Positions 1-64,000 of a stretch of 64,000 bases of DNA are shown one piece after another. The notes below the pieces were generated by a model. That model did no database searches. It saw only the letters and a program-made list of their open reading frames with translations, and was not told the DNA's origin. The translations under genes and the position numbers were made by a program. The first letter of the stretch is position 1; each line of letters begins with the position of its first letter. Origin of the DNA: an uncultured Verrucomicrobiae bacterium (lineage in GTDB: Bacteria > Verrucomicrobiota > Verrucomicrobiia > Chthoniobacterales > JAFAMB01); contig CAWEXO010000005.1 of assembly GCA_963813025.1 (NCBI GenBank), positions 283,840 to 347,839 on the forward strand, in the 5' to 3' direction.

Positions 1-2
1 TC

Positions 3-194
3 CAGCCGGGTCCGATCGACACGGATTTGAATCCCGCCGCGGGCGATTGGGCCGCGCCGCAGAAGGCCGACACAGCGCTCAACCGCTACGGAGCTGTTGA
101 CGAAGTCGCCGCGCTGGTGGCGTTCGTCGCTGGTCCGGAATCGTCCTACATCACCGGCGCGAATCTGACCGTCGACGGTGGGACGAACGCCTGA
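3..194 (+). CDS. SDR-family oxidoreductase, C-terminal part (runs off the window start)
   Basis: Manual translation [11 protein letters not shown]...[35 protein letters not shown] is a typical SDR C-terminus. Confidence 0.85.
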
Positions 195-195
195 C

Positions 196-640
196 GGTGC
201 CCAAGGGGTATCAGGTCGCGCAGTGTTAGAGCAGTACGCAGCTTCACCGGAAACGATCATATATGGACTTTCCCGGCGATCGGTAAAAAGCGAGGGACAG
301 GTTCAACATATTTCCGTCGACCTATTGGATGCGGATGACGTCAAGATTAAGGTCGGTCACCTGAGGGCTAACACGCATTTGGTTTTTGGCGCCTACCTGG
401 ATGCAGAACGCCGCCAATTCCGGTGTCGGGCGGTGGGTAATCGCCTTCGCGAAAACGCGTGGCCTGAAGACCGTCAACATCGTCCGGCGCCCGGAGCTTG
501 TGGCCGAGCTTGAGGCGAACGGCGGAGACGTCGGCGGCGGCGACTCCCCGGATGTCTCGGAAAGGATCAAAGCGGCTGTCGGTCAGGCTGAGCTGCGTCT
601 GGCGCTTGATGGCGTCAGCGGCCCGGCGCATGCGCAACGC
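196..640 (+). pseudogene. Chimeric scraps: N-terminus of an NAD-dependent epimerase/SDR joined to an internal piece of a 2-enoyl-thioester-reductase-like MDR
   Basis: GAQGVSGRAVL...YGLSRR...HISVDLLD in one frame, then QNAANSGVGRWVI...LALDGVSGP in another; both incomplete. Confidence 0.6.
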
Positions 641-1031
641 GGCGGAAAGATCCTTCTGGACGTTGCCGGATCATCCACCTGACCTCGGAATAGGCATTTG
701 ATCGTTGGCCATAAGCCTCTCTGAGCAAGGCACAGACGAGTGCCAGCGGCGGCATGTGTTGTGACTTCAGTTACTAGCTCTCCCATCCGGCCAAAGCGTA
801 TGGAGCCGCGCCTTGGTGGGCGATATTGCTCGAGATTTACTCCTTTACTGCAAGCATCTTAAGTAAACAAATCCTCCTCCCAGCCGCTAGATGGGGTTAA
901 CAGAACGCTTACTTTCATAGCACCATCGGTCAGTTCGAATGAAAACTCCCCCACCGTGACACCCTGTTTCTCTTGTTTAACGATCTCCGGTCGGACCGAC
1001 TCGCCGGTATCTCCGGTTAAACCAGGCTCCG

Positions 1032-1281
1032 TTAAGTGAGATTGAGCCACTGCATGGCTGGACTGAGGTTGGCCTCCAGGGTTTCGAGCTGCAAATGATA
1101 ATGGTTGCCCATCAGGACATAGCCGTGGATCCGAATGGAGTATCGATTCGGGAACTGACCGAGAAGCTCCAGAAAGAAAACGATTGCTCGCCTCGTCCGG
1201 AAAGATCGTTCTTCTTTCCACTCCGCGATTGACGACATGGAGCGATCCGCCGGGGATATTGAGGTGTAGCGCGCGAGCCAT
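1032..1281 (-). pseudogene. REP-associated tyrosine transposase (RAYT, Y1 HUH), frameshifted and truncated
   Basis: MARALHLNIPGGSLHVVNRGVERRTIF plus IHGYVLMGNHYHLQLET...LSPAMQWLN in two frames; NHYHL HUH motif. Confidence 0.8.
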
Positions 1282-1539
1282 CGCAGCCAAACAAGTAGGA
1301 ACTTTGTGTTGGCCAAATCAAGGTTGAAAATTGAGATTTGATCCCTTGCTGCGCGAGGGTTTTCAACAAGCTGAGAGGATGTCTTAGTGACCGCGTCGAG
1401 ATCCTCCGAAGCAAGCTCAGTTGGATGCACCCCCGGTGACAGTGGTTTTATTGGCCAAGGCCGTGACGGTAGCTGATTCCCAGATCGTGTTTCAGGTAAA
1501 TGAAGGGTCAGGACTCTGCAATAGTTAGGCCGTGTAAGT

Positions 1540-1941
1540 TCAGCTTCGCGCGACCTCGTTTGCATCATGAAGCACGACCACGGCGAACTTCCAGCCGCTT
1601 TCCGTCTTGTGCAGCAGGTAGGTAACGCCTACGCGCTCCAACTCCTGGCCATCAGTTTTGAGCCGGATGGCCACGCCCATGGCCAATGCCGAGGTCGCAC
1701 TCAGAAGCTTGATCTGTTGCAGCTTCAATTCACTTTGGCCGTATTGCCGGCGCCGAAGGTTCTCCATTGCCGGGCTGAAGATTGGAACGATCGCGGCAGG
1801 CGTGGGTAGCGGGATCACGCCCAACGGACCCACGAGCAGAGCTGGTTCATGAAAGTAGGGCAGGATAGCGTGGATGTTGAGCGTACTGAAGGCTGCGTAG
1901 TAGTCGGAAAGAAACTTAGTTACGGCTTCTTCGTTTGTCAT
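1540..1941 (-). CDS. NTF2/SnoaL-like fold protein
   Basis: FLSDYYAAFS...YFHEP...VTYLLHKTESGWKFAVV pattern. Confidence 0.65.
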   Translation of the reverse strand: MTNEEAVTKFLSDYYAAFSTLNIHAILPYFHEPALLVGPLGVIPLPTPAAIVPIFSPAMENLRRRQYGQSELKLQQIKLLSATSALAMGVAIRLKTDGQELERVGVTYLLHKTESGWKFAVVVLHDANEVARS

Positions 1942-2084
1942 GGCTTTCGCATCTGGGAGGAAGAAAGAGGGACGGGTCAAATATTCTTTTCGTCCCAGCA
2001 AAAACCAGCAAGCGTAGCTTCCCTGTCCACTCTTCGCTTTGACCGGCTCTTCCCCCTTGGCTTAAATTGCCCCATGAAAGGGCG

Positions 2085-2270
2085 ATGCCACGCAAGGTCA
2101 GAGAACTCATCCGCGATCTAAAGAAGGCAGGATACCGTCTCGACCGGCAAAGAGGCTCACACCGAATTTTTAAACATCCGAATATCTCCCAGCACATTGT
2201 GATCTCCGGCCATGAATCCGATGACGCGACTACTACCAAGAAAAGAACGTCAAAAAGGCAATTGAGCGTG
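2085..2270 (+). CDS. hicA: HicA-family toxin (apparent frameshift near the 3' end reads into hicB)
   Basis: MPRKVRELIRDLKKAGYRLDRQRGSHRIFKHP; GSH motif. Confidence 0.8.
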
Positions 2271-2495
2271 CCAGCAAAACCAAGTGACCGTTATCGAATG
2301 TACGTCGAATGGTCGGAAGAAGACCAGCTTTTCATCGGCTACTGTCCTGACTTGCTCATCGGTGGTGTCTGCCACGATGGAAATCGGATCGCAGCTTACG
2401 CAAAGCTGGTTGACTTGGTGGAATGGGATATTCAAAACCGGTTGGAAAAAGGTGAAACCTTGCCAGAACCGGCTGCTTCTCCCGTCCCCTCTTGA
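2268..2495 (+). CDS. hicB: Short HicB-family antitoxin
   Basis: YRMYVEWSEEDQLFIGYCPDL..GGVCHD...GETLPEP directly after hicA. Confidence 0.75.
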   Translation: MPAKPSDRYRMYVEWSEEDQLFIGYCPDLLIGGVCHDGNRIAAYAKLVDLVEWDIQNRLEKGETLPEPAASPVPS

Positions 2496-2897
2496 AGAGT
2501 ATTTCTCGCCGGAGGTGCGTCCCACGGAAAACGAAGTACGCGTGAGAGACGTCGAGTTTTTGTATCCGGCTACAAATTCCGGCGCGCAGAAAAATATAGA
2601 TGTCGCGGGCAATCGCCGAGGCCCGCGCTTTGTTCTAGGTCCCTTGGTTGAAGAACTCGGACCCTCTCCCCCATTCTGCATCGGAGCCGAAAAATCACCT
2701 GCTTTCACGATTCTCCCGCCAACCCTGCGGCTCCGCCGAAAGGCCTTCTCACCGAGTATCGTAGATCTATCGAGCCTGTGGCGATATGAAGCTTTTCAAC
2801 CAAGAAGTGCTTCGAGTCATGCTCCTGGACAAGACAACGCATGATCTGTGGCAAACTCCCCAGGATCTTGTCGGCGAGATAAAGCCGATCTTGTTAC

Positions 2898-3737
2898 CTA
2901 CAGCTTTGTCTGGTCGACGCCGCTGAAGCGCAGAGCTCGCGCGTCTCGGGCGACGATATCTTCCATCTCCTGCTCAAGCAGTTCGCGGTCGTCGACGGCG
3001 CGCAGCAACCGTCCAGCAAGCGGGTCGAAGCGTCCAGCGGCAATATCGGCGATCAGCGCGGCGGCACGCGAGGGCGGAACGTTCACTCCGTCGTCAAATA
3101 GCTCCTGAATGTTAGGGAGATAGGTCTTACCGGCGTCGGAGAAGAGCTGCAGCTCGGTCATCGACGTCCGCACCAGTCCCGGATCGACGGCGAAGGCCAG
3201 CACACCGCGGTCTTTCGTAGTGTCGTTGAGGCATTCGGTGAAGCGCATGATCGCCGCCTTGCTGGACGCATAGCCCGATCCATGCGGGAAGCTGTTGCCG
3301 GTCCCGCCGCCGACCAGGTTGACAATGCGGCCCTTGCTACGGGCGAGCATTGCCGGCGCGGCCACGCGACAGGTGTGGAAGGTCCCACGCAGATTGATCT
3401 CGAAATCCTGCCACCAGACATCAGGATCGCATTCCCATATCGGACCGAAGGCCCGGAAGGAGCCATGATTGTTGACGACCAAGTCAATCGCGCCGAGCTC
3501 GGCCGCGACGCGGCCGAGCGCATCCTCGACAGCGAGGCGGTCGACAAGATCCACAGCGATGGCGATTGCTGCCCCGCCTGCACCGGTGATGAGGGACGCC
3601 GTCTCATCTATCTCGCGCGCCGTTCGCGCCAGGACGGCGACCTTGGCGCCACCGTTCGCCTGATGAAGGGCGATCTCGCGCCCGATTCCGCGCCCTGCGC
3701 CGGTGACCACTGCGACGGGGCCGTTCAGGTCGGCCAT
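2898..3737 (-). CDS. SDR-family oxidoreductase
   Basis: TGAGRGIG glycine motif and YASSK catalytic motif. Confidence 0.9.
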   Translation of the reverse strand: MADLNGPVAVVTGAGRGIGREIALHQANGGAKVAVLARTAREIDETASLITGAGGAAIAIAVDLVDRLAVEDALGRVAAELGAIDLVVNNHGSFRAFGPIWECDPDVWWQDFEINLRGTFHTCRVAAPAMLARSKGRIVNLVGGGTGNSFPHGSGYASSKAAIMRFTECLNDTTKDRGVLAFAVDPGLVRTSMTELQLFSDAGKTYLPNIQELFDDGVNVPPSRAAALIADIAAGRFDPLAGRLLRAVDDRELLEQEMEDIVARDARALRFSGVDQTKL

Positions 3738-3769
3738 GAAAATCTCCTCCTGAATCGTGGCGGCGAGAC

Positions 3770-3991
3770 GTTCGCTCCCTTGAGAATCAGACCGACGTCA
3801 TGCACCCCGATTCGGGTTCCTTCGACGATCGTTTTTCCCTGACAGATCAGGTCGGCGTAATAGACCGTCTGGGGCCGGAAAAGAGCGGCTTCATGCAGGC
3901 CGGGATCGCGTAGGCCGGGGGATCCGCCGTAGCGCTCTATTTTGTCATCATGGATGGCAAGCACTTCGGCGAGAGTGAGATAGTCGGTCAC
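3770..3991 (-). pseudogene. Truncated Doc/Fic toxin fused to a DUF433-like fragment
   Basis: YLTLAEVLAIHD..IERYGGSPGLRDPGL.EAALFRPQ (Doc N-terminus, no HPF.DGN motif) then CQGKTIVEGTRIGV. Confidence 0.7.
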
Positions 3992-4209
3992 TCAGCGAGC
4001 CTCTTGTAGAGGCTGCCGAATTTTTCATGGCTGGCCTGGTACGCCGCCATGACTTGAGCGCGGGGCCGGGCCTTGCGCCGCTTTTCAATCAGGTCGGAAA
4101 GCGCCTCGTCGACCAAGGCCTGTATTTGCCGGCCTTCCTCCTGCGCGATCGCTCGAACGGTCGTCAGAATATCCGTATCGACCTGGGTCGCGAATTTCTT
4201 ACGGGACAT
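3988..4209 (-). CDS. Putative antitoxin upstream of doc
   Basis: 73 aa, RHH-like KFATQVDTDIL...; ATGA overlap with doc. Confidence 0.65.
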   Translation of the reverse strand: MSRKKFATQVDTDILTTVRAIAQEEGRQIQALVDEALSDLIEKRRKARPRAQVMAAYQASHEKFGSLYKRLAE

Positions 4210-4410
4210 AATACAATAGTCTCTTGCTAGTTTATCATGACAAATCATGAAACGCCAAGAAACCAGTGAGAGAGAACGCAACAAAGCAATTCGCCCTGGG
4301 GCCGCTGGTCCGGATTTTAGCTCATCTCTATTTGTACCGCCTGGAGCGGTCTTGCTTGCACGGCCGCTCTAATTCCATTTCCGTATCCGCATTCGATAGG
4401 AAAAAGATCT

Positions 4411-4800
4411 ATGGCGCGAGTATTTGTTACTGGATCTTCGGACGGGCTTGGTCAAACGGCTGCTCAACTGTTGTTGGTTCTTGGACATCAGGTTGTTCTG
4501 CATGCTCGGAACGAACAAAGGGCAAAAGATGCTCTGGCGGCCGTGCCCGGCGCGGTGCAGATCGGCCATCGTTGCCAGGTGGTTCACCAGGTGAACCGGC
4601 AAGCCGCGGTCGAGCAGCCCTTCACGCCACGGCTCGACCGGAATGTCCTGAAAGGTGATCGTGCGGCCAAGCGCCTTCGAATAATCCTGTGCATAGAAGT
4701 GCATGTTCTCGGACTGCGGACCGGTAAGGTGATCGCCACCGCCGCCGCATTGACCGTCGCGGCCAGATAGGCATCCGAAACCGACATGCCGAAGTACATC
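4411..4800. pseudogene. Head-to-head scraps: SDR N-terminus (+) and NmrA-like fragments (-)
   Basis: MARVFVTGSSDGLG..HARN on +; YAQDYSKALGRTITFQDIP and FGMSVSDAYL on -; all incomplete. Confidence 0.6.
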
Positions 4801-4914
4801 GTCTCGCAGCCGACATAGCGTGATTCCCGCTGCTGGATTGGCTCCCCAATGTAACTCTTGAGCTAAGGCGAGTCGACATCTACGGTTCGCTCAAGTTTCG
4901 CTCCAGAACCATCA

Positions 4915-5856
4915 ATGGACCAAGACCTTTCTGCAAAGCTGGAACAGCGCCTCGGACGCGTGCATGCAAGGCAGCGGCTTGGGATCGAGAAGGACTATGA
5001 GCAACGCGTATTTGGGCACGGCATCAACTTCTTTCACATAGAGAACTGGTACTCGATCCACTCGGTTATGCGCAACTCACTGAAGCTGGCCGGCTTGTAT
5101 TGGCGTGGGTGCAAAAATGCAGAGCGGGTACAGATACGCCACAACCTCATCCAGCGGGCGGAGATTCCCAGCCTCTTTGATGGATTCACCATCCTCCACA
5201 TCAGCGACATGCATGCGGACATCAGTCAAGGCGCGATGCGCCGCTTGATCGAGCTTCTGGACGGCATTTCCTACGATCTCTGTGTTTTGACTGGGGATTA
5301 CCGTGGCAAGACTTTCGGTCCATTCGATGCAGCTCTCGAAGGAGTGGGACAAGTTCGATCGCGCCTCAAAAGCTCTGTTTTTGGAGTGCTGGGGAATCAT
5401 GATACGATCCGCATGGTTCCGGGACTAGAGGAGATAGGGATCCGGATGCTGCTCAACGAGTGTGGGACCATCGTGCGCGGGAACCAACGCATCTATCTAG
5501 CCGGCATAGATGATGCCCACTACTACCGTGTGGACAACATTGAAAAGGCCGCTTCGACGATCCCGCACGATGAGTTTTCGATCCTGCTGTCGCACACCCC
5601 GGAGATCTATCGCCAAGCTGCTCATGCCGATTTCAGTCTGCTGCTGGGTGGCCACACTCATGGCGGACAGGTCTGTCTTCCCGGGTCCATTCCTATTACC
5701 CTCGATTCGGTCCTGCCGCGATACATGGCATCTGGATCGTGGAAATATCACAACATGCTCGGCTACACGTCGTCTGGCGTCGGTTCGTGTGTTGTTCCCG
5801 TACGTCTCAACTGCCCTCCGGAAATCACACTGCATCACCTCCAAACTCAGGGATAG
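4915..5856 (+). CDS. Calcineurin-like metallophosphoesterase
   Basis: HISDMH, TGDY, GNHD, LSHTP and GHTHGGQ motifs. Confidence 0.92.
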   Translation: MDQDLSAKLEQRLGRVHARQRLGIEKDYEQRVFGHGINFFHIENWYSIHSVMRNSLKLAGLYWRGCKNAERVQIRHNLIQRAEIPSLFDGFTILHISDMHADISQGAMRRLIELLDGISYDLCVLTGDYRGKTFGPFDAALEGVGQVRSRLKSSVFGVLGNHDTIRMVPGLEEIGIRMLLNECGTIVRGNQRIYLAGIDDAHYYRVDNIEKAASTIPHDEFSILLSHTPEIYRQAAHADFSLLLGGHTHGGQVCLPGSIPITLDSVLPRYMASGSWKYHNMLGYTSSGVGSCVVPVRLNCPPEITLHHLQTQG

Positions 5857-5910
5857 CGAGCTCTGAAATCTTCGTGTGCCTCAGCGGCTTTCCGCCTACG
5901 AGCTTCCGGC

Positions 5911-6387
5911 CTAATACGGACGCTCGCGTACGCGAAATTTATAAAGGAGCCTGGAAATCAGCATTTCGCCGAAAAAAAAGGCAAGCACGACGACCGCGAT
6001 GTTCCATACCTTCAACGAAAGCGCACTGCGGCAGGCAAGAAGTGGAAACAGGGATTCAGGTACTTGATCCAGCCCGACTGCCCGGCTGCTTACAGGCAGC
6101 CCCAGGCGCCGCTTTAAAAAGCTGGAGAAGAGATCGCCTGACATGGCCGCGCTGCCGACCAATGCTCCGATTTTGCATCCAAGACCGCCCAGACCGGCAG
6201 CGACCGCGGTTGCGAGAACTGCGAGAAACACCCCGCGGATGGTTTTTGATGCGCCAAACAGAGGCTGCCCATCGGCGCATTTCATGCCGCAGTCGAGAGG
6301 ATATGAGAATCGATTGCCCAAGAGTTTATTCGCGAGCAAGGGTGTACCGTTCGCCAGTATCACCAGAAATACCAAGTGTCTGATCAA
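5911..6387 (-). CDS. CDP-archaeol synthase (CarS/DUF46)-like membrane protein
   Basis: ANGTP, PLD.G...DG..LFG.SKT.RG, GDLFSSFLKRRLG and GLDQ motifs. Confidence 0.8.
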   Translation of the reverse strand: MIRHLVFLVILANGTPLLANKLLGNRFSYPLDCGMKCADGQPLFGASKTIRGVFLAVLATAVAAGLGGLGCKIGALVGSAAMSGDLFSSFLKRRLGLPVSSRAVGLDQVPESLFPLLACRSALSLKVWNIAVVVLAFFFGEMLISRLLYKFRVRERPY

Positions 6388-6890
6388 CCGGAGCCCCCCA
6401 TCATGCTATCTTAGCTTAGCGTAGAGCGTCATCGCCAACGAAGACCAGATCCAACGAGAAGAAAAGAAGGTACTGATCAGAAACGACCTTTCCAACTTTC
6501 CGGGGATGAACTTACCTGGACCGTTTCTACTCCGTCCGTCGGTTCTGGAACCTCTGAGAAGGAAATTGATCGTTCTCTCCTCCTTTTGGAGCGGGCAGTC
6601 AGCGCCGCTTGGATGGCGTTGGGTAATGCGTCTTCAATGAGAGGCTTCCGCAGAAAAGCCACTGCATCTTCGTGCGACCCATTCACGTAAATTCTATCCG
6701 GAGCTAATTCGCGTCATAGAGACCGACCGATAATTTGCCGCGCCGCTGCTCACCCCGATCGGTATGCCCGGAGAAGCCGCTCGGATTGCGTTGAGCGCGG
6801 CAGCTATATCGCCGGACGCGAGACTCTCCTGACCGTTCGAGTTGCGTGGATGAACGTGGATTGCTTCAATTCAACAACAGGAGTCTCTAA

Positions 6891-7887
<997 letters not shown>

Positions 7888-8051
7888 TCTTCCACAAACA
7901 ACAGAACCTCGTCCGGTCCAAGGACGTAGTCCTTGAGCAGACGCGGCTCGAGCGACCAGTGCCAGAGCCAACACACCGAGCGCGCTCACGCAGCCGATAG
8001 ACAACGTTCGGATACCCTTCATTTTTCCCTTTTCTGGCGTAGCTTCTCGGC

Positions 8052-8585
8052 GTGCCCATCACCATTGAGCTGCCGGCAATCGAGGACCAGACCGAGAGAA
8101 ACATCGCTCGCTGGACTGAGATCTTGACTGATCGCGAACTCGCCAAACTCCCAAATCGGATAGAGACCGATCGGCACGGCCATATCCTCATGAGCCCTCC
8201 TCCCGCTTTCCGCCATGGACGCCGCCAATCTGCTGTTTCCACTCTGCTGTCCAATTTGCTCCCGTCCGGGCTGGTCCTGACAGATTGCCCGGTGTCCACC
8301 GCGGACGGTGTCAAGGCGACCGATGTTGCTTGGCTCGCTCCGGGCCGGTCCGAAATTGCGGAGGATCCTATTGTCCTAACTCGTGCGGCCGAGATCTGTG
8401 TCGAGATTTTTTCTCCGTCTAATTCCGAGAGAGAGATCAGCGAAAAACGCACGCTCTATTTCGATGCCGGCGCGACCGAAGTCTGGATCTGCGCCCTCGA
8501 TGGGTCGATGTCGTTTTTTGTCGGTCCTCACCAGCAATTACCCGCTTCTTCTATTTGTCCCGCCTTTCCTAATCACATTTCTTGA
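8052..8585 (+). CDS. Uma2-family (PD-(D/E)xK) putative endonuclease
   Basis: MSPPP..RHG, DVAW, EICVEIFSPSN, YFDAGATEVW. Confidence 0.85.
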   Translation: MPITIELPAIEDQTERNIARWTEILTDRELAKLPNRIETDRHGHILMSPPPAFRHGRRQSAVSTLLSNLLPSGLVLTDCPVSTADGVKATDVAWLAPGRSEIAEDPIVLTRAAEICVEIFSPSNSEREISEKRTLYFDAGATEVWICALDGSMSFFVGPHQQLPASSICPAFPNHIS

Positions 8586-8751
8586 GCGCCGCCCTATTGT
8601 GACCGAACCCATAGGGGGATCGATTAGGCCGTTCCCCACGGCTTGCGCGGGCTGATCGGCACACCCTGCTGAGACAGGGATTCCAGTTTTACGCTTTGTC
8701 CGAACACACTTGCCGCCGCGATCAGACACAGTAGAAAAGTGACGAAGCGCT

Positions 8752-10686
8752 ATGCACCTACTGGACTACATCCTGGGACGGCCTTTAGCCACGCAGGAGG
8801 ACAAACAGGAGCGCGTTGGTCCTCTGGCCGGTGTTTCCGTTTTTGGACTCGATGCTTTGAGCTCCGCCGCTTATGGACCCGAGGCGGCCTTAACCGTTCT
8901 TATCGGGCTAGGCACGGCCGGGCTGGTTTACAACGTACCAATCACCTTGGCGGTCTGCACAATCCTGATCGTTGTTTATTTTAGTTATCGCCAGACGATT
9001 GCGGCCTATCCCAGTGGCGCGGGCTCCTACACGGTGGCCAAGGAAAATCTCGGAACGAAAAGCGGCGTATTCGCCGCGGCGGCGCTGATGATCGATTATA
9101 CCCTCAATGTCGCGGTCGGCATTTCGGCCGGTATTGGCGCCCTCACCTCCGCAGTGCCCGTCCTTCATTCATACGCTTTATTTTTGTGTTTGATTATTCT
9201 CGCCACACTAACATTTATCAATTTGCGCGGGTTGCGCGAATCCGGCTTTGCTTTTATGCCGCCGACATACCTTTTCGTTGGCTGCCTCGGTATCGTGATC
9301 CTTGCCGGGCTTTTTCAACTGATCGCTGCCGGCGGGCATCCGCGGCCGGCGACTGCGCCACCGGCACCAATGAACGGTCACCATCCGGCTGATCTCTGGC
9401 TTCTGCTGAAAGCTTTCGCGGCCGGTTGCACCGCCATGACTGGGGTTGAGGCGGTGAGCAACGGTGTTCAGGCATTCCAGGAACCGGTTGTCAATTCTGC
9501 CCGTCGCACGCTCACCTTAATTGTCGCCATTCTCATTGTGCTTCTCTTAGGCATCGCCTTACTCGTCCCTGCCTACCAGATTACTGCGACTGATCCGGGA
9601 TCGCCGAACTATCAGAGCATTTTGTCCATGCTGATCGCCGCAGTGTTTGGGCGCGGACCGTTTTATTACGTCGCGATTGCTGCCATCCTCCTGGTCCTCT
9701 GCCTTTCGGCCAATACTTCCTTTGCCGGATTCCCGCGCGTCTGTCGCACCGTCGCTCAAGACGGTTTCCTCCCTCACTCGTTTACCATCCGGGGACGACG
9801 TCTGGTTTACACCGAAGGCATTGTGGTATTAACCACGCTCTCCGCGAGCCTCCTGATCCTTTTCAACGGCGTCACCGACAAGCTGATCCCGTTATTCGCG
9901 ATTGGCGCATTTCTGGCGTTCACCCTATCCCAAGCCGGGATGGTCGCGCATTGGCTGCGCTCGAACAAGCCAAACAGCCGGCGCAATGCGGTAGTCAACG
10001 GGATCGGCGCGGTCGCGACTGCCATCACGTTTCTGATCGTCCTGGTCACCAAATTTGCCGAAGGAGCCTGGCTGGTCGTGATCATTCTACCCGCCTTGTG
10101 CGGGTTCATGTTCTGGATCAAGCACCATTATACGAAGGTTGCGCGGGTGCTGGCCCTGACGGGACCAGTCAAGCTGGCTAAGGCGCTCAAGATCGTCGCC
10201 GTTGTTCCCATCGAAGACGTCAATTTCATTACCGAAGAGGCTCTGCAAACGGCTTTCAGACTTACCCCGGACGTTAAAGTAGTCCATATCCAAGAGGAGA
10301 ATTCTGATCAGGATTTCGACCGCACCTGGCGGGAGCGGTTAAAACCGGAAATCCAGGCAGCCGGTTTGCCGATGCCGGAGGTTATCGTTTTCAAGTCGCC
10401 CTACCGTAAAGTCATCTCGCCGGTTCTCAGCTATATTTGGCAACTCGAACGTGATCATCCCGACACAGCGATCGCCGTCCTGATTCCGCAGCTGATCGAA
10501 TCCCACTGGTACTACACCTTTCTCCATAACCAGCGGGCTACCGTCCTGCGAACTTTGCTCTTACTGAAAGGCGATAACCGCATTATTATCGTGGACGTAC
10601 CGTGGCACCTGAAAAAACAGGAGAAGACGAAAGGCCCTCATCGAAAAGAGCCGCGGGATCGGTATCCGGCGGGTTTGGACCGATAA
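8752..10686 (+). CDS. APC-family permease (YdaO/KimA-like)
   Basis: DALSSAAYGPE, YPSGAGSY, TGVEAVSNG; many TM segments plus a cytoplasmic C-domain. Confidence 0.88.
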   Translation: MHLLDYILGRPLATQEDKQERVGPLAGVSVFGLDALSSAAYGPEAALTVLIGLGTAGLVYNVPITLAVCTILIVVYFSYRQTIAAYPSGAGSYTVAKENLGTKSGVFAAAALMIDYTLNVAVGISAGIGALTSAVPVLHSYALFLCLIILATLTFINLRGLRESGFAFMPPTYLFVGCLGIVILAGLFQLIAAGGHPRPATAPPAPMNGHHPADLWLLLKAFAAGCTAMTGVEAVSNGVQAFQEPVVNSARRTLTLIVAILIVLLLGIALLVPAYQITATDPGSPNYQSILSMLIAAVFGRGPFYYVAIAAILLVLCLSANTSFAGFPRVCRTVAQDGFLPHSFTIRGRRLVYTEGIVVLTTLSASLLILFNGVTDKLIPLFAIGAFLAFTLSQAGMVAHWLRSNKPNSRRNAVVNGIGAVATAITFLIVLVTKFAEGAWLVVIILPALCGFMFWIKHHYTKVARVLALTGPVKLAKALKIVAVVPIEDVNFITEEALQTAFRLTPDVKVVHIQEENSDQDFDRTWRERLKPEIQAAGLPMPEVIVFKSPYRKVISPVLSYIWQLERDHPDTAIAVLIPQLIESHWYYTFLHNQRATVLRTLLLLKGDNRIIIVDVPWHLKKQEKTKGPHRKEPRDRYPAGLDR

Positions 10687-10750
10687 CAAGGGAGTGCCGC
10701 ACTCTCAACCGACCGAACGCAGACGCTGCAATTTCCAAAAAAACACTACC

Positions 10751-11227
10751 ATGCGTAAAACTGTAACGAACTCAGAACCATCTTCGAGCATCTCGGAACC
10801 GGCTAAGGCATGGCTCGATATCGAACAGATTGCCCGGGCGGAAGTCACTTCCGAAGATCCTCAATATCCGGTTGAATTTGCCTTTAATCGCGAGCCAGGT
10901 CTTGGCTGGCGAGCCGCCCGACCAGGTCCGCAGACAATTCGTCTCATATTCGACGAACCCCAAAGGCTACGCCGAATATCGCTCCGTTTCTCAGAGAGTA
11001 ACACCGAACGCAGGCAAGAGTTCACGCTGCGCTGGTTCGAGGAGCAAAACGGTTCACCGCGGGAAATCACTCGGCAACAGTGGAATTTCAGCCCAAGTGG
11101 CTCATCAAGCGAAATTGAAGATTATAGGGTCAATCTCGAGGCAGTGCGGATTCTGGAATTGATTATCGATCCCGATTCAGGGAAGGGCCAGGCGGTGGCC
11201 GCGTTGGCGGAGTGGCGGCTCGAATGA
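10751..11227 (+). CDS. Discoidin/galactose-binding-like domain protein
   Basis: EVTSED..YPVE.A...GWRAA.PGPQTIRL.FD pattern. Confidence 0.6.
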   Translation: MRKTVTNSEPSSSISEPAKAWLDIEQIARAEVTSEDPQYPVEFAFNREPGLGWRAARPGPQTIRLIFDEPQRLRRISLRFSESNTERRQEFTLRWFEEQNGSPREITRQQWNFSPSGSSSEIEDYRVNLEAVRILELIIDPDSGKGQAVAALAEWRLE

Positions 11228-11258
11228 AGAGCCCGCCTCGCGGAAGTTCTACCGCAGG

Positions 11259-12224
11259 ATGATATTTCTCCGTTTGTGTGCGATTGTTGTCGCCGATTGG
11301 CCTTTCCCAGGTGGTATGAAAACGCTCATCATTGCGACGGGCCTTCTTTGTTCTCTTCTCTGGAGAGGCGAGTCCGCTCCACTGATTCGCGCCGGAGGCC
11401 TCGGACGAAGCGGAAGTTTTCGCCCGATGGTGACCCGCGTTCCCAGTCTTCTGACCGAAAGAGTTCGGCAAAGCTTCGGCAGTCCGGCCCGGCCGGGCAT
11501 TCCGACACTCAATGCGCCAAGATCGGATCCGCGATTTGCGGCTTTTCGCCGTCGGGAGCAGTTTAGAGAACGTGGCCGGCCCGAGAGGTTTTTTTCCCGC
11601 GGACGCCGATTCTTCGTTAGCCCGCTTTTTCTGGCGCTTTGCTGGCCGAACTGCTTTTTTCCTCCGGATTGGTTGCCTGACGACAGTGCTTACTCGATCG
11701 ACAACTCGCCCGGAGGTGATTCAGCGGCGTACCAAGTTCCGAACGAGGACCAATCAGAAAGCCAACTTTACGCGACCTTCCTGACTGACCTTGCCCAACG
11801 CGTCGCCACCCTGCGAGCCACAGCCGAAGCTTCTAATGCTGCTCAGCCAGCGACTCGCAGCATGGCCGGAGCATACTTCAGTCCTTCGCAAAATGCTGCT
11901 CCCGCGGCATTCGAAAGTCAGCCGCAACCAACGAAATTCTCGAATGCTTCCTCTGCCCCACCAGCGAAACCGGCGGACGAAGGAATTGCTGCTCAGCAAA
12001 ATCACGGCGTTTTACCAAAACGTATTCTCCTCAGCTGGCTAAGAGACGGTGGAAAAGACGTTGTGGTCGTGCAAGACACGCAAAGCAAGGAGGTGCAAAG
12101 GATCACCACTGAACCCAATCGCAGCAATTTCCGGATCATCAAGGTACGCCCGGATATCGATCCGCAGCTGTCCGAGGTCGTGATCTCCGACGGCACCGAG
12201 CAAGAGACAGTGAAGTTTCCCTGA
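11259..12224 (+). CDS. Hypothetical, probably exported protein
   Basis: Long ORF with signal-like MKTLIIATGLLCSLL and low-complexity middle. Confidence 0.5.
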   Translation: MIFLRLCAIVVADWPFPGGMKTLIIATGLLCSLLWRGESAPLIRAGGLGRSGSFRPMVTRVPSLLTERVRQSFGSPARPGIPTLNAPRSDPRFAAFRRREQFRERGRPERFFSRGRRFFVSPLFLALCWPNCFFPPDWLPDDSAYSIDNSPGGDSAAYQVPNEDQSESQLYATFLTDLAQRVATLRATAEASNAAQPATRSMAGAYFSPSQNAAPAAFESQPQPTKFSNASSAPPAKPADEGIAAQQNHGVLPKRILLSWLRDGGKDVVVVQDTQSKEVQRITTEPNRSNFRIIKVRPDIDPQLSEVVISDGTEQETVKFP

Positions 12225-12266
12225 CAGGCAGGATTTCCGAGCGATGCAGGCTAAAAAGTAAGGAAT

Positions 12267-13073
12267 GTGCATCTCTTCGATCTCAGCGGAGAAGTGGCTG
12301 TCGTCAGCGGCGCGACCGGCGTGCTTGGGGGGGCGATCGCCGAAGCGCTCGCGTCCGCCGGCGCAAAAGTGGCAATCCTCGGCCGTAACGCGGAGCGAGG
12401 CGCCGAACGTGTCGACGCCATTCGGAAACAGGAAGGTATTGCCGGGTTTTTCTCGGCGGACGTCTTGGACCAACACTCCCTGCAGGCCGCGTGCGAGACA
12501 TTGTCGTCCGAGTTAGGCGCCCCCACAATCCTGGTGAACGCGGCAGGAGGCAATGACCCCCGCGTGACCGTGACCCCCGAACATCCCCTTGAGAATATCG
12601 GCTTAATTGATTGGCGGCAGAGTTTCGACCTGAATCTGGTCGGCGGTGCGGTGCTCCCTTGTCAGGTTTTCGGCCCCTTGATGAAAAGCCATCGCAAAGG
12701 CAGCATCATCAACATTGCCAGCGTCGCCGCCCACCTGCCTCTATCGCGGGTCGTCGCATATTCGGCCGCGAAGGCGGCACTCCTCAACTTTACCCAGTTT
12801 CTTGCGCGTGAATGGGCGCCCCACAACGTCCGCGCCAATTCGATCACGCCCGGATTTTTCCCAGGTGAACAAAACCGGCGCTTGCTGTTTGGCGAAAACG
12901 GCGCTCCCACGCCTCGCGGACAGATAATTCTGGGCCATACTCCGATGGCGCGCTTTGGCATCCCAGCCGAACTCGCCGGCGCGGCAATTTTTTTAGCTAG
13001 TGAAAGAGCCAGTGGCTTTGTCACCGGTATCGACCTGCGGGTTGATGGCGGATTTCTCGCTCAAACAATCTAG
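12267..13073 (+). CDS. SDR oxidoreductase, gluconate/mannonate dehydrogenase-like
   Basis: GATGVLG, NAAGGN, YSAAK, PGFFP.EQNR. Confidence 0.88.
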   Translation: MHLFDLSGEVAVVSGATGVLGGAIAEALASAGAKVAILGRNAERGAERVDAIRKQEGIAGFFSADVLDQHSLQAACETLSSELGAPTILVNAAGGNDPRVTVTPEHPLENIGLIDWRQSFDLNLVGGAVLPCQVFGPLMKSHRKGSIINIASVAAHLPLSRVVAYSAAKAALLNFTQFLAREWAPHNVRANSITPGFFPGEQNRRLLFGENGAPTPRGQIILGHTPMARFGIPAELAGAAIFLASERASGFVTGIDLRVDGGFLAQTI

Positions 13074-13196
13074 CCAGCCTGCAGAGTCGGAGCCGGGACT
13101 CAGGACTCGGGGGTCCGGACTCCAAAGGTAGTTTAAACCGCTCAAAAACACTTTGCGCCGTATCGGTCTGGGCAGAGATTGGCCAGACAGGAAAGC

Positions 13197-14482
13197 ATGA
13201 TCTCCCCCGCCATCTCACGGATCAACCGCCACGGTTCCCCTTTAAGCAACGCCGAGGTTTTGGAAGTCATCGCTGAAGCTTGCCCTCTCTCCGAATATCG
13301 AGGGAAAAAAGTGCTCCTGATTGTGCCCGACGCGACGCGCACTTGCCCGCTTGGATTACTCTTCAAGGGAATTTTTGCACGGATCGGCGGCGTCACGGCC
13401 ACGCTTGACGTCATGATCGCATTGGGCACGCACCAGCCGATGAACGAGGAAGCGATCTGTCGCCGTCTGGAAATTTCCGATGAGGAGCGGGCCAAGCTTT
13501 ACGGGGCGGTACGATTCTTCAACCATGAATGGGATAATCCATTGGCTTTGAAGCACATCGGTACGTTTTCTGCACAGGATATTAAAAACCTAACCGGTGG
13601 TCTGTTCGCAATCGAGGTGCCGGTTATGGTCAATCGCCGCCTCTTTGATTACGACCAGATCGTGATCGTTGGACCAGTGTTTCCTCACGAGGTTGTCGGA
13701 TTTTCCGGAGGCAACAAATACCTCTTCCCGGAGTGAGCGGACCCGAGGTTTTGAATTTCTTTCATTGGCTCGGGGCGGTCGTCACCAATCCCATGATCAT
13801 TGGAAACAAGTATACGCCGGTGCGAAACGTCGTTGATCGAGCCGGGTCGATGGTTGCGTTGCCAAAGCTGTGTTTTTGTATGGTGGTGGAGCATGCGCAA
13901 CTCGCCGGACTTTTTGCCGGCTCACCGGAAAACGCCTGGGATCAGGCGAGCGATTTGTCCCGGAAGCTTCACATTACCTACAAAGAGCATCCCTTCCATA
14001 CCGTGCTCTCCTGCGCGCCACCGATGTACGATGAACTCTGGGTCGGAGGTAAGTGCATGTACAAGCTTGAGCCGGTTGTGGCGGACGGCGGCGAACTGAT
14101 CATCTATGCACCGCATATCCACGAGATCTCTCTGACCCACGGAGCTCTCATTCGGCGAATCGGCTACCATTGTCGCGACTATTTTCTCCAGCAGTGGGAC
14201 AAGTACAAAGAGATCTCCTGGGGCGTTCTAGCCCATTCCACCCACGTCCGAGGCATTGGAACTTATCAAAACGGCATCGAGCGCTGTCGAATTCAAGTCA
14301 CCCTGGCGACGGGCATTCCGAGAGAGATCTGCACGCAGATCAATCTTGGTTATCGCGAGCCGGCAACGATTCATCCTCAGGACTTCGCGGGCCGTGAAGA
14401 CGATGGAGTGCTGCTCGTGCCAAAGGCCGGAGAGATGTTGTATCATCTGCGACAGCGGCCCGCCTGGGCGCGTGAGATGTGA
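13197..14482 (+). CDS. LarA (lactate racemase/DUF2088)-family protein, frameshift near 13733
   Basis: PDATRT, ALGTH, PHEVVGFSGGNK then continuation in the next frame. Confidence 0.85.
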
Positions 14483-14505
14483 GGGTATAAGCGCTGTTTG
14501 AGGGT

Positions 14506-15023
14506 GAGCGTAGCGCGCACGGCCTCGTCCGTATCCTCTCTTTCGCCCTATCGGCACAGGACAGCGGGGTACTCTGAGACGATCTCTAGCTCTCGCGTGA
14601 CAATCGCTTAAGGCGTACTACCCTTCCGTGCACTGGTCCATCGCAATCAGTACGGACGAGGCCGGGAGTGTCGGAGTTTGGGGTAATTCGTAGCGCGCCA
14701 TCAAGCGATTGGCGGTAGGGACGAGCTCCAGCTCGTCCGGATCCAGATCGATCCAACACCAAGGAGGTCAAGCGGGAGCTTGACCTACCGACATTGGTGT
14801 TTGCGAGACAATCTCTTTATTCGAGCCGGACGTTGGGATGAGCCACCCACTCCAGACGGCTCAAACAAGTTCTCGCCTGGCGCTCGAATGAATTTTCGCC
14901 CTACCAACACGGAGCCAAGACGCGTTGGACACGTTTCTAAACCTCCCTTCCGAACGGTACCTCGATTGCGCGCCTACAGATTACCCAAAGTCCGACAGAT
15001 CCGAGGCCGGCCGCGCTACGCTC
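14506..15023. repeat. REP/REPIN cluster
   Basis: Outer inverted pair GAGCGTAGCGCG.../...CGCGCTACGCTC; inner GGTAGGG...CCTACC unit at ~14713-14828 related to the copies at 27617 and 27783. Confidence 0.75.
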
Positions 15024-15030
15024 ACGCCGC

Positions 15031-16038
15031 TCAACCCGCTTGCCCGCGGGTTCGCACTTTGTCAAGCAGGACCGCCAGGATGATCACCGCGCCCTTGATG
15101 ACCAACTGCCAATAGAATGAGACGTTCATCAATGTGAGACCATTGTTCAGGACGGCGATGATCAGGGCGCCGATCAGAGTTCCGAACACGGTGCCGATTC
15201 CGCCCGAAAAACTCGTTCCTCCAAGAATGACCGCAGCGATCGCGTCGAGTTCGTAACCGATACCAAGCTGACCTTGGGCGCTATAAAGCCGGCTGGCACT
15301 CATGACCCCAGCCAGACCAGAGAGAAACCCGCTCACCCCGTAAACAAAGATCAACACTAGCGCAACGGGAATCCCGGTCAGACGGGCTGCTTGCGGATTA
15401 CCGCCCACGGCGTAGACATGGACCCCTAAAACGGTGTTGTGCAGAATGAAAGCGCTGGCCGCGATGACGAGTAACGCAATGACGACCAGCCAGGGGATCG
15501 GTCCGACATAGCCGTTGCCGATCCAGGCGAAGCTGATCTTGCTGTTGATTACCGTTGTTCCATTGGCCGCCAGGTAAGCCGCTCCCCGGATCGCGGTATA
15601 GGTACCCAAGGTCACGATAAAAGGCGGCAGCGCGGCGTAGGCCACGGTTGCTCCGGTAGCCGCCCCGATGACGGTGCCAATCAGTAAGGCAACTGGCACG
15701 GCCGCCCAGCTGAAGGCCGGGATGAGAGACACCACCATCGCGATCACCGCCGTCAAAGCCAGGACCGAACCAACCGCCAAATCAATCCCACCGGTCAAAA
15801 TGACAAAAGTCATTCCCGCAGCCAACACGATGTTGATCGATGCCTGCCGAATGACGTTAATCAGGTTGTTCTCGGAAAGGAAATTTGGGGTGAGAAACGC
15901 GAAGAGGATACAAATGACGATCAGCACGGGCAACATGCCCGCGGTCTGGATCAGGGACCTGGTCAATTCCTTGCGCCGGGTGGCCTCCGCGGCCGGTTCG
16001 GGGACCGGGCTGGTCGAAGTGGATTCGGTGATGGCCAT
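15031..16038 (-). CDS. Sugar ABC transporter permease (RbsC-like)
   Basis: GGIDLAVGS, VGGNPQAARLTGI, YELDAIAAVILGG. Confidence 0.93.
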   Translation of the reverse strand: MAITESTSTSPVPEPAAEATRRKELTRSLIQTAGMLPVLIVICILFAFLTPNFLSENNLINVIRQASINIVLAAGMTFVILTGGIDLAVGSVLALTAVIAMVVSLIPAFSWAAVPVALLIGTVIGAATGATVAYAALPPFIVTLGTYTAIRGAAYLAANGTTVINSKISFAWIGNGYVGPIPWLVVIALLVIAASAFILHNTVLGVHVYAVGGNPQAARLTGIPVALVLIFVYGVSGFLSGLAGVMSASRLYSAQGQLGIGYELDAIAAVILGGTSFSGGIGTVFGTLIGALIIAVLNNGLTLMNVSFYWQLVIKGAVIILAVLLDKVRTRGQAG

Positions 16039-16040
16039 AG

Positions 16041-17602
16041 TTAGGGTACTGGGTCAGATCGGCTCTTCGTCACATCCGTTGCGAACTTCATGATATTCTG
16101 TTGGGTAATCTCAACCCCGGTGTCACCCCCGACTTCTCCAGTGATCTCGCCTTCCCGCATAACCAGCACCCGATCACAAACCCCGACGATCTCCGGCAGC
16201 TCGCTGGAGATAAACAGGACGGCCATTCCCTGCTCAACCAGTTTCTTGATCAGGGTGTAGATCTCCGATTTTGCCCCCGATGTCGACGCCGCGGGTTGGC
16301 TCGTCGAGCAAGAGTACTTTCGGATTGATCTCCAGCCAACGCGCCAACAGAAGCTTCTGCTGGTTGCCGCCAGACAGGCCTGCCGGCCGGCGCTTTAAGC
16401 GAGGCGGTGCGCACGCGCAACGCTTTCACCTCCGCACTCGGCTCGCTCCTTGAGCGCTGCCAAAATTGAGGACACCGGCCGCCGCACAATTTGACAAAAT
16501 GTTCATGGTGATATTTTCCCCAGCGGACATCTGGAGGAAACACTCCCTGCAGCTTGCGATCTTCGGGCACGTAGCCGATCCCGGCCCGAATGGCGTCTTC
16601 CGGTCGATTTATCTGGAGTCGCTTGCCCTCGAGGTAGATTTCACCTTTTTTCCGCTTATCAGCACCGAAAATCAGCCGGGCAAGTTCCGTCCGGCCCGCG
16701 CCGACCAGGCCGGCCAAGCCGAGGACTTCACCCTGGCGCAGCTGGAAACTAGCCTCCTTGACCCGTTTGCCGCCGTCGCTGATCCCGCGCACGTCCAGCA
16801 CGGTCCGGCCGCCAACATGCTTTGTGTGCTTGTAAAAATCCTGGACCCGCCGGCCAACCATCATCTCAATAATCTTCTCACCAGAAAACTCGGGGCGCTC
16901 GAGTTCGCCAACGTACTCACCGTCTCGGAAAACGGTGAGTCGATCGGCCAGCTCATAGACTTCGGCCATGCGATGGCTGATGTAGATTATGGCCAGACCT
17001 TCCGAACGCAGCTGGCGCACAACCTGGAACAATCGGTCGGTTTCACGGTCAGAGAGCGCTGCGGTCGGTTCGTCCATAACCAGGACCTTGCTTTTGTAAA
17101 ACAAGGCTCGACCAATCTCCACCTGCTGCTGCTCAGCCACAGCCAGGTGGGCCGCTCGTTGGTTGGCCCGAAACCGCGCGCCGAGCCGATCCAGAACCGC
17201 TTGGGTCCGCCGTTCCATCGCGCCGGTATCTTTGATGAAACCTAAACGCTTGAGTTCGGAACCCAGGAAGACGTTGCCGGCCACCGTCAGGTTGGGGGCA
17301 ACCGTGAGTTCCTGATAAATGATCCCGATCCCGGCAGCGCGCGCCGCATGTGGTGTGTGGAAGTGTACTGGCTGCGCGTTGAGCAGGACCTCGCCGCCAT
17401 CCGGACGGTAGGCGCCCGCCAGAATCTTCATCAAGGTACTTTTACCCGCCCCGTTTTCCCCCATCAGCGCGTGGACCTCCCCGGGAAAGACCCGAAGGTT
17501 CACGCCTTTGAGCGCCCGCACACCGGGAAAGCTCTTGGTCACCCCGCGAACTTCCAGGATCGGCTGACTCTTATTTAGTCCATCCTTTGTACTGACCGAC
17601 AT
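16041..17602 (-). CDS. Sugar ABC transporter ATP-binding protein (RbsA-like), several frameshifts in the 3' third
   Basis: [22 protein letters not shown]-terminal ISSELPE in a separate frame. Confidence 0.88.
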
Positions 17603-18530
17603 TGTCTTTGGTGATCAATTCAACCGGGATCAATGTGAGCGCTTGTTCGGGTTTTTTGCCGTTTATGATGTCATTGCCGATCTCCACCGCCTTCTGAGCC
17701 ATGGAAAACGGGTCCTGGGCCGCGCTGGCCGCAATCAAACTCTTCGGATCTTTCAACGCCGGCACAATGTCGGGCGCGCCGTCGACACCGACGATGAAGA
17801 ATTCCTTGCGTTGCGCCTGCGTAGCAGCTAGGTCGCAACCAATCGCCGTCGGATCGTTGATGGCGAAGACCGCGTCGATTTTCTTGAAGGCCGTCAGCAA
17901 GTCGGTCATAACGCGCAGACCGCCGTCTCGGCTGCCCCCGGCGTTCTGATCTTGAGAGAGAATCTTGATGTCCGGGTATTTTTTAATTTCCTCCAGGAAG
18001 CCAGCGACGCGATCGGTAACGGCCGTCACGGGAGGTCCATTGACAATAACCACCTGACCTTTGCCTTTGATTCGATCGGCCACATATTTTCCATCAAGCT
18101 CGCCGGCTTGCTTGTTGTTCGAGGTGACGGTCGCATCGACTCCACCCTCGGCGCCCACATCCACTGCCACAACGGTAATGCCGGCCTGCTTCGCGCGCAA
18201 AACGGCTGGCGCGATGCCCTTGCTGTCCGCGGCGTTGAGCAGGATCAGACTCACATTGGAAGAAATAAAGTTATCAATCTGATTGGTCTGATTGTTAACG
18301 TCGTAGTTACTCGATAACGCGTTGAATTTGACTTGTGGATTGATTTGCTTGGCCTTGGCTTCAGCGCCATGGGCAATCTGCACAAAAAATGGGTTTCCCA
18401 GATCGCCGACGGTTACGGCAACGGAGTTTAGTTTTTTGCTTTGCGCGATGCCCGGACTACTTGTAGCCGCGGCCAGGCAAAGACCAAAGGCAGCTCGGAA
18501 TCCAATCCGCGAGATAATGGATTTAATCAT
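17571..18530 (-). CDS. Sugar ABC transporter periplasmic binding protein (RbsB-like)
   Basis: Signal peptide, [18 protein letters not shown]. Confidence 0.93.
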
Positions 18531-18803
18531 GTTGGGGGATTTCAGCCCCTCATGTTAGAGCACGCGGAGTAAGAGTAAAGCCTCGCCCGCTCGGGCTTAA
18601 CATTTTTTTGCTCGACACGCCGGGTCGCCGATCGGGAGTCGCCGGGCGGCGCGCGATAGGCGCGATAGTTTTCCGGCGCCTGGCTGCCGGATTCAAAGTT
18701 TTTCTGATCGACTCCTCGATGATTTTTCATGATAATCAAGGGTTTCAATGGCCCTCTCGCTTCCCTTGACTCGCCGCCGGGCCACTACTATTCTCGCCGA
18801 TTT

Positions 18804-20006
18804 ATGAAGAAGACGCTGCGGTTTGTTCTCCCGCTGACGGTGATCGCCCTCTTTGCCTTCCCTGCACGCTCTCCGGCCCCGATCATTTATCGCGAAGGCG
18901 AAGGTTTTCTGCCGGGCGAGCTCGAGGACATCGAGATTAAGAAAAACGCCGAAGAACAGTTCAATTTGGCTGAGCGCTACGCCGAGGCTGGAGATTACAA
19001 ACATGCGGGAGCGTCATATCGTCTCGTCGTGCGCCGGTTCCCTCGAGCCGATCTGGCGGCTACCGCCCAATTCAAGTCAGGTGAGATGTATGAGCGCCAA
19101 GGGGATCTCGAACACGCTTTCAGCGAGTTTCAGAGTCTCGTCGAAAAATATCCGCGAAGTCCGGATTTTGAGCGCGCACTCGAGGCGCAGTATGACATCG
19201 GGAAAGCTTATCTTGATGGGAAGCGGGTAAAGTTTTACGGCGTACCGACTTTGCCCTCCATGGAGCGTGCCTCGACCTTGTTTTCCAAGATCGTCCACAA
19301 CGCGCCTTATAGTAAAATTGCTCCTCTCGCCCAGTTCGGGATCGGGCAGGCTTTAGAGAAGGGCGGAGCGATTCAGGCTGCGGTCACGGCTTATCAGCAG
19401 GTGGTCGACCGTTACCCCAACAGCGATGTGGCTGATGATGCGATGTACCAGATCGGCTACGTCTACTTCGAGTCCAGCCGCGCCACGGGTTACGATGAGA
19501 CAGCCGCGGTTCGCGCGCAGGAAGCATTTGAGGATTTTCTCCTGAAATATCCAAACAGCGAAAAGGTCGCCCAGGCGAAGGATAACTTGAAAACACTGCA
19601 GGGCCGGAAGAGCACGAACGCGTACGACATTGCCCGGTTCTATGATAAGCAAAGGAACTTTAAGGCAGCCTACGTCTACTACAACGAAGTACTGGCACAA
19701 CAACCTGACTCTCCGGAAGCGACCCGAGCGAAACACCGCATGGATCAGATCCGGTCGAAGCTCGGAGACGACGCGCTGAGAATCGGGACATCGACTCCCA
19801 GTGTGGCGGCCGCGGGTCAGCAAAAGTTGCAAGCACAAGTGGACACGCCGTCCCGACCCGATTTCGTCGGGCCGCCGGCGCCGACTCCTTCGCCTTCTCC
19901 GAAGGGCGATCAGACCGCGCCCGGGCAGACTGCTCCCGAGCAAAAACCCCTCCGAACTCCGCCTCCAAATGCCGCTCCGGTTGAGCCGGCTCTTCCGGCC
20001 CAGTGA
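18804..20006 (+). CDS. bamD: Outer-membrane assembly factor BamD-like TPR protein
   Basis: Repeated TPR units (YPNS..A..A), AFEDFLLKYPNS, IARFY; context next to lptE. Confidence 0.75.
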   Translation: MKKTLRFVLPLTVIALFAFPARSPAPIIYREGEGFLPGELEDIEIKKNAEEQFNLAERYAEAGDYKHAGASYRLVVRRFPRADLAATAQFKSGEMYERQGDLEHAFSEFQSLVEKYPRSPDFERALEAQYDIGKAYLDGKRVKFYGVPTLPSMERASTLFSKIVHNAPYSKIAPLAQFGIGQALEKGGAIQAAVTAYQQVVDRYPNSDVADDAMYQIGYVYFESSRATGYDETAAVRAQEAFEDFLLKYPNSEKVAQAKDNLKTLQGRKSTNAYDIARFYDKQRNFKAAYVYYNEVLAQQPDSPEATRAKHRMDQIRSKLGDDALRIGTSTPSVAAAGQQKLQAQVDTPSRPDFVGPPAPTPSPSPKGDQTAPGQTAPEQKPLRTPPPNAAPVEPALPAQ

Positions 20007-20018
20007 TCACGGCGACCG

Positions 20019-20525
20019 ATGGGCCAGCTACGCTTTCTGGTATTTGCCGCTTTCGTATTTTCCGGCTGCGCGGGTTACACCGTTGGACCGATCCAGCCGA
20101 CTTTCATGAAGGGCATCCACCGAATCGCCGTTCCGATCTTTGAAAACAGGACGGTGGAGCCGGATATTGACGCCCTGGCGACCACCACTGTGATTAAGCA
20201 GCTCCAGCAGGACGGCACTTACGAAATTGTCGGCCTCGACCAGGCCGACGCGGAACTCAAAGGAGAGATTCTCGACGTGAACCGGGCCAAGGCTCGATCG
20301 GTGGTCGGTAACATTTTGGCGTCAGCAGAGTTCAATTTGGCTGTTAAAATTCGTTTCTCAGTGGTGAATCCGCAAAGCGGTGCCCTGCTTGGCACCCGCG
20401 AGATCCAAGGCGCCAGCCGGTATTTCGTGGGCAACGATGTTCAAACCCAGGAACATCAGGCCATTCCGCTCGCGGTGGAGGATGCCGCCGTTCAGGTCGC
20501 CAGCTTTTTATCGGAAGGATGGTAA
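20019..20525 (+). CDS. lptE: LptE-family lipoprotein
   Basis: Lipobox FSGC followed by AGY; IAVPIFENRT. Confidence 0.75.
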   Translation: MGQLRFLVFAAFVFSGCAGYTVGPIQPTFMKGIHRIAVPIFENRTVEPDIDALATTTVIKQLQQDGTYEIVGLDQADAELKGEILDVNRAKARSVVGNILASAEFNLAVKIRFSVVNPQSGALLGTREIQGASRYFVGNDVQTQEHQAIPLAVEDAAVQVASFLSEGW

Positions 20526-20535
20526 AACACCGCCT

Positions 20536-21246
20536 GTGCTCTTCGTTGTCGGCTCACCGATCGGGAATCTTGGCGATATCACCTTTCGCGCTATCGAAAC
20601 CCTCAGATCCGTCGATCTGATCGCCTGTGAAGATACGAGACATTCGTCGATCTTGTTATCGCGTTATGAGATTCGCAAGCCCCTCGTCTCTTTTCATGAA
20701 CACAACGAAGCCCGGCGGACAGCCGAACTTTTACCAAGGCTGGTTGGCGGCGCCAAAGTTGCTCTTTTGACCGACGCGGGCACCCCGGGGATTTCCGATC
20801 CGGGCTTTCGTCTGGTGTGCGCCTGTCGAGAAGCGAATCTGCCAGTGACCATTCTCCCAGGGCCTTCGGCGGTTCTGACGGCGCTCGTGGGCTCCGGTCT
20901 GGCGAGCTCGGCGTTTTATTTCGGCGGCTTCTTACCGATCAAAAGTGGGCAGCGCCAGCGGGAACTCCAATCAGCGCTCGACCGATCGTGCACGTCCGTA
21001 TATTTTGAATCGCCCAATCGCCTGGTCCGGTCCCTTGGGGTCCTTCAGGAGCTGGCCCCCTTTCGGTTGATTTGCGTCGCTCGCGAGATGACAAAACACT
21101 TCGAGGAGTTCTACCGAGGCACCACGAAGGAAGTACTGCAACGTTTCCAATCGGGGCCGACCCGTGGCGAAATCACCCTGGTGATTGCGCCTGCCGCGAA
21201 AAAGAAGCCACAGCCTGCGTCCCTCACAAATCGAGGGATTTGCTGA
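20536..21246 (+). CDS. rsmI: 16S rRNA (cytidine1402-2'-O)-methyltransferase
   Basis: PIGNLGDITFRA, CEDTR, DAGTPGISDPG, REMTK.FEE. Confidence 0.93.
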   Translation: MLFVVGSPIGNLGDITFRAIETLRSVDLIACEDTRHSSILLSRYEIRKPLVSFHEHNEARRTAELLPRLVGGAKVALLTDAGTPGISDPGFRLVCACREANLPVTILPGPSAVLTALVGSGLASSAFYFGGFLPIKSGQRQRELQSALDRSCTSVYFESPNRLVRSLGVLQELAPFRLICVAREMTKHFEEFYRGTTKEVLQRFQSGPTRGEITLVIAPAAKKKPQPASLTNRGIC

Positions 21247-21266
21247 GCTCGGCCGGCTTATACCCT

Positions 21267-22442
21267 GTGTCGACTAGTTTTCTTAGCCGAATCGAGTGCT
21301 CAGCCTGTAAGCGCAGCTATCCGATTGACCGCCTGATCAACACCTGCCCGGCCTGCGACAGGCCGCTCTGTTGCCGGTATGATCTGAAGGCAATCCAAGA
21401 GAAAGTCTCCCGGAATATCTTCCGTCACCGAGAGGCCAGCCTCTGGCGTTACCGCGAGCTGTTGCCATTGCCGTTCGCCAGTGAACCAGTGTCGCTTGGC
21501 GAAGGTTGGACACCTCTGCTTCCCGCGGCGCGTCTCGGAAAGCTGCTTGGTCTCACCCGTCTCTGGATCAAAGACGAATCGCAAAATCCTACCGGCAGTT
21601 TCAAGGCTCGCGGGATGGCGGTAGCGGTAAGCATGGCGCGCCAGCTCGGTGCTCGAAAGCTGGTTGCACCATCCGCCGGCAACGCCGGAGGGGCCCTGGC
21701 CGCCTACGCCGCTTGCGCAGGGCTGGACGCCTATTTGTTCATGCCTGACGACACACCGCGGGCAAACGTTGTCGAAAGCGAGACGGCCGGAGCGCATGTG
21801 ACTTTGATCCACGGGCTGATTACCGATTGCGGGGCTGAGATCCTTCGTCAGAACCGAACCGATTGGTTTGATCTGTCGACTTTGAAGGAACCTTACCGCT
21901 TAGAAGGCAAGAAGACGCTCGGATATGAGCTGGCCGAACAACTGGGCTGGCGCTTGCCGGATGTCATTGTTTATCCGACCGGAGGCGGCACTGGGCTCAT
22001 TGGGATGTGGAAGGCTTTCGCTGAGTTGGAAGATCTCGGCTGGATCAGCAGCCAACGGCCCCGCATGGTCGCAGTCCAGGCAACCGGGTGCCAACCGATT
22101 GTTCGGGCCTTCAACGCGAGCAAGCGCTTTGCGGAAGAGCATCGCCAGGCTTCGACCGTCGCGTCTGGATTGCGGGTCCCCAAAGCAATTGGTGATTTTT
22201 TGATTCTTGACGCAGTGCGAGCGTCGGGCGGAATCGCGATCGCTGTCGAGGACGTTGCGATGATGCGCGCTTCCCGTTTGCTTGGACAAACCGAGGGTTT
22301 ATTCGTCGCGCCGGAAACCGGAGCCTGCGTCGCCGCCTTAGAAACGTTGACGAAAACCGGATTCCTCCGAGAGACGGACGAGGTAGTCGTCTTCAACACC
22401 GGGACAGGCATGAAGTATCTGGAAGCGTTCGCGCGCATTTAA
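21267..22442 (+). CDS. thrC: Threonine synthase (PLP fold II)
   Basis: SLGEGWTP, NPTGSFKARG, SAGNAG, PTGGG. Confidence 0.85.
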   Translation: MSTSFLSRIECSACKRSYPIDRLINTCPACDRPLCCRYDLKAIQEKVSRNIFRHREASLWRYRELLPLPFASEPVSLGEGWTPLLPAARLGKLLGLTRLWIKDESQNPTGSFKARGMAVAVSMARQLGARKLVAPSAGNAGGALAAYAACAGLDAYLFMPDDTPRANVVESETAGAHVTLIHGLITDCGAEILRQNRTDWFDLSTLKEPYRLEGKKTLGYELAEQLGWRLPDVIVYPTGGGTGLIGMWKAFAELEDLGWISSQRPRMVAVQATGCQPIVRAFNASKRFAEEHRQASTVASGLRVPKAIGDFLILDAVRASGGIAIAVEDVAMMRASRLLGQTEGLFVAPETGACVAALETLTKTGFLRETDEVVVFNTGTGMKYLEAFARI

Positions 22443-22521
22443 GAGTCTTCAGAAAAGCAGCCGAACTTTTCGGCGTAGGCGAAGAATTCCGGTGCCACAG
22501 CCTGCATCGCGCGCAGATCCC

Positions 22522-22995
22522 CTAAGGATTTGCGCGTGATGCAGGCTCCTGTTTGGAGACGGTTGCCTGAACTTGAATCTGGCGATTCCCAGGTTCGATC
22601 ATCAGCGTTAACGGCACCGACTCACCAGGTTTCAGCTCTCTTTTCAGACCCATGATCATGAGGTGATTACCACCGGGCGCCAAAACCAGGGCTCCGCCGG
22701 CCGGCACCTCCAAAGCCGAGGTGTTCTCCATCCCCATCATGGCATGGCTGCCAGCTCCTTTGGCGGTAGTCACCATCGGATGCACCATCGCTGCGACCGG
22801 TGTACTCGCTCCCACCAGACGGAGTGGGGTTTTACCCGAGTTAGTCAGCGTCATAAAGGCGGCCGTATCCGAAACTGTCGGAGGCACCGCCTGAATCCAT
22901 ATCCGGTGGATTGCCAATGGCGTCTCCTGCCCGGACAGAGCAGCCGAAAGCGCTAAGACAAGCACCGCCAAGCAAGAGACAACGCGCTTATTCAT
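22522..22995 (-). CDS. Copper chaperone PCu(A)C
   Basis: Signal peptide; H..M..., PGGNHLMIMGL, LKPGESVPLTL. Confidence 0.88.
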   Translation of the reverse strand: MNKRVVSCLAVLVLALSAALSGQETPLAIHRIWIQAVPPTVSDTAAFMTLTNSGKTPLRLVGASTPVAAMVHPMVTTAKGAGSHAMMGMENTSALEVPAGGALVLAPGGNHLMIMGLKRELKPGESVPLTLMIEPGNRQIQVQATVSKQEPASRANP

Positions 22996-23149
22996 GACAT
23001 CATAGGTCCTATGGCTCCGAGGGACCGATATGCCGGTGTCGCCGCGAAAAAAGTGGCGCAGGCTTCCCGGCCTTCTCCTCCGTTGTCTCGCCCTCATAAG
23101 GCATAAGCAGAAGAGCGCATTTTGCAACGTGTTCCAACTGGCCTGTTGC

Positions 23150-23402
23150 CGGTAGGGCGATCCGCCGTGGCGGACCAGCGCCAGGCGAGAACTTGTTTGA
23201 GCCCTCTGGCGCAGCATATCCCGCGTTCCGGCTCGAACGAGTCTTCGCCGAAGGCTCAGATAAAGAGGCTGTCTCGCAACATCACGCTAGTCCACGACTG
23301 GTAGGGCGAAAATTTATCCGAGCTTTAGCGAGGACTCGTTTGAGCCGTCTTGGACGGTGGCAACTCCCGGCGTCCGGCTCAAACAAGTTTTCGCCCTACC
23401 GA
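23150..23402. repeat. REP/REPIN-like cluster
   Basis: GGTAGGGCGA...TTTTCGCCCTACC and GGCTCAAACAAGTT shared with 14820-14905. Confidence 0.65.
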
Positions 23403-23425
23403 TCTAGGGCGTTGCGAGACAATCC

Positions 23426-23899
23426 CTAAATTCGCTTCTCAAAACAGGCGCTTACCGGGTTGTCGACGTATTCACCGTATTTTGGGATCCGATAGAAGCC
23501 GGAGCTGCCAAAAAGTGCCATTGCCTCCGGCTGCCGAATACCGGTCTCCAACCGGATGCTGTCGTAGTCGTATTCACGAGCAAGCGCTTCCAGCTTTTCC
23601 AGAATTTTGGTTGCCACCCCCCGGCCGCGGGCCTCCGGTCGGACGAAGAGCCTTTTGACTTCGGCCGCATGCTCATCGAAAGCTCGCAGAGCGCCACAAC
23701 CAACCGCCCGCGCCTCCGACCGCGCGACAACAAATGCCGATCTGGGCCGCTGCACTTCTTCCGGGCGAAAATTGGCGTACCCGTCGTTACTAAAATCTGT
23801 ATACCGACGCTTTAGATCGTCGGCAAACTCCGCGAAAAGCTCTTGAGCGTCTGGGGACGTCGGACTCTCGACCTTAATTTCGATGACAGTTTCGATCAT
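23426..23899 (-). CDS. GNAT-family acetyltransferase
   Basis: GCGAL, EVKRLFV...RGRGVA, LETG..QPEA. Confidence 0.9.
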   Translation of the reverse strand: MIETVIEIKVESPTSPDAQELFAEFADDLKRRYTDFSNDGYANFRPEEVQRPRSAFVVARSEARAVGCGALRAFDEHAAEVKRLFVRPEARGRGVATKILEKLEALAREYDYDSIRLETGIRQPEAMALFGSSGFYRIPKYGEYVDNPVSACFEKRI

Positions 23900-23989
23900 A
23901 AGAAATCAGCATTTAACAAACACCATGCTCGGTTCGCGATGCAAACTCGTCAAGAATTGCTAGCGAGGCCGCGCCTCAGACCGACCGGA

Positions 23990-24925
23990 TCAGCCATGGT
24001 GATTAGCCGTTGTTTGGGCTAAATCGGTCAGCAACAAGCGGAGTTCCGCCGGCTCAACAACCGTTAAGCGATTTCCATAGGAGAGGAACCAGCCAAGATA
24101 CCATTCCCAGTTTCCGCCTTCGATCTCGAAGAGGATAGTTTGCTGCTGGCGTTCTTCCTTCCTTATCTTGAAAGGCGCTTCTTTCCGAAAACGCTCCGCG
24201 GTGACGGCGTCCACGCGAATCGTCCCGGTGAGGCGGATGCGGGGATCGTCCCACCGTTCCAGGAAAGCTGTGAGTGAAAAATCGTCATGCGGTGCGAACT
24301 GTTCGGCGAGAGGAGCAATCGCGCGGATGCGGTCGGTTCGGAAATCGCGGTAATCCCTCCGGGAGCGACACCACGCGATCAGGTGCCACCGGTCCCCGTA
24401 ATAAGTGAGACCCAAGGGCTCGATCTCCCGCGATGCCGCCTCCGCCGCGCCGGAACCTCGGTAAGCGATGCGCAGAACAGTCCGGTTAGCTAAAGCGCTT
24501 TGGATAAAGAACAGGTTCCCCGGTTGATTCTCCGGCGGCGCATTCGGCAACGACATTCTGCTCTGCAGACGCGCAATGTGGTCCTGGTGATCCGGCGAAA
24601 GAACGGCTCGAATTTTATCCAACGCGGAAGCCATGGGAGGAGCCAGCGAGCGGTCGCCAAAGCGATCCAGCAACAGGCCCGCAGTGATCAAGGCACTCGC
24701 TTCGGCATTGGTAAAATGCACAGGTGGAAGATGGTAACCTTTTAGAATACTGTAACCGACACCGGCTTCGCCGAGGATCGGCACCCCGGCTTCGCCGAGA
24801 GCGGCGACATCGCGATAGACGGTGCGAACGCTAATAGCAAATTCATCGGCGATCTCCTCCGCTCGAGTCACCCTGCGACCTTGCAGGTAGATCAGGATAG
24901 CGACGAGTCGATCGATCCGGTTCAT
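23990..24925 (-). CDS. YafY-family HTH-WYL transcriptional regulator
   Basis: MNRIDRL, SVRTVYRD, EP.GL, WHLIAWC, RDFRTDRI. Confidence 0.92.
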   Translation of the reverse strand: MNRIDRLVAILIYLQGRRVTRAEEIADEFAISVRTVYRDVAALGEAGVPILGEAGVGYSILKGYHLPPVHFTNAEASALITAGLLLDRFGDRSLAPPMASALDKIRAVLSPDHQDHIARLQSRMSLPNAPPENQPGNLFFIQSALANRTVLRIAYRGSGAAEAASREIEPLGLTYYGDRWHLIAWCRSRRDYRDFRTDRIRAIAPLAEQFAPHDDFSLTAFLERWDDPRIRLTGTIRVDAVTAERFRKEAPFKIRKEERQQQTILFEIEGGNWEWYLGWFLSYGNRLTVVEPAELRLLLTDLAQTTANHHG

Positions 24926-25419
24926 TGGCTATAGCTCACGCACGCCGGCTGGTCGGAGGACCGGCCGTTCATCGGTGAATTATAGATGAAATTGCTGCCG
25001 ATGGACAACCCTCGTTCGACGACGCCGGAGCGCTCGTTCGCTGCGGATCGTCTCACGTGATTACGGTAATCAGGTAAGCTGAAAACCAGCAGAAGCAACG
25101 ACCCCAGGACCGCGGCCGAGATCAGCAGATTGACGGAGTCTTCCAGAAAATCAGTTTGGCGCGCCGACTTCCTGCGTTCAGCATCCGCGCTGCGGCATTC
25201 CCGCACCAGATCGCTGGGCCGGACAGGTTCGTGAATTTCCGCGAACCAATGACCGCGCAGTGCGGAGAAACCAAGGAGGCAAGGAGACGGAGCGGCCGCC
25301 GGTTCTTGCTCCAACTCGGCGCTGAATAAACTTTCAGATCTGCAGTGATGGTTCATGTTGATTTCCTCTCTTTCGACGTTTGAGAAACAGCTGATTGGAC
25401 GGCATTCGGATCGGTTCAT
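24922..25419 (-). CDS. Hypothetical membrane protein, coupled to the WYL gene
   Basis: ORF with one TM segment; ATGA overlap with the WYL gene; start uncertain. Confidence 0.4.
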   Translation of the reverse strand: MNRSECRPISCFSNVEREEINMNHHCRSESLFSAELEQEPAAAPSPCLLGFSALRGHWFAEIHEPVRPSDLVRECRSADAERRKSARQTDFLEDSVNLLISAAVLGSLLLLVFSLPDYRNHVRRSAANERSGVVERGLSIGSNFIYNSPMNGRSSDQPACVSYSQ

Positions 25420-25442
25420 GGGCCGAGAGTAAACGAAGGGGT

Positions 25443-25458
25443 TGACAGCCCTATGTCA
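25443..25458. promoter_or_regulatory. Palindromic operator TGACA-N6-TGTCA
   Basis: TGACAGCCCTATGTCA immediately upstream of the operon that contains the WYL regulator. Confidence 0.55.
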
Positions 25459-25565
25459 GGAGAGTTGCGGACGGCTTGTCGCCGCCGCGAGCAAGGTGCA
25501 AGGAGCTAGAATATAGGATCTAGAATACAGGACTGGGTCATATGGGCAATTTGCTGCCCCCGGTC

Positions 25566-25876
25566 CTAGTGCGCCGTCTCATACATAACGATGACGTCCC
25601 GCAGGTCAGTTGGCTTTTTTTCAAGGCGGTCCGAGCCGGACTGGCAGTAGAAGCGTCCATATCTGGATTCATACGGATCGAGCGAGCAACGCCGAAAACA
25701 GCCAACTGGCCGCGGCCCAAAGGGTTGCGTTGAAAACGGGCCGGCGGCGGCGTTGCTCCTCGGTCACGTATCGCTTCAGATATGCTTCCTCCTACTGCCA
25801 GTCCGGCTCGGACCGCCTTGCCGGCGGCCCATTTGAACGCAACGACATCATCGGTATATATGAGACGGTGCACTAG
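25566..25876. mobile_element. Non-autonomous fold-back element (MITE/REPIN-like)
   Basis: ~33-bp imperfect terminal inverted repeats starting with CTAG, plus a second long internal inverted pair. Confidence 0.65.
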
Positions 25877-25910
25877 CTCCTGGATTCTAAATCCTGGATC
25901 CTAGCTCCGC

Positions 25911-26288
25911 TTACCTCAGTGCTTCCCTGATAAGCAGCTCGACCGGCTTGAACGGCACCTTGTCCAACTGGTGACGCTCGGCAAGGTACTCCGGCGCGTT
26001 GTAGGTCAGCCAGACCTGGCCGTCAACCGACTCCCAGGCAAGAGCTTTGAGCGGCAGATCGAGCGCCAGCGAAGGAAACGCGTTCATCAAAGGCGTTCCC
26101 GCTTTTGGGTCGCCGAAAATCAGCAGCTCGGTTGGCCGCATTTCCAAACCAGCGTTGACAGCTTCGGCCCGCTGGTCGATCCGGGCGAAGATGCGCGCTC
26201 CTTTCGACTCCAGCAGGATCTCCAGCCGATCGATCGTTTCCTTGACCGGGTATGGACTAGGAAGATCAATAACACCTTTAGCGGCCAT
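25911..26288 (-). CDS. DUF302-domain protein
   Basis: FARIDQ..A...GL.MRPT.LLIFG.PKAGTPLM...LDLPLK. Confidence 0.9.
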   Translation of the reverse strand: MAAKGVIDLPSPYPVKETIDRLEILLESKGARIFARIDQRAEAVNAGLEMRPTELLIFGDPKAGTPLMNAFPSLALDLPLKALAWESVDGQVWLTYNAPEYLAERHQLDKVPFKPVELLIREALR

Positions 26289-26380
26289 GGTAAAAGACGG
26301 GATCGTAACGTCTCCTTCGGCAGCAAGGCAATCATTGAGTTTGAGCCGCGCGCCAAATTGCCGACAATTTGTACTCAGGC

Positions 26381-27394
26381 ATGTCCGCAGAACCAGAGAC
26401 GATGGCCGCGATGGTGCTGCATCACCCGCGCGCTCCCCTCCAGCTGGAGAGAGTAGTGATTCCACGCCCTGGTCCCGGGCAGGCGCTCGTCCGCGTGGAA
26501 GCTTGTGGGGTCTGCCGCACCGACTTGCACATCGTCGACGGTGAACTGGATAAACCAAAACTGCCGTTGATCCTCGGGCATGAAATCGTGGGCACGGTCG
26601 TCAAAGGCAGCAGATTTGTCCCCGGTCAGCGAGTCGGTATCCCGTGGGTTGGTTCTACCTGCGGCCACTGCCGGTACTGCCGTCGGGGACAGGAAAATCT
26701 TTGCGAACGCGCCGAGTTTACCGGTTACACCCGGGACGGCGGGTATGCTGAATTCACGGTCGCCGATGAGCGATTTACGTTTCCGCTTCCGGCGGAATAC
26801 GCCGTACCGGCGGTGGCCGCTCCCCTGCTTTGCGCGGGCTTGATCGGCTACCGATCGCTCACCCTCGCCGGGCCCGCTGAACGCGTCAAACGATTGGGCC
26901 TCTATGGGTTTGGCGCTGCCGCTCACCTGGTTTTGCCGGTCGCTCGTTATCGGGGTCAGGAAATCTATACTTTTTCGCGGCCCGGTCGCACCGCCAATCA
27001 GGATTTCGCTCGACAATTGGGAGCGGTTTGGGCCGGGAGTTCAGACCAGATGCCGCCCGAACCCCTCGACGCGGCGATCATTTTCGCTCCAACAGGTTCC
27101 TTGATTCCTCTGGCGCTGCGGGCGGTGGACAAGGGCGGCATCGTTGTCTGTGGAGGAATTCACATGAGTCCGATCCCGAGTTTTTCGTACGACTTGCTCT
27201 GGGAGGAACGCGTCCTGCGTTCGGTCGCCAATCTCACCCGCCAGGATGCAACAGAATTTCTGGAAGTGGCGAGGTCGGCTCGCCTGCAACCGGAAATCGA
27301 ACGGTTCCCTCTCGGCGAGGCCAACGAGGCGTTGGCTCATTTGCGGGCTGGCAAGGTGCGAGGCGCAGCAGTTCTCGTCGTGTCCGATGACTGA
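26381..27394 (+). CDS. Zinc-dependent alcohol dehydrogenase
   Basis: CGVCRTD, GHEIVG, CGHCRYC..G.ENLC, GLYGFG. Confidence 0.93.
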   Translation: MSAEPETMAAMVLHHPRAPLQLERVVIPRPGPGQALVRVEACGVCRTDLHIVDGELDKPKLPLILGHEIVGTVVKGSRFVPGQRVGIPWVGSTCGHCRYCRRGQENLCERAEFTGYTRDGGYAEFTVADERFTFPLPAEYAVPAVAAPLLCAGLIGYRSLTLAGPAERVKRLGLYGFGAAAHLVLPVARYRGQEIYTFSRPGRTANQDFARQLGAVWAGSSDQMPPEPLDAAIIFAPTGSLIPLALRAVDKGGIVVCGGIHMSPIPSFSYDLLWEERVLRSVANLTRQDATEFLEVARSARLQPEIERFPLGEANEALAHLRAGKVRGAAVLVVSDD

Positions 27395-27616
27395 AGGAGG
27401 CGCCTCAGTCGATCGCCGCGACGAGCCCGCTCAGCTCATCAGGGCGTCGGCGCCGAGAATGGCTTGCAACATGACTCCGGTCCGGTTTCGGTAGTGATGA
27501 GCTCCTGGATGAGCTCCCGACTACGGACAAGCCTTCGTCGCGGCCCGGATGTGGAAGGGCCTCAAATCAAACGCTTCAGCGGAGGGCGCGCCGTAACATT
27601 GCGGAGGTGGCCGGCT

Positions 27617-27900
27617 CGGTAGGGATGAGCTCCTGCTCGTCCGGATCGAAGAAGTGATCCAACACCGAGGAGGTCAAGCGGGAGCTTGCCCCTACCGACC
27701 TTGGGTGTTGGGCGACAGCCTCTTTATTCGAGCCGTTTTCGGAGTGGCGTGAAGGACGAGGAGCGACGGACTGCAACAGTTGCGGTAGGGATGAGCTCCG
27801 CTCGTCCAGATCGAAGAAGTGATCCAACACTAAGGAGGTCAAGCGCCAGATTGCCCCTACCGACCTTGGGTGTTGGGCGACAATCTCTTTCTATTCGAGC
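27617..27900. repeat. Two tandem ~118-bp REPIN units
   Basis: CGGTAGGGATGAGCTCC...GAGGTCAAGCG...GCCCCTACCGACCTTGGGTGTTGGGCGACA at 27617 and 27783. Confidence 0.85.
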
Positions 27901-28107
27901 CTCGAGCGAGAACTTGTTTGATGCGCCATGGCTTTAGCAATGTCTCGCGTCCGTGTTGAACCCGCCTTGTCGGGATCCCTTTGAACCGATATTACAACTT
28001 TTAATTGACATGTTATATCATGACTGGTTTATATCGCTACATGATTATTCAATGTTACCTATTTGCTTTGATTTTACTCATCGCCATCCACCCTCAGCTT
28101 CGCCTCG

Positions 28108-29205
28108 ATGCTGTCCAACCACGGCCTGCTTATGCCCGCTAGTTCCGCGCCGCCGCGGCCCGAGATGGTTGCCGCGGTCGCGGCCGCCCTCAATGACCTG
28201 GAAAAAATTGCGCCTGATCCCTCGGTAGTGGGCGCCTGCCCGGAACTGCCCGGGATTGTGCTTGACCGCGTCGTGGGCTCGGTCCGTTCTCATCAGGATC
28301 CTGCTTACCTCGATACGGTTCGGGATTATAACCTGATACGCGCCGAGTATTTGAAAGCGTTAGTGGCGCATCCGGTCGGCCGGTCGCTGGCGCTCCTCGC
28401 CGTTGGACCAGAAGGGGTTGCCCTCCTCGAGAGCGGCCGAATGCCGACCATGGTTTCCGACGTCGCGACTGCCCGCGGCCCTGCCCCCAGAACCCGTCGG
28501 GAACAGTACAACTGTCACCATATCATTCCCAAGAGCCTGAGTGTGCCCGGTGCCAATCAGGTCCTCAATACTCCCGGAAATTTTGCGATCACGAAAACGG
28601 CGCGACGCGGGCGTGACCAATCACAAAATCCCCACCACTGCTGGCACGCTCTGCTTCTCCATCCGCAGACCCAAAATGCCCCGGACCGACCGATCCCGAT
28701 TTATGTCGTGCGACCGCTTTTCCCGTTTTATCCGCCCCTGACTCAAGGCTACCGAACCAGCGAGGAGCTAAGAGCTAAACTGCAAGTTCTGGGAGCGCCG
28801 CCGTTGCCCGAGATCTGGGAAAAGCGTCTGCTCGAGTTTTCTCGTGCCGCCAAGCATAAACCTTATGAAGTGCCCAAAGAGTTTCAGGAAATCACCCGGC
28901 TCTTCGGCGATCTCTACCTGACGAGAAACAAGGATCCCATTGTCAACGAAGCCTGCCGAAACGCTTTGGCGGAGAAGGCGGCGAAACAGGCGGCTGATTG
29001 GCTGCCGGCCGGAGCCTGCGTGAACGGGCAGGAACTGCCGGCAAATCATTGCCCTAAAAGAAAACTTCCGATTATCGAGTCGCGAATTTCAGAAGAAACT
29101 GAGAAGGAGGTTTCCAATCAGATTGATCAGCAAAAGAAGCGCCGTCCCAAACGAATCCCGAAAGCCAGCGTTACCACCACTAACAAACCAAAACTATGCC
29201 CTTGA
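28108..29205 (+). CDS. Putative HNH-type nuclease toxin
   Basis: HHIIP...N...HHCWH motif; overlaps the downstream SUKH gene. Confidence 0.55.
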   Translation: MLSNHGLLMPASSAPPRPEMVAAVAAALNDLEKIAPDPSVVGACPELPGIVLDRVVGSVRSHQDPAYLDTVRDYNLIRAEYLKALVAHPVGRSLALLAVGPEGVALLESGRMPTMVSDVATARGPAPRTRREQYNCHHIIPKSLSVPGANQVLNTPGNFAITKTARRGRDQSQNPHHCWHALLLHPQTQNAPDRPIPIYVVRPLFPFYPPLTQGYRTSEELRAKLQVLGAPPLPEIWEKRLLEFSRAAKHKPYEVPKEFQEITRLFGDLYLTRNKDPIVNEACRNALAEKAAKQAADWLPAGACVNGQELPANHCPKRKLPIIESRISEETEKEVSNQIDQQKKRRPKRIPKASVTTTNKPKLCP

Positions 29206-29792
29206 ACAAAAAATATTTGAAAGAACTCAGTGAGCGCTTTGTGCGCGATCTCCGCAACTCGGAGTCGTACCGCAACTTGAGCGCCGAACAACGCCACGAA
29301 CTGGAAATCCGCCTCGACCGGGAAACGGTTCGGGGCGCCTATCCCCTGATTCCAGGAGCAACCGAGCACGACTTGGAAAAAGCCGCCGAGACGCTTCAAT
29401 CCCGGCTTGGCATTGGACTGCCGGGGTCTCTCCGCGAGGTCTTGCGAACCATTGATGGCTTTATCGAGAACGGCGTCGTGCTCTATGGTGTGGACCATGA
29501 AATTCGGGAGGACGGATTCGATTCCGGCCCCGGACTCATTGAAGAAACCGAGAACCTGTGGGCGAGCCTGCCCGAAACCGCCGGCCGCTACCTTTTCATT
29601 GGAGATTCTGATTTGTGGTGGTTCACCTGTGACTACGCCCTTGGGACATTCGTAGTTTTGAGCAAAGACTCTCTTCAACCAGTCTTCCAGTTCCAGGACG
29701 CTACCGAACTCGTAAACGATATGCTCCGCCAGACGCTCAACGACTTCGACGAGAAAGAACCAGAACCGGTGAAAAATTTCTCGCTTAACTGA
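29196..29792 (+). CDS. SMI1/KNR4 (SUKH) immunity-like protein
   Basis: PGATEHDL...LGIGLP.SLREVL..IDG...NGVVLYG...LFIGD. Confidence 0.75.
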   Translation: MPLNKKYLKELSERFVRDLRNSESYRNLSAEQRHELEIRLDRETVRGAYPLIPGATEHDLEKAAETLQSRLGIGLPGSLREVLRTIDGFIENGVVLYGVDHEIREDGFDSGPGLIEETENLWASLPETAGRYLFIGDSDLWWFTCDYALGTFVVLSKDSLQPVFQFQDATELVNDMLRQTLNDFDEKEPEPVKNFSLN

Positions 29793-29834
29793 GCAGCCTA
29801 CATCGATCGCAAATCCCTCAGGGATCTGCGAGCG

Positions 29835-30278
29835 ATGCATACTGAGACTTTTTTGGCAGTTTACGGAACTTTGCGACGCGCCTTTGTTGCGCAGCGTGGA
29901 TTTACGATTGCAAAACACCTGCGCTTTTGGGGGTACGGAGTCGCGCGGGGAAAGCTGGTTTGGCAGAATGGTTTTCCGGCGCTGATTGACTGCCCGGGGA
30001 ATGTAATAGTGGAAATTTTTCGGGTCGCAGACCCGTCCGTTTGGGCAGCGCTGGATTGCTATGAGGGGTTTTTCCCTGGGAACCACCGCCGCTCACTTTT
30101 CATTCGCCGGACCACGCGTCTTCTCCATCCTGAGATAGACGTCAGTCTCTACTTTCTCGGACACGCTGTGCCGCGCGGTTCCTCCATCGGGAGGGGGGCG
30201 CAACGTCCGGAAACTGTCGCGGCTCAAAATAAAGACTGTCTCGCGCCATCATTTTTGCTCTATCGCGCGGCCACGTGA
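29835..30278 (+). CDS. Gamma-glutamylcyclotransferase (AIG2-like)
   Basis: VYGTLRR, FPAL, LD.YEG. Confidence 0.85.
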   Translation: MHTETFLAVYGTLRRAFVAQRGFTIAKHLRFWGYGVARGKLVWQNGFPALIDCPGNVIVEIFRVADPSVWAALDCYEGFFPGNHRRSLFIRRTTRLLHPEIDVSLYFLGHAVPRGSSIGRGAQRPETVAAQNKDCLAPSFLLYRAAT

Positions 30279-30345
30279 GCAAAGCGCGACAGCTTCGAGT
30301 CTGGAAGACGTTCTATTGGTCTTCAAGGGAGAGGTAAAGGTGAAT

Positions 30346-30382
30346 CTGCGTCCGGCGGGGATCGAACCCACAACCTCTGGCT
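30346..30382 (-). mobile_element. att site: displaced tRNA 3' fragment, distal end of the island array
   Basis: Reverse complement AGCCAGAGGTTGTGGGTTCGATCCCCGCCGGACGCAG = variable loop, T-arm and acceptor 3' strand; aligns with 47015-47051. Confidence 0.85.
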
Positions 30383-30457
30383 ATGAATTACGACCTTTGT
30401 CTGTTGAATGATGTTGAATCCTGCTAGGGACGGTGGGATTCGGTTGAAGGTGGTTTG

Positions 30458-30706
30458 TTACGCCATGTCACGGTATTCTGCCGCCAAGAAAGCTTGATTT
30501 TTTATACTGTCCAGTAGTTGCGGGCCTCGCACTTTCTGATAATCTTCCCACGGTGGATCAACGACAATAACGTCAAATACGCCCGATGTATCTTGCGGTG
30601 ATCTGGACAGCTGATCAGGGATCGACCGCCATACCCGCCTGCTTTTTTCGCCGGCGTTTTTCACAAGATATTTGCCGTTTTCGTCCGTATTGGTACTTAT
30701 ATGCAA
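30458..30706 (-). pseudogene. Fragment with an MT-A70-like adenine methyltransferase motif
   Basis: FDVIVVDPPW; far too short for a full enzyme. Confidence 0.45.
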
Positions 30707-31329
30707 GCGCTATGCATTGACATGCTCGGCGTATGCGTCACGATAGAAATTGCCAGATGGAATTCCTTCGAAAAATCCACAGGGTTTCCGAGTCCATGCG
30801 AAAGGAGCGCTGCAATCAGCCGTCACGCACCTCCGCAGAGGCTTACGCCCAGATGGAACGTATGAAGGCGTCCCCGAAGGTGAAGTTTCGTCCCACCAAC
30901 AACGGGCCTCGAATACGCTAACGTCCGATTAGAAGCAGCTATTCCATTCCGTGCCCCTCCGAGAAACCCCAGTATTAAGCCGGTAGTTCTACCCCGGAGT
31001 TCTACTCGCGGGTCGGCCTTTAACCCCTTTACGACGATCGGGGCCACTACAACGCATTGCAGCAAAAGAAACCTCCACCTTTGGTCCTGCAGGCAGCTTT
31101 GGCGTAAGGGCATTTCTTACTCCCAAAGCACTAGTGGAGTAATACCAAGTGGTATTGAATGCTCATTGACTTCCAATAGGCGATGGACGGTAAATGTATT
31201 TGTCACTTCCAGCGACCTTTGACCAAAGGCGTTGTTCCTTTTGCCCCCAGCGACACTAATGTTACTGGGCGACGTGAGAAAATTCCGAAGCAGGTCGTTA
31301 AAGCGACGAGTCCTAAACCGGAGGAAACA

Positions 31330-31785
31330 ATGAAAGTTCGCTTACTTCTTACGCTGGCAGCACTTAGCTGTGCTGTACCTGCCCTAAGGGCAGAGGACAC
31401 CATGAAGGCCATAAGGGCTGATCAGATCGTTTGGCAAAATGACACTACGTTTAAAGGGCTACAATACGCCAACTTGCTCGGTGATCCCGCGAAAGCCGAA
31501 CTAATCGTTAGCGTCGTAAAGTTGCCGCCTAATTTTAAGATTCCGCTGCATACCCATCCTTGGTCGGAAGTCCTTACTATTCTGAGCGGATCTTTAGGGA
31601 ATGCCAGTACCGATACGGAGAAAGGGGAGATGTTACCGGCGGGATCGGTTTTAGTAATGCCTGCCAATCACGCTCATCGGATCTTCACAACCGACCAGGA
31701 GACGGTCTTCCAGTTTTTCTATACCGGGCCGTTCGAGATGAGCTTCGTTAATCCGGCGGACGATCCGCGTAAAAAAGCCCAATAA
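31330..31785 (+). CDS. Secreted cupin-domain protein
   Basis: Signal peptide; PLHTHP.SE.LTILSG; PANHAH. Confidence 0.85.
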   Translation: MKVRLLLTLAALSCAVPALRAEDTMKAIRADQIVWQNDTTFKGLQYANLLGDPAKAELIVSVVKLPPNFKIPLHTHPWSEVLTILSGSLGNASTDTEKGEMLPAGSVLVMPANHAHRIFTTDQETVFQFFYTGPFEMSFVNPADDPRKKAQ

Positions 31786-31954
31786 CCAAATACGCCTCCA
31801 GCGGTCGCGTCGCCCAGTCCAGCTTGAGACTTCGCCTACACCGACAGAAACACCACAGGTTTTGCCAAGTCCGGTTCGTCACTGGGGACGGTGAGAAAAT
31901 TCCGAAGTAGGCCATCCGCGACAAACGATCCTAAATCCGCCGCCGAGAGAAAAC

Positions 31955-32448
31955 ATGAAAGCCCGCTCAGTAGTTGCCCTTGTAGGATTAGCAATCAGCT
32001 TTGCTTTGCCGATCTTTAGCCAAGAGAAAGAAGGGGCAAATCCCTTTCTGTATCGCGCCATCCTCGCGACCCCCCAACTTGCCCAGCAACTCGACCCGAT
32101 CAATTCGCAGTGGGACGAGGCATTTAACAGGCACGATGCAGTCGCCGTCGCAGCGTTCTACACCGCAAAAGCGAATCTAGTGTCGCCGCTGGGAATATTT
32201 TCCGGTCGGGAGGCCATCGAAAAGCATTTCACAGACGTGTTTCAACGTATCCTTCCGATCAATTAGGAAAAATCAGTTATGTCTATGCCTTTGGTGACGA
32301 TTTATGCGCAATTGGAGGGTGGACCGTGACTGTTAACCAAGCGACGCGCCCGATCCAAGGCGGGGGCTATCTGATACGTGTGTATACCCGTGTGCGCGAT
32401 ACTTGGAAGATTCGTCTGCAAGTGGATAAGTATATGACAGGTCCGTAA
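31955..32448 (+). CDS. Secreted NTF2-like (DUF4440/SgcJ) protein, frameshift near 32260
   Basis: Signal peptide; WDEAFN.HDA.AVAAFYT; continuation GGWTVT...RVYTRVRDTWKIR. Confidence 0.7.
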
Positions 32449-32559
32449 CTCGATCGGATGACTCTGCAAATTTGCATCTTGATTCTCCGATGACTCAGCG
32501 AAGGAATATTCCTAACACTTTCATAAGAGGATATAGGACTATAAATACCAAAGGGCAGT

Positions 32560-32890
32560 ATTGTGCCATCCAGAACCAACAAGGTTCGACGATACGTTAT
32601 CAGTTTTGCCAGCCTTTCGCCCTTCTCCCACGCCGTTCCTAACTTTGGATCTGGATCACCAAACGAAGTGAGAGCAGCCTCAAGAAATTCATCCGCGGAT
32701 GAAGCCCCCGCCACTGGTTCCTTGTCTGTAGAAGGACCAACCAAAAACAAGCTCTGCAGAACGATAATGTTTTAGCGGCCATCCGGCGGAGCCAATGATT
32801 AACGAGTGTGGACTTCCTGACCCCGGCCCAGGCAACGATTGTAACGATGTTATACGTATGAAAGAATCTCTCCTCGGGCACGAAGAAGCG
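32560..32890 (-). pseudogene. Fragment of a STAND/NB-ARC-like P-loop ATPase
   Basis: IVAWAGV.KSTLVNHWL, VFGWSFYRQG and RTLLVLDG across three frames. Confidence 0.6.
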
Positions 32891-33307
32891 TGTCGGAGAT
32901 GGCGCATTCTCGAATCGTGGACAAGTCGCGAGAAGCTAATCCTTCCTCCATTTTTTCAAGCTGAGAGGCCCGGAGGTCGCGAACATGATGTTCGGTTCGA
33001 CCAAGGCCTTTGGTACAAGTTCACTAAGCCTTGGTGTGCAGGCTATACGGTCGATGCAAGCCACGATCAGATTTGCATGCTTCCCGCAACCCCGCTCCAA
33101 TACCTACTAAGATGGCGGATCGCCAACAAGGAACTCGGGGACAACGTCCGGTTAATGGGTATCGCAAAATCGAACGCGGGATGCAGGCTTGTGATTTCTC
33201 AGCCCGATATTGTGGGTGAGGAGCCTTCGTGGGAGCAGGTCGACCACCTATTCACAGCCGAATACGGCATGAATCGGTCCGATTATCTGAGCAGCCTAAC
33301 CATCTGA
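32795..33307 (+). CDS. Polyvalent-protein-kinase-like domain protein (probably partial)
   Basis: GGREHDV...K.TK...ATPLQYL.RW..AN...GD.V...G...VISQP. Confidence 0.55.
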   Translation: MINECGLPDPGPGNDCNDVIRMKESLLGHEEACRRWRILESWTSREKLILPPFFQAERPGGREHDVRFDQGLWYKFTKPWCAGYTVDASHDQICMLPATPLQYLLRWRIANKELGDNVRLMGIAKSNAGCRLVISQPDIVGEEPSWEQVDHLFTAEYGMNRSDYLSSLTI

Positions 33308-33482
33308 AAATCTGAAAGGGATAATCGGTGCCTACTTCTGCCCTCCTGGCTTCTTCCTCGGCCTGCCTTTGGGCCATCCGCCCAGCTTGCCGATACGGGA
33401 CATTTCTTTGGGATCTTTCTTTTTAGCTTGGCTGCGAACACTGCCAAGCTGCCTAGCGACCTCGCGCCGCACCGGCGTTTGC

Positions 33483-33992
33483 TCAGCCCCGAGAAAGCAA
33501 CTCGAAGCTCAGGGCATAATTGTAAAGCTTAAAGCAGCGTTTGGGAGAATCCCGCATTAATCCCAGTGCCATATTACATGGATGGCACAGAAGGGAACGC
33601 ACCCCGTTTGTTGCATGGCAATGATCAGTTACCGGTTTGAGCTTGTCGGTAAACTTGTCACTGCAGCTATGCACCCACATGGGGCTTAACACCTTTGTGC
33701 TAGTCCCTGTACCGGGACCTGCCCAGCCTTGCATTACAAATGAAGCCTGAACAGTCATGCCCGCCTTTACAGGAAAGGTTCGTCTAAATAATCCTTCCGG
33801 ATCTGCGAGGCTTAATTCCAAGGTGTATGCATGAGTGTCGTCCGAGAACGATTCTTTGTAGCAGAGGTTAAGCAGATGATTTGTTACCAGTGCCGTCCAG
33901 TCATTTCCCGCAACAGCGATAGACAAAGACACCTTCCGTGCTGGCTGGGCCAGCGTTCCGATGATTGAGTCGGTTAAACTAGGTGCAGCCAT
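33483..33992 (-). pseudogene. Truncated phage baseplate hub (P2 gpD-like) fused to an endonuclease VII fragment
   Basis: Follows the tape measure; G.D.T...L..L.Y.E......LEL.L.D..G pattern, then abruptly DHCH....R.LLC..CN.ALG. Confidence 0.6.
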
Positions 33993-33998
33993 GCTCAG

Positions 33999-36113
33999 CT
34001 AGACAACCGCTTCAGACGCCATCCCCCACTTATGGTGTCTACTAAGATAATCGGAAAAAGTTTGTATATGTTCAGTCAAAACCCGATGAACCCCGGAACT
34101 GTCCATTGCGCTGACCACAGGTGCATAACGAATGTGCACTTGCGTGCCTTTAAATATGTCTTCGTTCGACGGATTCCCACTGCCGGTTGTGTCCTTCCAG
34201 GTATGGTATTGGTTATCCTTGTCACTCTTATAGCGGTCGCCGGGCTTAATTCCGTAATGCCTGATCGCATAATCGGGCTTCATCGCTGCGTCGCCAGTTT
34301 GCAAGCTGTATTGCTTGCCCAGAATATGACCGATGCCGTTGAACGAGTCCTTGTCGTAGTACGCCGATCCCTTTGGATCAATTGCGGGACCGTATTCGGT
34401 AAAGTCAGAAGTGCTTCCGTGCGCCTGAAGCCCTTGACCTGGAACATAACCGTTGCCCTGACCGCGACCCTGAGGAAGCGCGTCCCGAAGCTGCTGCATG
34501 CTATTAGTTAATTGATCAACCGTGTCCTTTTGCCGCTGTTCCGCGTCAATTAGACTTTGTTTAGCATTCTGAATGTCAGCGTCATTTGCGCCAGCGTTTA
34601 TCAAAGAATTGAGTTTGTCTTGCGCGTCACGAATCTGTTGCGATTGTACAAACGGAGGCGCACTGGCGTTCTCTGGCGCTTCTGGTCCGTGCACCTTTCC
34701 GGAATACTTGTCCCAGTCTTCCCAGAACTTTTTTATGTCATGCGATTTAAAGTCCGCATAAAGTTCTGTGATCGCTTTTAGTGTAGTAAACGCTTCAACA
34801 AAAAAGTCTTTCATCCCTTGCCATGAAGCCTTGGCTAAATCCTGAACTAAACTAGACGTTACCAACTTAGACATTTCGGCCAGAACGTCCGTCATGTTCT
34901 TGACAATGGTCCGCACCGCCCCGACGCCAGTGTCATTTAACGCAAGCACGTTACCTTGGTTAGGAATTTCGACGGTCGTAAAAAACGAATTGACGTACTT
35001 GGTAAAGCTACGGATGGACCCCTGAAATGCGTCAATGAACGGCTTGAACTTGCCAAAAATTTCTGTGGACGGCAGGGTTGTTAGGACCGAAAGCACAGAC
35101 TTGGACATTTGCCTGAAATGACCCATCCAGGAAGTAGCTTGGTTCCACATGTCATTGTTAACCGCAAAATCCGCAGCGACAGCGGCCCAGTCATTGATTA
35201 CTTCACCAAAATTTGCCTGGAATTTATGCCAGACATCGAGGAACGAAGTCTCTAAGCCGACCATCGTCTTAGAGAAGTTTAGCATCCCATCGTGGAATAT
35301 TCCGCCCGAATCGGTCATTTGCTTGACCATCTGCATGACCACATCAGCAGTGACCTTGCCCTGCTTTTGCATCTTGGCCAGTTCCTCTGGGCCTTTCGCC
35401 CCTAGAATCTGCGCTAGGGTTTTCTCATACGGAATTCCTAAATCCTTTAACTCGCGGCCTTCCTGGCCAGTCATTCTTCCGCCGGCTATAATCTTACCAA
35501 ACGCCAGTGCTGCCCTCTCCATGGCTTCAGCCCCGCCACCAACACCCGCCACGATGTCGCCAGAGCGTTTCGTCAGCCATTCGGCCATGTTGGCATCAGC
35601 CCCTGCTGCAACGTATCGTTTGACGGTCTGTTGCAAATCAGTGGCCTGGAATGGCGACAGAATGGCCGTTGCTTGTTGCCGTTCCATAATAGCATTAGCC
35701 AATCCTTGATCGCCAAGAATGTTTCCCAGACCTTTAGACATTAACTCGCGCTTGGCCGCCAGCTCGCTGGCTTGGTGCCCAAATTCTATTAACTTTTCTC
35801 CGATCCTCTCCGCAACCCCCAGCGCTCTCTCGAACCCGGACGCGAGTAAATCACCGACCGCGACACCGCCGGCTATCTCTCCGATCCGCCGCATGGAGGC
35901 GCCAAGTTGTTGCGACATGGATTGCGTGACCCGGATTCTGGCATTCAGCTGTTGAACAGCAGCCGCATCGCCGTAAATAGCTTTTTCATTCTTTTTCCAC
36001 TCCTGTGATAATTTCCGAATGTACTCAGCACCCCTTGCCATGGCTGCGACCACGGACGGATCAATGTGACCAGTCAGTAGGATCTGAGTATCAAGAACTT
36101 TCGAATTTGCCAT
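33999..36113 (-). CDS. Phage tape measure protein
   Basis: Ala/Gly-rich helical protein; SPF...DL...; ALAFGKI.A.G..TGQE.REL..GIP; G..FHDGM...SKT..GL tape-measure core. Confidence 0.85.
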   Translation of the reverse strand: MANSKVLDTQILLTGHIDPSVVAAMARGAEYIRKLSQEWKKNEKAIYGDAAAVQQLNARIRVTQSMSQQLGASMRRIGEIAGGVAVGDLLASGFERALGVAERIGEKLIEFGHQASELAAKRELMSKGLGNILGDQGLANAIMERQQATAILSPFQATDLQQTVKRYVAAGADANMAEWLTKRSGDIVAGVGGGAEAMERAALAFGKIIAGGRMTGQEGRELKDLGIPYEKTLAQILGAKGPEELAKMQKQGKVTADVVMQMVKQMTDSGGIFHDGMLNFSKTMVGLETSFLDVWHKFQANFGEVINDWAAVAADFAVNNDMWNQATSWMGHFRQMSKSVLSVLTTLPSTEIFGKFKPFIDAFQGSIRSFTKYVNSFFTTVEIPNQGNVLALNDTGVGAVRTIVKNMTDVLAEMSKLVTSSLVQDLAKASWQGMKDFFVEAFTTLKAITELYADFKSHDIKKFWEDWDKYSGKVHGPEAPENASAPPFVQSQQIRDAQDKLNSLINAGANDADIQNAKQSLIDAEQRQKDTVDQLTNSMQQLRDALPQGRGQGNGYVPGQGLQAHGSTSDFTEYGPAIDPKGSAYYDKDSFNGIGHILGKQYSLQTGDAAMKPDYAIRHYGIKPGDRYKSDKDNQYHTWKDTTGSGNPSNEDIFKGTQVHIRYAPVVSAMDSSGVHRVLTEHIQTFSDYLSRHHKWGMASEAVV

Positions 36114-36116
36114 AAC

Positions 36117-36332
36117 TTAAATTCCGTTCCTAACAATTCGTTTTAGTCGCTTTGACAACTGCATTGTTCTGCGCCGAATGTCCACCGGCCTAAGTGCGCG
36201 AGTGTCTGTCTGCGGATCGTGCAGACTTCGAATCGCTAACCGAATTAGACTATCGACCGTAGCACTTCCACCATCCGGAAAGAGGATAGCATTGCATTGG
36301 TTCGCGCTAAGTCGGTGCATCTTAGTCATCAT
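36117..36332 (-). CDS. Small hypothetical protein upstream of the tape measure
   Basis: Co-oriented and 3 bp from the tape-measure start. Confidence 0.45.
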   Translation of the reverse strand: MMTKMHRLSANQCNAILFPDGGSATVDSLIRLAIRSLHDPQTDTRALRPVDIRRRTMQLSKRLKRIVRNGI

Positions 36333-36530
36333 GTTTAGTTTCTAAGAAAAAGGGAAGCTAGCTGCGAGAAAAAACCAAAGCACAACTAGCTGGTAACACT
36401 AGGTTACTGAAAGATAAGGTTTTCATTCTTATTTTAGGACCCCCCTTCCCGGGGATAGAACCGAAAGGGGAGCTGTGTTGAACATCAACAGTTAATGCCA
36501 ACGTTTCGCCCCGTTGGCTGGGCCCATTTG

Positions 36531-36764
36531 TTACCGTGTGGTTAAATCTAAACTTGTTGTTGAATAAGGGACACCTTCCCTTGTGCGTTTGTACAAACTT
36601 CTAATTTCTTCTTGCGTCAGCCTTTGGTTCCGTTTGACAATGTAAGTTCTGCCCGAACCATGCAAAATTACATCACGCAAAATATAACGCTTCTCTGCAG
36701 CGGTTAATTTGTGGTGATCGCATTTAACCGAAATATCAGCTAAATGTTGTTCAGGAGTTGTCAT
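36531..36764 (-). CDS. Small hypothetical protein downstream of the capsid gene
   Basis: ATG immediately after the capsid stop codon. Confidence 0.5.
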   Translation of the reverse strand: MTTPEQHLADISVKCDHHKLTAAEKRYILRDVILHGSGRTYIVKRNQRLTQEEIRSLYKRTREGVPYSTTSLDLTTR

Positions 36765-36765
36765 G

Positions 36766-37902
36766 TTATTGCGCTGCGCTATCTTCAGACCGCACAACTG
36801 CTGGTCCATAAAGCACTCCGAAGTCACAGAGGACATTGATGTTAACATCTACATCGAACACCGACGTAAATGGATTTACACAAATATCGAAGCCCCACAC
36901 GCCCACGACTACTGAACTTGCGCGCAAAAAAATAGCTTGATGGGTCGATGACAGGTTCTCGGTCGTAATAACAGGATAACCAGCCACCTTGTTATCTTCC
37001 AGCAAGTATCTGGGATAAGTAGCAACCTTTACGGTGGTGGACCATTTGTTCCAGGTGGCGCCGTCTATAAGCCATGCATTTGTGCCATCTTCGACCACGT
37101 TAGCCTGTTTAAGTGCGGCCGGCATGCTAACAAGCTTGGCCCAAGTAGCCGTAGCCCCGAAGGTCACACCTTGATAGTTAAGCTTTGAAAGATCGCTATT
37201 TGAAACACTGTTCTCGGTCATACCTAGCAAGCCGGTAATGGGACTCCCTGTTCCGGTCAAAAAATAGTTGTCCAGCTTGGCACCAATGGACCGCATAATC
37301 TCCCGTCTGATCGCATGCTCAGCGTCAATATTTGACTGAGCCAACAATTGCTTACTGATTCTGGTTTCGATTCCCACGCGTTTAGCGGATAAGCTGAGCG
37401 TACTAAACGTTCCGTCGCCGGCGTCCGCCGTCAACGCTGCGGTTTCGGTCTGCTCCGCCGGGGCAAAGTCTGTTGCCATACGTGGCCAGCTGACTTGACC
37501 GACTAATCCATCCAGGACGGTTGCGCCTGCCGCAATCAAAGCCGAATAAGGTCTTAGTGCTGTGGCCAGATCCTTTCGCACAGTTGTCTGCACCAAATTT
37601 CCGCCAACATTGGCTGTTCCCACGACAAGATCACGAGTTAGAATCTCGGATGGAACCATTAACCCAAGTGCCGGCTGGCCGATTTCGCGGGAGATCCCTT
37701 CAGATACTTCGCATTCGTAGGTGCGCTTGTCCATGAACCCAGGGCCGGCGACAAGGTAGTCGCGCAAGCTGTAGGACCGTTCGCCGAGACTAACAGCAGC
37801 GCTGCTTTGGTAAGGACCGACACTGAATGGATTGCGCCGTTCGGACAACCCCGACAAGGGCAAGGTCACAATGTTAGTTTGGAGAATTTCGTTTTTGGTC
37901 AT
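36766..37902 (-). CDS. Phage major capsid protein (HK97 fold)
   Basis: GGNLV.T, L..GA.VL.GL.G.V..P, ISKQLL.QS, GTG..P.GLL, GYPV. Confidence 0.85.
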   Translation of the reverse strand: MTKNEILQTNIVTLPLSGLSERRNPFSVGPYQSSAAVSLGERSYSLRDYLVAGPGFMDKRTYECEVSEGISREIGQPALGLMVPSEILTRDLVVGTANVGGNLVQTTVRKDLATALRPYSALIAAGATVLDGLVGQVSWPRMATDFAPAEQTETAALTADAGDGTFSTLSLSAKRVGIETRISKQLLAQSNIDAEHAIRREIMRSIGAKLDNYFLTGTGSPITGLLGMTENSVSNSDLSKLNYQGVTFGATATWAKLVSMPAALKQANVVEDGTNAWLIDGATWNKWSTTVKVATYPRYLLEDNKVAGYPVITTENLSSTHQAIFLRASSVVVGVWGFDICVNPFTSVFDVDVNINVLCDFGVLYGPAVVRSEDSAAQ

Positions 37903-38051
37903 AAAATCCGTATTGTTTTAACTTGGTCAGCGTCTTTCATCTTTTTGGCGATGCCTGCGAGTTTCTCATCCCGTCGGTCTTTTTCTAATTGTTCTTGCTG
38001 CCTGGCTAAGGCGAGTAAGTGTTTTTCTCGAGCTTTGGATATTGGTAGCAT
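37899..38051 (-). CDS. 50-aa coiled-coil-like protein coupled to the capsid gene (not in the ORF track)
   Basis: MLPISKAREKHLLALARQQEQLEKDRRDEKLAGIAKKMKDADQVKTIRIL*; stop overlaps the capsid ATG (ATGA). Confidence 0.55.
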   Translation of the reverse strand: MLPISKAREKHLLALARQQEQLEKDRRDEKLAGIAKKMKDADQVKTIRIL

Positions 38052-38055
38052 AAGG

Positions 38056-38253
38056 TTAGGTTATTCCGTAACGTGGTTTGGGGTCATTTCTGACCAATTT
38101 GCCGGTTTGCGGGTCTAGGAGATAAATTGCGACCTTCCGGCCATTAGACAAAAGAAGCGCCGCGTCAGCAGGACGTTTTTCAATTGTCCGATAGTGCTTT
38201 TTTTCTAGCTTCGCCGCGCCCCTTCGGGTTGCAAAAGTCATTCTTATAGCCAC
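38056..38253 (-). CDS. Small hypothetical protein
   Basis: Co-oriented, with AAGGA-like spacing to the next gene. Confidence 0.45.
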   Translation of the reverse strand: MAIRMTFATRRGAAKLEKKHYRTIEKRPADAALLLSNGRKVAIYLLDPQTGKLVRNDPKPRYGIT

Positions 38254-38510
38254 AAGGATAATTACCGCGCATTTCGGGGCAGGTGCGGCAAGGATGGACG
38301 CGGGTGCAGCATGGTTGCAACCTCTACAAGCTACTGGATTGTTTCGGCAGCCTTCAATAGCACACGGGACAAGAAGTCGCCCGAGTGTAGGAAGTGCAAG
38401 ATCCGAGCGAGCAGCTACGCGAAAACTACGAAAAAAACAGGGAATCCATGCTTGTCCGCAAGCGCGAGTACCGAAAGAAAGAACGTCAAGCCAAACAGCT
38501 CGCCCTTACC

Positions 38511-39101
38511 TCAGTCCGGATCAATGTCCGCCAACAGAGCCTCGCCCGTCGCTGCTTCCAGTTGAAGAATTTCGTGATTCTCTATCTCGCGGGCTATTTC
38601 CCTGATTTCGCCGTGGAGTTGGTGTTGAATTTGACGTTGGCGCAGACCCGCCAGCCATGAAAGATATTGTTCCCTGGCTAAACTAACCTCAAGCGCGGTT
38701 AAGTAGTACTCCTCTGGCAACTCGTCGGTGGTCATGTTATTTCCAGCCAACTCTTTTTCTTACGCTTTTCATTAAACCGCGAATAAAGACTCAAGAATCT
38801 TTGCACAGGATCAGATTCGAGAACTTCAAGTACATCGTTGTCCTTTGGCTTTGGCTTTGGCTTTGGTAACAGGCCGCAGTCCAGCCCGAGGTCCGCGTGG
38901 TTATTTGCCGATGACATAACCCTTGCGCCACTTCTTGACTATCCCCTCAAGCACCGGATCGATACTGGTAGGTTGCAAAGGAAGTTGATGGGTGGACTCA
39001 GCATAAGTCTTTGGCGTCCGGTCTTTTTCCAGTGCCCGCACCTTGCGTTGCAATTCCTGGACCAATTGCTTTAGCTTCAGGATTTCAGATTCGGTATTCA
39101 T
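38511..39101 (-). CDS. Three small overlapping hypothetical ORFs (38511-38750, 38732-38917, 38901-39101)
   Basis: Tightly packed and co-oriented, typical of phage or satellite operons. Confidence 0.45.
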
Positions 39102-39322
39102 GCTGCTGCCATCAGTCTCGCACGCTTGGCTCGGAGCTTAGATCTGTATTTCCGCATATTAGCTGCAGCCCTCGCGTTAAATTCCTTAACACCGTAGCGG
39201 AGTTTATATTCGAGGTGCAGGGCATGCTGGCAATCCCGGCAAATAGTCCTGTCCGAATTAAACGCAGAGAACGGTTTGAGGTGTTGACAGCGGAAACACT
39301 CGTTTAGTAGTTGCCGTTTCAT
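39098..39322 (-). CDS. CxxC...CxxC zinc-ribbon protein
   Basis: CFRC..LKP.SAF....CRDC plus a basic helix. Confidence 0.6.
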   Translation of the reverse strand: MKRQLLNECFRCQHLKPFSAFNSDRTICRDCQHALHLEYKLRYGVKEFNARAAANMRKYRSKLRAKRARLMAAA

Positions 39323-39408
39323 TATCTTAGATAATTACACATAACCGCCTTTGTAATTGGGTTGTCATTCCAGAAAGCGTCACATTGTCACACTCGACAA
39401 TAAAACCA

Positions 39409-39448
39409 GAGTCGCCGACTCGCACTTAAAAAGCCTCAGGAAGGACCC
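39409..39448 (-). other. Lambda-like cos site (cosQ plus cosN-like palindrome)
   Basis: Minus strand: GGGTCCT, 20 nt, then GAGTCGGCGACTC, then TGGTTTT. Confidence 0.6.
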
Positions 39449-39895
39449 GCCAAAATTCTGTTATGGTCCGCCATGAAGGATAAATACAGATACGCAATCC
39501 ACTTCCTTTAAAGTTCCAGCTGCCGAAATGACAGTGGTCACAATAGTCTGCGAAACTGTTGGAACCTACCGACGCCCGGGAAGCTTTGAGAATAAACCTC
39601 GAAGATCTTCTGGCTGGCCCTTTTGCCATGGTCCGTGTAGAACAAATCAGTATTCAAAAGTGGATAGCCCCACAGAGCTATCTAAGACTGCCGAACAAAC
39701 TAAGGTGCGGATCTTTTGGCTGGGCGAATCTCCTGGAATGGGCTGCCGATCGCTTTGCGGTTCCTTGAAGATAAGCAGCGACAGCGGCATCCACTTGGAC
39801 AAACCCGGCAATGCACGAATCGCACGCCAGAACGTATTCGTGCTTTGATAGCGGCACCCGGAAAAGCTTAATGTTCATACTTCAATGGCCCGATG

Positions 39896-40294
39896 TCATC
39901 TCGGCCAGAAACCCTCTAGGAACGATTTTGGGCTATCCTGAACATTTTGTGCTTTGTCGGAACCGCTGATCGGCGTGTCAACGAGGCCTACCCCCTGCTT
40001 GTCCAAGAACGCCCGGATAGCAAAGGAGTATTTGGTGTTCATCGCCCTTCGGCCGACCAGACATTCTTGCAGACGTCTTTGGTTTATGCCGATCGCCTTG
40101 GCCGCGACCGTTTTGCGACCATACTTCTGTAAACACCAGAGACGAAGCTTTTCTAGTGGATTTGCCTCTTCCCCTTTGAGGATATTGCGAATTTGCGAAA
40201 CGGGTACGGTAAATCTGATGGCTATTTCTTCACGGGAGAACCCCTTCCCGGCGAAGTCTAAGCATTGTCTGAGCCGCCTGCCAGCTGTGTTCAT
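39896..40294 (-). CDS. HTH-like DNA-binding protein
   Basis: SREEIA.RF.VP.SQIRNI and AAKAIGINQRRL helix-turn-helix-like segments. Confidence 0.55.
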   Translation of the reverse strand: MNTAGRRLRQCLDFAGKGFSREEIAIRFTVPVSQIRNILKGEEANPLEKLRLWCLQKYGRKTVAAKAIGINQRRLQECLVGRRAMNTKYSFAIRAFLDKQGVGLVDTPISGSDKAQNVQDSPKSFLEGFWPR

Positions 40295-40829
40295 ACCGCG
40301 CCACTTTCGCGGAGCCTCTCGATTTCATTCCGTCCGTCACCAATTGAGCCGCATTCTGTAATTCCAGTTCTTTCGTCGCACGGCTTCTGGCCCTCTCGCC
40401 TTTCAGCGCATTAGCTTCACCCTTAAGTTCTCGTTCTTGTTCGCCCTTCAGTGCATGGATAAGATTCGGCTTACAACCAGACGCAACCAGAGAGAGATTA
40501 AGAAGCTTCCGATGATAAACGTCTTTCAAGTAAAGCCTTTTCTCGATTTCCAGCCTCAACCCGTAGCCGACGCTTTCTAATTCTTCGGTAGTCCAGCGTT
40601 GGAACGTAAGAATCTTGCGCTTCTTCCGGATATACGCATCGGCCAAAAAGCTCGCCCGATCCGCTAGCGTGAATAATGGCTTGTTGCCGAGATATTCGTT
40701 GCACTCTTTACAACAAGGGACTGTCTCGCCGGGTCGGTGGGTTCTGTAGACCGAACTCCAGGAAACCGGAACCACATGATCCCGGCATTGAAAATAGTCT
40801 CCGCAGTAGGTGCAGCATTTCGACCCCAC
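40230..40829 (-). CDS. HNH endonuclease
   Basis: CTYCG...DHVVP...VPCCKECN...G.K. Confidence 0.85.
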   Translation of the reverse strand: MGSKCCTYCGDYFQCRDHVVPVSWSSVYRTHRPGETVPCCKECNEYLGNKPLFTLADRASFLADAYIRKKRKILTFQRWTTEELESVGYGLRLEIEKRLYLKDVYHRKLLNLSLVASGCKPNLIHALKGEQERELKGEANALKGERARSRATKELELQNAAQLVTDGMKSRGSAKVARYEHSWQAAQTMLRLRREGVLP

Positions 40830-41282
40830 CCATTCCAGGGCGTGTCAACCCTGTATTCCTGGGCGGCCGATTTAAGCAACGTTTACGTCCCCAACGTCCC
40901 GGGATACCTGAACAGCGCTAAAAGCCCGCCAGAAACCGTTTAAACGCCAATGAGCCGGCATTGAGGCACCATTAAGCCCGTTGCGTTTCCGACAAGGTGG
41001 TCGCTGCCACTAATTGTTCTGCCATACCGCAAATCTTGGCCATTTTCTGACAATTGCCCCGTACTGAGAAAACTCTTTTGAAAACGATTCTGGTCTGTGA
41101 AAAGGGTCACAAGCTGCGCATAGGACGTTTGGGACGCATGTTTACCGCACCCGCTAGCGCCATGACGGAACTTCTGTCGTAGCATTTCCAGGTTAAAAGG
41201 GCGGGACTGGCACGAGATCAAATGGTCTAGGATTAACCACCTAGATCAAAATGATCTATCTGCTGGTCCCCCAAGACGTCCG

Positions 41283-41489
41283 CTACCCTTCACCCGCAAG
41301 ACCGACTGCAGCATGGCGGGAATGGCCCAAAGCGATTCGCGCAGCCAGCCGCAGAGTCCGATTTTCTTCCCTCAGTGCAATCAGTTTTGGTTCGAAAATT
41401 GAGCGAGCAGTCTGAAGGCCTGCAAATTGACCCTGTAGAAACAGATCCGGCTCCGACTTAGTTTTAAGCTTCATAAGCGATTGTACCAA
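41283..41489 (-). CDS. Small hypothetical protein
   Basis: Co-oriented short ORF. Confidence 0.35.
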   Translation of the reverse strand: MVQSLMKLKTKSEPDLFLQGQFAGLQTARSIFEPKLIALREENRTLRLAARIALGHSRHAAVGLAGEG

Positions 41490-41568
41490 TAAATACTTTT
41501 AGGCCACAAGTGTCAACCGCCCCCCTTAAGGATCAACCGCAAGGAAGGGGGCCAAAAATGGAATCTAT

Positions 41569-41621
41569 TTCCTTTAAACTTCGTAATTCCTTTAAACTTC
41601 GTAATTCCTTTAAACTTCGTA
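41569..41621. repeat. Three tandem 18-bp iterons, candidate replication origin
   Basis: TTCCTTTAAACTTCGTAA x3 (last copy 17/18), in AT-rich DNA just downstream of the primase-helicase. Confidence 0.75.
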
Positions 41622-41822
41622 TTTTTGCGAAATCTTAGATTACTTTCAATTCTGAGAGCCCGAGACCGAGGTACGAGCAGCGTCAGCCCACCATAAGTGG
41701 GGGGTGTGTAATTTATTACACCCCCTGCTGGTACCGTGGGTCTTGTCGTATTGGTATTTAGTTTAGTGTCACTTTTTCTCTAAGGAACTGAAACCTGAAA
41801 CTAAAGCCAAACTTACCTAGAT

Positions 41823-43880
41823 TTATGACATTTTTGACATATTTTTGACATTATTGACAATAGTCATACCCCCTTGCGGAATAGCCAATTCCTTAAGGCC
41901 TTTCGGCGTTAATTGATATTTCTTCTCATCATTCAGATCGACCTGTTTTCCCTTACATTTCTTTAAAAGTCGGTTAAAACGGGTTGGGTTTATCCCCACA
42001 ATTTCGGCCTGCGCTTTCCATTTCTTGTGGAATAACGGACCTTTTTGAAGCAGCGATAATATATCCCTCGGCCCCCATTCAGACCTGTTCCCGGAGCCCG
42101 CCTCGGGTATCAGCCCGGACAGCCGGCGGTAAAGCGGATATTCCCAAATTGCTGCAAAGGGTGCTGGCGTGGCATCTTCCCGCATCCCGCTAAATCGAAT
42201 ATCTATTACGCGATCCTCTCCGTACTGATTGTTGATTGCTGCGTCTGTACATTTCAAGAATGAGGCAACAACATCGGGATCTCTGGACCATACAGCAGAC
42301 CCCGACTGAATATCATTAGAGAGCCGCCCCGCCTGCTCACCCTTTGTCGAGTGCCCCACGATCAATGTTGCCGCGCCTGTCTGAGCAGAAATACGCTCTA
42401 CATGGTTGCAAAAGTCGGTGACATCCCTTGCCGAGTTGTCGTCCCTGTCTCCGAGGCATTTATAAGCCGGATCGACTATGACGAATTTATATGGGCGGGT
42501 TTTGAGTCGTCGCAAAATCTTATCGACCATTACCTTTATATCTGCGGGTTTCCCCCGAAGATTCCAGAAATCTACGTCATGGCCAGAGACGGGATTCAGG
42601 CTCATTGCGTCGCAAATATCCAGCACGCGATTATTCATCGTGTTATGCTTCAACTCAAAATTGATATACAACACAGGTGCACGATAAGTCTCATGTCCTA
42701 GCCAAGGCCGCCCGGAGCCCACGCAAAGCGCTAAATGAATCATCAGCCACGTTTTAAATAGCTTCGACTGGCTTGAAATGTTCATTTTAGACCCTCCTCG
42801 CAAAAGTCCTTCGATCAGGTATGGGTCTAACGCTTCCCGTGCGGACAAGAATGACCTTGGCGATTCAATGTCCGGAAGCCCGTCATCCGGGTTCGCGGCC
42901 TCCCACTCCTGCCAGTTCGCTGCTCCAATGCTCCATGACAACAGATGCTGCTTCCTTGGCCCACGCATAACGCCGGGGATTCTGGAAAGCCGGGATGGGT
43001 TTTTGTTGGCTACATCGATACTTAACTTGCCCAGGTAAGCGTAAACAACCTGCCGACGCTGCTTAAATTCATCTGCGTCCTTGGCTGCAACCTTGACCAG
43101 TGCATGAATGCTCTTCCCGCCGCTGTCGTATATTGCGACTATGGGCAGTCTAGTGGCCTTGAGATTGGCGAATTGAACCTTCTTCTCTTCTGGCCATAGG
43201 TCCGGGCGATTAAGCGTTCCGTCCAGCTCGACGAGTAAGTGCCTGAAGTCCGCAACGTTTGCGTCCGCCCTTGCCGAATTAAGGTCCTTTAATGGGTTGA
43301 TACAAAACCAACCACCATCGCTCGCGCCATCAAGAACCTTCTGGCAATACGCCTGAACCTTGGGGTCTGTATCCAGCAGTGCTATGGAAGCCTTATAATC
43401 TTCGGTCGGCTTGCCGCCGCTGCCGGGAAACGAGAGACAAAAAATGTCGTCAGGCTTGAAGATTCGTCGCAGAAATTCAATCGGCGCCGTGCCGTCCAGC
43501 TCGTTTGGCAGATCCCCTGAGCAGCTAACTGGCACAAATGGCTTGACCTCGGGGGGCTTGGCCGCTGCGGATGAACCGTTTAGCCTGTAGGTTGCGCCAG
43601 TCCCGCTTCCTCGCATACACGGCTCGCGTTGTTCGCCCCTGAACGCGGAAGCCATTGTTCTATTAGCCTCCGACTCAGACAACCCGTCATTCAGCGCTCG
43701 CTGCAACAAGGCAGCCTCATACTTGTTCCACATCCCGTGATCGCGCACTTGGCAGCACGCAGCGTGCAATTCATTGTTGCGACTTCCCTCGGGAGCGCCA
43801 TTCTCCAAATACCCCATTGTGCGTTCGGGCAACTCGGAGTCAGACAATGACGTGGCTCCGCTGCCTATAATGTGCTTCAT
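41823..43880 (-). CDS. Primase-helicase (PriCT-like, primase-like, AAA_25/RepA-type helicase)
   Basis: EGSRNNEL; LVELD...DSGGKSIHALV; NPSRLSRIPG; SK.FKT, YINFEL, IVDPAYK, H..KG, GS. Confidence 0.85.
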   Translation of the reverse strand: MKHIIGSGATSLSDSELPERTMGYLENGAPEGSRNNELHAACCQVRDHGMWNKYEAALLQRALNDGLSESEANRTMASAFRGEQREPCMRGSGTGATYRLNGSSAAAKPPEVKPFVPVSCSGDLPNELDGTAPIEFLRRIFKPDDIFCLSFPGSGGKPTEDYKASIALLDTDPKVQAYCQKVLDGASDGGWFCINPLKDLNSARADANVADFRHLLVELDGTLNRPDLWPEEKKVQFANLKATRLPIVAIYDSGGKSIHALVKVAAKDADEFKQRRQVVYAYLGKLSIDVANKNPSRLSRIPGVMRGPRKQHLLSWSIGAANWQEWEAANPDDGLPDIESPRSFLSAREALDPYLIEGLLRGGSKMNISSQSKLFKTWLMIHLALCVGSGRPWLGHETYRAPVLYINFELKHNTMNNRVLDICDAMSLNPVSGHDVDFWNLRGKPADIKVMVDKILRRLKTRPYKFVIVDPAYKCLGDRDDNSARDVTDFCNHVERISAQTGAATLIVGHSTKGEQAGRLSNDIQSGSAVWSRDPDVVASFLKCTDAAINNQYGEDRVIDIRFSGMREDATPAPFAAIWEYPLYRRLSGLIPEAGSGNRSEWGPRDILSLLQKGPLFHKKWKAQAEIVGINPTRFNRLLKKCKGKQVDLNDEKKYQLTPKGLKELAIPQGGMTIVNNVKNMSKMS

Positions 43881-43998
43881 GATTTAATTCCAAATTGGTC
43901 AACTGGTTCCGGCTCGCCTGTTTCTGCTCGTTCTAGTGACATGGTTTAGAAAGGTGATGGACTTGTGTCTGCCGATATTCCTTTTTCTATAGAAAATT

Positions 43999-44322
43999 TC
44001 ATATTAATTGATCGAAGTTAAATTCCTTAATTGGTTCAGGCTGCATATTCTTCATATGCGGAAATTTCTTGTTGAGTTGGTAGGTTCTTGCTCTATCGAT
44101 GCATAGCCAGCTATGGTTCCAGTAATAAAGTTGACAATGAAATTTGTGCCTCAGCTTTCTCTCTGGCTTAGCCTCATAAAGCTTGCAACACTCCTTGCAC
44201 CATGACGCCAGACCATCGCGTTTGGTCTTGTTCTTGTACCACTCTCCAACCCCACGAACCTCGCCGCACTTAGGACATTTCTTACTCATTTTTGTGCTCG
44301 TGCTCATACACCTCAGCTGCAT
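43999..44322 (-). CDS. CxxC...CxxC zinc-ribbon protein
   Basis: KKCPKCGE...YKNK..RDGL.SWCKEC. Confidence 0.65.
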   Translation of the reverse strand: MQLRCMSTSTKMSKKCPKCGEVRGVGEWYKNKTKRDGLASWCKECCKLYEAKPERKLRHKFHCQLYYWNHSWLCIDRARTYQLNKKFPHMKNMQPEPIKEFNFDQLI

Positions 44323-44548
44323 AGAATTTCATTCTCTCGACAAGATTTCTGGCCTCCATCGCAAAGCGCCGATCCAACTTGCAACAGGAAATGCACACAT
44401 CCGCGTCATCCTCAGCGTTGAACTCAGCGATGTCGGCAAGCACGCCAAGAATCTCAAGTCGATCGTGGTCGGCGACCGCATCAAATATGGCGTACCAAGC
44501 TTTCTCGTTTTCCGGGATTTCATCGTCGTATTCTTCAGTTATGTTCAT
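44282..44548 (-). CDS. Small acidic hypothetical protein
   Basis: Co-oriented; overlaps the next gene. Confidence 0.5.
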   Translation of the reverse strand: MNITEEYDDEIPENEKAWYAIFDAVADHDRLEILGVLADIAEFNAEDDADVCISCCKLDRRFAMEARNLVERMKFYAAEVYEHEHKNE

Positions 44549-44713
44549 GTGGTTATTTCTAGTTTGGTGCCCGGAAGAATCGGTTAGCCACTCTGGGCTT
44601 GTGGCTTTTGCGCAAGTTGCGCAGAAAATTGTTGCGGACGAAGAAAAAACCTTGACCCGGTCCCAGGAATCTGGTAATTAGAGACTGTTCATTGTTTCTT
44701 GTTTCATTGTTAG

Positions 44714-44748
44714 CCCGGTTAGTTAAAGCTAACCGGGTTTCTTCTTTT
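44714..44748 (+). terminator. Hairpin with T-tract (possible intrinsic terminator)
   Basis: CCCGGTTAG...CTAACCGGG followed by TTTCTTCTTTT. Confidence 0.45.
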
Positions 44749-44755
44749 CAGGTTT

Positions 44756-45151
44756 TTAATTATTTTGCCCTGCCACAAATTCCTGTAATTCCCCCTCAAA
44801 ATGGAACCACTCTCGCCTTTTGTGTACTCGAAGGCGCTGAAACCTTCGATGCATTGCGGATTCGTCCGATTGCGTGCCCCGGACAGCGGTTAGAAACACT
44901 ACGCCGGGATTTGAGGAGACGTGCGCCGCAATGCGTTCCTCCAGTTTTGTGGTCCATCCCACCTTGACCAAATGTCCCGAGCGCAGGAAGTAGACCCAAC
45001 CCGTGGGGCTCGCGGCCTTTTTCGGCTGTGACGCGTTTGTAGCAAAAAACAAATGCTCCACTAGGTCGACAACGCGCTGAACATCGCAGCCGAGAAGATC
45101 AGCGACCTCTTGGGCTGTGGGCTTGGGACCGATGGCGTCAAGCCGGCTCAT
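44756..45151 (-). CDS. T5orf172/GIY-YIG-like protein
   Basis: GWVYF...VKVGWT...R...E..MHRRF...REWF. Confidence 0.8.
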   Translation of the reverse strand: MSRLDAIGPKPTAQEVADLLGCDVQRVVDLVEHLFFATNASQPKKAASPTGWVYFLRSGHLVKVGWTTKLEERIAAHVSSNPGVVFLTAVRGTQSDESAMHRRFQRLRVHKRREWFHFEGELQEFVAGQNN

Positions 45152-45153
45152 GC

Positions 45154-45327
45154 CTATGCCTTCCGAACTCTCTCCCGTAAAAATTCGAGGACGCATTCCT
45201 TAGAAAACAAAAATTGGTTTCCTACTTGGTTCCGTGGGAGTTGTCTGGTGCGAACATAGTATCGAATAGCCTCTTTTGAGACCCCTATAAGCTTTGCGGC
45301 CGCTCTGGTTGTTAGCAATTCTTGCAT
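45154..45327 (-). CDS. Excisionase-like HTH protein
   Basis: LLTTRAAAKLIGVSKEAIRYYVR..QLP..QVG..F.FSK..V.EFL. Confidence 0.8.
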   Translation of the reverse strand: MQELLTTRAAAKLIGVSKEAIRYYVRTRQLPRNQVGNQFLFSKECVLEFLRERVRKA

Positions 45328-45379
45328 AAGTATTTCCCTATAAGTACCCGATCGGGTAACCTTGCTATACGCGGTCGGG

Positions 45380-45680
45380 TCAACCGTGCCTTTCCAACCG
45401 TTTGGCCCATGGCGTGACCCCCTTTGCGGCTTGTTCACGCAACCACGCCTTGCAATGTGCGGGTGTGGTGCGCGTGCCGAACTCGAACGTATAGCCCGCG
45501 TGCTTCCACGCTAGGATCGTGAAGCGGGAGACGCGAAGGGCAGCTGCGAGTTCCCTGTTATTGACAACAACGTTGTCAGCAAACCGTTGCTGAATGACGG
45601 ACGCGGAAGACTTGTCTCCCGCTAGTTTTGGTGTATTAATTTCGGCTTTCTCGGTTTCTACCTGATTGCCGTCAATAACC
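45380..45680 (-). CDS. Second Xis/AlpA-like HTH ORF with no ATG/GTG/TTG start (not in the ORF track)
   Basis: Manual translation ...NNRELAAALRVSRFTILAWKHAGYTFEFGTRTTPAHCKAWLREQAAKGVTPWAKRLERHG*. Confidence 0.55.
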
Positions 45681-45886
45681 TGTCAACAACCTGTCGATAA
45701 CAACCGCAGATCGAACCAATGCCCTGTGCTTAAACTGTGGTTAACTGGGAATAGACCCCAGTATATGGCGTTGGCAAACCCTTATTCAACACTATATGTT
45801 GTGAACCGCAAGGAAAAAATGGGGGAAACCCAAACAAAGCTTACAATTCTTAAATCAGAATGGCACCCAATTTCAACGAGCAAACA

Positions 45887-46939
45887 CTACCGCCGGCTCA
45901 TCATCGCAAAGATTGGGGCAACATCCGCAGCAGTTATCCTTTGGTAAATCTCGTGGACCTGTTGCGATGCATGACTGACGAACCTCCGAGTCATTGCTTC
46001 GGGTACCCCCGCCAGTGCGGCTCGGGTGATAAAGGTTGCCCGCAAACCATGGTGACTAAGATGCTGAAGATTCAAAGTATCCAAAAACTTGCGCCACTGG
46101 ACCGACGGTGGGACCTCGCCTTTCCCCGGGATATCGCACACCGTCGAATGCCGCAGTGCTTTTCGCTTCTCAACGATTGCCTTCAAGATCGGCAAGAATT
46201 CGGGATTGATCGGTTGAGAAAATCCTTTGCGACCTTTTACGATTTCATCGGGATAGTTGATTAGACCTCTGGCGACATCGATTGACCGCAGCGGGACAGC
46301 GCACTGGCGCAAACGCGATGCTTGATAGAGTCCAAACAGAAAGGTTACATGCAACCACCCAAACTCATCTTGGGCTGCAAGCTTCGCACCGACCAGCGCC
46401 ACCTCGTCATCGGTCCACGCTTCCTTGTGCCTCTGCGGTAACCGGCTAAGGTCCAATCCCCTTGCCGGATTATCCCCAGTCACAAATTTCCGCTGCTTTG
46501 CTTCGTCCATGACCATGGCAAAGAACTTGATCTCGTCGATTGCTGTGTTGCGGTCGGCGCCATTGTCCGCACGCCAGCTGAGGTAGCCCAGGACAATCTC
46601 GCGAGTAACCGTGGCCGGAGTCGTGATACCAACTTCGTCAAAATATTCCAGCCATCGAAGCGTATAACGCTTGTAATATTTTGGCGTACACGTTTGCAGG
46701 TGCCCCCACTTTTGGTCGATCCATTGGACAACCCAAGCGGCGAACCCTGACCGCGTGTGCGTGACCGGCTGCCGCTCCATCTCTGCAAGCTTTGTTCGCT
46801 GCGCTTCCAGTTCGGCCTGCTTCCGGTCGCCGATGTTGTCCTGGCGGTAGCCAGAGTTCCGGCTCTTCCACCTGCCCTCCGCGTCTTTATACCGAATCCA
46901 GATAAACGGGCTGTCAGGTTTATTGTAGGTGCTTGCCAT
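45887..46939 (-). CDS. Tyrosine recombinase (integrase)
   Basis: Catalytic-type R (ASRL), K (VKG), HGLR, H (VSH), Y (EIY); adjacent to att. Confidence 0.9.
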   Translation of the reverse strand: MASTYNKPDSPFIWIRYKDAEGRWKSRNSGYRQDNIGDRKQAELEAQRTKLAEMERQPVTHTRSGFAAWVVQWIDQKWGHLQTCTPKYYKRYTLRWLEYFDEVGITTPATVTREIVLGYLSWRADNGADRNTAIDEIKFFAMVMDEAKQRKFVTGDNPARGLDLSRLPQRHKEAWTDDEVALVGAKLAAQDEFGWLHVTFLFGLYQASRLRQCAVPLRSIDVARGLINYPDEIVKGRKGFSQPINPEFLPILKAIVEKRKALRHSTVCDIPGKGEVPPSVQWRKFLDTLNLQHLSHHGLRATFITRAALAGVPEAMTRRFVSHASQQVHEIYQRITAADVAPIFAMMSRR

Positions 46940-47014
46940 GGTCCGACAATAGACCACTTTCGGCGGCGCCTTGTCACGATCTTTGTTACGATTTCTGCGG
47001 TCCCCGAGGAGAAA

Positions 47015-47060
47015 CTGCGTCCGCCGGGATTTGAACCCGGAACCTCTGGCTCCGGAGGCC
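47015..47060 (-). mobile_element. att site: 3' half of tRNA-Arg(CCG), junction between islands 1 and 2
   Basis: Reverse complement GGC CTCCGGA GCC AGAGGTT CCGGG TTCAAAT CCCGG CGGACGCA; no D-arm or 5' half upstream. Confidence 0.88.
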
Positions 47061-47211
47061 GTAGAGTCATCTCTATAAGTGGTTTGATTTTAACTACTTA
47101 TAACGTTAGCAAAATCGATTAAAGCACTTTTAGAGCACTTTTTGCTTAATCTTCCTTAAATATCCCGAAGGCTCGCTCTCCGGCACAGGGCGCTCTGCGA
47201 CAAAACTTGTA

Positions 47212-47260
47212 TTGACAACGCGGTCGTAGAGGACGATATGGATTTCACTTATAAGTGAAA
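47212..47260 (+). promoter_or_regulatory. TAC operon promoter and operator
   Basis: TTGACA at 47212-47217; perfect 18-bp palindrome TTTCACTTATAAGTGAAA at 47243-47260, 2 bp before the toxin ATG. Confidence 0.7.
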
Positions 47261-47262
47261 AG

Positions 47263-47694
47263 ATGCCGATCGTTACCAAACAGATCCGGGTTGATCGGTA
47301 TTACACTCACAAGATCTACGCAGTCGGTAGCATGGAAAGCAACCGGCTGAATTGTCCGACGTTGGAATTTTTTAAAGAACAGAATACCAGCAATCAAACA
47401 GAACTCGATAAATTGTCAGCCTTACTGACGTTCACCGCGAAACAAGGTCCTCCGCGTAATCAGGAAAAATTTAAACACATCGAAGACACGGACGGCCTTT
47501 ACGAGTTCAAGACCACCAGCCTGCGCCTCTTCTGCTTTTTCGATAGCGGCACCGTAATTATCTGCGCGACCGGCATAGTTAAGAAGCAAGACCGTCACAA
47601 TCCAACCGATTTAAAAACCGCTTTGACTTGGAAAGAAGCTTACTTCCGGGCCAAAGCCGATAACCAGCTAATTTATGAACCGGAACACCCCTAA
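47263..47694 (+). CDS. RelE/HigB(Gp49)-like toxin
   Basis: KFKHIE..DGLYEFK...LRLFCFFD...IIC..G.VKK. Confidence 0.8.
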   Translation: MPIVTKQIRVDRYYTHKIYAVGSMESNRLNCPTLEFFKEQNTSNQTELDKLSALLTFTAKQGPPRNQEKFKHIEDTDGLYEFKTTSLRLFCFFDSGTVIICATGIVKKQDRHNPTDLKTALTWKEAYFRAKADNQLIYEPEHP

Positions 47695-47989
47695 GTCCTT
47701 TGACGCCTTTTTGGCGGATGCCGAAAAGCGCGACACCTATTGGGAAGAGTTGGCGATTCTCGAATTTACCGAAGCATTAGTGGCCCGCCTAGAATCTCTC
47801 TCTCTTAGTAAGAGCGAGTGGGCCGAAAAACTCGATATCAGCCCCTCCCTGGTCACCAAGCTGTTGGCTGGAGAAAACAATTTTACCATCCGAACCATGG
47901 TGAAGCTTGCCCGCTCGTTAGGTTGCCAATTCATGCCCGATCTGCGCCCGGAAGGCGATTCTGCTCATAGTCACATGTCTCTTAAATAA
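47675..47989 (+). CDS. HigA-like HTH antitoxin, 3' end cut by IS630
   Basis: SKSEWAEKLDISPSLVTKLL.G..NFTIRTMVKLA; the current stop codon lies inside the IS terminal repeat. Confidence 0.8.
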   Translation: MNRNTPKSFDAFLADAEKRDTYWEELAILEFTEALVARLESLSLSKSEWAEKLDISPSLVTKLLAGENNFTIRTMVKLARSLGCQFMPDLRPEGDSAHSHMSLK

Positions 47990-49132
47990 TAGTGACATTT
48001 ATTTCTCCTCAAGAGCGGCCTGCCAAGCGCGCTGGATCTTGGCCAGAATCTCTTCTCCTTGAGCCCTCCAAACATAACGCTTCGGATGGAGATTATGTTG
48101 AGCCAGGTATTGCATGATCGCCTCAACCAGTTGGCCGACACTGCCAAAGCTGCCGGGCAGGATCGTCTGCTGGCTCAGATCGCGGAAGAAGCGCTCGACC
48201 ATATTCATCCAGGAGGAACTGGTTGGGGTAAAGTGCAGTTCGAAACGCGGATGGCGTTCCAACCAACGCCGGACGCTCGGATGTTTGTGAGTGGCGTAAT
48301 TGTCCAGAATGATGTGGATGTGTTGGCTCACGGGGATCTCCCGGTCAATGCGCTTGAGGAATTCGAGCCATTGGCGGTGCGTGTGTTTGTGAGCGGTGTG
48401 GGCGATTACTTTTCCCTGCAGGTAGTCGAGCGCGGCAAAGAGGGTGACCGTGCCATTGCGATAGTAATCGTGGGTTTGGGTACGAATATGCCCTTTGCCC
48501 AGCGGCAGACCGGGTTGGCTGCGTTGCAGCGCTTGGATCTGGCTTTTCTCGTCACAGCAAAGCACCACCGCATTCTGGGGCGGATTGAGGTAGAGCCCGA
48601 TCACGTCCCAAAACTTCGCTTCAAAGTCCGGATCGGTCGAAAGCTTAAAGACCCGTGTCAGATGCGGCTTGATTTCATTCTCGCTCCAAACCCGCTGCAC
48701 GGTTGCCTTGGACAGTCCCAACTCCCGAGCCATTGCTCGACAAGTCCAGCGCGCTTGACCGTGCGGAGGCCGGGTGGCTTGATCGAGGATCTGCCGCAAG
48801 ACAGCGGCTGCAATGCGGCCCTTACGGCCCGAGCGCGGCTGATCCTGCAAAGCGGCCAGCCCGCCTTCGCTGAAGCGCCTTCGCCACTTCCTGACTTGGT
48901 TATAGTGCATATCGACCTCTCGGCCGATGCTCCGATCCCTTTTGCCTGCTGCCGCCAACTGGATCACTCGCGCCCGTTGGGCCAAGCCATGAGGAGTGCT
49001 TTGGGCGCGCAGCAATTGCTGCAGTCGCTGCGCTTCAGCCGAACTCAATTCCACTTTTCGCCGCGCCCGCTTAGCCATGCAGCCAGCGAAGCATTTTTCT
49101 CTTAGAATGTCACTATTATTTAAGAGACACTA
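47976..49132 (-). mobile_element. IS630-family insertion sequence
   Basis: 24-bp perfect inverted repeats TGTCTCTTAAATAATAGTGACATT (47976-47999 and 49106-49129); TA at the right end. Confidence 0.93.
47999..49078 (-). CDS. IS630 transposase
   Basis: HTH N-terminus; DEKSQIQAL, DNYATHK, SSWMNMVERFF (DDE). Confidence 0.95.
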   Translation of the reverse strand: MAKRARRKVELSSAEAQRLQQLLRAQSTPHGLAQRARVIQLAAAGKRDRSIGREVDMHYNQVRKWRRRFSEGGLAALQDQPRSGRKGRIAAAVLRQILDQATRPPHGQARWTCRAMARELGLSKATVQRVWSENEIKPHLTRVFKLSTDPDFEAKFWDVIGLYLNPPQNAVVLCCDEKSQIQALQRSQPGLPLGKGHIRTQTHDYYRNGTVTLFAALDYLQGKVIAHTAHKHTHRQWLEFLKRIDREIPVSQHIHIILDNYATHKHPSVRRWLERHPRFELHFTPTSSSWMNMVERFFRDLSQQTILPGSFGSVGQLVEAIMQYLAQHNLHPKRYVWRAQGEEILAKIQRAWQAALEEK

Positions 49133-49248
49133 GGCTAGCTATGTCGCCGGTCATTCCGGTTCAGTACTCGTGCCCTTACCTCTCGTCTCTTTTGAGCGAC
49201 CTGAGCAACCACCTGCTCGATGGAGTGGAAATCTCACTTTAGAGAATC

Positions 49249-49773
49249 ATGAAGATAGCGCCCTTGCAGCTTGAACAGCTTTTTCTCGGAAAGGTTAGCG
49301 TGACGCCTAGTCGCGTTCACCCTAGCGGACAAAGTGAGCTGCGAGTGGATACAACGCCCGCCTTCCAACGAGACAACGCAGACCCCTCGGTGTGGTCCGT
49401 ACAACTCCTCGTCACCTTTAAGGCTGGTGGCAATCAGCCAATCGCTTATGAAGGAGAAATTGAAATGTTGGGACGCTTCCGGGTAGTTGCGAAAGACCTA
49501 CAGGAGGAGAAGCACCGCGAATTAGTCGCGGTGAACACGCTGAGCATTCTCTATTCTTCGGCCCGTGAATCGATCGCGATGCTCACCGCTCACGGTCCAT
49601 TTGGGAAATTGTTGCTGCCATCAGTTTCGTTCGCTGATCAGAATAAGTTATTCGGTCCAGGGGAGCAGCAGCCGGAGACGGAACCGAGTACCCCAGAGAT
49701 CCAAAAAACCTCTGATGGAAAAAGCAAAGTAACCAGTCGCGCCGCTGGGAAGGCGCATAAATCGGCCGCATAA
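49249..49773 (+). CDS. SecB-like chaperone
   Basis: APLQL...F..V.V, W.V.L.V, Y..EI...G.F, VN..SILYSSARE.I..LT..GPFG...LPSVSF. Confidence 0.8.
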   Translation: MKIAPLQLEQLFLGKVSVTPSRVHPSGQSELRVDTTPAFQRDNADPSVWSVQLLVTFKAGGNQPIAYEGEIEMLGRFRVVAKDLQEEKHRELVAVNTLSILYSSARESIAMLTAHGPFGKLLLPSVSFADQNKLFGPGEQQPETEPSTPEIQKTSDGKSKVTSRAAGKAHKSAA

Positions 49774-50022
49774 TCGCGATAGTTAACCTCGGCAGACTGC
49801 GCAATCCCATCGTTAGAAAGTTACTCCTTGAAGATCGAAGATCGCGTTCGGCAGATCATGCTCTCCAAAGAGCTGAGCCATATCGAAAAATGTGATCAAC
49901 TGCGCCCTCTCATACCGGCCGACGTCTTCAAGATCGATAATCTGAACAAGGCGCGATGCCTGTGCAGCTAAGGCAACTGAAAGGAGCTCTGGAAATCGCC
50001 CAAGCAATGCAACAGCTCAACC

Positions 50023-51315
50023 GTGAATTTCTTAAAACGAGCCCAAATCAGCGCGACGATCCAGCCGATGATGAACGACACTCACGATCGAATGCAGGAC
50101 ACCGCCCACGCGGAAGACGAGAATAGAGCCAAGCCGCTGAAAGAGCGGATCCCCTACGGTCAGGAGCGATCAGTCTTCGACCGAGTAAAGTCCATCTATC
50201 CGGATTACCAAGAGGAGAAATCTGCCGGTTTTGTACTGCACACTTGCGCCAAGTTCATCAACAGCGAGCTCTTCGAGATAGAACCTTTTGAAAATCATTT
50301 TTTCTTAGAGTTGCTCATTCCCCTAGTGATAATTGGAGTGGCTTATGTGTGGTCGCTGTCGTTAATACGAACTGCAACGGGCCCTTGGTGGACAGTTCTG
50401 GCTGTACTTTGCTTTATCGGCTTCGTTGTTGTCGGATTTTTGTTATTAGCGCTATGGACAAGGTTTTGGTCCTGGGCGGGAATCATAGCTTTTTACATCG
50501 GTGCCCTTGCCACTCTGGTACCGAGAATACTGATGTTCACCGGCACCTGGCACGAGCCGAAAGGATTGCTCCTACGTGCCGCAACGGACGCTGTATTTGT
50601 TTGCGGATTTTTGTCCATTGGAGCCGTGCTAGCCTGGGGGTTCTACAGGTTGTCCCTGGATGCCGTGAAGAACCGCAGGCGTTGGAATCACCCGGTACCT
50701 TACTTGCTATGGTCCCTCTTTAGGGCATTAGAAAAATATGTTGCTGAAAAAAAGGCAGACGTTCCTATTTGGCTAAATCAAACGGCTCGCGATGAGCTGC
50801 TCGGCGACTTGGAATCTGCTGCTCGATGTCTGGAGTTTTTTCAGCGACGATTCGCATCTGTCGGCTCGGCTTTTGATCCAGATGGCGGACAATACTATCT
50901 GCGCCGTGCCGCAGGGCTGCGCAGGATTAAGACTCGCGTCTGTCTACCAAACTCAGAAAATCCCGATTATCTCCAACAGGAGATAAGGCGGCTTTTGGAT
51001 TTGATGTCCAAAGGAACTTGGGATACTTTGCCCGTCGCGGATCCTCCCCCGACGACACTGCTTCCATGGTGGAAAAGAGTGCTGAAGCTGGTTCGCTCGC
51101 TAGCGATCGCGCTTCTTCCTGCCCTGGTTATCTCCGTGTTAGATGCATACCACCGGTTGCCGCCCCAGATCAATACCTACATCGTTCCAGTTGCTTGGAT
51201 CTGGACAATAATTGGCGTTCTCTATGTGCTCGACCCGCGATTCGGCGAGAAGCTTTCCGCCTTCAAAGATTTGCCAAACTTCTTGGATTTCGTTCCAAAG
51301 TCGAAGGGGAAATAA
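50023..51315 (+). CDS. Hypothetical multi-pass membrane protein
   Basis: Four N-terminal and two C-terminal hydrophobic segments around a helical soluble domain. Confidence 0.7.
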   Translation: MNFLKRAQISATIQPMMNDTHDRMQDTAHAEDENRAKPLKERIPYGQERSVFDRVKSIYPDYQEEKSAGFVLHTCAKFINSELFEIEPFENHFFLELLIPLVIIGVAYVWSLSLIRTATGPWWTVLAVLCFIGFVVVGFLLLALWTRFWSWAGIIAFYIGALATLVPRILMFTGTWHEPKGLLLRAATDAVFVCGFLSIGAVLAWGFYRLSLDAVKNRRRWNHPVPYLLWSLFRALEKYVAEKKADVPIWLNQTARDELLGDLESAARCLEFFQRRFASVGSAFDPDGGQYYLRRAAGLRRIKTRVCLPNSENPDYLQQEIRRLLDLMSKGTWDTLPVADPPPTTLLPWWKRVLKLVRSLAIALLPALVISVLDAYHRLPPQINTYIVPVAWIWTIIGVLYVLDPRFGEKLSAFKDLPNFLDFVPKSKGK

Positions 51316-51324
51316 GCAGGCCAC

Positions 51325-51891
51325 TTACGGACGACACCGCAGACCGGCCCGATAGGTCCGATCACTGCTGAGCGCGTGCAGATCGCTAGCGCCACCAGTA
51401 TCCATTGCGGCTGCTAGCTCCGCTTTCCAATCCCATGCCGCTAGCTCCGTTTTCCATTTAGGTTCTGAACGTGAAGAAGATTGCTCCGAAGATTTCACCG
51501 GTCGGCCTCGAGCGGTGCGAATTCGTTTTCCTCCGAGTAGCTCGACATCGGCATAGATCGCGGCAACCGAGCAACCGAACCGGTTTGCTAACTCCAAACA
51601 AGTTTGCTTATCGAACCGCACTTCCTTCGCGATCAGCCGTTCCACTTCGGCACGTCGTTCCGGGAGATTCGGCCAGGCCATTGCTGGCTTTTCACCAGAC
51701 TCCAGAGCCTGCTCGGACGCGAGCGCGTTTATATCGACAAGTTGCTTGGTCAGAATATCGGCTGCGATCCGGGTCCGGTATTTCCCAGTGATAACCTCTT
51801 GTTGTTTGAGCGCCTCGTAGACGGCCTGCGGAACGATGAATTGAACGCGCACATTACCAAGGCGCGGCCGGCCGGGATGAGATTGCGGCAC
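51325..51891 (-). CDS. Hypothetical protein, possibly DNA-binding
   Basis: GRP motifs, RHH-like start and ELANRFGCSVAAIYADV HTH-like segment. Confidence 0.45.
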   Translation of the reverse strand: MPQSHPGRPRLGNVRVQFIVPQAVYEALKQQEVITGKYRTRIAADILTKQLVDINALASEQALESGEKPAMAWPNLPERRAEVERLIAKEVRFDKQTCLELANRFGCSVAAIYADVELLGGKRIRTARGRPVKSSEQSSSRSEPKWKTELAAWDWKAELAAAMDTGGASDLHALSSDRTYRAGLRCRP

Positions 51892-52063
51892 GCCTGTTCA
51901 CCAGACTCCGGAGGCCGCATTGAAACAAGTGAGAAAAAAAGAGAGACGCCCTGGCTCGATCACCTTGGAGGCGTCTCTCTGCAGAAACTACAAATCACGC
52001 TGGGTAAATCTTATCACCAGACAAGAATACCAGCAACGCTGAGGTTTACAGTCGAATGGAAGA

Positions 52064-53032
52064 ATGACAAAACTGCCTATGGGCTACACATTTCGACTTC
52101 GGTTTAATCGCTCGCCTTTGGCCACCCTCGAAACCAACCTATCTGAGATCAAGATTGCCATTCCGGAACGCGGTATTTCTGTGTTTCTGCGCGCATCCTT
52201 GCCCGAAAACAAAACTCTTAAGGATGCAGGACAATGGGTACTTGTCGGAGAAGGATATCACTCAGAAAATAAGGCCTTAGAAGAAGGCGAACACCTTCAG
52301 GATGCCCTGATGATCGCTCTTGCCCGAGTTCGCATTGGCGTAAATTTTGGAGATCGCTCTGCGAAAGGACAATTTACGGCGCACGGGTTGCAGTCTCTTG
52401 AAGCAAGCGCCAGACGAAGAGTTCTCAATAATGTTCATGGTTTGATGGTGTATCAGTCTGAGCCACAGCCGGCGTTCGCGGCGGTGGAGGGCATGAATCT
52501 TTTTCTTGGCATAAGCCTTGAATCTTTTGAGCAGACATTCTCTGCAATTATCGCTCTTAACCAGAGACTAACAGATCGCGAGAAGATCGCGTTTTCGCTA
52601 TTTAACTCGTCGTTCTTTCAGCCTGTACCCGATAGTCGTTTTCTTCTTCTGATGATGTCCATAGAGACGCTCATCGATCCTCAACCGAAGTCTCCCGAAG
52701 CTGTCAATCACGTTGACGGTTTTATAGACCAGATAAGGAATTCAACGCTAGATGATAACGAGAAATATTCCCTGATGGGAAGCCTGAGGTGGCTAAGAGA
52801 CGAATCTATCAACAAGGCCGGACAACGTCTTGTGAAAGAAAGACTGGGCGAAAAAATATATGAAGGCAAGGTTGCGCGTGAGTTTTTCTCAGAGATCTAT
52901 GAAATGCGGAGCCGCCTCGTTCATGGCGGAACGCCCTTTCCAACATTTCGGGAAGTAAACGCCATAGCTGCGCCAGTGGAAGTGTTTGTCTCTGAGCTCT
53001 TGACGGCCCCTTTCCTTCATTCCCAGCAGTAG
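52064..53032 (+). CDS. HEPN-domain protein
   Basis: RFLLLMMSIETL and C-terminal YEMRSRLVHGG (Rx4H). Confidence 0.7.
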   Translation: MTKLPMGYTFRLRFNRSPLATLETNLSEIKIAIPERGISVFLRASLPENKTLKDAGQWVLVGEGYHSENKALEEGEHLQDALMIALARVRIGVNFGDRSAKGQFTAHGLQSLEASARRRVLNNVHGLMVYQSEPQPAFAAVEGMNLFLGISLESFEQTFSAIIALNQRLTDREKIAFSLFNSSFFQPVPDSRFLLLMMSIETLIDPQPKSPEAVNHVDGFIDQIRNSTLDDNEKYSLMGSLRWLRDESINKAGQRLVKERLGEKIYEGKVAREFFSEIYEMRSRLVHGGTPFPTFREVNAIAAPVEVFVSELLTAPFLHSQQ

Positions 53033-53093
53033 TTCGTCAAGCAGCTACAACTCCACCTCGCAGAGTTACGCTTACGGTTCTGGGAAGCTAGCC

Positions 53094-55151
53094 TTACCAT
53101 TGCACCGGCGTATTCTGCGCACCCCATTTCCGGCGTGGTCCCACGCCGCCCACCGGTACGACCTCGCCCGGCATCGGTGGCGGGTATTTGACACCGCCAA
53201 CTTCATCGAACCGCGCCGCCTGTTGCACGCCAAACTTCGCAGGATCCGGATAACCCTCCGGAGGCATCACGCCGAAGGCCAGTGCGTGCTCTGGCCGTTC
53301 TCGCCCTTCCTTGGTCGCCGGCTGGCGTATTCCGTCGATTTGTCCCCGATAAGTCTCGATACAACAGAGAATCATGCACACTAGGTCGAGGGCTTCGTTG
53401 CGTTCCCGGATCGGTACCCAGCGGGTCGAACGGACTCCGTTACGCATCTTCGATTCTTTGCGTTCGCTCAAGAGCTGCAGAAAAAACTCTTCATCAAAAC
53501 CCGCTTCCTCACTGCCAAAATGGATATAGCCGGGACCGGGAGTCACAATCTCCAGCTTAGTTGCTAGCTGTTCCTTAAAATAATTGGCGTTACCCTGAAT
53601 GAGTCGAGCATGCGTCAAATTATCGGTCCCACGTTTCCAGGGTCCGGTCAGATCGGGACTCCCGCGATAGGGCCACAAGAGATGGGCCCGCAGGTTGCAG
53701 CGCCGGTGGACCTCGGCGGTGGCATGCCCGCCACTATCCTGCAGGCAACGCGATAGACTCAGTGTTGTGCCGTCCGGCCGGCTCCAGGTACGATTTAAGA
53801 CCTGGCTGTCCAGTTCCGTGTAGATCCGCTCGGCGTCGTCGGCGATCCGACCGGGGATCGTTCCCGTTTCCAAACACCAAATCTCGTTGCGGGTGCCGAC
53901 CGCTGCCACCAAATATTCCAGCCAATGTTTTTGGGTATCGATCGCACCGAGCACGATCCGCGCCTGTTCTGGCACCTCATACTTTTTCCGGCGCGCCAAG
54001 AGGATCTCGGGCTCACTCATGAGCTGCACTTTCACCGTGAAATTCTCCGCTAACCGGGTACCCAGAACCACCCGAAACAGACTGTAATCGCCTTCTTCTT
54101 TGGCGTGACAGGCTGTTCGCCATTCACTGAAAATCACTTCCCAGCGAACAAAGGGACTAGCAAACCCGTTCAACCAAAAACCGCGTCGAGAATGGCCCGG
54201 ATTTTCCGCGATCCATTTACCCTTTAGCCCTTGCCATTGGCCTTGAGTGTAGGTTCGGCCGCAGTGTAAACAGCGCGCCTTAACGCTAGCGAAATCCATC
54301 TCCGCTAAGCGCAAAATTTGCAGGTGCCGGCACCCCGGACACCGGGAGTGCCATTTCTCCCGAGTCGAATCCTCAAACAGAGTCGTTATCCGACATTCAG
54401 CCAATTCAACGGGTGAGGAGGTGTAAAGAACCTTGGCTTCATCGCCCCAGGTGGTTAACCGGACCCGAGCCAGTGCGATGGGATCACCCTCAGCCGCTCG
54501 GCCGCGAGCCTGCAACGGCATCCGGCTGGTCTCATCAAAGATCAGGTATTTGACCGGACGTTGCGCAAGCGCGGTGGCACTGCTGGCATGCACGATGGTC
54601 AATGGCATCCGGCTGCCGAGCGTCATCCGGAACGCGGAATCGTCTTTGAACTCATCCTCGCGAGATTCCTCCTCGCTGTACGAAAACCGCGCATCCCGCA
54701 TCATCGGCCGGACCCGATCAGCGCTCAGGCTCTTGGCGCTCTTCCAGTCCGGCGCAACCGCCAACGCCGGCGCAGGCGCCCAACGCGACCAATAAAGCAG
54801 CGCGTTCAATTCCAGCTCGGTCTTGCCGCATTGGCTCGCCCAATCGATGACCACTTCGGGCGTCGCCGGACCAAGAATCGCCCGTTGCGGTTCCTCCAGA
54901 TAATGAGCTCGCTCAAACCGGAATGGACCCGTCTCCTTGCTCGATTCCGGACTAAGCCGCCGGGTTGCTTCCAGCCACTCGATCGGATCCGGAGGTTCTT
55001 CCGGAGTCGCGATCGATGCTAAACGCTCCAATAGCTCGGCTACTCCGGTCCCAACACCAGCTCCGGAAAGGGGGGTATCCGGATAGCGGTCACTCTCTGA
55101 AACGCTCGTGAGCGGCTTTCTAGGTTCCCTCTTTTTGGGCTGACGCGCCAT
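53094..55151 (-). CDS. Phage terminase large subunit, lambda GpA family
   Basis: SQCGKTE (Walker A), LIFDE (Walker B), EGDP..LA..R, CPGC/C..CG, IDTQ, DSGG, RNEALD. Confidence 0.92.
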   Translation of the reverse strand: MARQPKKREPRKPLTSVSESDRYPDTPLSGAGVGTGVAELLERLASIATPEEPPDPIEWLEATRRLSPESSKETGPFRFERAHYLEEPQRAILGPATPEVVIDWASQCGKTELELNALLYWSRWAPAPALAVAPDWKSAKSLSADRVRPMMRDARFSYSEEESREDEFKDDSAFRMTLGSRMPLTIVHASSATALAQRPVKYLIFDETSRMPLQARGRAAEGDPIALARVRLTTWGDEAKVLYTSSPVELAECRITTLFEDSTREKWHSRCPGCRHLQILRLAEMDFASVKARCLHCGRTYTQGQWQGLKGKWIAENPGHSRRGFWLNGFASPFVRWEVIFSEWRTACHAKEEGDYSLFRVVLGTRLAENFTVKVQLMSEPEILLARRKKYEVPEQARIVLGAIDTQKHWLEYLVAAVGTRNEIWCLETGTIPGRIADDAERIYTELDSQVLNRTWSRPDGTTLSLSRCLQDSGGHATAEVHRRCNLRAHLLWPYRGSPDLTGPWKRGTDNLTHARLIQGNANYFKEQLATKLEIVTPGPGYIHFGSEEAGFDEEFFLQLLSERKESKMRNGVRSTRWVPIRERNEALDLVCMILCCIETYRGQIDGIRQPATKEGRERPEHALAFGVMPPEGYPDPAKFGVQQAARFDEVGGVKYPPPMPGEVVPVGGVGPRRKWGAQNTPVQW

Positions 55152-55677
55152 TGTCTTGGAAAATCGGGGTTTGGAGTAATTCGCCCAACATCGAGAGTAA
55201 ATCGCTGGAATCGGCCCGGATCAAGGCGACCCGCGCCTTGCGATCTTTGACCCGCGCTAACTTTGTTTCCAGCCGATCGGCCCGGGCCAGCACCGCTCCT
55301 TTATAAGCCAGGATGATCGGTTCCAATCGGAGAAAGAGCTTGTCTTTATCGACCATCCGGCCCGATTCAATGGCGTGCTTCAGTTCGGTCCGGGCTCGTT
55401 GCGCTTTCTGAGTCTTGGCTTTCTCTTCTACAAAGCTGATGGCGGCGCGCTCTTTGCGTTTACCGCTGTGCTCAACAAAGCGAGTCACATTCTGCCAAAC
55501 CGGATAGACGAACGCGCGCGAGTCGTTCGGATGCGGCCGGCGAACCAGTACTCCGCTTCGAGCCAGCTTGGCCACTTCTGAGTCGCTGAGCTTCAACACC
55601 GCCGCCAAGTCAACGCTCGAGAGGTAAAGTTCCGCCGAAATAGAGGTAATCCGGATCGATTCTTCAAGCGTTTCCAT
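55120..55677 (-). CDS. Probable terminase small subunit (Nu1-like)
   Basis: wHTH-like N-terminus (DLAAVLKLS..V..L.R.G) plus coiled coil; overlaps the TerL start. Confidence 0.7.
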   Translation of the reverse strand: METLEESIRITSISAELYLSSVDLAAVLKLSDSEVAKLARSGVLVRRPHPNDSRAFVYPVWQNVTRFVEHSGKRKERAAISFVEEKAKTQKAQRARTELKHAIESGRMVDKDKLFLRLEPIILAYKGAVLARADRLETKLARVKDRKARVALIRADSSDLLSMLGELLQTPIFQDNGASAQKEGT

Positions 55678-55740
55678 GCGCTAAATCCTAGAGCTGAAGA
55701 CGGCAAAAATGAAACTTGTTGTAAATGTTGCGAAAAACAC

Positions 55741-55784
55741 GGTCGCGCCGCACCCGTCAGTCAAGCCATCGAGCGCAAGGACCC
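55741..55784 (-). other. Lambda-like cos site upstream of terS
   Basis: Minus strand: GGGTCCT, 23 nt ending in ACG, GGTGCGGCGCGACC, GTGTTTTTCGC. Confidence 0.7.
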
Positions 55785-56130
55785 GCAGTGGACTCCTCTC
55801 ATCATGAGCGGCTCTCAAAAGGTGACGGCTCGCCTCGGCTTCGCGCGTATCGCTGACCAGACTGTCGATCACACAATGCCTCCATTTCGCTTTAGCCTAT
55901 GCTGTGGTAACAGGCCCACAAATTTCTGCGGATGTTTGTCTAGAATATTGCCGATAATCTTCTCATCCAGAACATTCGGTCGTACCTCTCACCGCGCCAG
56001 ATCTCGACTCAACCCCCCTCTCCGGTTCACGCGACCGCGGCTATGGGACTAAGGGGGGCAATACCCATGCCAGAGGCAAGTTGATACGCTTCTTTTATGA
56101 AAAAATTCTGATACGACTCTTGCGACACCG

Positions 56131-56692
56131 GTGATCCCAAATTCGCATCAAATGGGGCACATCGTGCTGAATCATCCAGCGCTTCCCTCCAGAACAGCCT
56201 GCCACCCGTGCGGGACCGGCGCAGAAACGCCGTCGCTCCGGCAAGCGTTTCTCCCAATTTTCGCCGCCGTTCTGGTGAACCTCGCCGCGTGCACTACTCA
56301 GAGCGGCTCGATGAGCCTGCAAGGCAAGCCGCTGTCTGGTTACGTGCAAATGACCCAAGTCCAAGCTGCCTATCTGGGCAGCGGCAATGCGGGCAACGGT
56401 ACTCTGAGGTACCGGGGGCGTACTTACCCATTCATGGTCGGCGGGCTCGGTGTTGGAGGGATCGGCATCTCGAAGATCGAGGCGAAGAGTGAGGTCTACG
56501 GACTGGAGCGCCTCCGCGATTTCCCGGGCGCGTACATTCAGGGCCAATATGGGTTTGCCCTGGGCACTACGAGCGCGGGCGACCTTTGGCTGAAGAACGG
56601 AAATTGGTGTGATCATGCGTCTGGTCGCGAAGCGACAAGGGCTGATGCTGAGTGTGGGCGGCGACGCGGTGGTGATCCAAATGAACCAGTGA
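56131..56692 (+). CDS. Lipoprotein (EipA/DUF1134-like), frameshift near 56605
   Basis: LAAC lipobox; G.GTL.YRG..YPF.VGGLGVGG...G.Y...DLWLKN. Confidence 0.65.
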
Positions 56693-57087
56693 GAGGGGGT
56701 ACGCCATGAAATTTTTAGGCGATATTTTGCGTCTTCCAACTCTGGCTTGCATCCCACCGGCATCTCTCCGGGCGTCTCGCGCATCTGCCTTATTGCAGCA
56801 GTCACACGGTAAGCATCGTCGAGATCGAATGCAGAAAGGCGCGCAGAGATGGCGCCCCAAATGTTTCACTTCACTGTGTCGAGCGGCGCCGTGGTGACCG
56901 CGGGCATGGTGGGACTTTCTGCTGATCCGGAAGCACCGGGAAGCCCTACAGCAACGCGCTGTGCTGGCAGGGAATTCCAAGCCGCGAACAATAACGCTCG
57001 AACCGACGCGTCTCAGCCGGTCGGGTCGAGTCTCAGATCCGCCAATGTGGGACTGGTGGCGTCGCGCCCTCGATACCGCGACCGGCT

Positions 57088-58191
57088 CTAAAATTTGAGC
57101 CCAACCGTAATTTGTGCGCCGTGCAGCCACAGTTGATAGAGGAAGCTGCTGCTTTCGTCGCGGAAGTCATCATAGAGAGCCCGGTAGCCGACCTCGGAAT
57201 AGATGCGACGAGTAAGTTGGCAGCCGACTCCAGCATAGCCCTGCCAGGCGATATCAGATCCGATGCCGAACCCACCAACGTCGGTTTCTGCGGTGAGATA
57301 GAACGCCTTGCTCAGATTCAAGCGGGCTCGTAAACCAATCAACGGATCGAACCAGTTATCGTAAAAAGAAAAGCTTCGATTCAGGCTGTTCGTTACTCGA
57401 TTGGCGACCTCGTTTGTCAATTCGGCTTTCAATTGATCGACTCTGGCTTGAATACCTGCCCGGATCGCGGCCACCAGCTCTGGTTGCCGGCTCTGGATTA
57501 CCTGTTGGGCTTGATCGCGTATTTTACCCGGTTCCTGGCCGGCAATCGGACCGACTGGCAAAGTTGGGGCAAGTCCTTCCAGCGACGTCAACCGATCTGT
57601 GATGTTTTCCTGAATGAGAGTTCGCAGGTCAGAGTTGGGTGTCGTTAGTTGCTGTGCGAATTGATCTACCAACTGGGTGCTGGCCGTATCGATTTTCAGC
57701 ACATTCGGATTCAAATCCAGCTGCTGACCGAGATAAGTGTATCGAAAGCCCGTCAGCAGATCCAACCAGCCATGGGGTCCTTCGATGAGTCGGTAGGAAC
57801 CAAAGAGCTCCCCAACAAATTGCTGAAGGCCGACGCCCAACCTGGCTACTAAACCTGTCCCGTCCTCGCCGGCCTGAGCGTTCACGTAGAGAAGGTCCCC
57901 GAGCACGCCAAACCGGCCTCTTCGTATTTCAGCGGTAGTCGAATAAACCACATTAATATGCGAGAGAATCTGTCCGACCCCGACGTTCACGTACGGGTTG
58001 ATGCCGTGAAACCCGGTGTGGCCACTGAACCCGGCTAGCCAGATGGGACCTCCCACCGTGATTTCCCAGGGTTCAGTTGTTTTGACTGGTGGTTGTTCGA
58101 CCACCTTTGCCTCTTCCTGTATACCAGCCAATCCCGCGATGACTGAAAGAAAGAAAATCGTTGCGACGCTCAGCTTAACAAGAAGATTCAT
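57088..58191 (-). CDS. Outer-membrane beta-barrel protein with a helical insertion
   Basis: Signal peptide; WFDPLIG, DVGGFGIGSD, GYRAL; terminal F. Confidence 0.75.
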   Translation of the reverse strand: MNLLVKLSVATIFFLSVIAGLAGIQEEAKVVEQPPVKTTEPWEITVGGPIWLAGFSGHTGFHGINPYVNVGVGQILSHINVVYSTTAEIRRGRFGVLGDLLYVNAQAGEDGTGLVARLGVGLQQFVGELFGSYRLIEGPHGWLDLLTGFRYTYLGQQLDLNPNVLKIDTASTQLVDQFAQQLTTPNSDLRTLIQENITDRLTSLEGLAPTLPVGPIAGQEPGKIRDQAQQVIQSRQPELVAAIRAGIQARVDQLKAELTNEVANRVTNSLNRSFSFYDNWFDPLIGLRARLNLSKAFYLTAETDVGGFGIGSDIAWQGYAGVGCQLTRRIYSEVGYRALYDDFRDESSSFLYQLWLHGAQITVGLKF

Positions 58192-58381
58192 GTTCGGGAG
58201 CAAGCGTAGAATGGCCGCATATTGGTTTTTCCGAGACTTCCGGCGTGCGGTCAAGGCGGCGTAGATCACTAGCCGCTCCGGAAGAGTATTGTTTCCGTTC
58301 GCGGTGAAATTCTTTCTGCCCATGGCAGATAGGACGGAGCACAGTTAGCTCCGCCGGTCACTTCGCTGTCCCTATTTTTAC

Positions 58382-59143
58382 TTAGAACGCGAATCTGAGG
58401 CCGAAATTGGTCTGGACAAAGTTGGTGCTGCCACGCCCATTATGATCAACGACGTTATAACCAGCCTCGCCGAAGAGCCCAATATTGGGAGTGAAGCGAT
58501 ATTCGAATCCACCGCCGATGTTCCCAAGCGGACGGCTTTGGACGCTCGAAGATGCGTTGTTGAACCTCGCATTGAGCTCCGGAAAGCGCGTGTTTATCGT
58601 CTCCCCATTCCCGCCTGCGAAAAGAACACCGAACCCACCAAACACGTATGGCGCCAAGTGAACACCGGGCCAGAAGTCATCCAGCGGGAGCCGCAGTACA
58701 ATGTTTGACGTTATGATGCCCGCCGACGTACTGACAGAGCCACTTCTACTCGCCGTCCTGACACCATTGACAGTCTCAGTCACCGTGAAAGTTCCAGTTG
58801 AGAGCGATAATCCCGCCCCTTGGAACCTGACACCTGCATATTTCCAAGGGAAATAATAACTGAAATCCATGCCTCCGCCCCAACCGCTCACGGTGGTTTC
58901 GCCGGAGAGGGTAGTGCTGATGCCGTCTCTAACACGCGTGCCTGTTGGATTGTTGCCTGTTCCTGTCGCATAGGTCCCGAACGCTCCAATATCGAATTCG
59001 TTCCCTCTGAAGAATGAAGCCGGCGGTGGAGGTGGCCCCGGTACCGGTACAACTTGCTTCGAGGATACTACTGGTTCTCCGGCAAAGGAGACAATTGCGT
59101 GTGACGCAAGGGTCACTACGGCTAAGGTAATTAATCTTTTCAT
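58382..59143 (-). CDS. Outer-membrane beta-barrel protein
   Basis: Signal peptide; APYVFGG.G, GGG.EYRFTPNIG.F; ends GLRFAF. Confidence 0.8.
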   Translation of the reverse strand: MKRLITLAVVTLASHAIVSFAGEPVVSSKQVVPVPGPPPPPASFFRGNEFDIGAFGTYATGTGNNPTGTRVRDGISTTLSGETTVSGWGGGMDFSYYFPWKYAGVRFQGAGLSLSTGTFTVTETVNGVRTASRSGSVSTSAGIITSNIVLRLPLDDFWPGVHLAPYVFGGFGVLFAGGNGETINTRFPELNARFNNASSSVQSRPLGNIGGGFEYRFTPNIGLFGEAGYNVVDHNGRGSTNFVQTNFGLRFAF

Positions 59144-59266
59144 ATCATCCATGTGGTGTGCTTCGTATGGATCCTCGGTATTTGGCAACCTACATCGACG
59201 GGTCGACGAAGGGCCCCAGATTCCTTATCCGAAGCAAAAGGGTATCAATTCTGATTAGCCACCGAT

Positions 59267-59284
59267 ATTGTACTTTCGGGCAAT
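59267..59284. promoter_or_regulatory. Palindromic operator, copy 1
   Basis: ATTGTACTTTCGGGCAAT; related copies at 63477 and 63602. Confidence 0.55.
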
Positions 59285-59413
59285 CTCTCTTAGAATATTT
59301 CCGCTTAGTTGGAGATTGCCGGCGGTGTAGCCGGCCGCAAGGCGCAGCGCTAGCCAATCTGTCGCGAGCAGGGATTCCTGGCGGACCTAAAAAGAGAAGG
59401 ATACACCCGCGAA

Positions 59414-61663
59414 ATGCTCATTTTGCTGAAGCAAATCCCACGGATCGCATTCTTCGCGGTGTTCTGCCTTGCATTGTTCAACTCTGCCGCCGGCGAGTCG
59501 ATAGAAGCTCTCAGCCTCCCCAAAAAAACGGTGCTGGTGCTCTATGGTGAACGGCTGTCCCTACCAGGTCCGAGAATGGCGGAGCAAGGCTTGACGACGG
59601 CCCTTTCGAGCGCGCACGCCTGGGACCTGGAAGTTTTTTCCGAATACCTTGACCTCACGCGTTTCCCGGCGGCTCGGTATGGCGACGACATTGTACGTTA
59701 TCTGCGCGCCAGATACGGAACGCGAAAGCCAGACGTGTTGATCACGTACATAGACACCGCGCTGCAACTCGTGCTTGATCACCGCGACGAATTGTTCCCC
59801 GGAGTGCCCATCGTCTTTTCGGGTGTTCGTGAGGTCGATGGTAGAGAAATGCCACCAGGTGTCATTGGGCTCCGGATGGCTTGGGACTATCAGCGAACGG
59901 TTGAACTCGCGCTCCAACTGCAACCGAAAACGCGTGAGATCGCTTGCGTCTCCGGCACTGGAGCCGAAGAGCAAGCCTGGAATAATGAAGCGCGCAAGGT
60001 CCTGGAGCGCTTTGCCACCCGGGTCCGCACTCGCTGGTTGGACAAGTTGCCGTTGCAAGCCGTGCTGGATGAAGTCGCTCGATTGCCACCTGATTCGGTG
60101 GTGCTTTATATACCAATGCTGCGCGACGGGGCGGGAAAGTCGGTCTCGCCTTTTGAGGTGGCACGACAAGTCGCCGAGGCATCCCGGGTGCCGGTCTATG
60201 GTCTCACCCTACCCCAACTTGAACAAGGACTCGTCGGTGGAGCGATGCTGGATTTTTCGAAGATCGGCAGCAAGACGGTGGCACTCGCCCTCCGCGTGCT
60301 CGCGGGGGAGAAGCTGCCAGCGCTCACGCCGCCTGACCCTGCGAACAACCCGCTGCTCATTAACTGGCAAGCACTCAAAAAATGGCATGTTTCCGAGAGC
60401 CGAATTCCCAGAGAGGCCACGGTGCTGTACCGGGACCCGAACCTGTGGGAGCAGCACCCTCGTCTAATCATCGCGACGGTTGTGGTCGTTGGCCTGCAGT
60501 CACTGCTTATCCTGGAATTGATTGTTCAGCGGTCGAGACTGAAGCGGGCGGAGGGATCGTTGCGCGACAGCGAGGGGCGCATGAGTCTCGCGGCTGAGGC
60601 CGCCAACCTGGGCATGTGGGTGTGGGATGTGGTGAAAGATGAGATTTGGATGACGGATAAGGGACGCGCTTTGTTTGGCTTCGCGCCGGACACGCGCCTG
60701 GATTACGCGGCGCTGATCGCGCGCTTTCATCCCGAGGATCGTGCGGCTCAAGATGCGGCGATCAGGTGCGCGCTTGAGACCCAGGATGAATACGCCATGG
60801 AGTATCGCGCCGTGCTGCCGGACGGGCAGGTGCGTTGGATCGCCGGGCGTGGTCGCGTCGACTTCGGCGGCGGCAAGCCGCTCCGGATGCGCGGGGTCTC
60901 ACTCGACATCACCGAGCGCAGGCAGGCTGAACTGGAAGCGGCGCGGCAGCGTAAGGATCTGGCGCACGCTTCGCGCCTGACAATGGTGGGCGAACTAACC
61001 GCTTCTATTGCTCACGAAATCAACCAACCTCTAGGAGCGATCCTAAGCAACGCTGAAACTGCGGAGATCTTGCTCCGATCCAAACAGCTTCACCTCGAGG
61101 AGCTCCAACAGATCCTCGCCGATATTCGGAAGGACGACCTGCGGGCGAGTGAAGTAATCCGGCACATGAGGGAATTGTTGCGCAAACGCGAATTGGAATT
61201 GAAGCTGATCGACCTGAACGCGGTAGCTTCAAATGTGCTTCGGCTTGTCGACCGAGAGACGCACCGCCGAGGAGTCGAGATCGAGAAGCAGTTTGCCGAC
61301 ACCCTCCCCGTTGTCCGCGGAGATGTAATCCACCTGCAACAGGTGTTACTAAATCTCATTCTCAACGGCATGGAAGCGATGTCTGAATCGTCTGAATCGA
61401 ATCGCCGGCTTACAATGCGTACGGCCTACGATGGCAAGGGCAATGTAGAAGTAGCGGTAGAGGATTCAGGTCCTGGCATCCCATCAGACCGGCTGCCACG
61501 GCTCTTCGACTCCTTCTTTACAACGAAGACGCACGGAATGGGTTTGGGGCTGTCAATTGTCCGGTCGATCGTGGAAGCTCACGGTGGACGAATCTGGGCA
61601 GAAAACAATTCTAGCGGCGGAGCGTGCTTCCGATTCACGGTGCCTGTGAATGGGAAGGAATGA
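59414..61663 (+). CDS. Sensor histidine kinase (periplasmic-binding-like, PAS, HisKA, HATPase)
   Basis: AHEINQPL, QQVLLNLILNG, DSGPG, FFTTK.HGMGLGL. Confidence 0.93.
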   Translation: MLILLKQIPRIAFFAVFCLALFNSAAGESIEALSLPKKTVLVLYGERLSLPGPRMAEQGLTTALSSAHAWDLEVFSEYLDLTRFPAARYGDDIVRYLRARYGTRKPDVLITYIDTALQLVLDHRDELFPGVPIVFSGVREVDGREMPPGVIGLRMAWDYQRTVELALQLQPKTREIACVSGTGAEEQAWNNEARKVLERFATRVRTRWLDKLPLQAVLDEVARLPPDSVVLYIPMLRDGAGKSVSPFEVARQVAEASRVPVYGLTLPQLEQGLVGGAMLDFSKIGSKTVALALRVLAGEKLPALTPPDPANNPLLINWQALKKWHVSESRIPREATVLYRDPNLWEQHPRLIIATVVVVGLQSLLILELIVQRSRLKRAEGSLRDSEGRMSLAAEAANLGMWVWDVVKDEIWMTDKGRALFGFAPDTRLDYAALIARFHPEDRAAQDAAIRCALETQDEYAMEYRAVLPDGQVRWIAGRGRVDFGGGKPLRMRGVSLDITERRQAELEAARQRKDLAHASRLTMVGELTASIAHEINQPLGAILSNAETAEILLRSKQLHLEELQQILADIRKDDLRASEVIRHMRELLRKRELELKLIDLNAVASNVLRLVDRETHRRGVEIEKQFADTLPVVRGDVIHLQQVLLNLILNGMEAMSESSESNRRLTMRTAYDGKGNVEVAVEDSGPGIPSDRLPRLFDSFFTTKTHGMGLGLSIVRSIVEAHGGRIWAENNSSGGACFRFTVPVNGKE

Positions 61664-61679
61664 ATCGTGCAGGACGAAA

Positions 61680-62081
61680 GAAGCCCGCAAGAAGGCAGCA
61701 GCGTCCCGAGCGCGGTCGTGGATAGCGCCAAGCCGACCATCATCAGTGAATGCACCTTGGGCAGGATGTAGAGAAGGGCGGCTGCCGCGAGCCTTAGGAC
61801 GAGCGACACACCCCAGCCGCGAATCGCCAGCGTCAGCGGGCCGCCCCGAACCCGTTCGAGATCGAGTTCCATCCCTGCCATGAAGAACAAAGCCGCCAGC
61901 CCGAGTTTCCCTCCGAGCTACCCGAGCAACCCTCGGCGGTCGCCAAACCCAACACTTGCGGACCAATGATAATCCCGAGCACCATCTCCAGGACCACGAC
62001 CCGCAGCCGAATGGTGATTTCCGTCAGCAGAGGCGCGGCGACGGCGATCGCCAGCACGATCAGCACCGGGTGACTATTCAT
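61680..62081 (-). pseudogene. Cation:proton antiporter N-terminal fragment
   Basis: VVLEMVLGIIIGP, FFMAGMELD, LSTTALGTLLP; frameshifted and truncated. Confidence 0.75.
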
Positions 62082-62165
62082 GTGCTCATTTTCTATGGGT
62101 TTGTTTGTCTCGGGTGGCTGAATGCCTAGCTTGGTCAGGGGAAAATGGGATGCACTCACTGGGCC

Positions 62166-62588
62166 TCACGTTCCGGGGCTCTCCGCACCGGAACTGTTGC
62201 GTCTGAGCAGCGAACGGACGGCCTCCAGCAGCACGGCGCCGACAACTGGCTTGCGCAGGTAGACGCTGTTTGGAATCCGGGACGCTTGCTGCCGCGCGCT
62301 GTCCTCGTCCTGCGCGGTGATGAAGATCACCGGCCGGGGCTGGGCCGACGCGGTGAGATGGTCGAATAACTCGAAACCCGACATCCCCGGGAGCCGAATA
62401 TCGAGGATCAGGCACGCATGCGACTCGGGCACAGCGCTCCCGAGGAATTCCTCCGCGGAAGCAAAGGTGTGTGCCTCAAACCCAGACGCACACAGCAGCC
62501 GTTCCAAGGCGCGTCTGAAGCTCGCATCGTCCTCGACAATAGCGATGGTGCATTTGCTTGCGAGTATGTCTGGGTGCACTTCCCCCAT
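62166..62588 (-). CDS. Single-domain response regulator
   Basis: IVEDD, LDIRLPGMSG, FITA, KP. Confidence 0.9.
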   Translation of the reverse strand: MGEVHPDILASKCTIAIVEDDASFRRALERLLCASGFEAHTFASAEEFLGSAVPESHACLILDIRLPGMSGFELFDHLTASAQPRPVIFITAQDEDSARQQASRIPNSVYLRKPVVGAVLLEAVRSLLRRNSSGAESPGT

Positions 62589-62664
62589 TATCGCAAACCT
62601 GCCGGTCACTTGGTATGGTATTTGTGGGCAAATTTCGGAGCCTGGGGGAGGCGGAGCGTCCGCC

Positions 62665-63369
62665 CTACACATTTTCAGCCTCGCACGTTCTCCCGTCGCT
62701 CGGCCGCGGATGTGGCCTGAAGATCTCGCCTAGCCACTCGACCGCACGCCCCAACTCGGCTGGCGATTGCACTCCCATTTTGTGCATTACTTGGGCGCGA
62801 TGCGCTTTGACCGTGCGCTCGCTGGCGTCGAGCACGTCGGAGATCTGCTTATTGAGCAGGCCGCTCACGACAAGCGCATAGACCTCGCGCTCGCGCGGCG
62901 TCAGGCTTTCGTAGCGAGCGCCCCACTCCCGCTTCTGCCGCCGCGTTCCCCGCGCTGCGGCACCCCGGGCTAGCGCCCGCTGCACCGCATCGAGCAGGTC
63001 ATCCCCCCGGACCGGCTTGGTGAGGAAATCCACCGCGCCTCGCTTCATCGCGTGCACCGAGGAGGAGATGTCGCCGTGGGCCGTGAGAAAGACCACCGGC
63101 AGCGGTTCTTCTGCCTGGGCCAGCGCCTCCTGCAACTCCAGCCCGCCTGGTCCCGGCATCTGTAGATCAAGCACCGCGCAACCAGCGGCATCCGAACGGC
63201 GGCGGGTGAGGAATTCCTCTGCCGAAGTGAAGGTTTCGACCTGGTAATCTGCGGTCCGGAGGCGCCGAGACAAAGCGCGGAGAAAAGACGGATCGTCATC
63301 CACCAAATAGATGATCGGCGCGCCCTGACGCTGGATCTCGCTCTGGGGGGTGGCGGCTTCGTGAGTCAT
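62665..63369 (-). CDS. FixJ-family response regulator (REC plus LuxR HTH)
   Basis: LVDDD, LDLQMPG, LTPREREV, GLLNKQI, TVKAHRAQVM.KM. Confidence 0.93.
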   Translation of the reverse strand: MTHEAATPQSEIQRQGAPIIYLVDDDPSFLRALSRRLRTADYQVETFTSAEEFLTRRRSDAAGCAVLDLQMPGPGGLELQEALAQAEEPLPVVFLTAHGDISSSVHAMKRGAVDFLTKPVRGDDLLDAVQRALARGAAARGTRRQKREWGARYESLTPREREVYALVVSGLLNKQISDVLDASERTVKAHRAQVMHKMGVQSPAELGRAVEWLGEIFRPHPRPSDGRTCEAENV

Positions 63370-63476
63370 GTGGGCTTTTCCCCTTTGAGGCATCCTATCG
63401 TCGACAGGCTTTATAAATAATGGGCACCAGATCCCTATCCGAAGCGAAAGTGTATCAAGCTTAATCAGACGTTCCC

Positions 63477-63619
63477 ATTGTACTTTAGTCCAATAGACGG
63501 TGAAATCGATCTTCGCAGGAAGCGAGCGCTTTATTGGATTGTCGTAGACCAAGGCATCGAGCAGTCGGCGCTTGTTTAGATCGGCCGCTACATTCCGCTT
63601 TTTTGCACGAAGGTACAAT
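63477..63619. promoter_or_regulatory. Palindromic operator, copies 2 and 3 (divergent)
   Basis: ATTGTACTTTAGTCCAAT (63477-63494) and TTTGCACGAAGGTACAAT (63602-63619). Confidence 0.55.
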
Positions 63620-63754
63620 AGCGGTGGCCGATCAGGATAGATAATCTTCCCTCTATTGCTTGGTGCGCGCCCGAGCAAGCTGCACCGTCCCCCGGCCTCG
63701 TAATACCTACTTCAATCAATAAAGCTTCCTGGATCGCGCTATGCATTTCTGACA

Positions 63755-64000
63755 ATGAAAGGACGAAGACTCGCTCGTAGCGCAACAGGCACGATTTCGA
63801 AAGGCGCTCAACTCGCATTGTTGCTTTGCGGTCTTCTTGGGATTTCCGCTTTACTGCTGGTTTTAAGCGGAACAATGGCGATCCCCAACGCTACCGCCTC
63901 CAATCCCGATGCGCCGTCCGAGAATCAAGTTAACAGGAAAGCGCCGCCGGCAATGGCATGGATCCCCGGAGGCGCATTTTTGATGGGAACCAACGACAAA
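63755..64000 (+). CDS. Formylglycine-generating enzyme (SUMF1)-family protein, N-terminus (runs off the window)
   Basis: TM/signal segment, then MAWIPGGAFLMGT. Confidence 0.7.
   Translation, partial: MKGRRLARSATGTISKGAQLALLLCGLLGISALLLVLSGTMAIPNATASNPDAPSENQVNRKAPPAMAWIPGGAFLMGTNDK

Follow-up and report, generated by a model that had tools for sequence, protein, structure and literature searches.

A candidate PICI-like satellite with its own capsid homologue and tape measure protein in an uncultured Verrucomicrobiae bacterium

Can an element that carries genes for a major capsid protein and a tape measure protein (TMP), but for no other intact particle part, be a phage satellite, or is it what is left of a prophage? 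The question is raised by a locus in the genome of an uncultured Verrucomicrobiae bacterium (G000), for which a sequence-only reading had proposed a satellite that remodels both the head and the tail of a contractile-tailed cos phage. All coordinates given here refer to the window, the whole stretch of 64,000 nt that was analysed. The explanation favoured below, with a probability of roughly 0.65, is that of a cos-packaged, PICI-like satellite of a myovirus with a lambda-type head and a P2-type tail, which contributes two substitute virion proteins: a Ccm-like capsid protein and a PLE-like TMP. As the element has its own capsid and TMP and no other particle parts, it most likely depends on a helper phage, whose head and tail it would alter.

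Extent and gene content

The gene order proposed earlier was borne out by Pfam and PHROG profile matches, and from the integrase to the hub-like ORF every gene lies on the minus strand in one co-oriented block (Table 1). The extent of about 13.5 kb had to be revised: the element measures some 16.7 kb (30338-47061), extending 3 kb beyond the earlier limit to a tRNA-Arg 3' end of host type, and a tRNA-Arg(CCG) 3' end is thus located at each border. Over 38 nt, the far att site is 95 % identical to the intact tRNA in G001, a genome of the same genus whose genes are syntenic with window positions 20000-30180. ARAGORN reported no tRNAs in the window, Rfam only a tRNA-like 3' fragment below threshold, and a search of G000 gave no intact tRNA-Arg(CCG). 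Close to the far att site, positions 30422-30482 resemble, at 82 %, a segment near the far end of C4, one of two sibling elements (C4 and C13) in G000. This copy is partly broken and decaying, and the truncated right end and the att sites, only 82 % alike, suggest that it may be defective.

Table 1 Features of the element and their positions in the window
Feature	Position	Strand	Evidence or remark
Far att site, host-type 3' end of tRNA-Arg(CCG)	30338..30382	-	Repeat of int-side copy, 82 % over 45 nt
Cargo or decayed end	30400..33400		Cupin 31183-31785 (+), SnoaL-like piece 31955-32266 (+), unknown ORF 32795-33307 (+)
Broken gpD-type baseplate hub	33483..33992	-	aa 1-113 hub N-terminus, aa 110-159 endonuclease VII C-terminus
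TMP, 704 aa, intact	33999..36113	-	PF20155 E 1e-17
71-aa ORF immediately before TMP	36117..36332	-	Kept in C4 (frameshifted) and C13
77-aa ORF, probable start 36764	36531..36764	-	Homologue in C13
Stand-alone HK97-fold major capsid homologue, 378 aa	36766..37902	-	PF05065 E 2e-20, phrog_617 E 6e-34
Six small ORFs	37899-38051, 38056-38253, 38511-38750, 38732-38917, 38901-39101, 39098-39322	-	ORF calls
Lambda-type cos-like site	39409..39448	-	cosQ-like heptamer, spacer, cosN-like core
66-aa ORF (C13 homologue) and 132-aa HTH protein	39678..40294	-	Sequence comparison, profile scan
HNH endonuclease	40230..40829	-	PF14279 E 4e-4 (under cut-off), phrog_36777 E 3e-19
68-aa ORF	41283..41489	-	90 % identical in C4, dN/dS 0.09
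Three tandem 18-nt iterons, putative origin	41566..41624		AT-rich stretch after primase
Primase-helicase (prim-pol and AAA_25), 685 aa, frame intact	41823..43880	-	phrog_2597 E 3e-90
Endonuclease-VII-like zinc-finger ORF (107 aa) and unknown 88-aa ORF	43999..44548	-	PHROG scan
T5orf172/MUG113 domain protein, HTH-like N-terminus	44756..45196	-	Domain by profile, HTH motif by eye
Xis/AlpA-MerR-like HTH_17 regulator	45154..45438	-	PF12728 E 7e-10, phrog_66 E 1e-5
Tyrosine integrase, 356 aa	45887..46957	-	phrog_1 E 3e-23; R, HxxR, H, Y motifs present
Int-side att, tRNA-Arg(CCG) 3' half from anticodon arm on	47006..47061	-	5' half absent; junction with further island

Two Xis-like HTH proteins had been proposed. 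Only one is confirmed by its profile matches, to which a MerR hit (E 1e-4, under the cut-off of that profile) can be added; the second turned out to be the N-terminus of the T5orf172 ORF, where the motif was seen by eye. A single copy of the iteron is present in C4.

The cos-like site ranks 18th among 8,835,974 genome positions and second inside the element. It is plausible as a cos site but unproven. It is kept in C4, where the spacer has changed and a 1-nt insertion is present; it also folds as a short hairpin ahead of a T-rich run and is readable as a terminator hairpin. The same subtype is located about 100 nt ahead of a terS gene in G006; the site differs from those preceding resident terS genes. 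No cosQ-like heptamer was seen in six of the eight other reduced loci scanned, and an IMG/VR scan with the pattern gave three matches, none of which reads as a cos site preceding a terminase. Promoter and terminator scans returned 16 and 23 sites, respectively, against shuffle means of 12.3 and 16.6, and were left out of the argument apart from this hairpin reading. A terS/terL pair 6 kb away (53094-55677) was rejected as part of the element because it falls outside the int-side att, is accompanied by a cos-like site of a different type and resembles four loci elsewhere in G000.

Virion genes present and missing

The capsid homologue has a short N-terminus and lacks a protease domain, a stand-alone form also present in P0002 and P0003 (376-381 aa; 67 % and 47 % identity). 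In a capsid tree, all 10 capsids from reduced contexts fell outside a 24-row clade (SH-aLRT 91) that contains all seven phage capsids and all eight protease-fused capsids, a split which may in part be artefactual since this was a quick tree with long branches. GenBank phages hold capsid relatives at 26-32 % identity among the best 15 of 39 matches but no TMP match, and scans of IMG/VR gave no relative with the capsid, a capsid alignment or either of two TMP alignments.

The TMP is full-length, its C-terminal domain and terminal motif are conserved, and compared with the C4 copy it has a dN/dS of 0.073 at a dS of 0.62 (residues 1-482). With 704 aa, against 681 and 743 aa in phages, it is about as long as a phage TMP and would therefore be expected to change tail length little. 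Residues ~568-658 are modelled as a double-psi beta-barrel, possibly a cell-wall lytic domain of the 3D/MltA type. The model of this tip has a pLDDT of 65 and gives weak fold matches, all with Z below 5 (YuiC, Z 4.7, rmsd 3.3, 64 aligned; MltA, Z 4.5). Asp587, Asp641 and Asp652 are invariant; conserved aspartates characterise domains of the 3D/MltA type. The tip had no match in Pfam, in PDB sequences or, at E <= 0.001, in Foldseek; a region search for the domain scored none, and the Atlas returned unnamed or TMP-fragment clusters only. Single-sequence folding of the C-terminus reached a pLDDT of 35.

The neighbouring gpD-like hub stands only as a hub-type N-terminus: about 113 aa, the N-terminal third of a gene of ~300 aa, is fused in frame to an endonuclease VII fragment (PF02945 E 5e-11), and a full-length hub of the gpD type (~300 aa plus C-part, or 350-450 aa) is absent. 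Relatives found by phmmer measure 272-451 aa, one of them scoring above the PF05954 cut-off, and the family profile matches R2 pyocin chain 6u5h_C (E 3e-8). A profile of the full-length relatives matched 1 of 43 family genomes, the match being the fragment described here, and no intact hub was seen in reduced elements. Hub and TMP were probably captured together; here the hub is broken by a deletion and is unlikely to work, and the baseplate remodelling by the hub that had been envisaged is not supported.

The 21 ORFs taken as genes leave gaps of at most 453 nt, in agreement with the earlier statement that portal, protease, terminase, sheath and tube do not fit between them. The element was searched by tblastn with 35 structural and packaging proteins of phages, among which the hub gave the one match at E <= 0.05; portal, protease, terminase, Z, U, sheath, tube, chaperone, X and wedge left no remnant detectable with these queries. 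The small terminase was sought with four terS queries and had no match in the element, the one trace by profile being a weak phrog_57 hit (E 0.004) of the Xis-like HTH protein; none of 39 further ORFs of the window (other frames, cargo stretch) matched a PHROG, and the portal, terminase, sheath and tube of a complete prophage were not found between the att sites. P4-like Psu, Delta, Sid or Ash had no Pfam or PHROG match among the scanned ORFs. Two phage tail chaperones used as queries had no match, and the two small ORFs preceding the TMP match no family; the one next to the TMP does not match phage tail chaperones and also lacks a usable Atlas match. A very distant chaperone is possible.

Recurrence of the reduced layout and alternative explanations

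The reduced layout is not unique to this locus. Relatives occupy two further tRNA genes of G000, namely C4 at tRNA-Pro (20.9 kb, 45-nt repeat) and C13 at tRNA-Arg(TCT) (10.2 kb, 29-nt repeat), and their dN/dS values indicate purifying selection. The element is colinear with C4 over five blocks, and the two small genes preceding the TMP, or their DNA, are common to all three copies. Four of the six small ORFs between 37899 and 39322 have C4 homologues (three compared, dN/dS 0.09-0.19), and all four small ORFs compared with C4 overall fell within this range. The capsid is absent from both siblings, and their integrases are unrelated to that of the element (at best 25-29 % over ~80 aa).

Among TMP relatives with known context, the closest (95 % and 42 % identity) are encoded in reduced elements, not in complete prophages, which favours a satellite over a one-off deletion; those of full-tail phages reach 31 % and 24 %. 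The earlier reading had named, as grounds for its rejection, closest homologues confined to complete prophages and a reduced order unique to this genome; neither was observed. In an 11-row TMP tree, a branch with 99 % bootstrap separates four reduced-context TMPs from two of full-tail phages. A capsid gene adjoining a TMP gene was also found in one metagenome contig and in two att-bounded islands of about 9.5 kb; eight of the 10 stand-alone-capsid loci have the capsid without a TMP. Both islands, L080 (9.7 kb) and L082 (9.5 kb), are complete and flanked by direct repeats of 45 and 28 nt, respectively. Capsid and TMP are separated by 653 nt here, 1955 nt in L028, 1351 nt in L080 and 1187 nt in L082, compared with 4537 nt in phage L119 and 8573-12887 nt in four prophages. 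The TMPs of these two islands fall into another PHROG than that of the element, so that they show convergence rather than a single family.

Some phages carry orthologues of the TMP, hub and capsid genes within full contractile-tail operons, and they likely mark the helper type. They are myoviruses with a lambda-type head and a P2-type tail (IMG/VR L117, L118 and L119; prophages L086-L095), which share with the element the capsid family phrog_617, an orthologous TMP and a gpD-type hub. Unlike the element, they encode a protease-capsid fusion, connectors, sheath, tube, chaperone, X, spike and wedge, and the prophages also a portal and a terminase. No helper phage was found in G000, an 80 %-complete genome.

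That an L119-like prophage lost most of its structural genes, the selection signal stemming from its life as a phage, is unlikely, though full-tail phages do have an orthologous TMP, a split hub and a capsid of this family, arranged in the same relative order. The hub was cut by a deletion, and the siblings are damaged too, C4 by an IS insertion and frameshifts and C13 by reduction of its TMP to a fragment. Related loci, moreover, retain differing structural subsets: Z, TMP and hub-C in G032, terS and TMP in G006, protease and TMP in G104. Damage to all three G000 copies, this variation, the lack of a detectable chaperone, the missing helper, the phage-like length of the TMP and the weaknesses of the cos-like site also weigh against a satellite. 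Decay would, however, require at least four clean deletions without remnant (packaging genes with the protease half of the capsid fusion; connector to chaperone; X; hub onward). It also has to contend with the short capsid form common to P0002 and P0003, with gap-filling genes under purifying selection in copies at three different tRNAs, and with att-bounded islands of such build (9.5-11 kb) in other families.

It is rather improbable that the locus is a (once) mobile anti-phage island in which capsid homologue, TMP and hub fragment mainly poison phage assembly, giving tailless or misshapen particles, instead of serving as parts of its own particle. Interference with tail assembly is a published defence theme (PMC11364771; Rta, PMC12987554; accessible text), the capsid homologues are on long branches, and neither a chaperone nor a protease for maturing the element's own parts was found. 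The hub piece ends near the ends of two short database relatives (113 and 120 aa), but these may be contig-edge fragments; the TMP has kept its full length and conserved C-terminal end, as in a working tail part, and the cos-like site and full replication module point toward transfer. A false join of unrelated pieces is conceivable in a metagenome-assembled genome whose contig ends with the window, yet it is very improbable given the colinearity with C4, the flank syntenic with G001 and the same order in an independent contig.

Known satellites and the proposed role of the element

Statements on published systems follow the accessible parts of the sources cited. The view that no described satellite carries a TMP and a hub could not be upheld: PLE11 of Vibrio cholerae encodes both, together with a chaperone, and builds chimeric tails with helper tube, sheath and baseplate (PMC12987554), and EPIPs have been reported with capsid and TMP (PMC12822802). 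Both pairings are therefore already known in satellites. The hub is absent from some PLEs while all have the tail chaperone, and PLEs use the capsid protein of the helper (PMC12987554). The element, in contrast, has its own capsid homologue, a broken hub, no detectable chaperone, a primase-helicase replicon and a cos-like site. EPIPs of Mycolicibacterium aichiense (~11 kb) resemble it in having a major capsid protein and a TMP and, as described, no other tail proteins or holin, although the preprint is ambiguous and also states that capsid proteins are lacking (PMC12822802). They have a serine integrase, TerS, scaffold, head-tail adaptor and stopper (PMC12822802); none of these was found in the element, which has a tyrosine integrase, a hub fragment and a contractile-tail helper type.

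With the cos-type PICIs SaPIbov5 (Ccm), EcCICFT073 and PmCI172, the element shares an integrase, regulator, primase-replicase and origin, a cos site (cos-like here) without its own terminase, and one HK97-fold capsid homologue (PMC8569155, PMC6092414). The distance to the helper's capsid is also alike (24 % identity for Ccm, 27 % for the element to L119); these PICIs are described without tail genes, and the EcCICFT073 capsid gene is dispensable for interference (PMC8569155, PMC6092414). The cf-PICIs likewise have a PICI-like left half, a capsid gene, HNH and sometimes a TMP (PMC10085698; Extended Data Fig. 10 legend, PMC12987554). They also encode TerL, portal, protease and head-tail joining genes (PMC10085698); TerL, portal, protease, adaptor and connector of this type were not found in the element. 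Of the features in the PICI model of SatelliteFinder, the element has an integrase with a tRNA att site and, by Pfam and PHROG profiles, an AlpA/MerR/Stl-type regulator, a primase-replicase and a capsid morphogenesis gene. The small terminase is absent, as it is from cos-type PICIs, and TMP and hub fragment are tail genes, which the model forbids (PMC10085698); such elements are therefore probably filed as prophage debris.

As a satellite, the element would excise upon helper infection or induction and replicate from the iteron origin, after which the helper terminase would cut its cos-like site. Its capsid protein, with no protease domain and a shortened scaffold arm, would co-assemble with helper capsid protein and portal into heads of reduced size, large enough for 10-17 kb but not for the helper genome, in the manner of Ccm. 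Its TMP would replace that of the helper in a tail for which the helper supplies tube, sheath, chaperone and baseplate, as happens with PLEs, and would bring its own putative cell-wall lytic tip domain. The remodelling of head and tail is proposed from sequence. A wider, tentative idea is that of an undescribed satellite lineage in which two proteins, a capsid subunit lacking a protease and a TMP carrying its own wall-lytic tip, would be enough to rebuild the head and the tail of a contractile-tailed cos phage. Its hosts would hold complementary portal-less islands (terminase-only, capsid and terminase, capsid and TMP) that may exchange parts in trans in the course of a single helper infection.

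Limits are set by the uncultured host, by the damage to this copy and by the precedents for each of the two gene pairings. That satellites manipulate tails was demonstrated only recently, in PLEs, and what they gain from it lacks an explanation. The element would be an independent case in a different replicon and host group, in which capsid and TMP substitution are combined with a cos-like site and the sequences allow the type of donor or helper phage to be named. As its TMP is not shorter than that of the phages, the gain may be an escape from tail-targeting interference, or another entry enzyme, rather than a change in tail length.

Anatomy and boundaries of the element

The window is the final 64 kb of contig C5 of genome G000, an assembly of 4.4 Mb that is 80 % complete. 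The co-oriented gene block described in the sequence-only reading is present: every gene lies on the minus strand, the G+C content (0.45-0.55) is below that of the host DNA on its left, and profile matches were obtained for an integrase, T5orf172, HNH, a primase-helicase of 685 aa, an HK97-fold capsid protein of 378 aa and a tape measure protein (TMP) of 704 aa. After the primase come three tandem repeats of 18 nt. Of the two Xis-like HTH genes that had been proposed, one was backed by a profile match (HTH_17) and was the only one identified.

The extent of the element had to be revised. A 45-nt repeat (82 %) was found, both copies of which are tRNA-Arg(CCG) 3' ends. The same-genus genome G001 has genes syntenic with positions 20000-30180 of the window and an intact tRNA-Arg(CCG) 4 kb further on, the 3' end of which is 95 % identical to the far repeat copy over 38 nt. 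This synteny and tRNA match set the element at approximately 16.7 kb, 3 kb longer than the span first assigned to it. The integrase-side tRNA copy lacks its 5' half, a feature consistent with islands arranged in tandem. A terS/terL pair, not accompanied by a portal, lies in the adjoining island together with a toxin-antitoxin-like pair and an IS630. Three separate endonuclease-VII-type homing nuclease pieces, plus one HNH, are present in this small element, and such genes may mark exchange boundaries.

Positions of features in the window and in loci fetched from G000, related genomes and phages
Feature	Position (strand)	Remarks
365-aa protein, then SMI1/KNR4 immunity-type gene	28108-29792 (+)	Common to G001; may be a toxin-immunity pair (near the element, not in it)
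Far repeat copy	30338-30382	
Integrase-side repeat copy	47007-47051	
Hub ORF	33483-33992 (-)	
TMP	33999-36113 (-)	
Capsid	36766-37902 (-)	
Endonuclease-VII-type pieces	33483-33665, 39098-39322, 43999-44322	
cos-like site	39448 (-)	
Gp49-like toxin and HTH antitoxin-like pair	47263-47989 (+)	With SecB-like gene, possibly a toxin-antitoxin-chaperone set (47263-49773) split by IS630
IS630	47968-49138	Five near-identical copies elsewhere in G000
SecB-like gene	49249-49773 (+)	
Small protein	51325-51891 (-)	N-terminal 50 aa also found after terL in other terminase islands, as well as at C8 330 kb and in phage L120
Lambda-type terS and terL	53094-55784 (-)	Intact; cos-like site upstream; no portal
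Duplicated segment	55740-56500	97.5 % copy on C6 (12100-12854), including cos-like site before terS
tRNA-Leu island (G000 C5 90-100 kb)	L007:1917-11867	Integrase, helicase, lambda gpE-type capsid, head decoration, terS, terL; no portal, no protease; a further incomplete head set
Terminase islands	L004:14153-19835, L005:11252-18128	Near-identical; family-A DNA polymerase upstream of terS/terL
466-aa protein of C4 sibling	L001:9257-10657	Lies between primase and cos-like site; start resembles a signal peptide; no PHROG match
G006 locus	L018:13721-16958	cos-like site, terS (41 % to phage L120), 94-aa ORF, 746-aa TMP (common part mainly C-terminal barrel domain); capsid-less variant
G104 island at tRNA-Ala	L041:112-11085	10.9 kb, att-bounded; ClpP-type head protease, 998-aa TMP; no capsid match
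Lone-capsid islands (10-16 kb)	L053:3950-19583, L102:5951-15979, L081:4125-12426	No TMP, portal or TerL match; L053 and L102 bounded by 54- and 46-nt repeats
Split hub genes of phage loci	L117:1765-3026, L119:9959-11225	~300 and 113-144 aa

Recurrence of the reduced layout

Two siblings of the element were found in G000: one on contig C4 at tRNA-Pro (20.9 kb, 45-nt repeat) and one on C13 at tRNA-Arg(TCT) (10.2 kb, 29-nt repeat). Their integrases are unrelated to that of the element. The element and C4 have five blocks in common at 72-90 %, which take in the origin region, the cos-like site, small ORFs, the TMP and the DNA ahead of it; C4 has no capsid gene and is interrupted by IS elements, and C13 retains part of the TMP and the two genes that precede it. 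Compared with C4, dN/dS was 0.073 (at dS 0.62) for TMP residues 1-482 and 0.09-0.19 in all four small ORFs compared.

A single metagenome scan gave two loci: L028, in which a capsid end is followed by small ORFs (1.95 kb) and then by a TMP 42 % identical to that of the element, and L029, which is the same DNA as genome G032. Within the order, 18 of 401 genomes gave a match to the capsid profile, and the loci of all 17 besides G000 were fetched. Seven are protease-capsid fusions among prophage-type genes, with a portal confirmed in six; the other ten are stand-alone capsids or pieces without a match to the phage query set, four of them on contigs below 12 kb and one in a poor assembly. Only two of these ten, L080 (9.7 kb) and L082 (9.5 kb), have a TMP; both are complete int-HTH-helicase-capsid-TMP islands flanked by direct repeats, and they represent convergence because their TMPs belong to another PHROG. 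The TMP profile matched 12 of the 401 genomes, among them G000, G006 (terS and TMP), G032 (Z, TMP and hub C-part) and G104 (protease and TMP); the remaining eight, judged by eye only, comprise three prophage-type and five reduced or unclear cases. Reduced relatives of the element occupy two further tRNA genes of G000, and the capsid-TMP neighbourhood occurs again in L028, L080 and L082.

Structural genes, phage relatives and the cos-like site

The largest gap among the 21 ORFs counted as genes in the element is 453 nt, and when 35 structural and packaging proteins of related phages and islands were compared with it (permissive E <= 0.05), the hub alone matched, in agreement with the earlier claim that no portal, protease, terminase, sheath or tube gene lies between those named. 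PHROG searches with 39 further window ORFs (other frames or cargo) gave no matches. Profile searches of G000 detected neither of two portal families (PF05136, PF04860) nor a PF04984 sheath; in 43 family genomes, the PF05136 portal was found in none and a gpA-type TerL in five.

The hub ORF is, as judged from sequence similarity, correctly named as gpD-type: its residues 1-99 gave 17 matches, mostly 272-451 aa long, one of 12 scanned relatives passes the PF05954 cut-off with three more matching weakly, and the family profile matches R2 pyocin chain 6u5h_C. A working hub is unlikely in this copy. Homology ends near residue 113, after which an endonuclease VII C-terminus follows in frame, and no whole hub was seen in any reduced element examined. 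C4 has no hub gene, G032 has only a separate gene for the C-part (the second of the split pair) after its TMP, and a profile of full-length relatives matched one of 43 family genomes, namely the element's own fragment. With only a fragment of ~113 residues here, the proposal that the hub remodels the baseplate is unsupported. Short hub relatives P0064, P0068 and P0075 (93-120 aa) stop near the same cut point and may be fragments from contig edges.

In IMG/VR, the hub profile matched three loci. L117 and L118 carry sheath, tube-position and chaperone-position genes, TMP, X, split hub, spike and wedge genes, and their 681-aa TMP is 31 % identical to that of the element over 720 columns. L119 has, in addition, Z and U-like genes and a protease-capsid fusion of 734 aa (27 % to the element capsid); its 743-aa TMP is at 24 %. 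These loci represent a contractile-tailed phage type that is the source of the capsid, TMP and hub genes of the element and could also act as its helper. A TMP tree of 11 rows split four reduced-context and three context-unknown proteins from two phage and two context-unknown ones (99 %). In a quick capsid tree of 38 rows, 10 of 10 reduced-context proteins, six of them on long branches, fell outside a 24-row clade that includes all phage and fused capsids (SH-aLRT 91). The element capsid is without protease and has ~43 residues ahead of the conserved motif, versus ~88 in the database relatives P0007 and P0008. A nine-row model of TMP residues 556-704 (pLDDT 65) resembles double-psi beta-barrels; the top three structure matches include YuiC (Z 4.7) and MltA (Z 4.5). 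Because every Z is below 5, this gives only a hint of a wall-lytic domain at the TMP tip. The TMP of L118 has the same tip domain.

A conserved core and a cosQ-like heptamer lie ahead of each of four terS genes in G000 islands; we take these sites to resemble lambda cos. Scored with a matrix built from these four, the element site ranks 18th of 8,835,974 positions and second inside the element. C4 keeps heptamer and core, with an altered spacer and a 1-nt insertion in the core. The subtype of the element and C4, a pattern derived after viewing these and the G006 sites, also occurs in G006, ~100 nt ahead of terS. The heptamer is missing from six of eight other reduced loci scanned, and the element site can alternatively be read as a hairpin with a T run; it is likely to be a cos site. 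terL loci similar to that of the window lie at C5 97 kb, C8 175 kb, C13 624 kb and C1 46 kb (broken).

Comparison with known satellites and interpretation

No described satellite with both TMP and hub had been known to the sequence-only reading. Such satellites are on record: in PLE11, which forms chimeric tails, the TMP is encoded together with a chaperone and a hub, the hub is not universal among PLEs, and TMPs occur in some cf-PICIs (PMC12987554). Other sources list capsid, TMP, TerS and head-tail genes for EPIPs (PMC12822802), a SatelliteFinder PICI model with five core parts and tail genes forbidden (PMC10085698), lone capsid homologues with cos sites in EcCICFT073 and PmCI172 (PMC6092414), Ccm, which shares 24 % identity with the helper capsid, occupies the pentamers and is unable to build shells by itself (PMC8569155), marine VEIMEs without capsid genes whose hosts include Verrucomicrobia (PMC9618062), and portal-less small HK97 genomes (PMC13669383). 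Its tail genes place the element outside the PICIs as modelled, and it is neither a cf-PICI nor an EPIP. A literature search covering few subscription papers found none on this satellite lineage or on capsid, TMP and hub without terminase.

With its anatomy, lack of other virion genes, recurrence and selection directly observed, the element is read, at a probability of about 0.65, as a cos-type PICI-like satellite that is packaged by a helper, with mixed small heads and a substitute TMP. The helper would trigger excision and replication, and its terminase would package the element DNA at the cos-like site; the capsid would give smaller mixed heads, as Ccm does, and the TMP would replace that of the helper, as in PLEs. 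Several points count against this reading: each of the three copies in G000 is damaged, the structural subset differs among relatives, no chaperone was seen, and the TMP is close in length to phage TMPs. That the element is instead a decayed prophage is unlikely, and that it serves as a decoy defence is less probable again; an artefact of assembly is hardly credible. The recurrence of the reduced layout supports the earlier suggestion of a satellite-like design. This design is real and recurring, and the present copy is partly decayed; by analogy with known satellites, the element would work as a cos-type PICI with PLE-like tail substitution.
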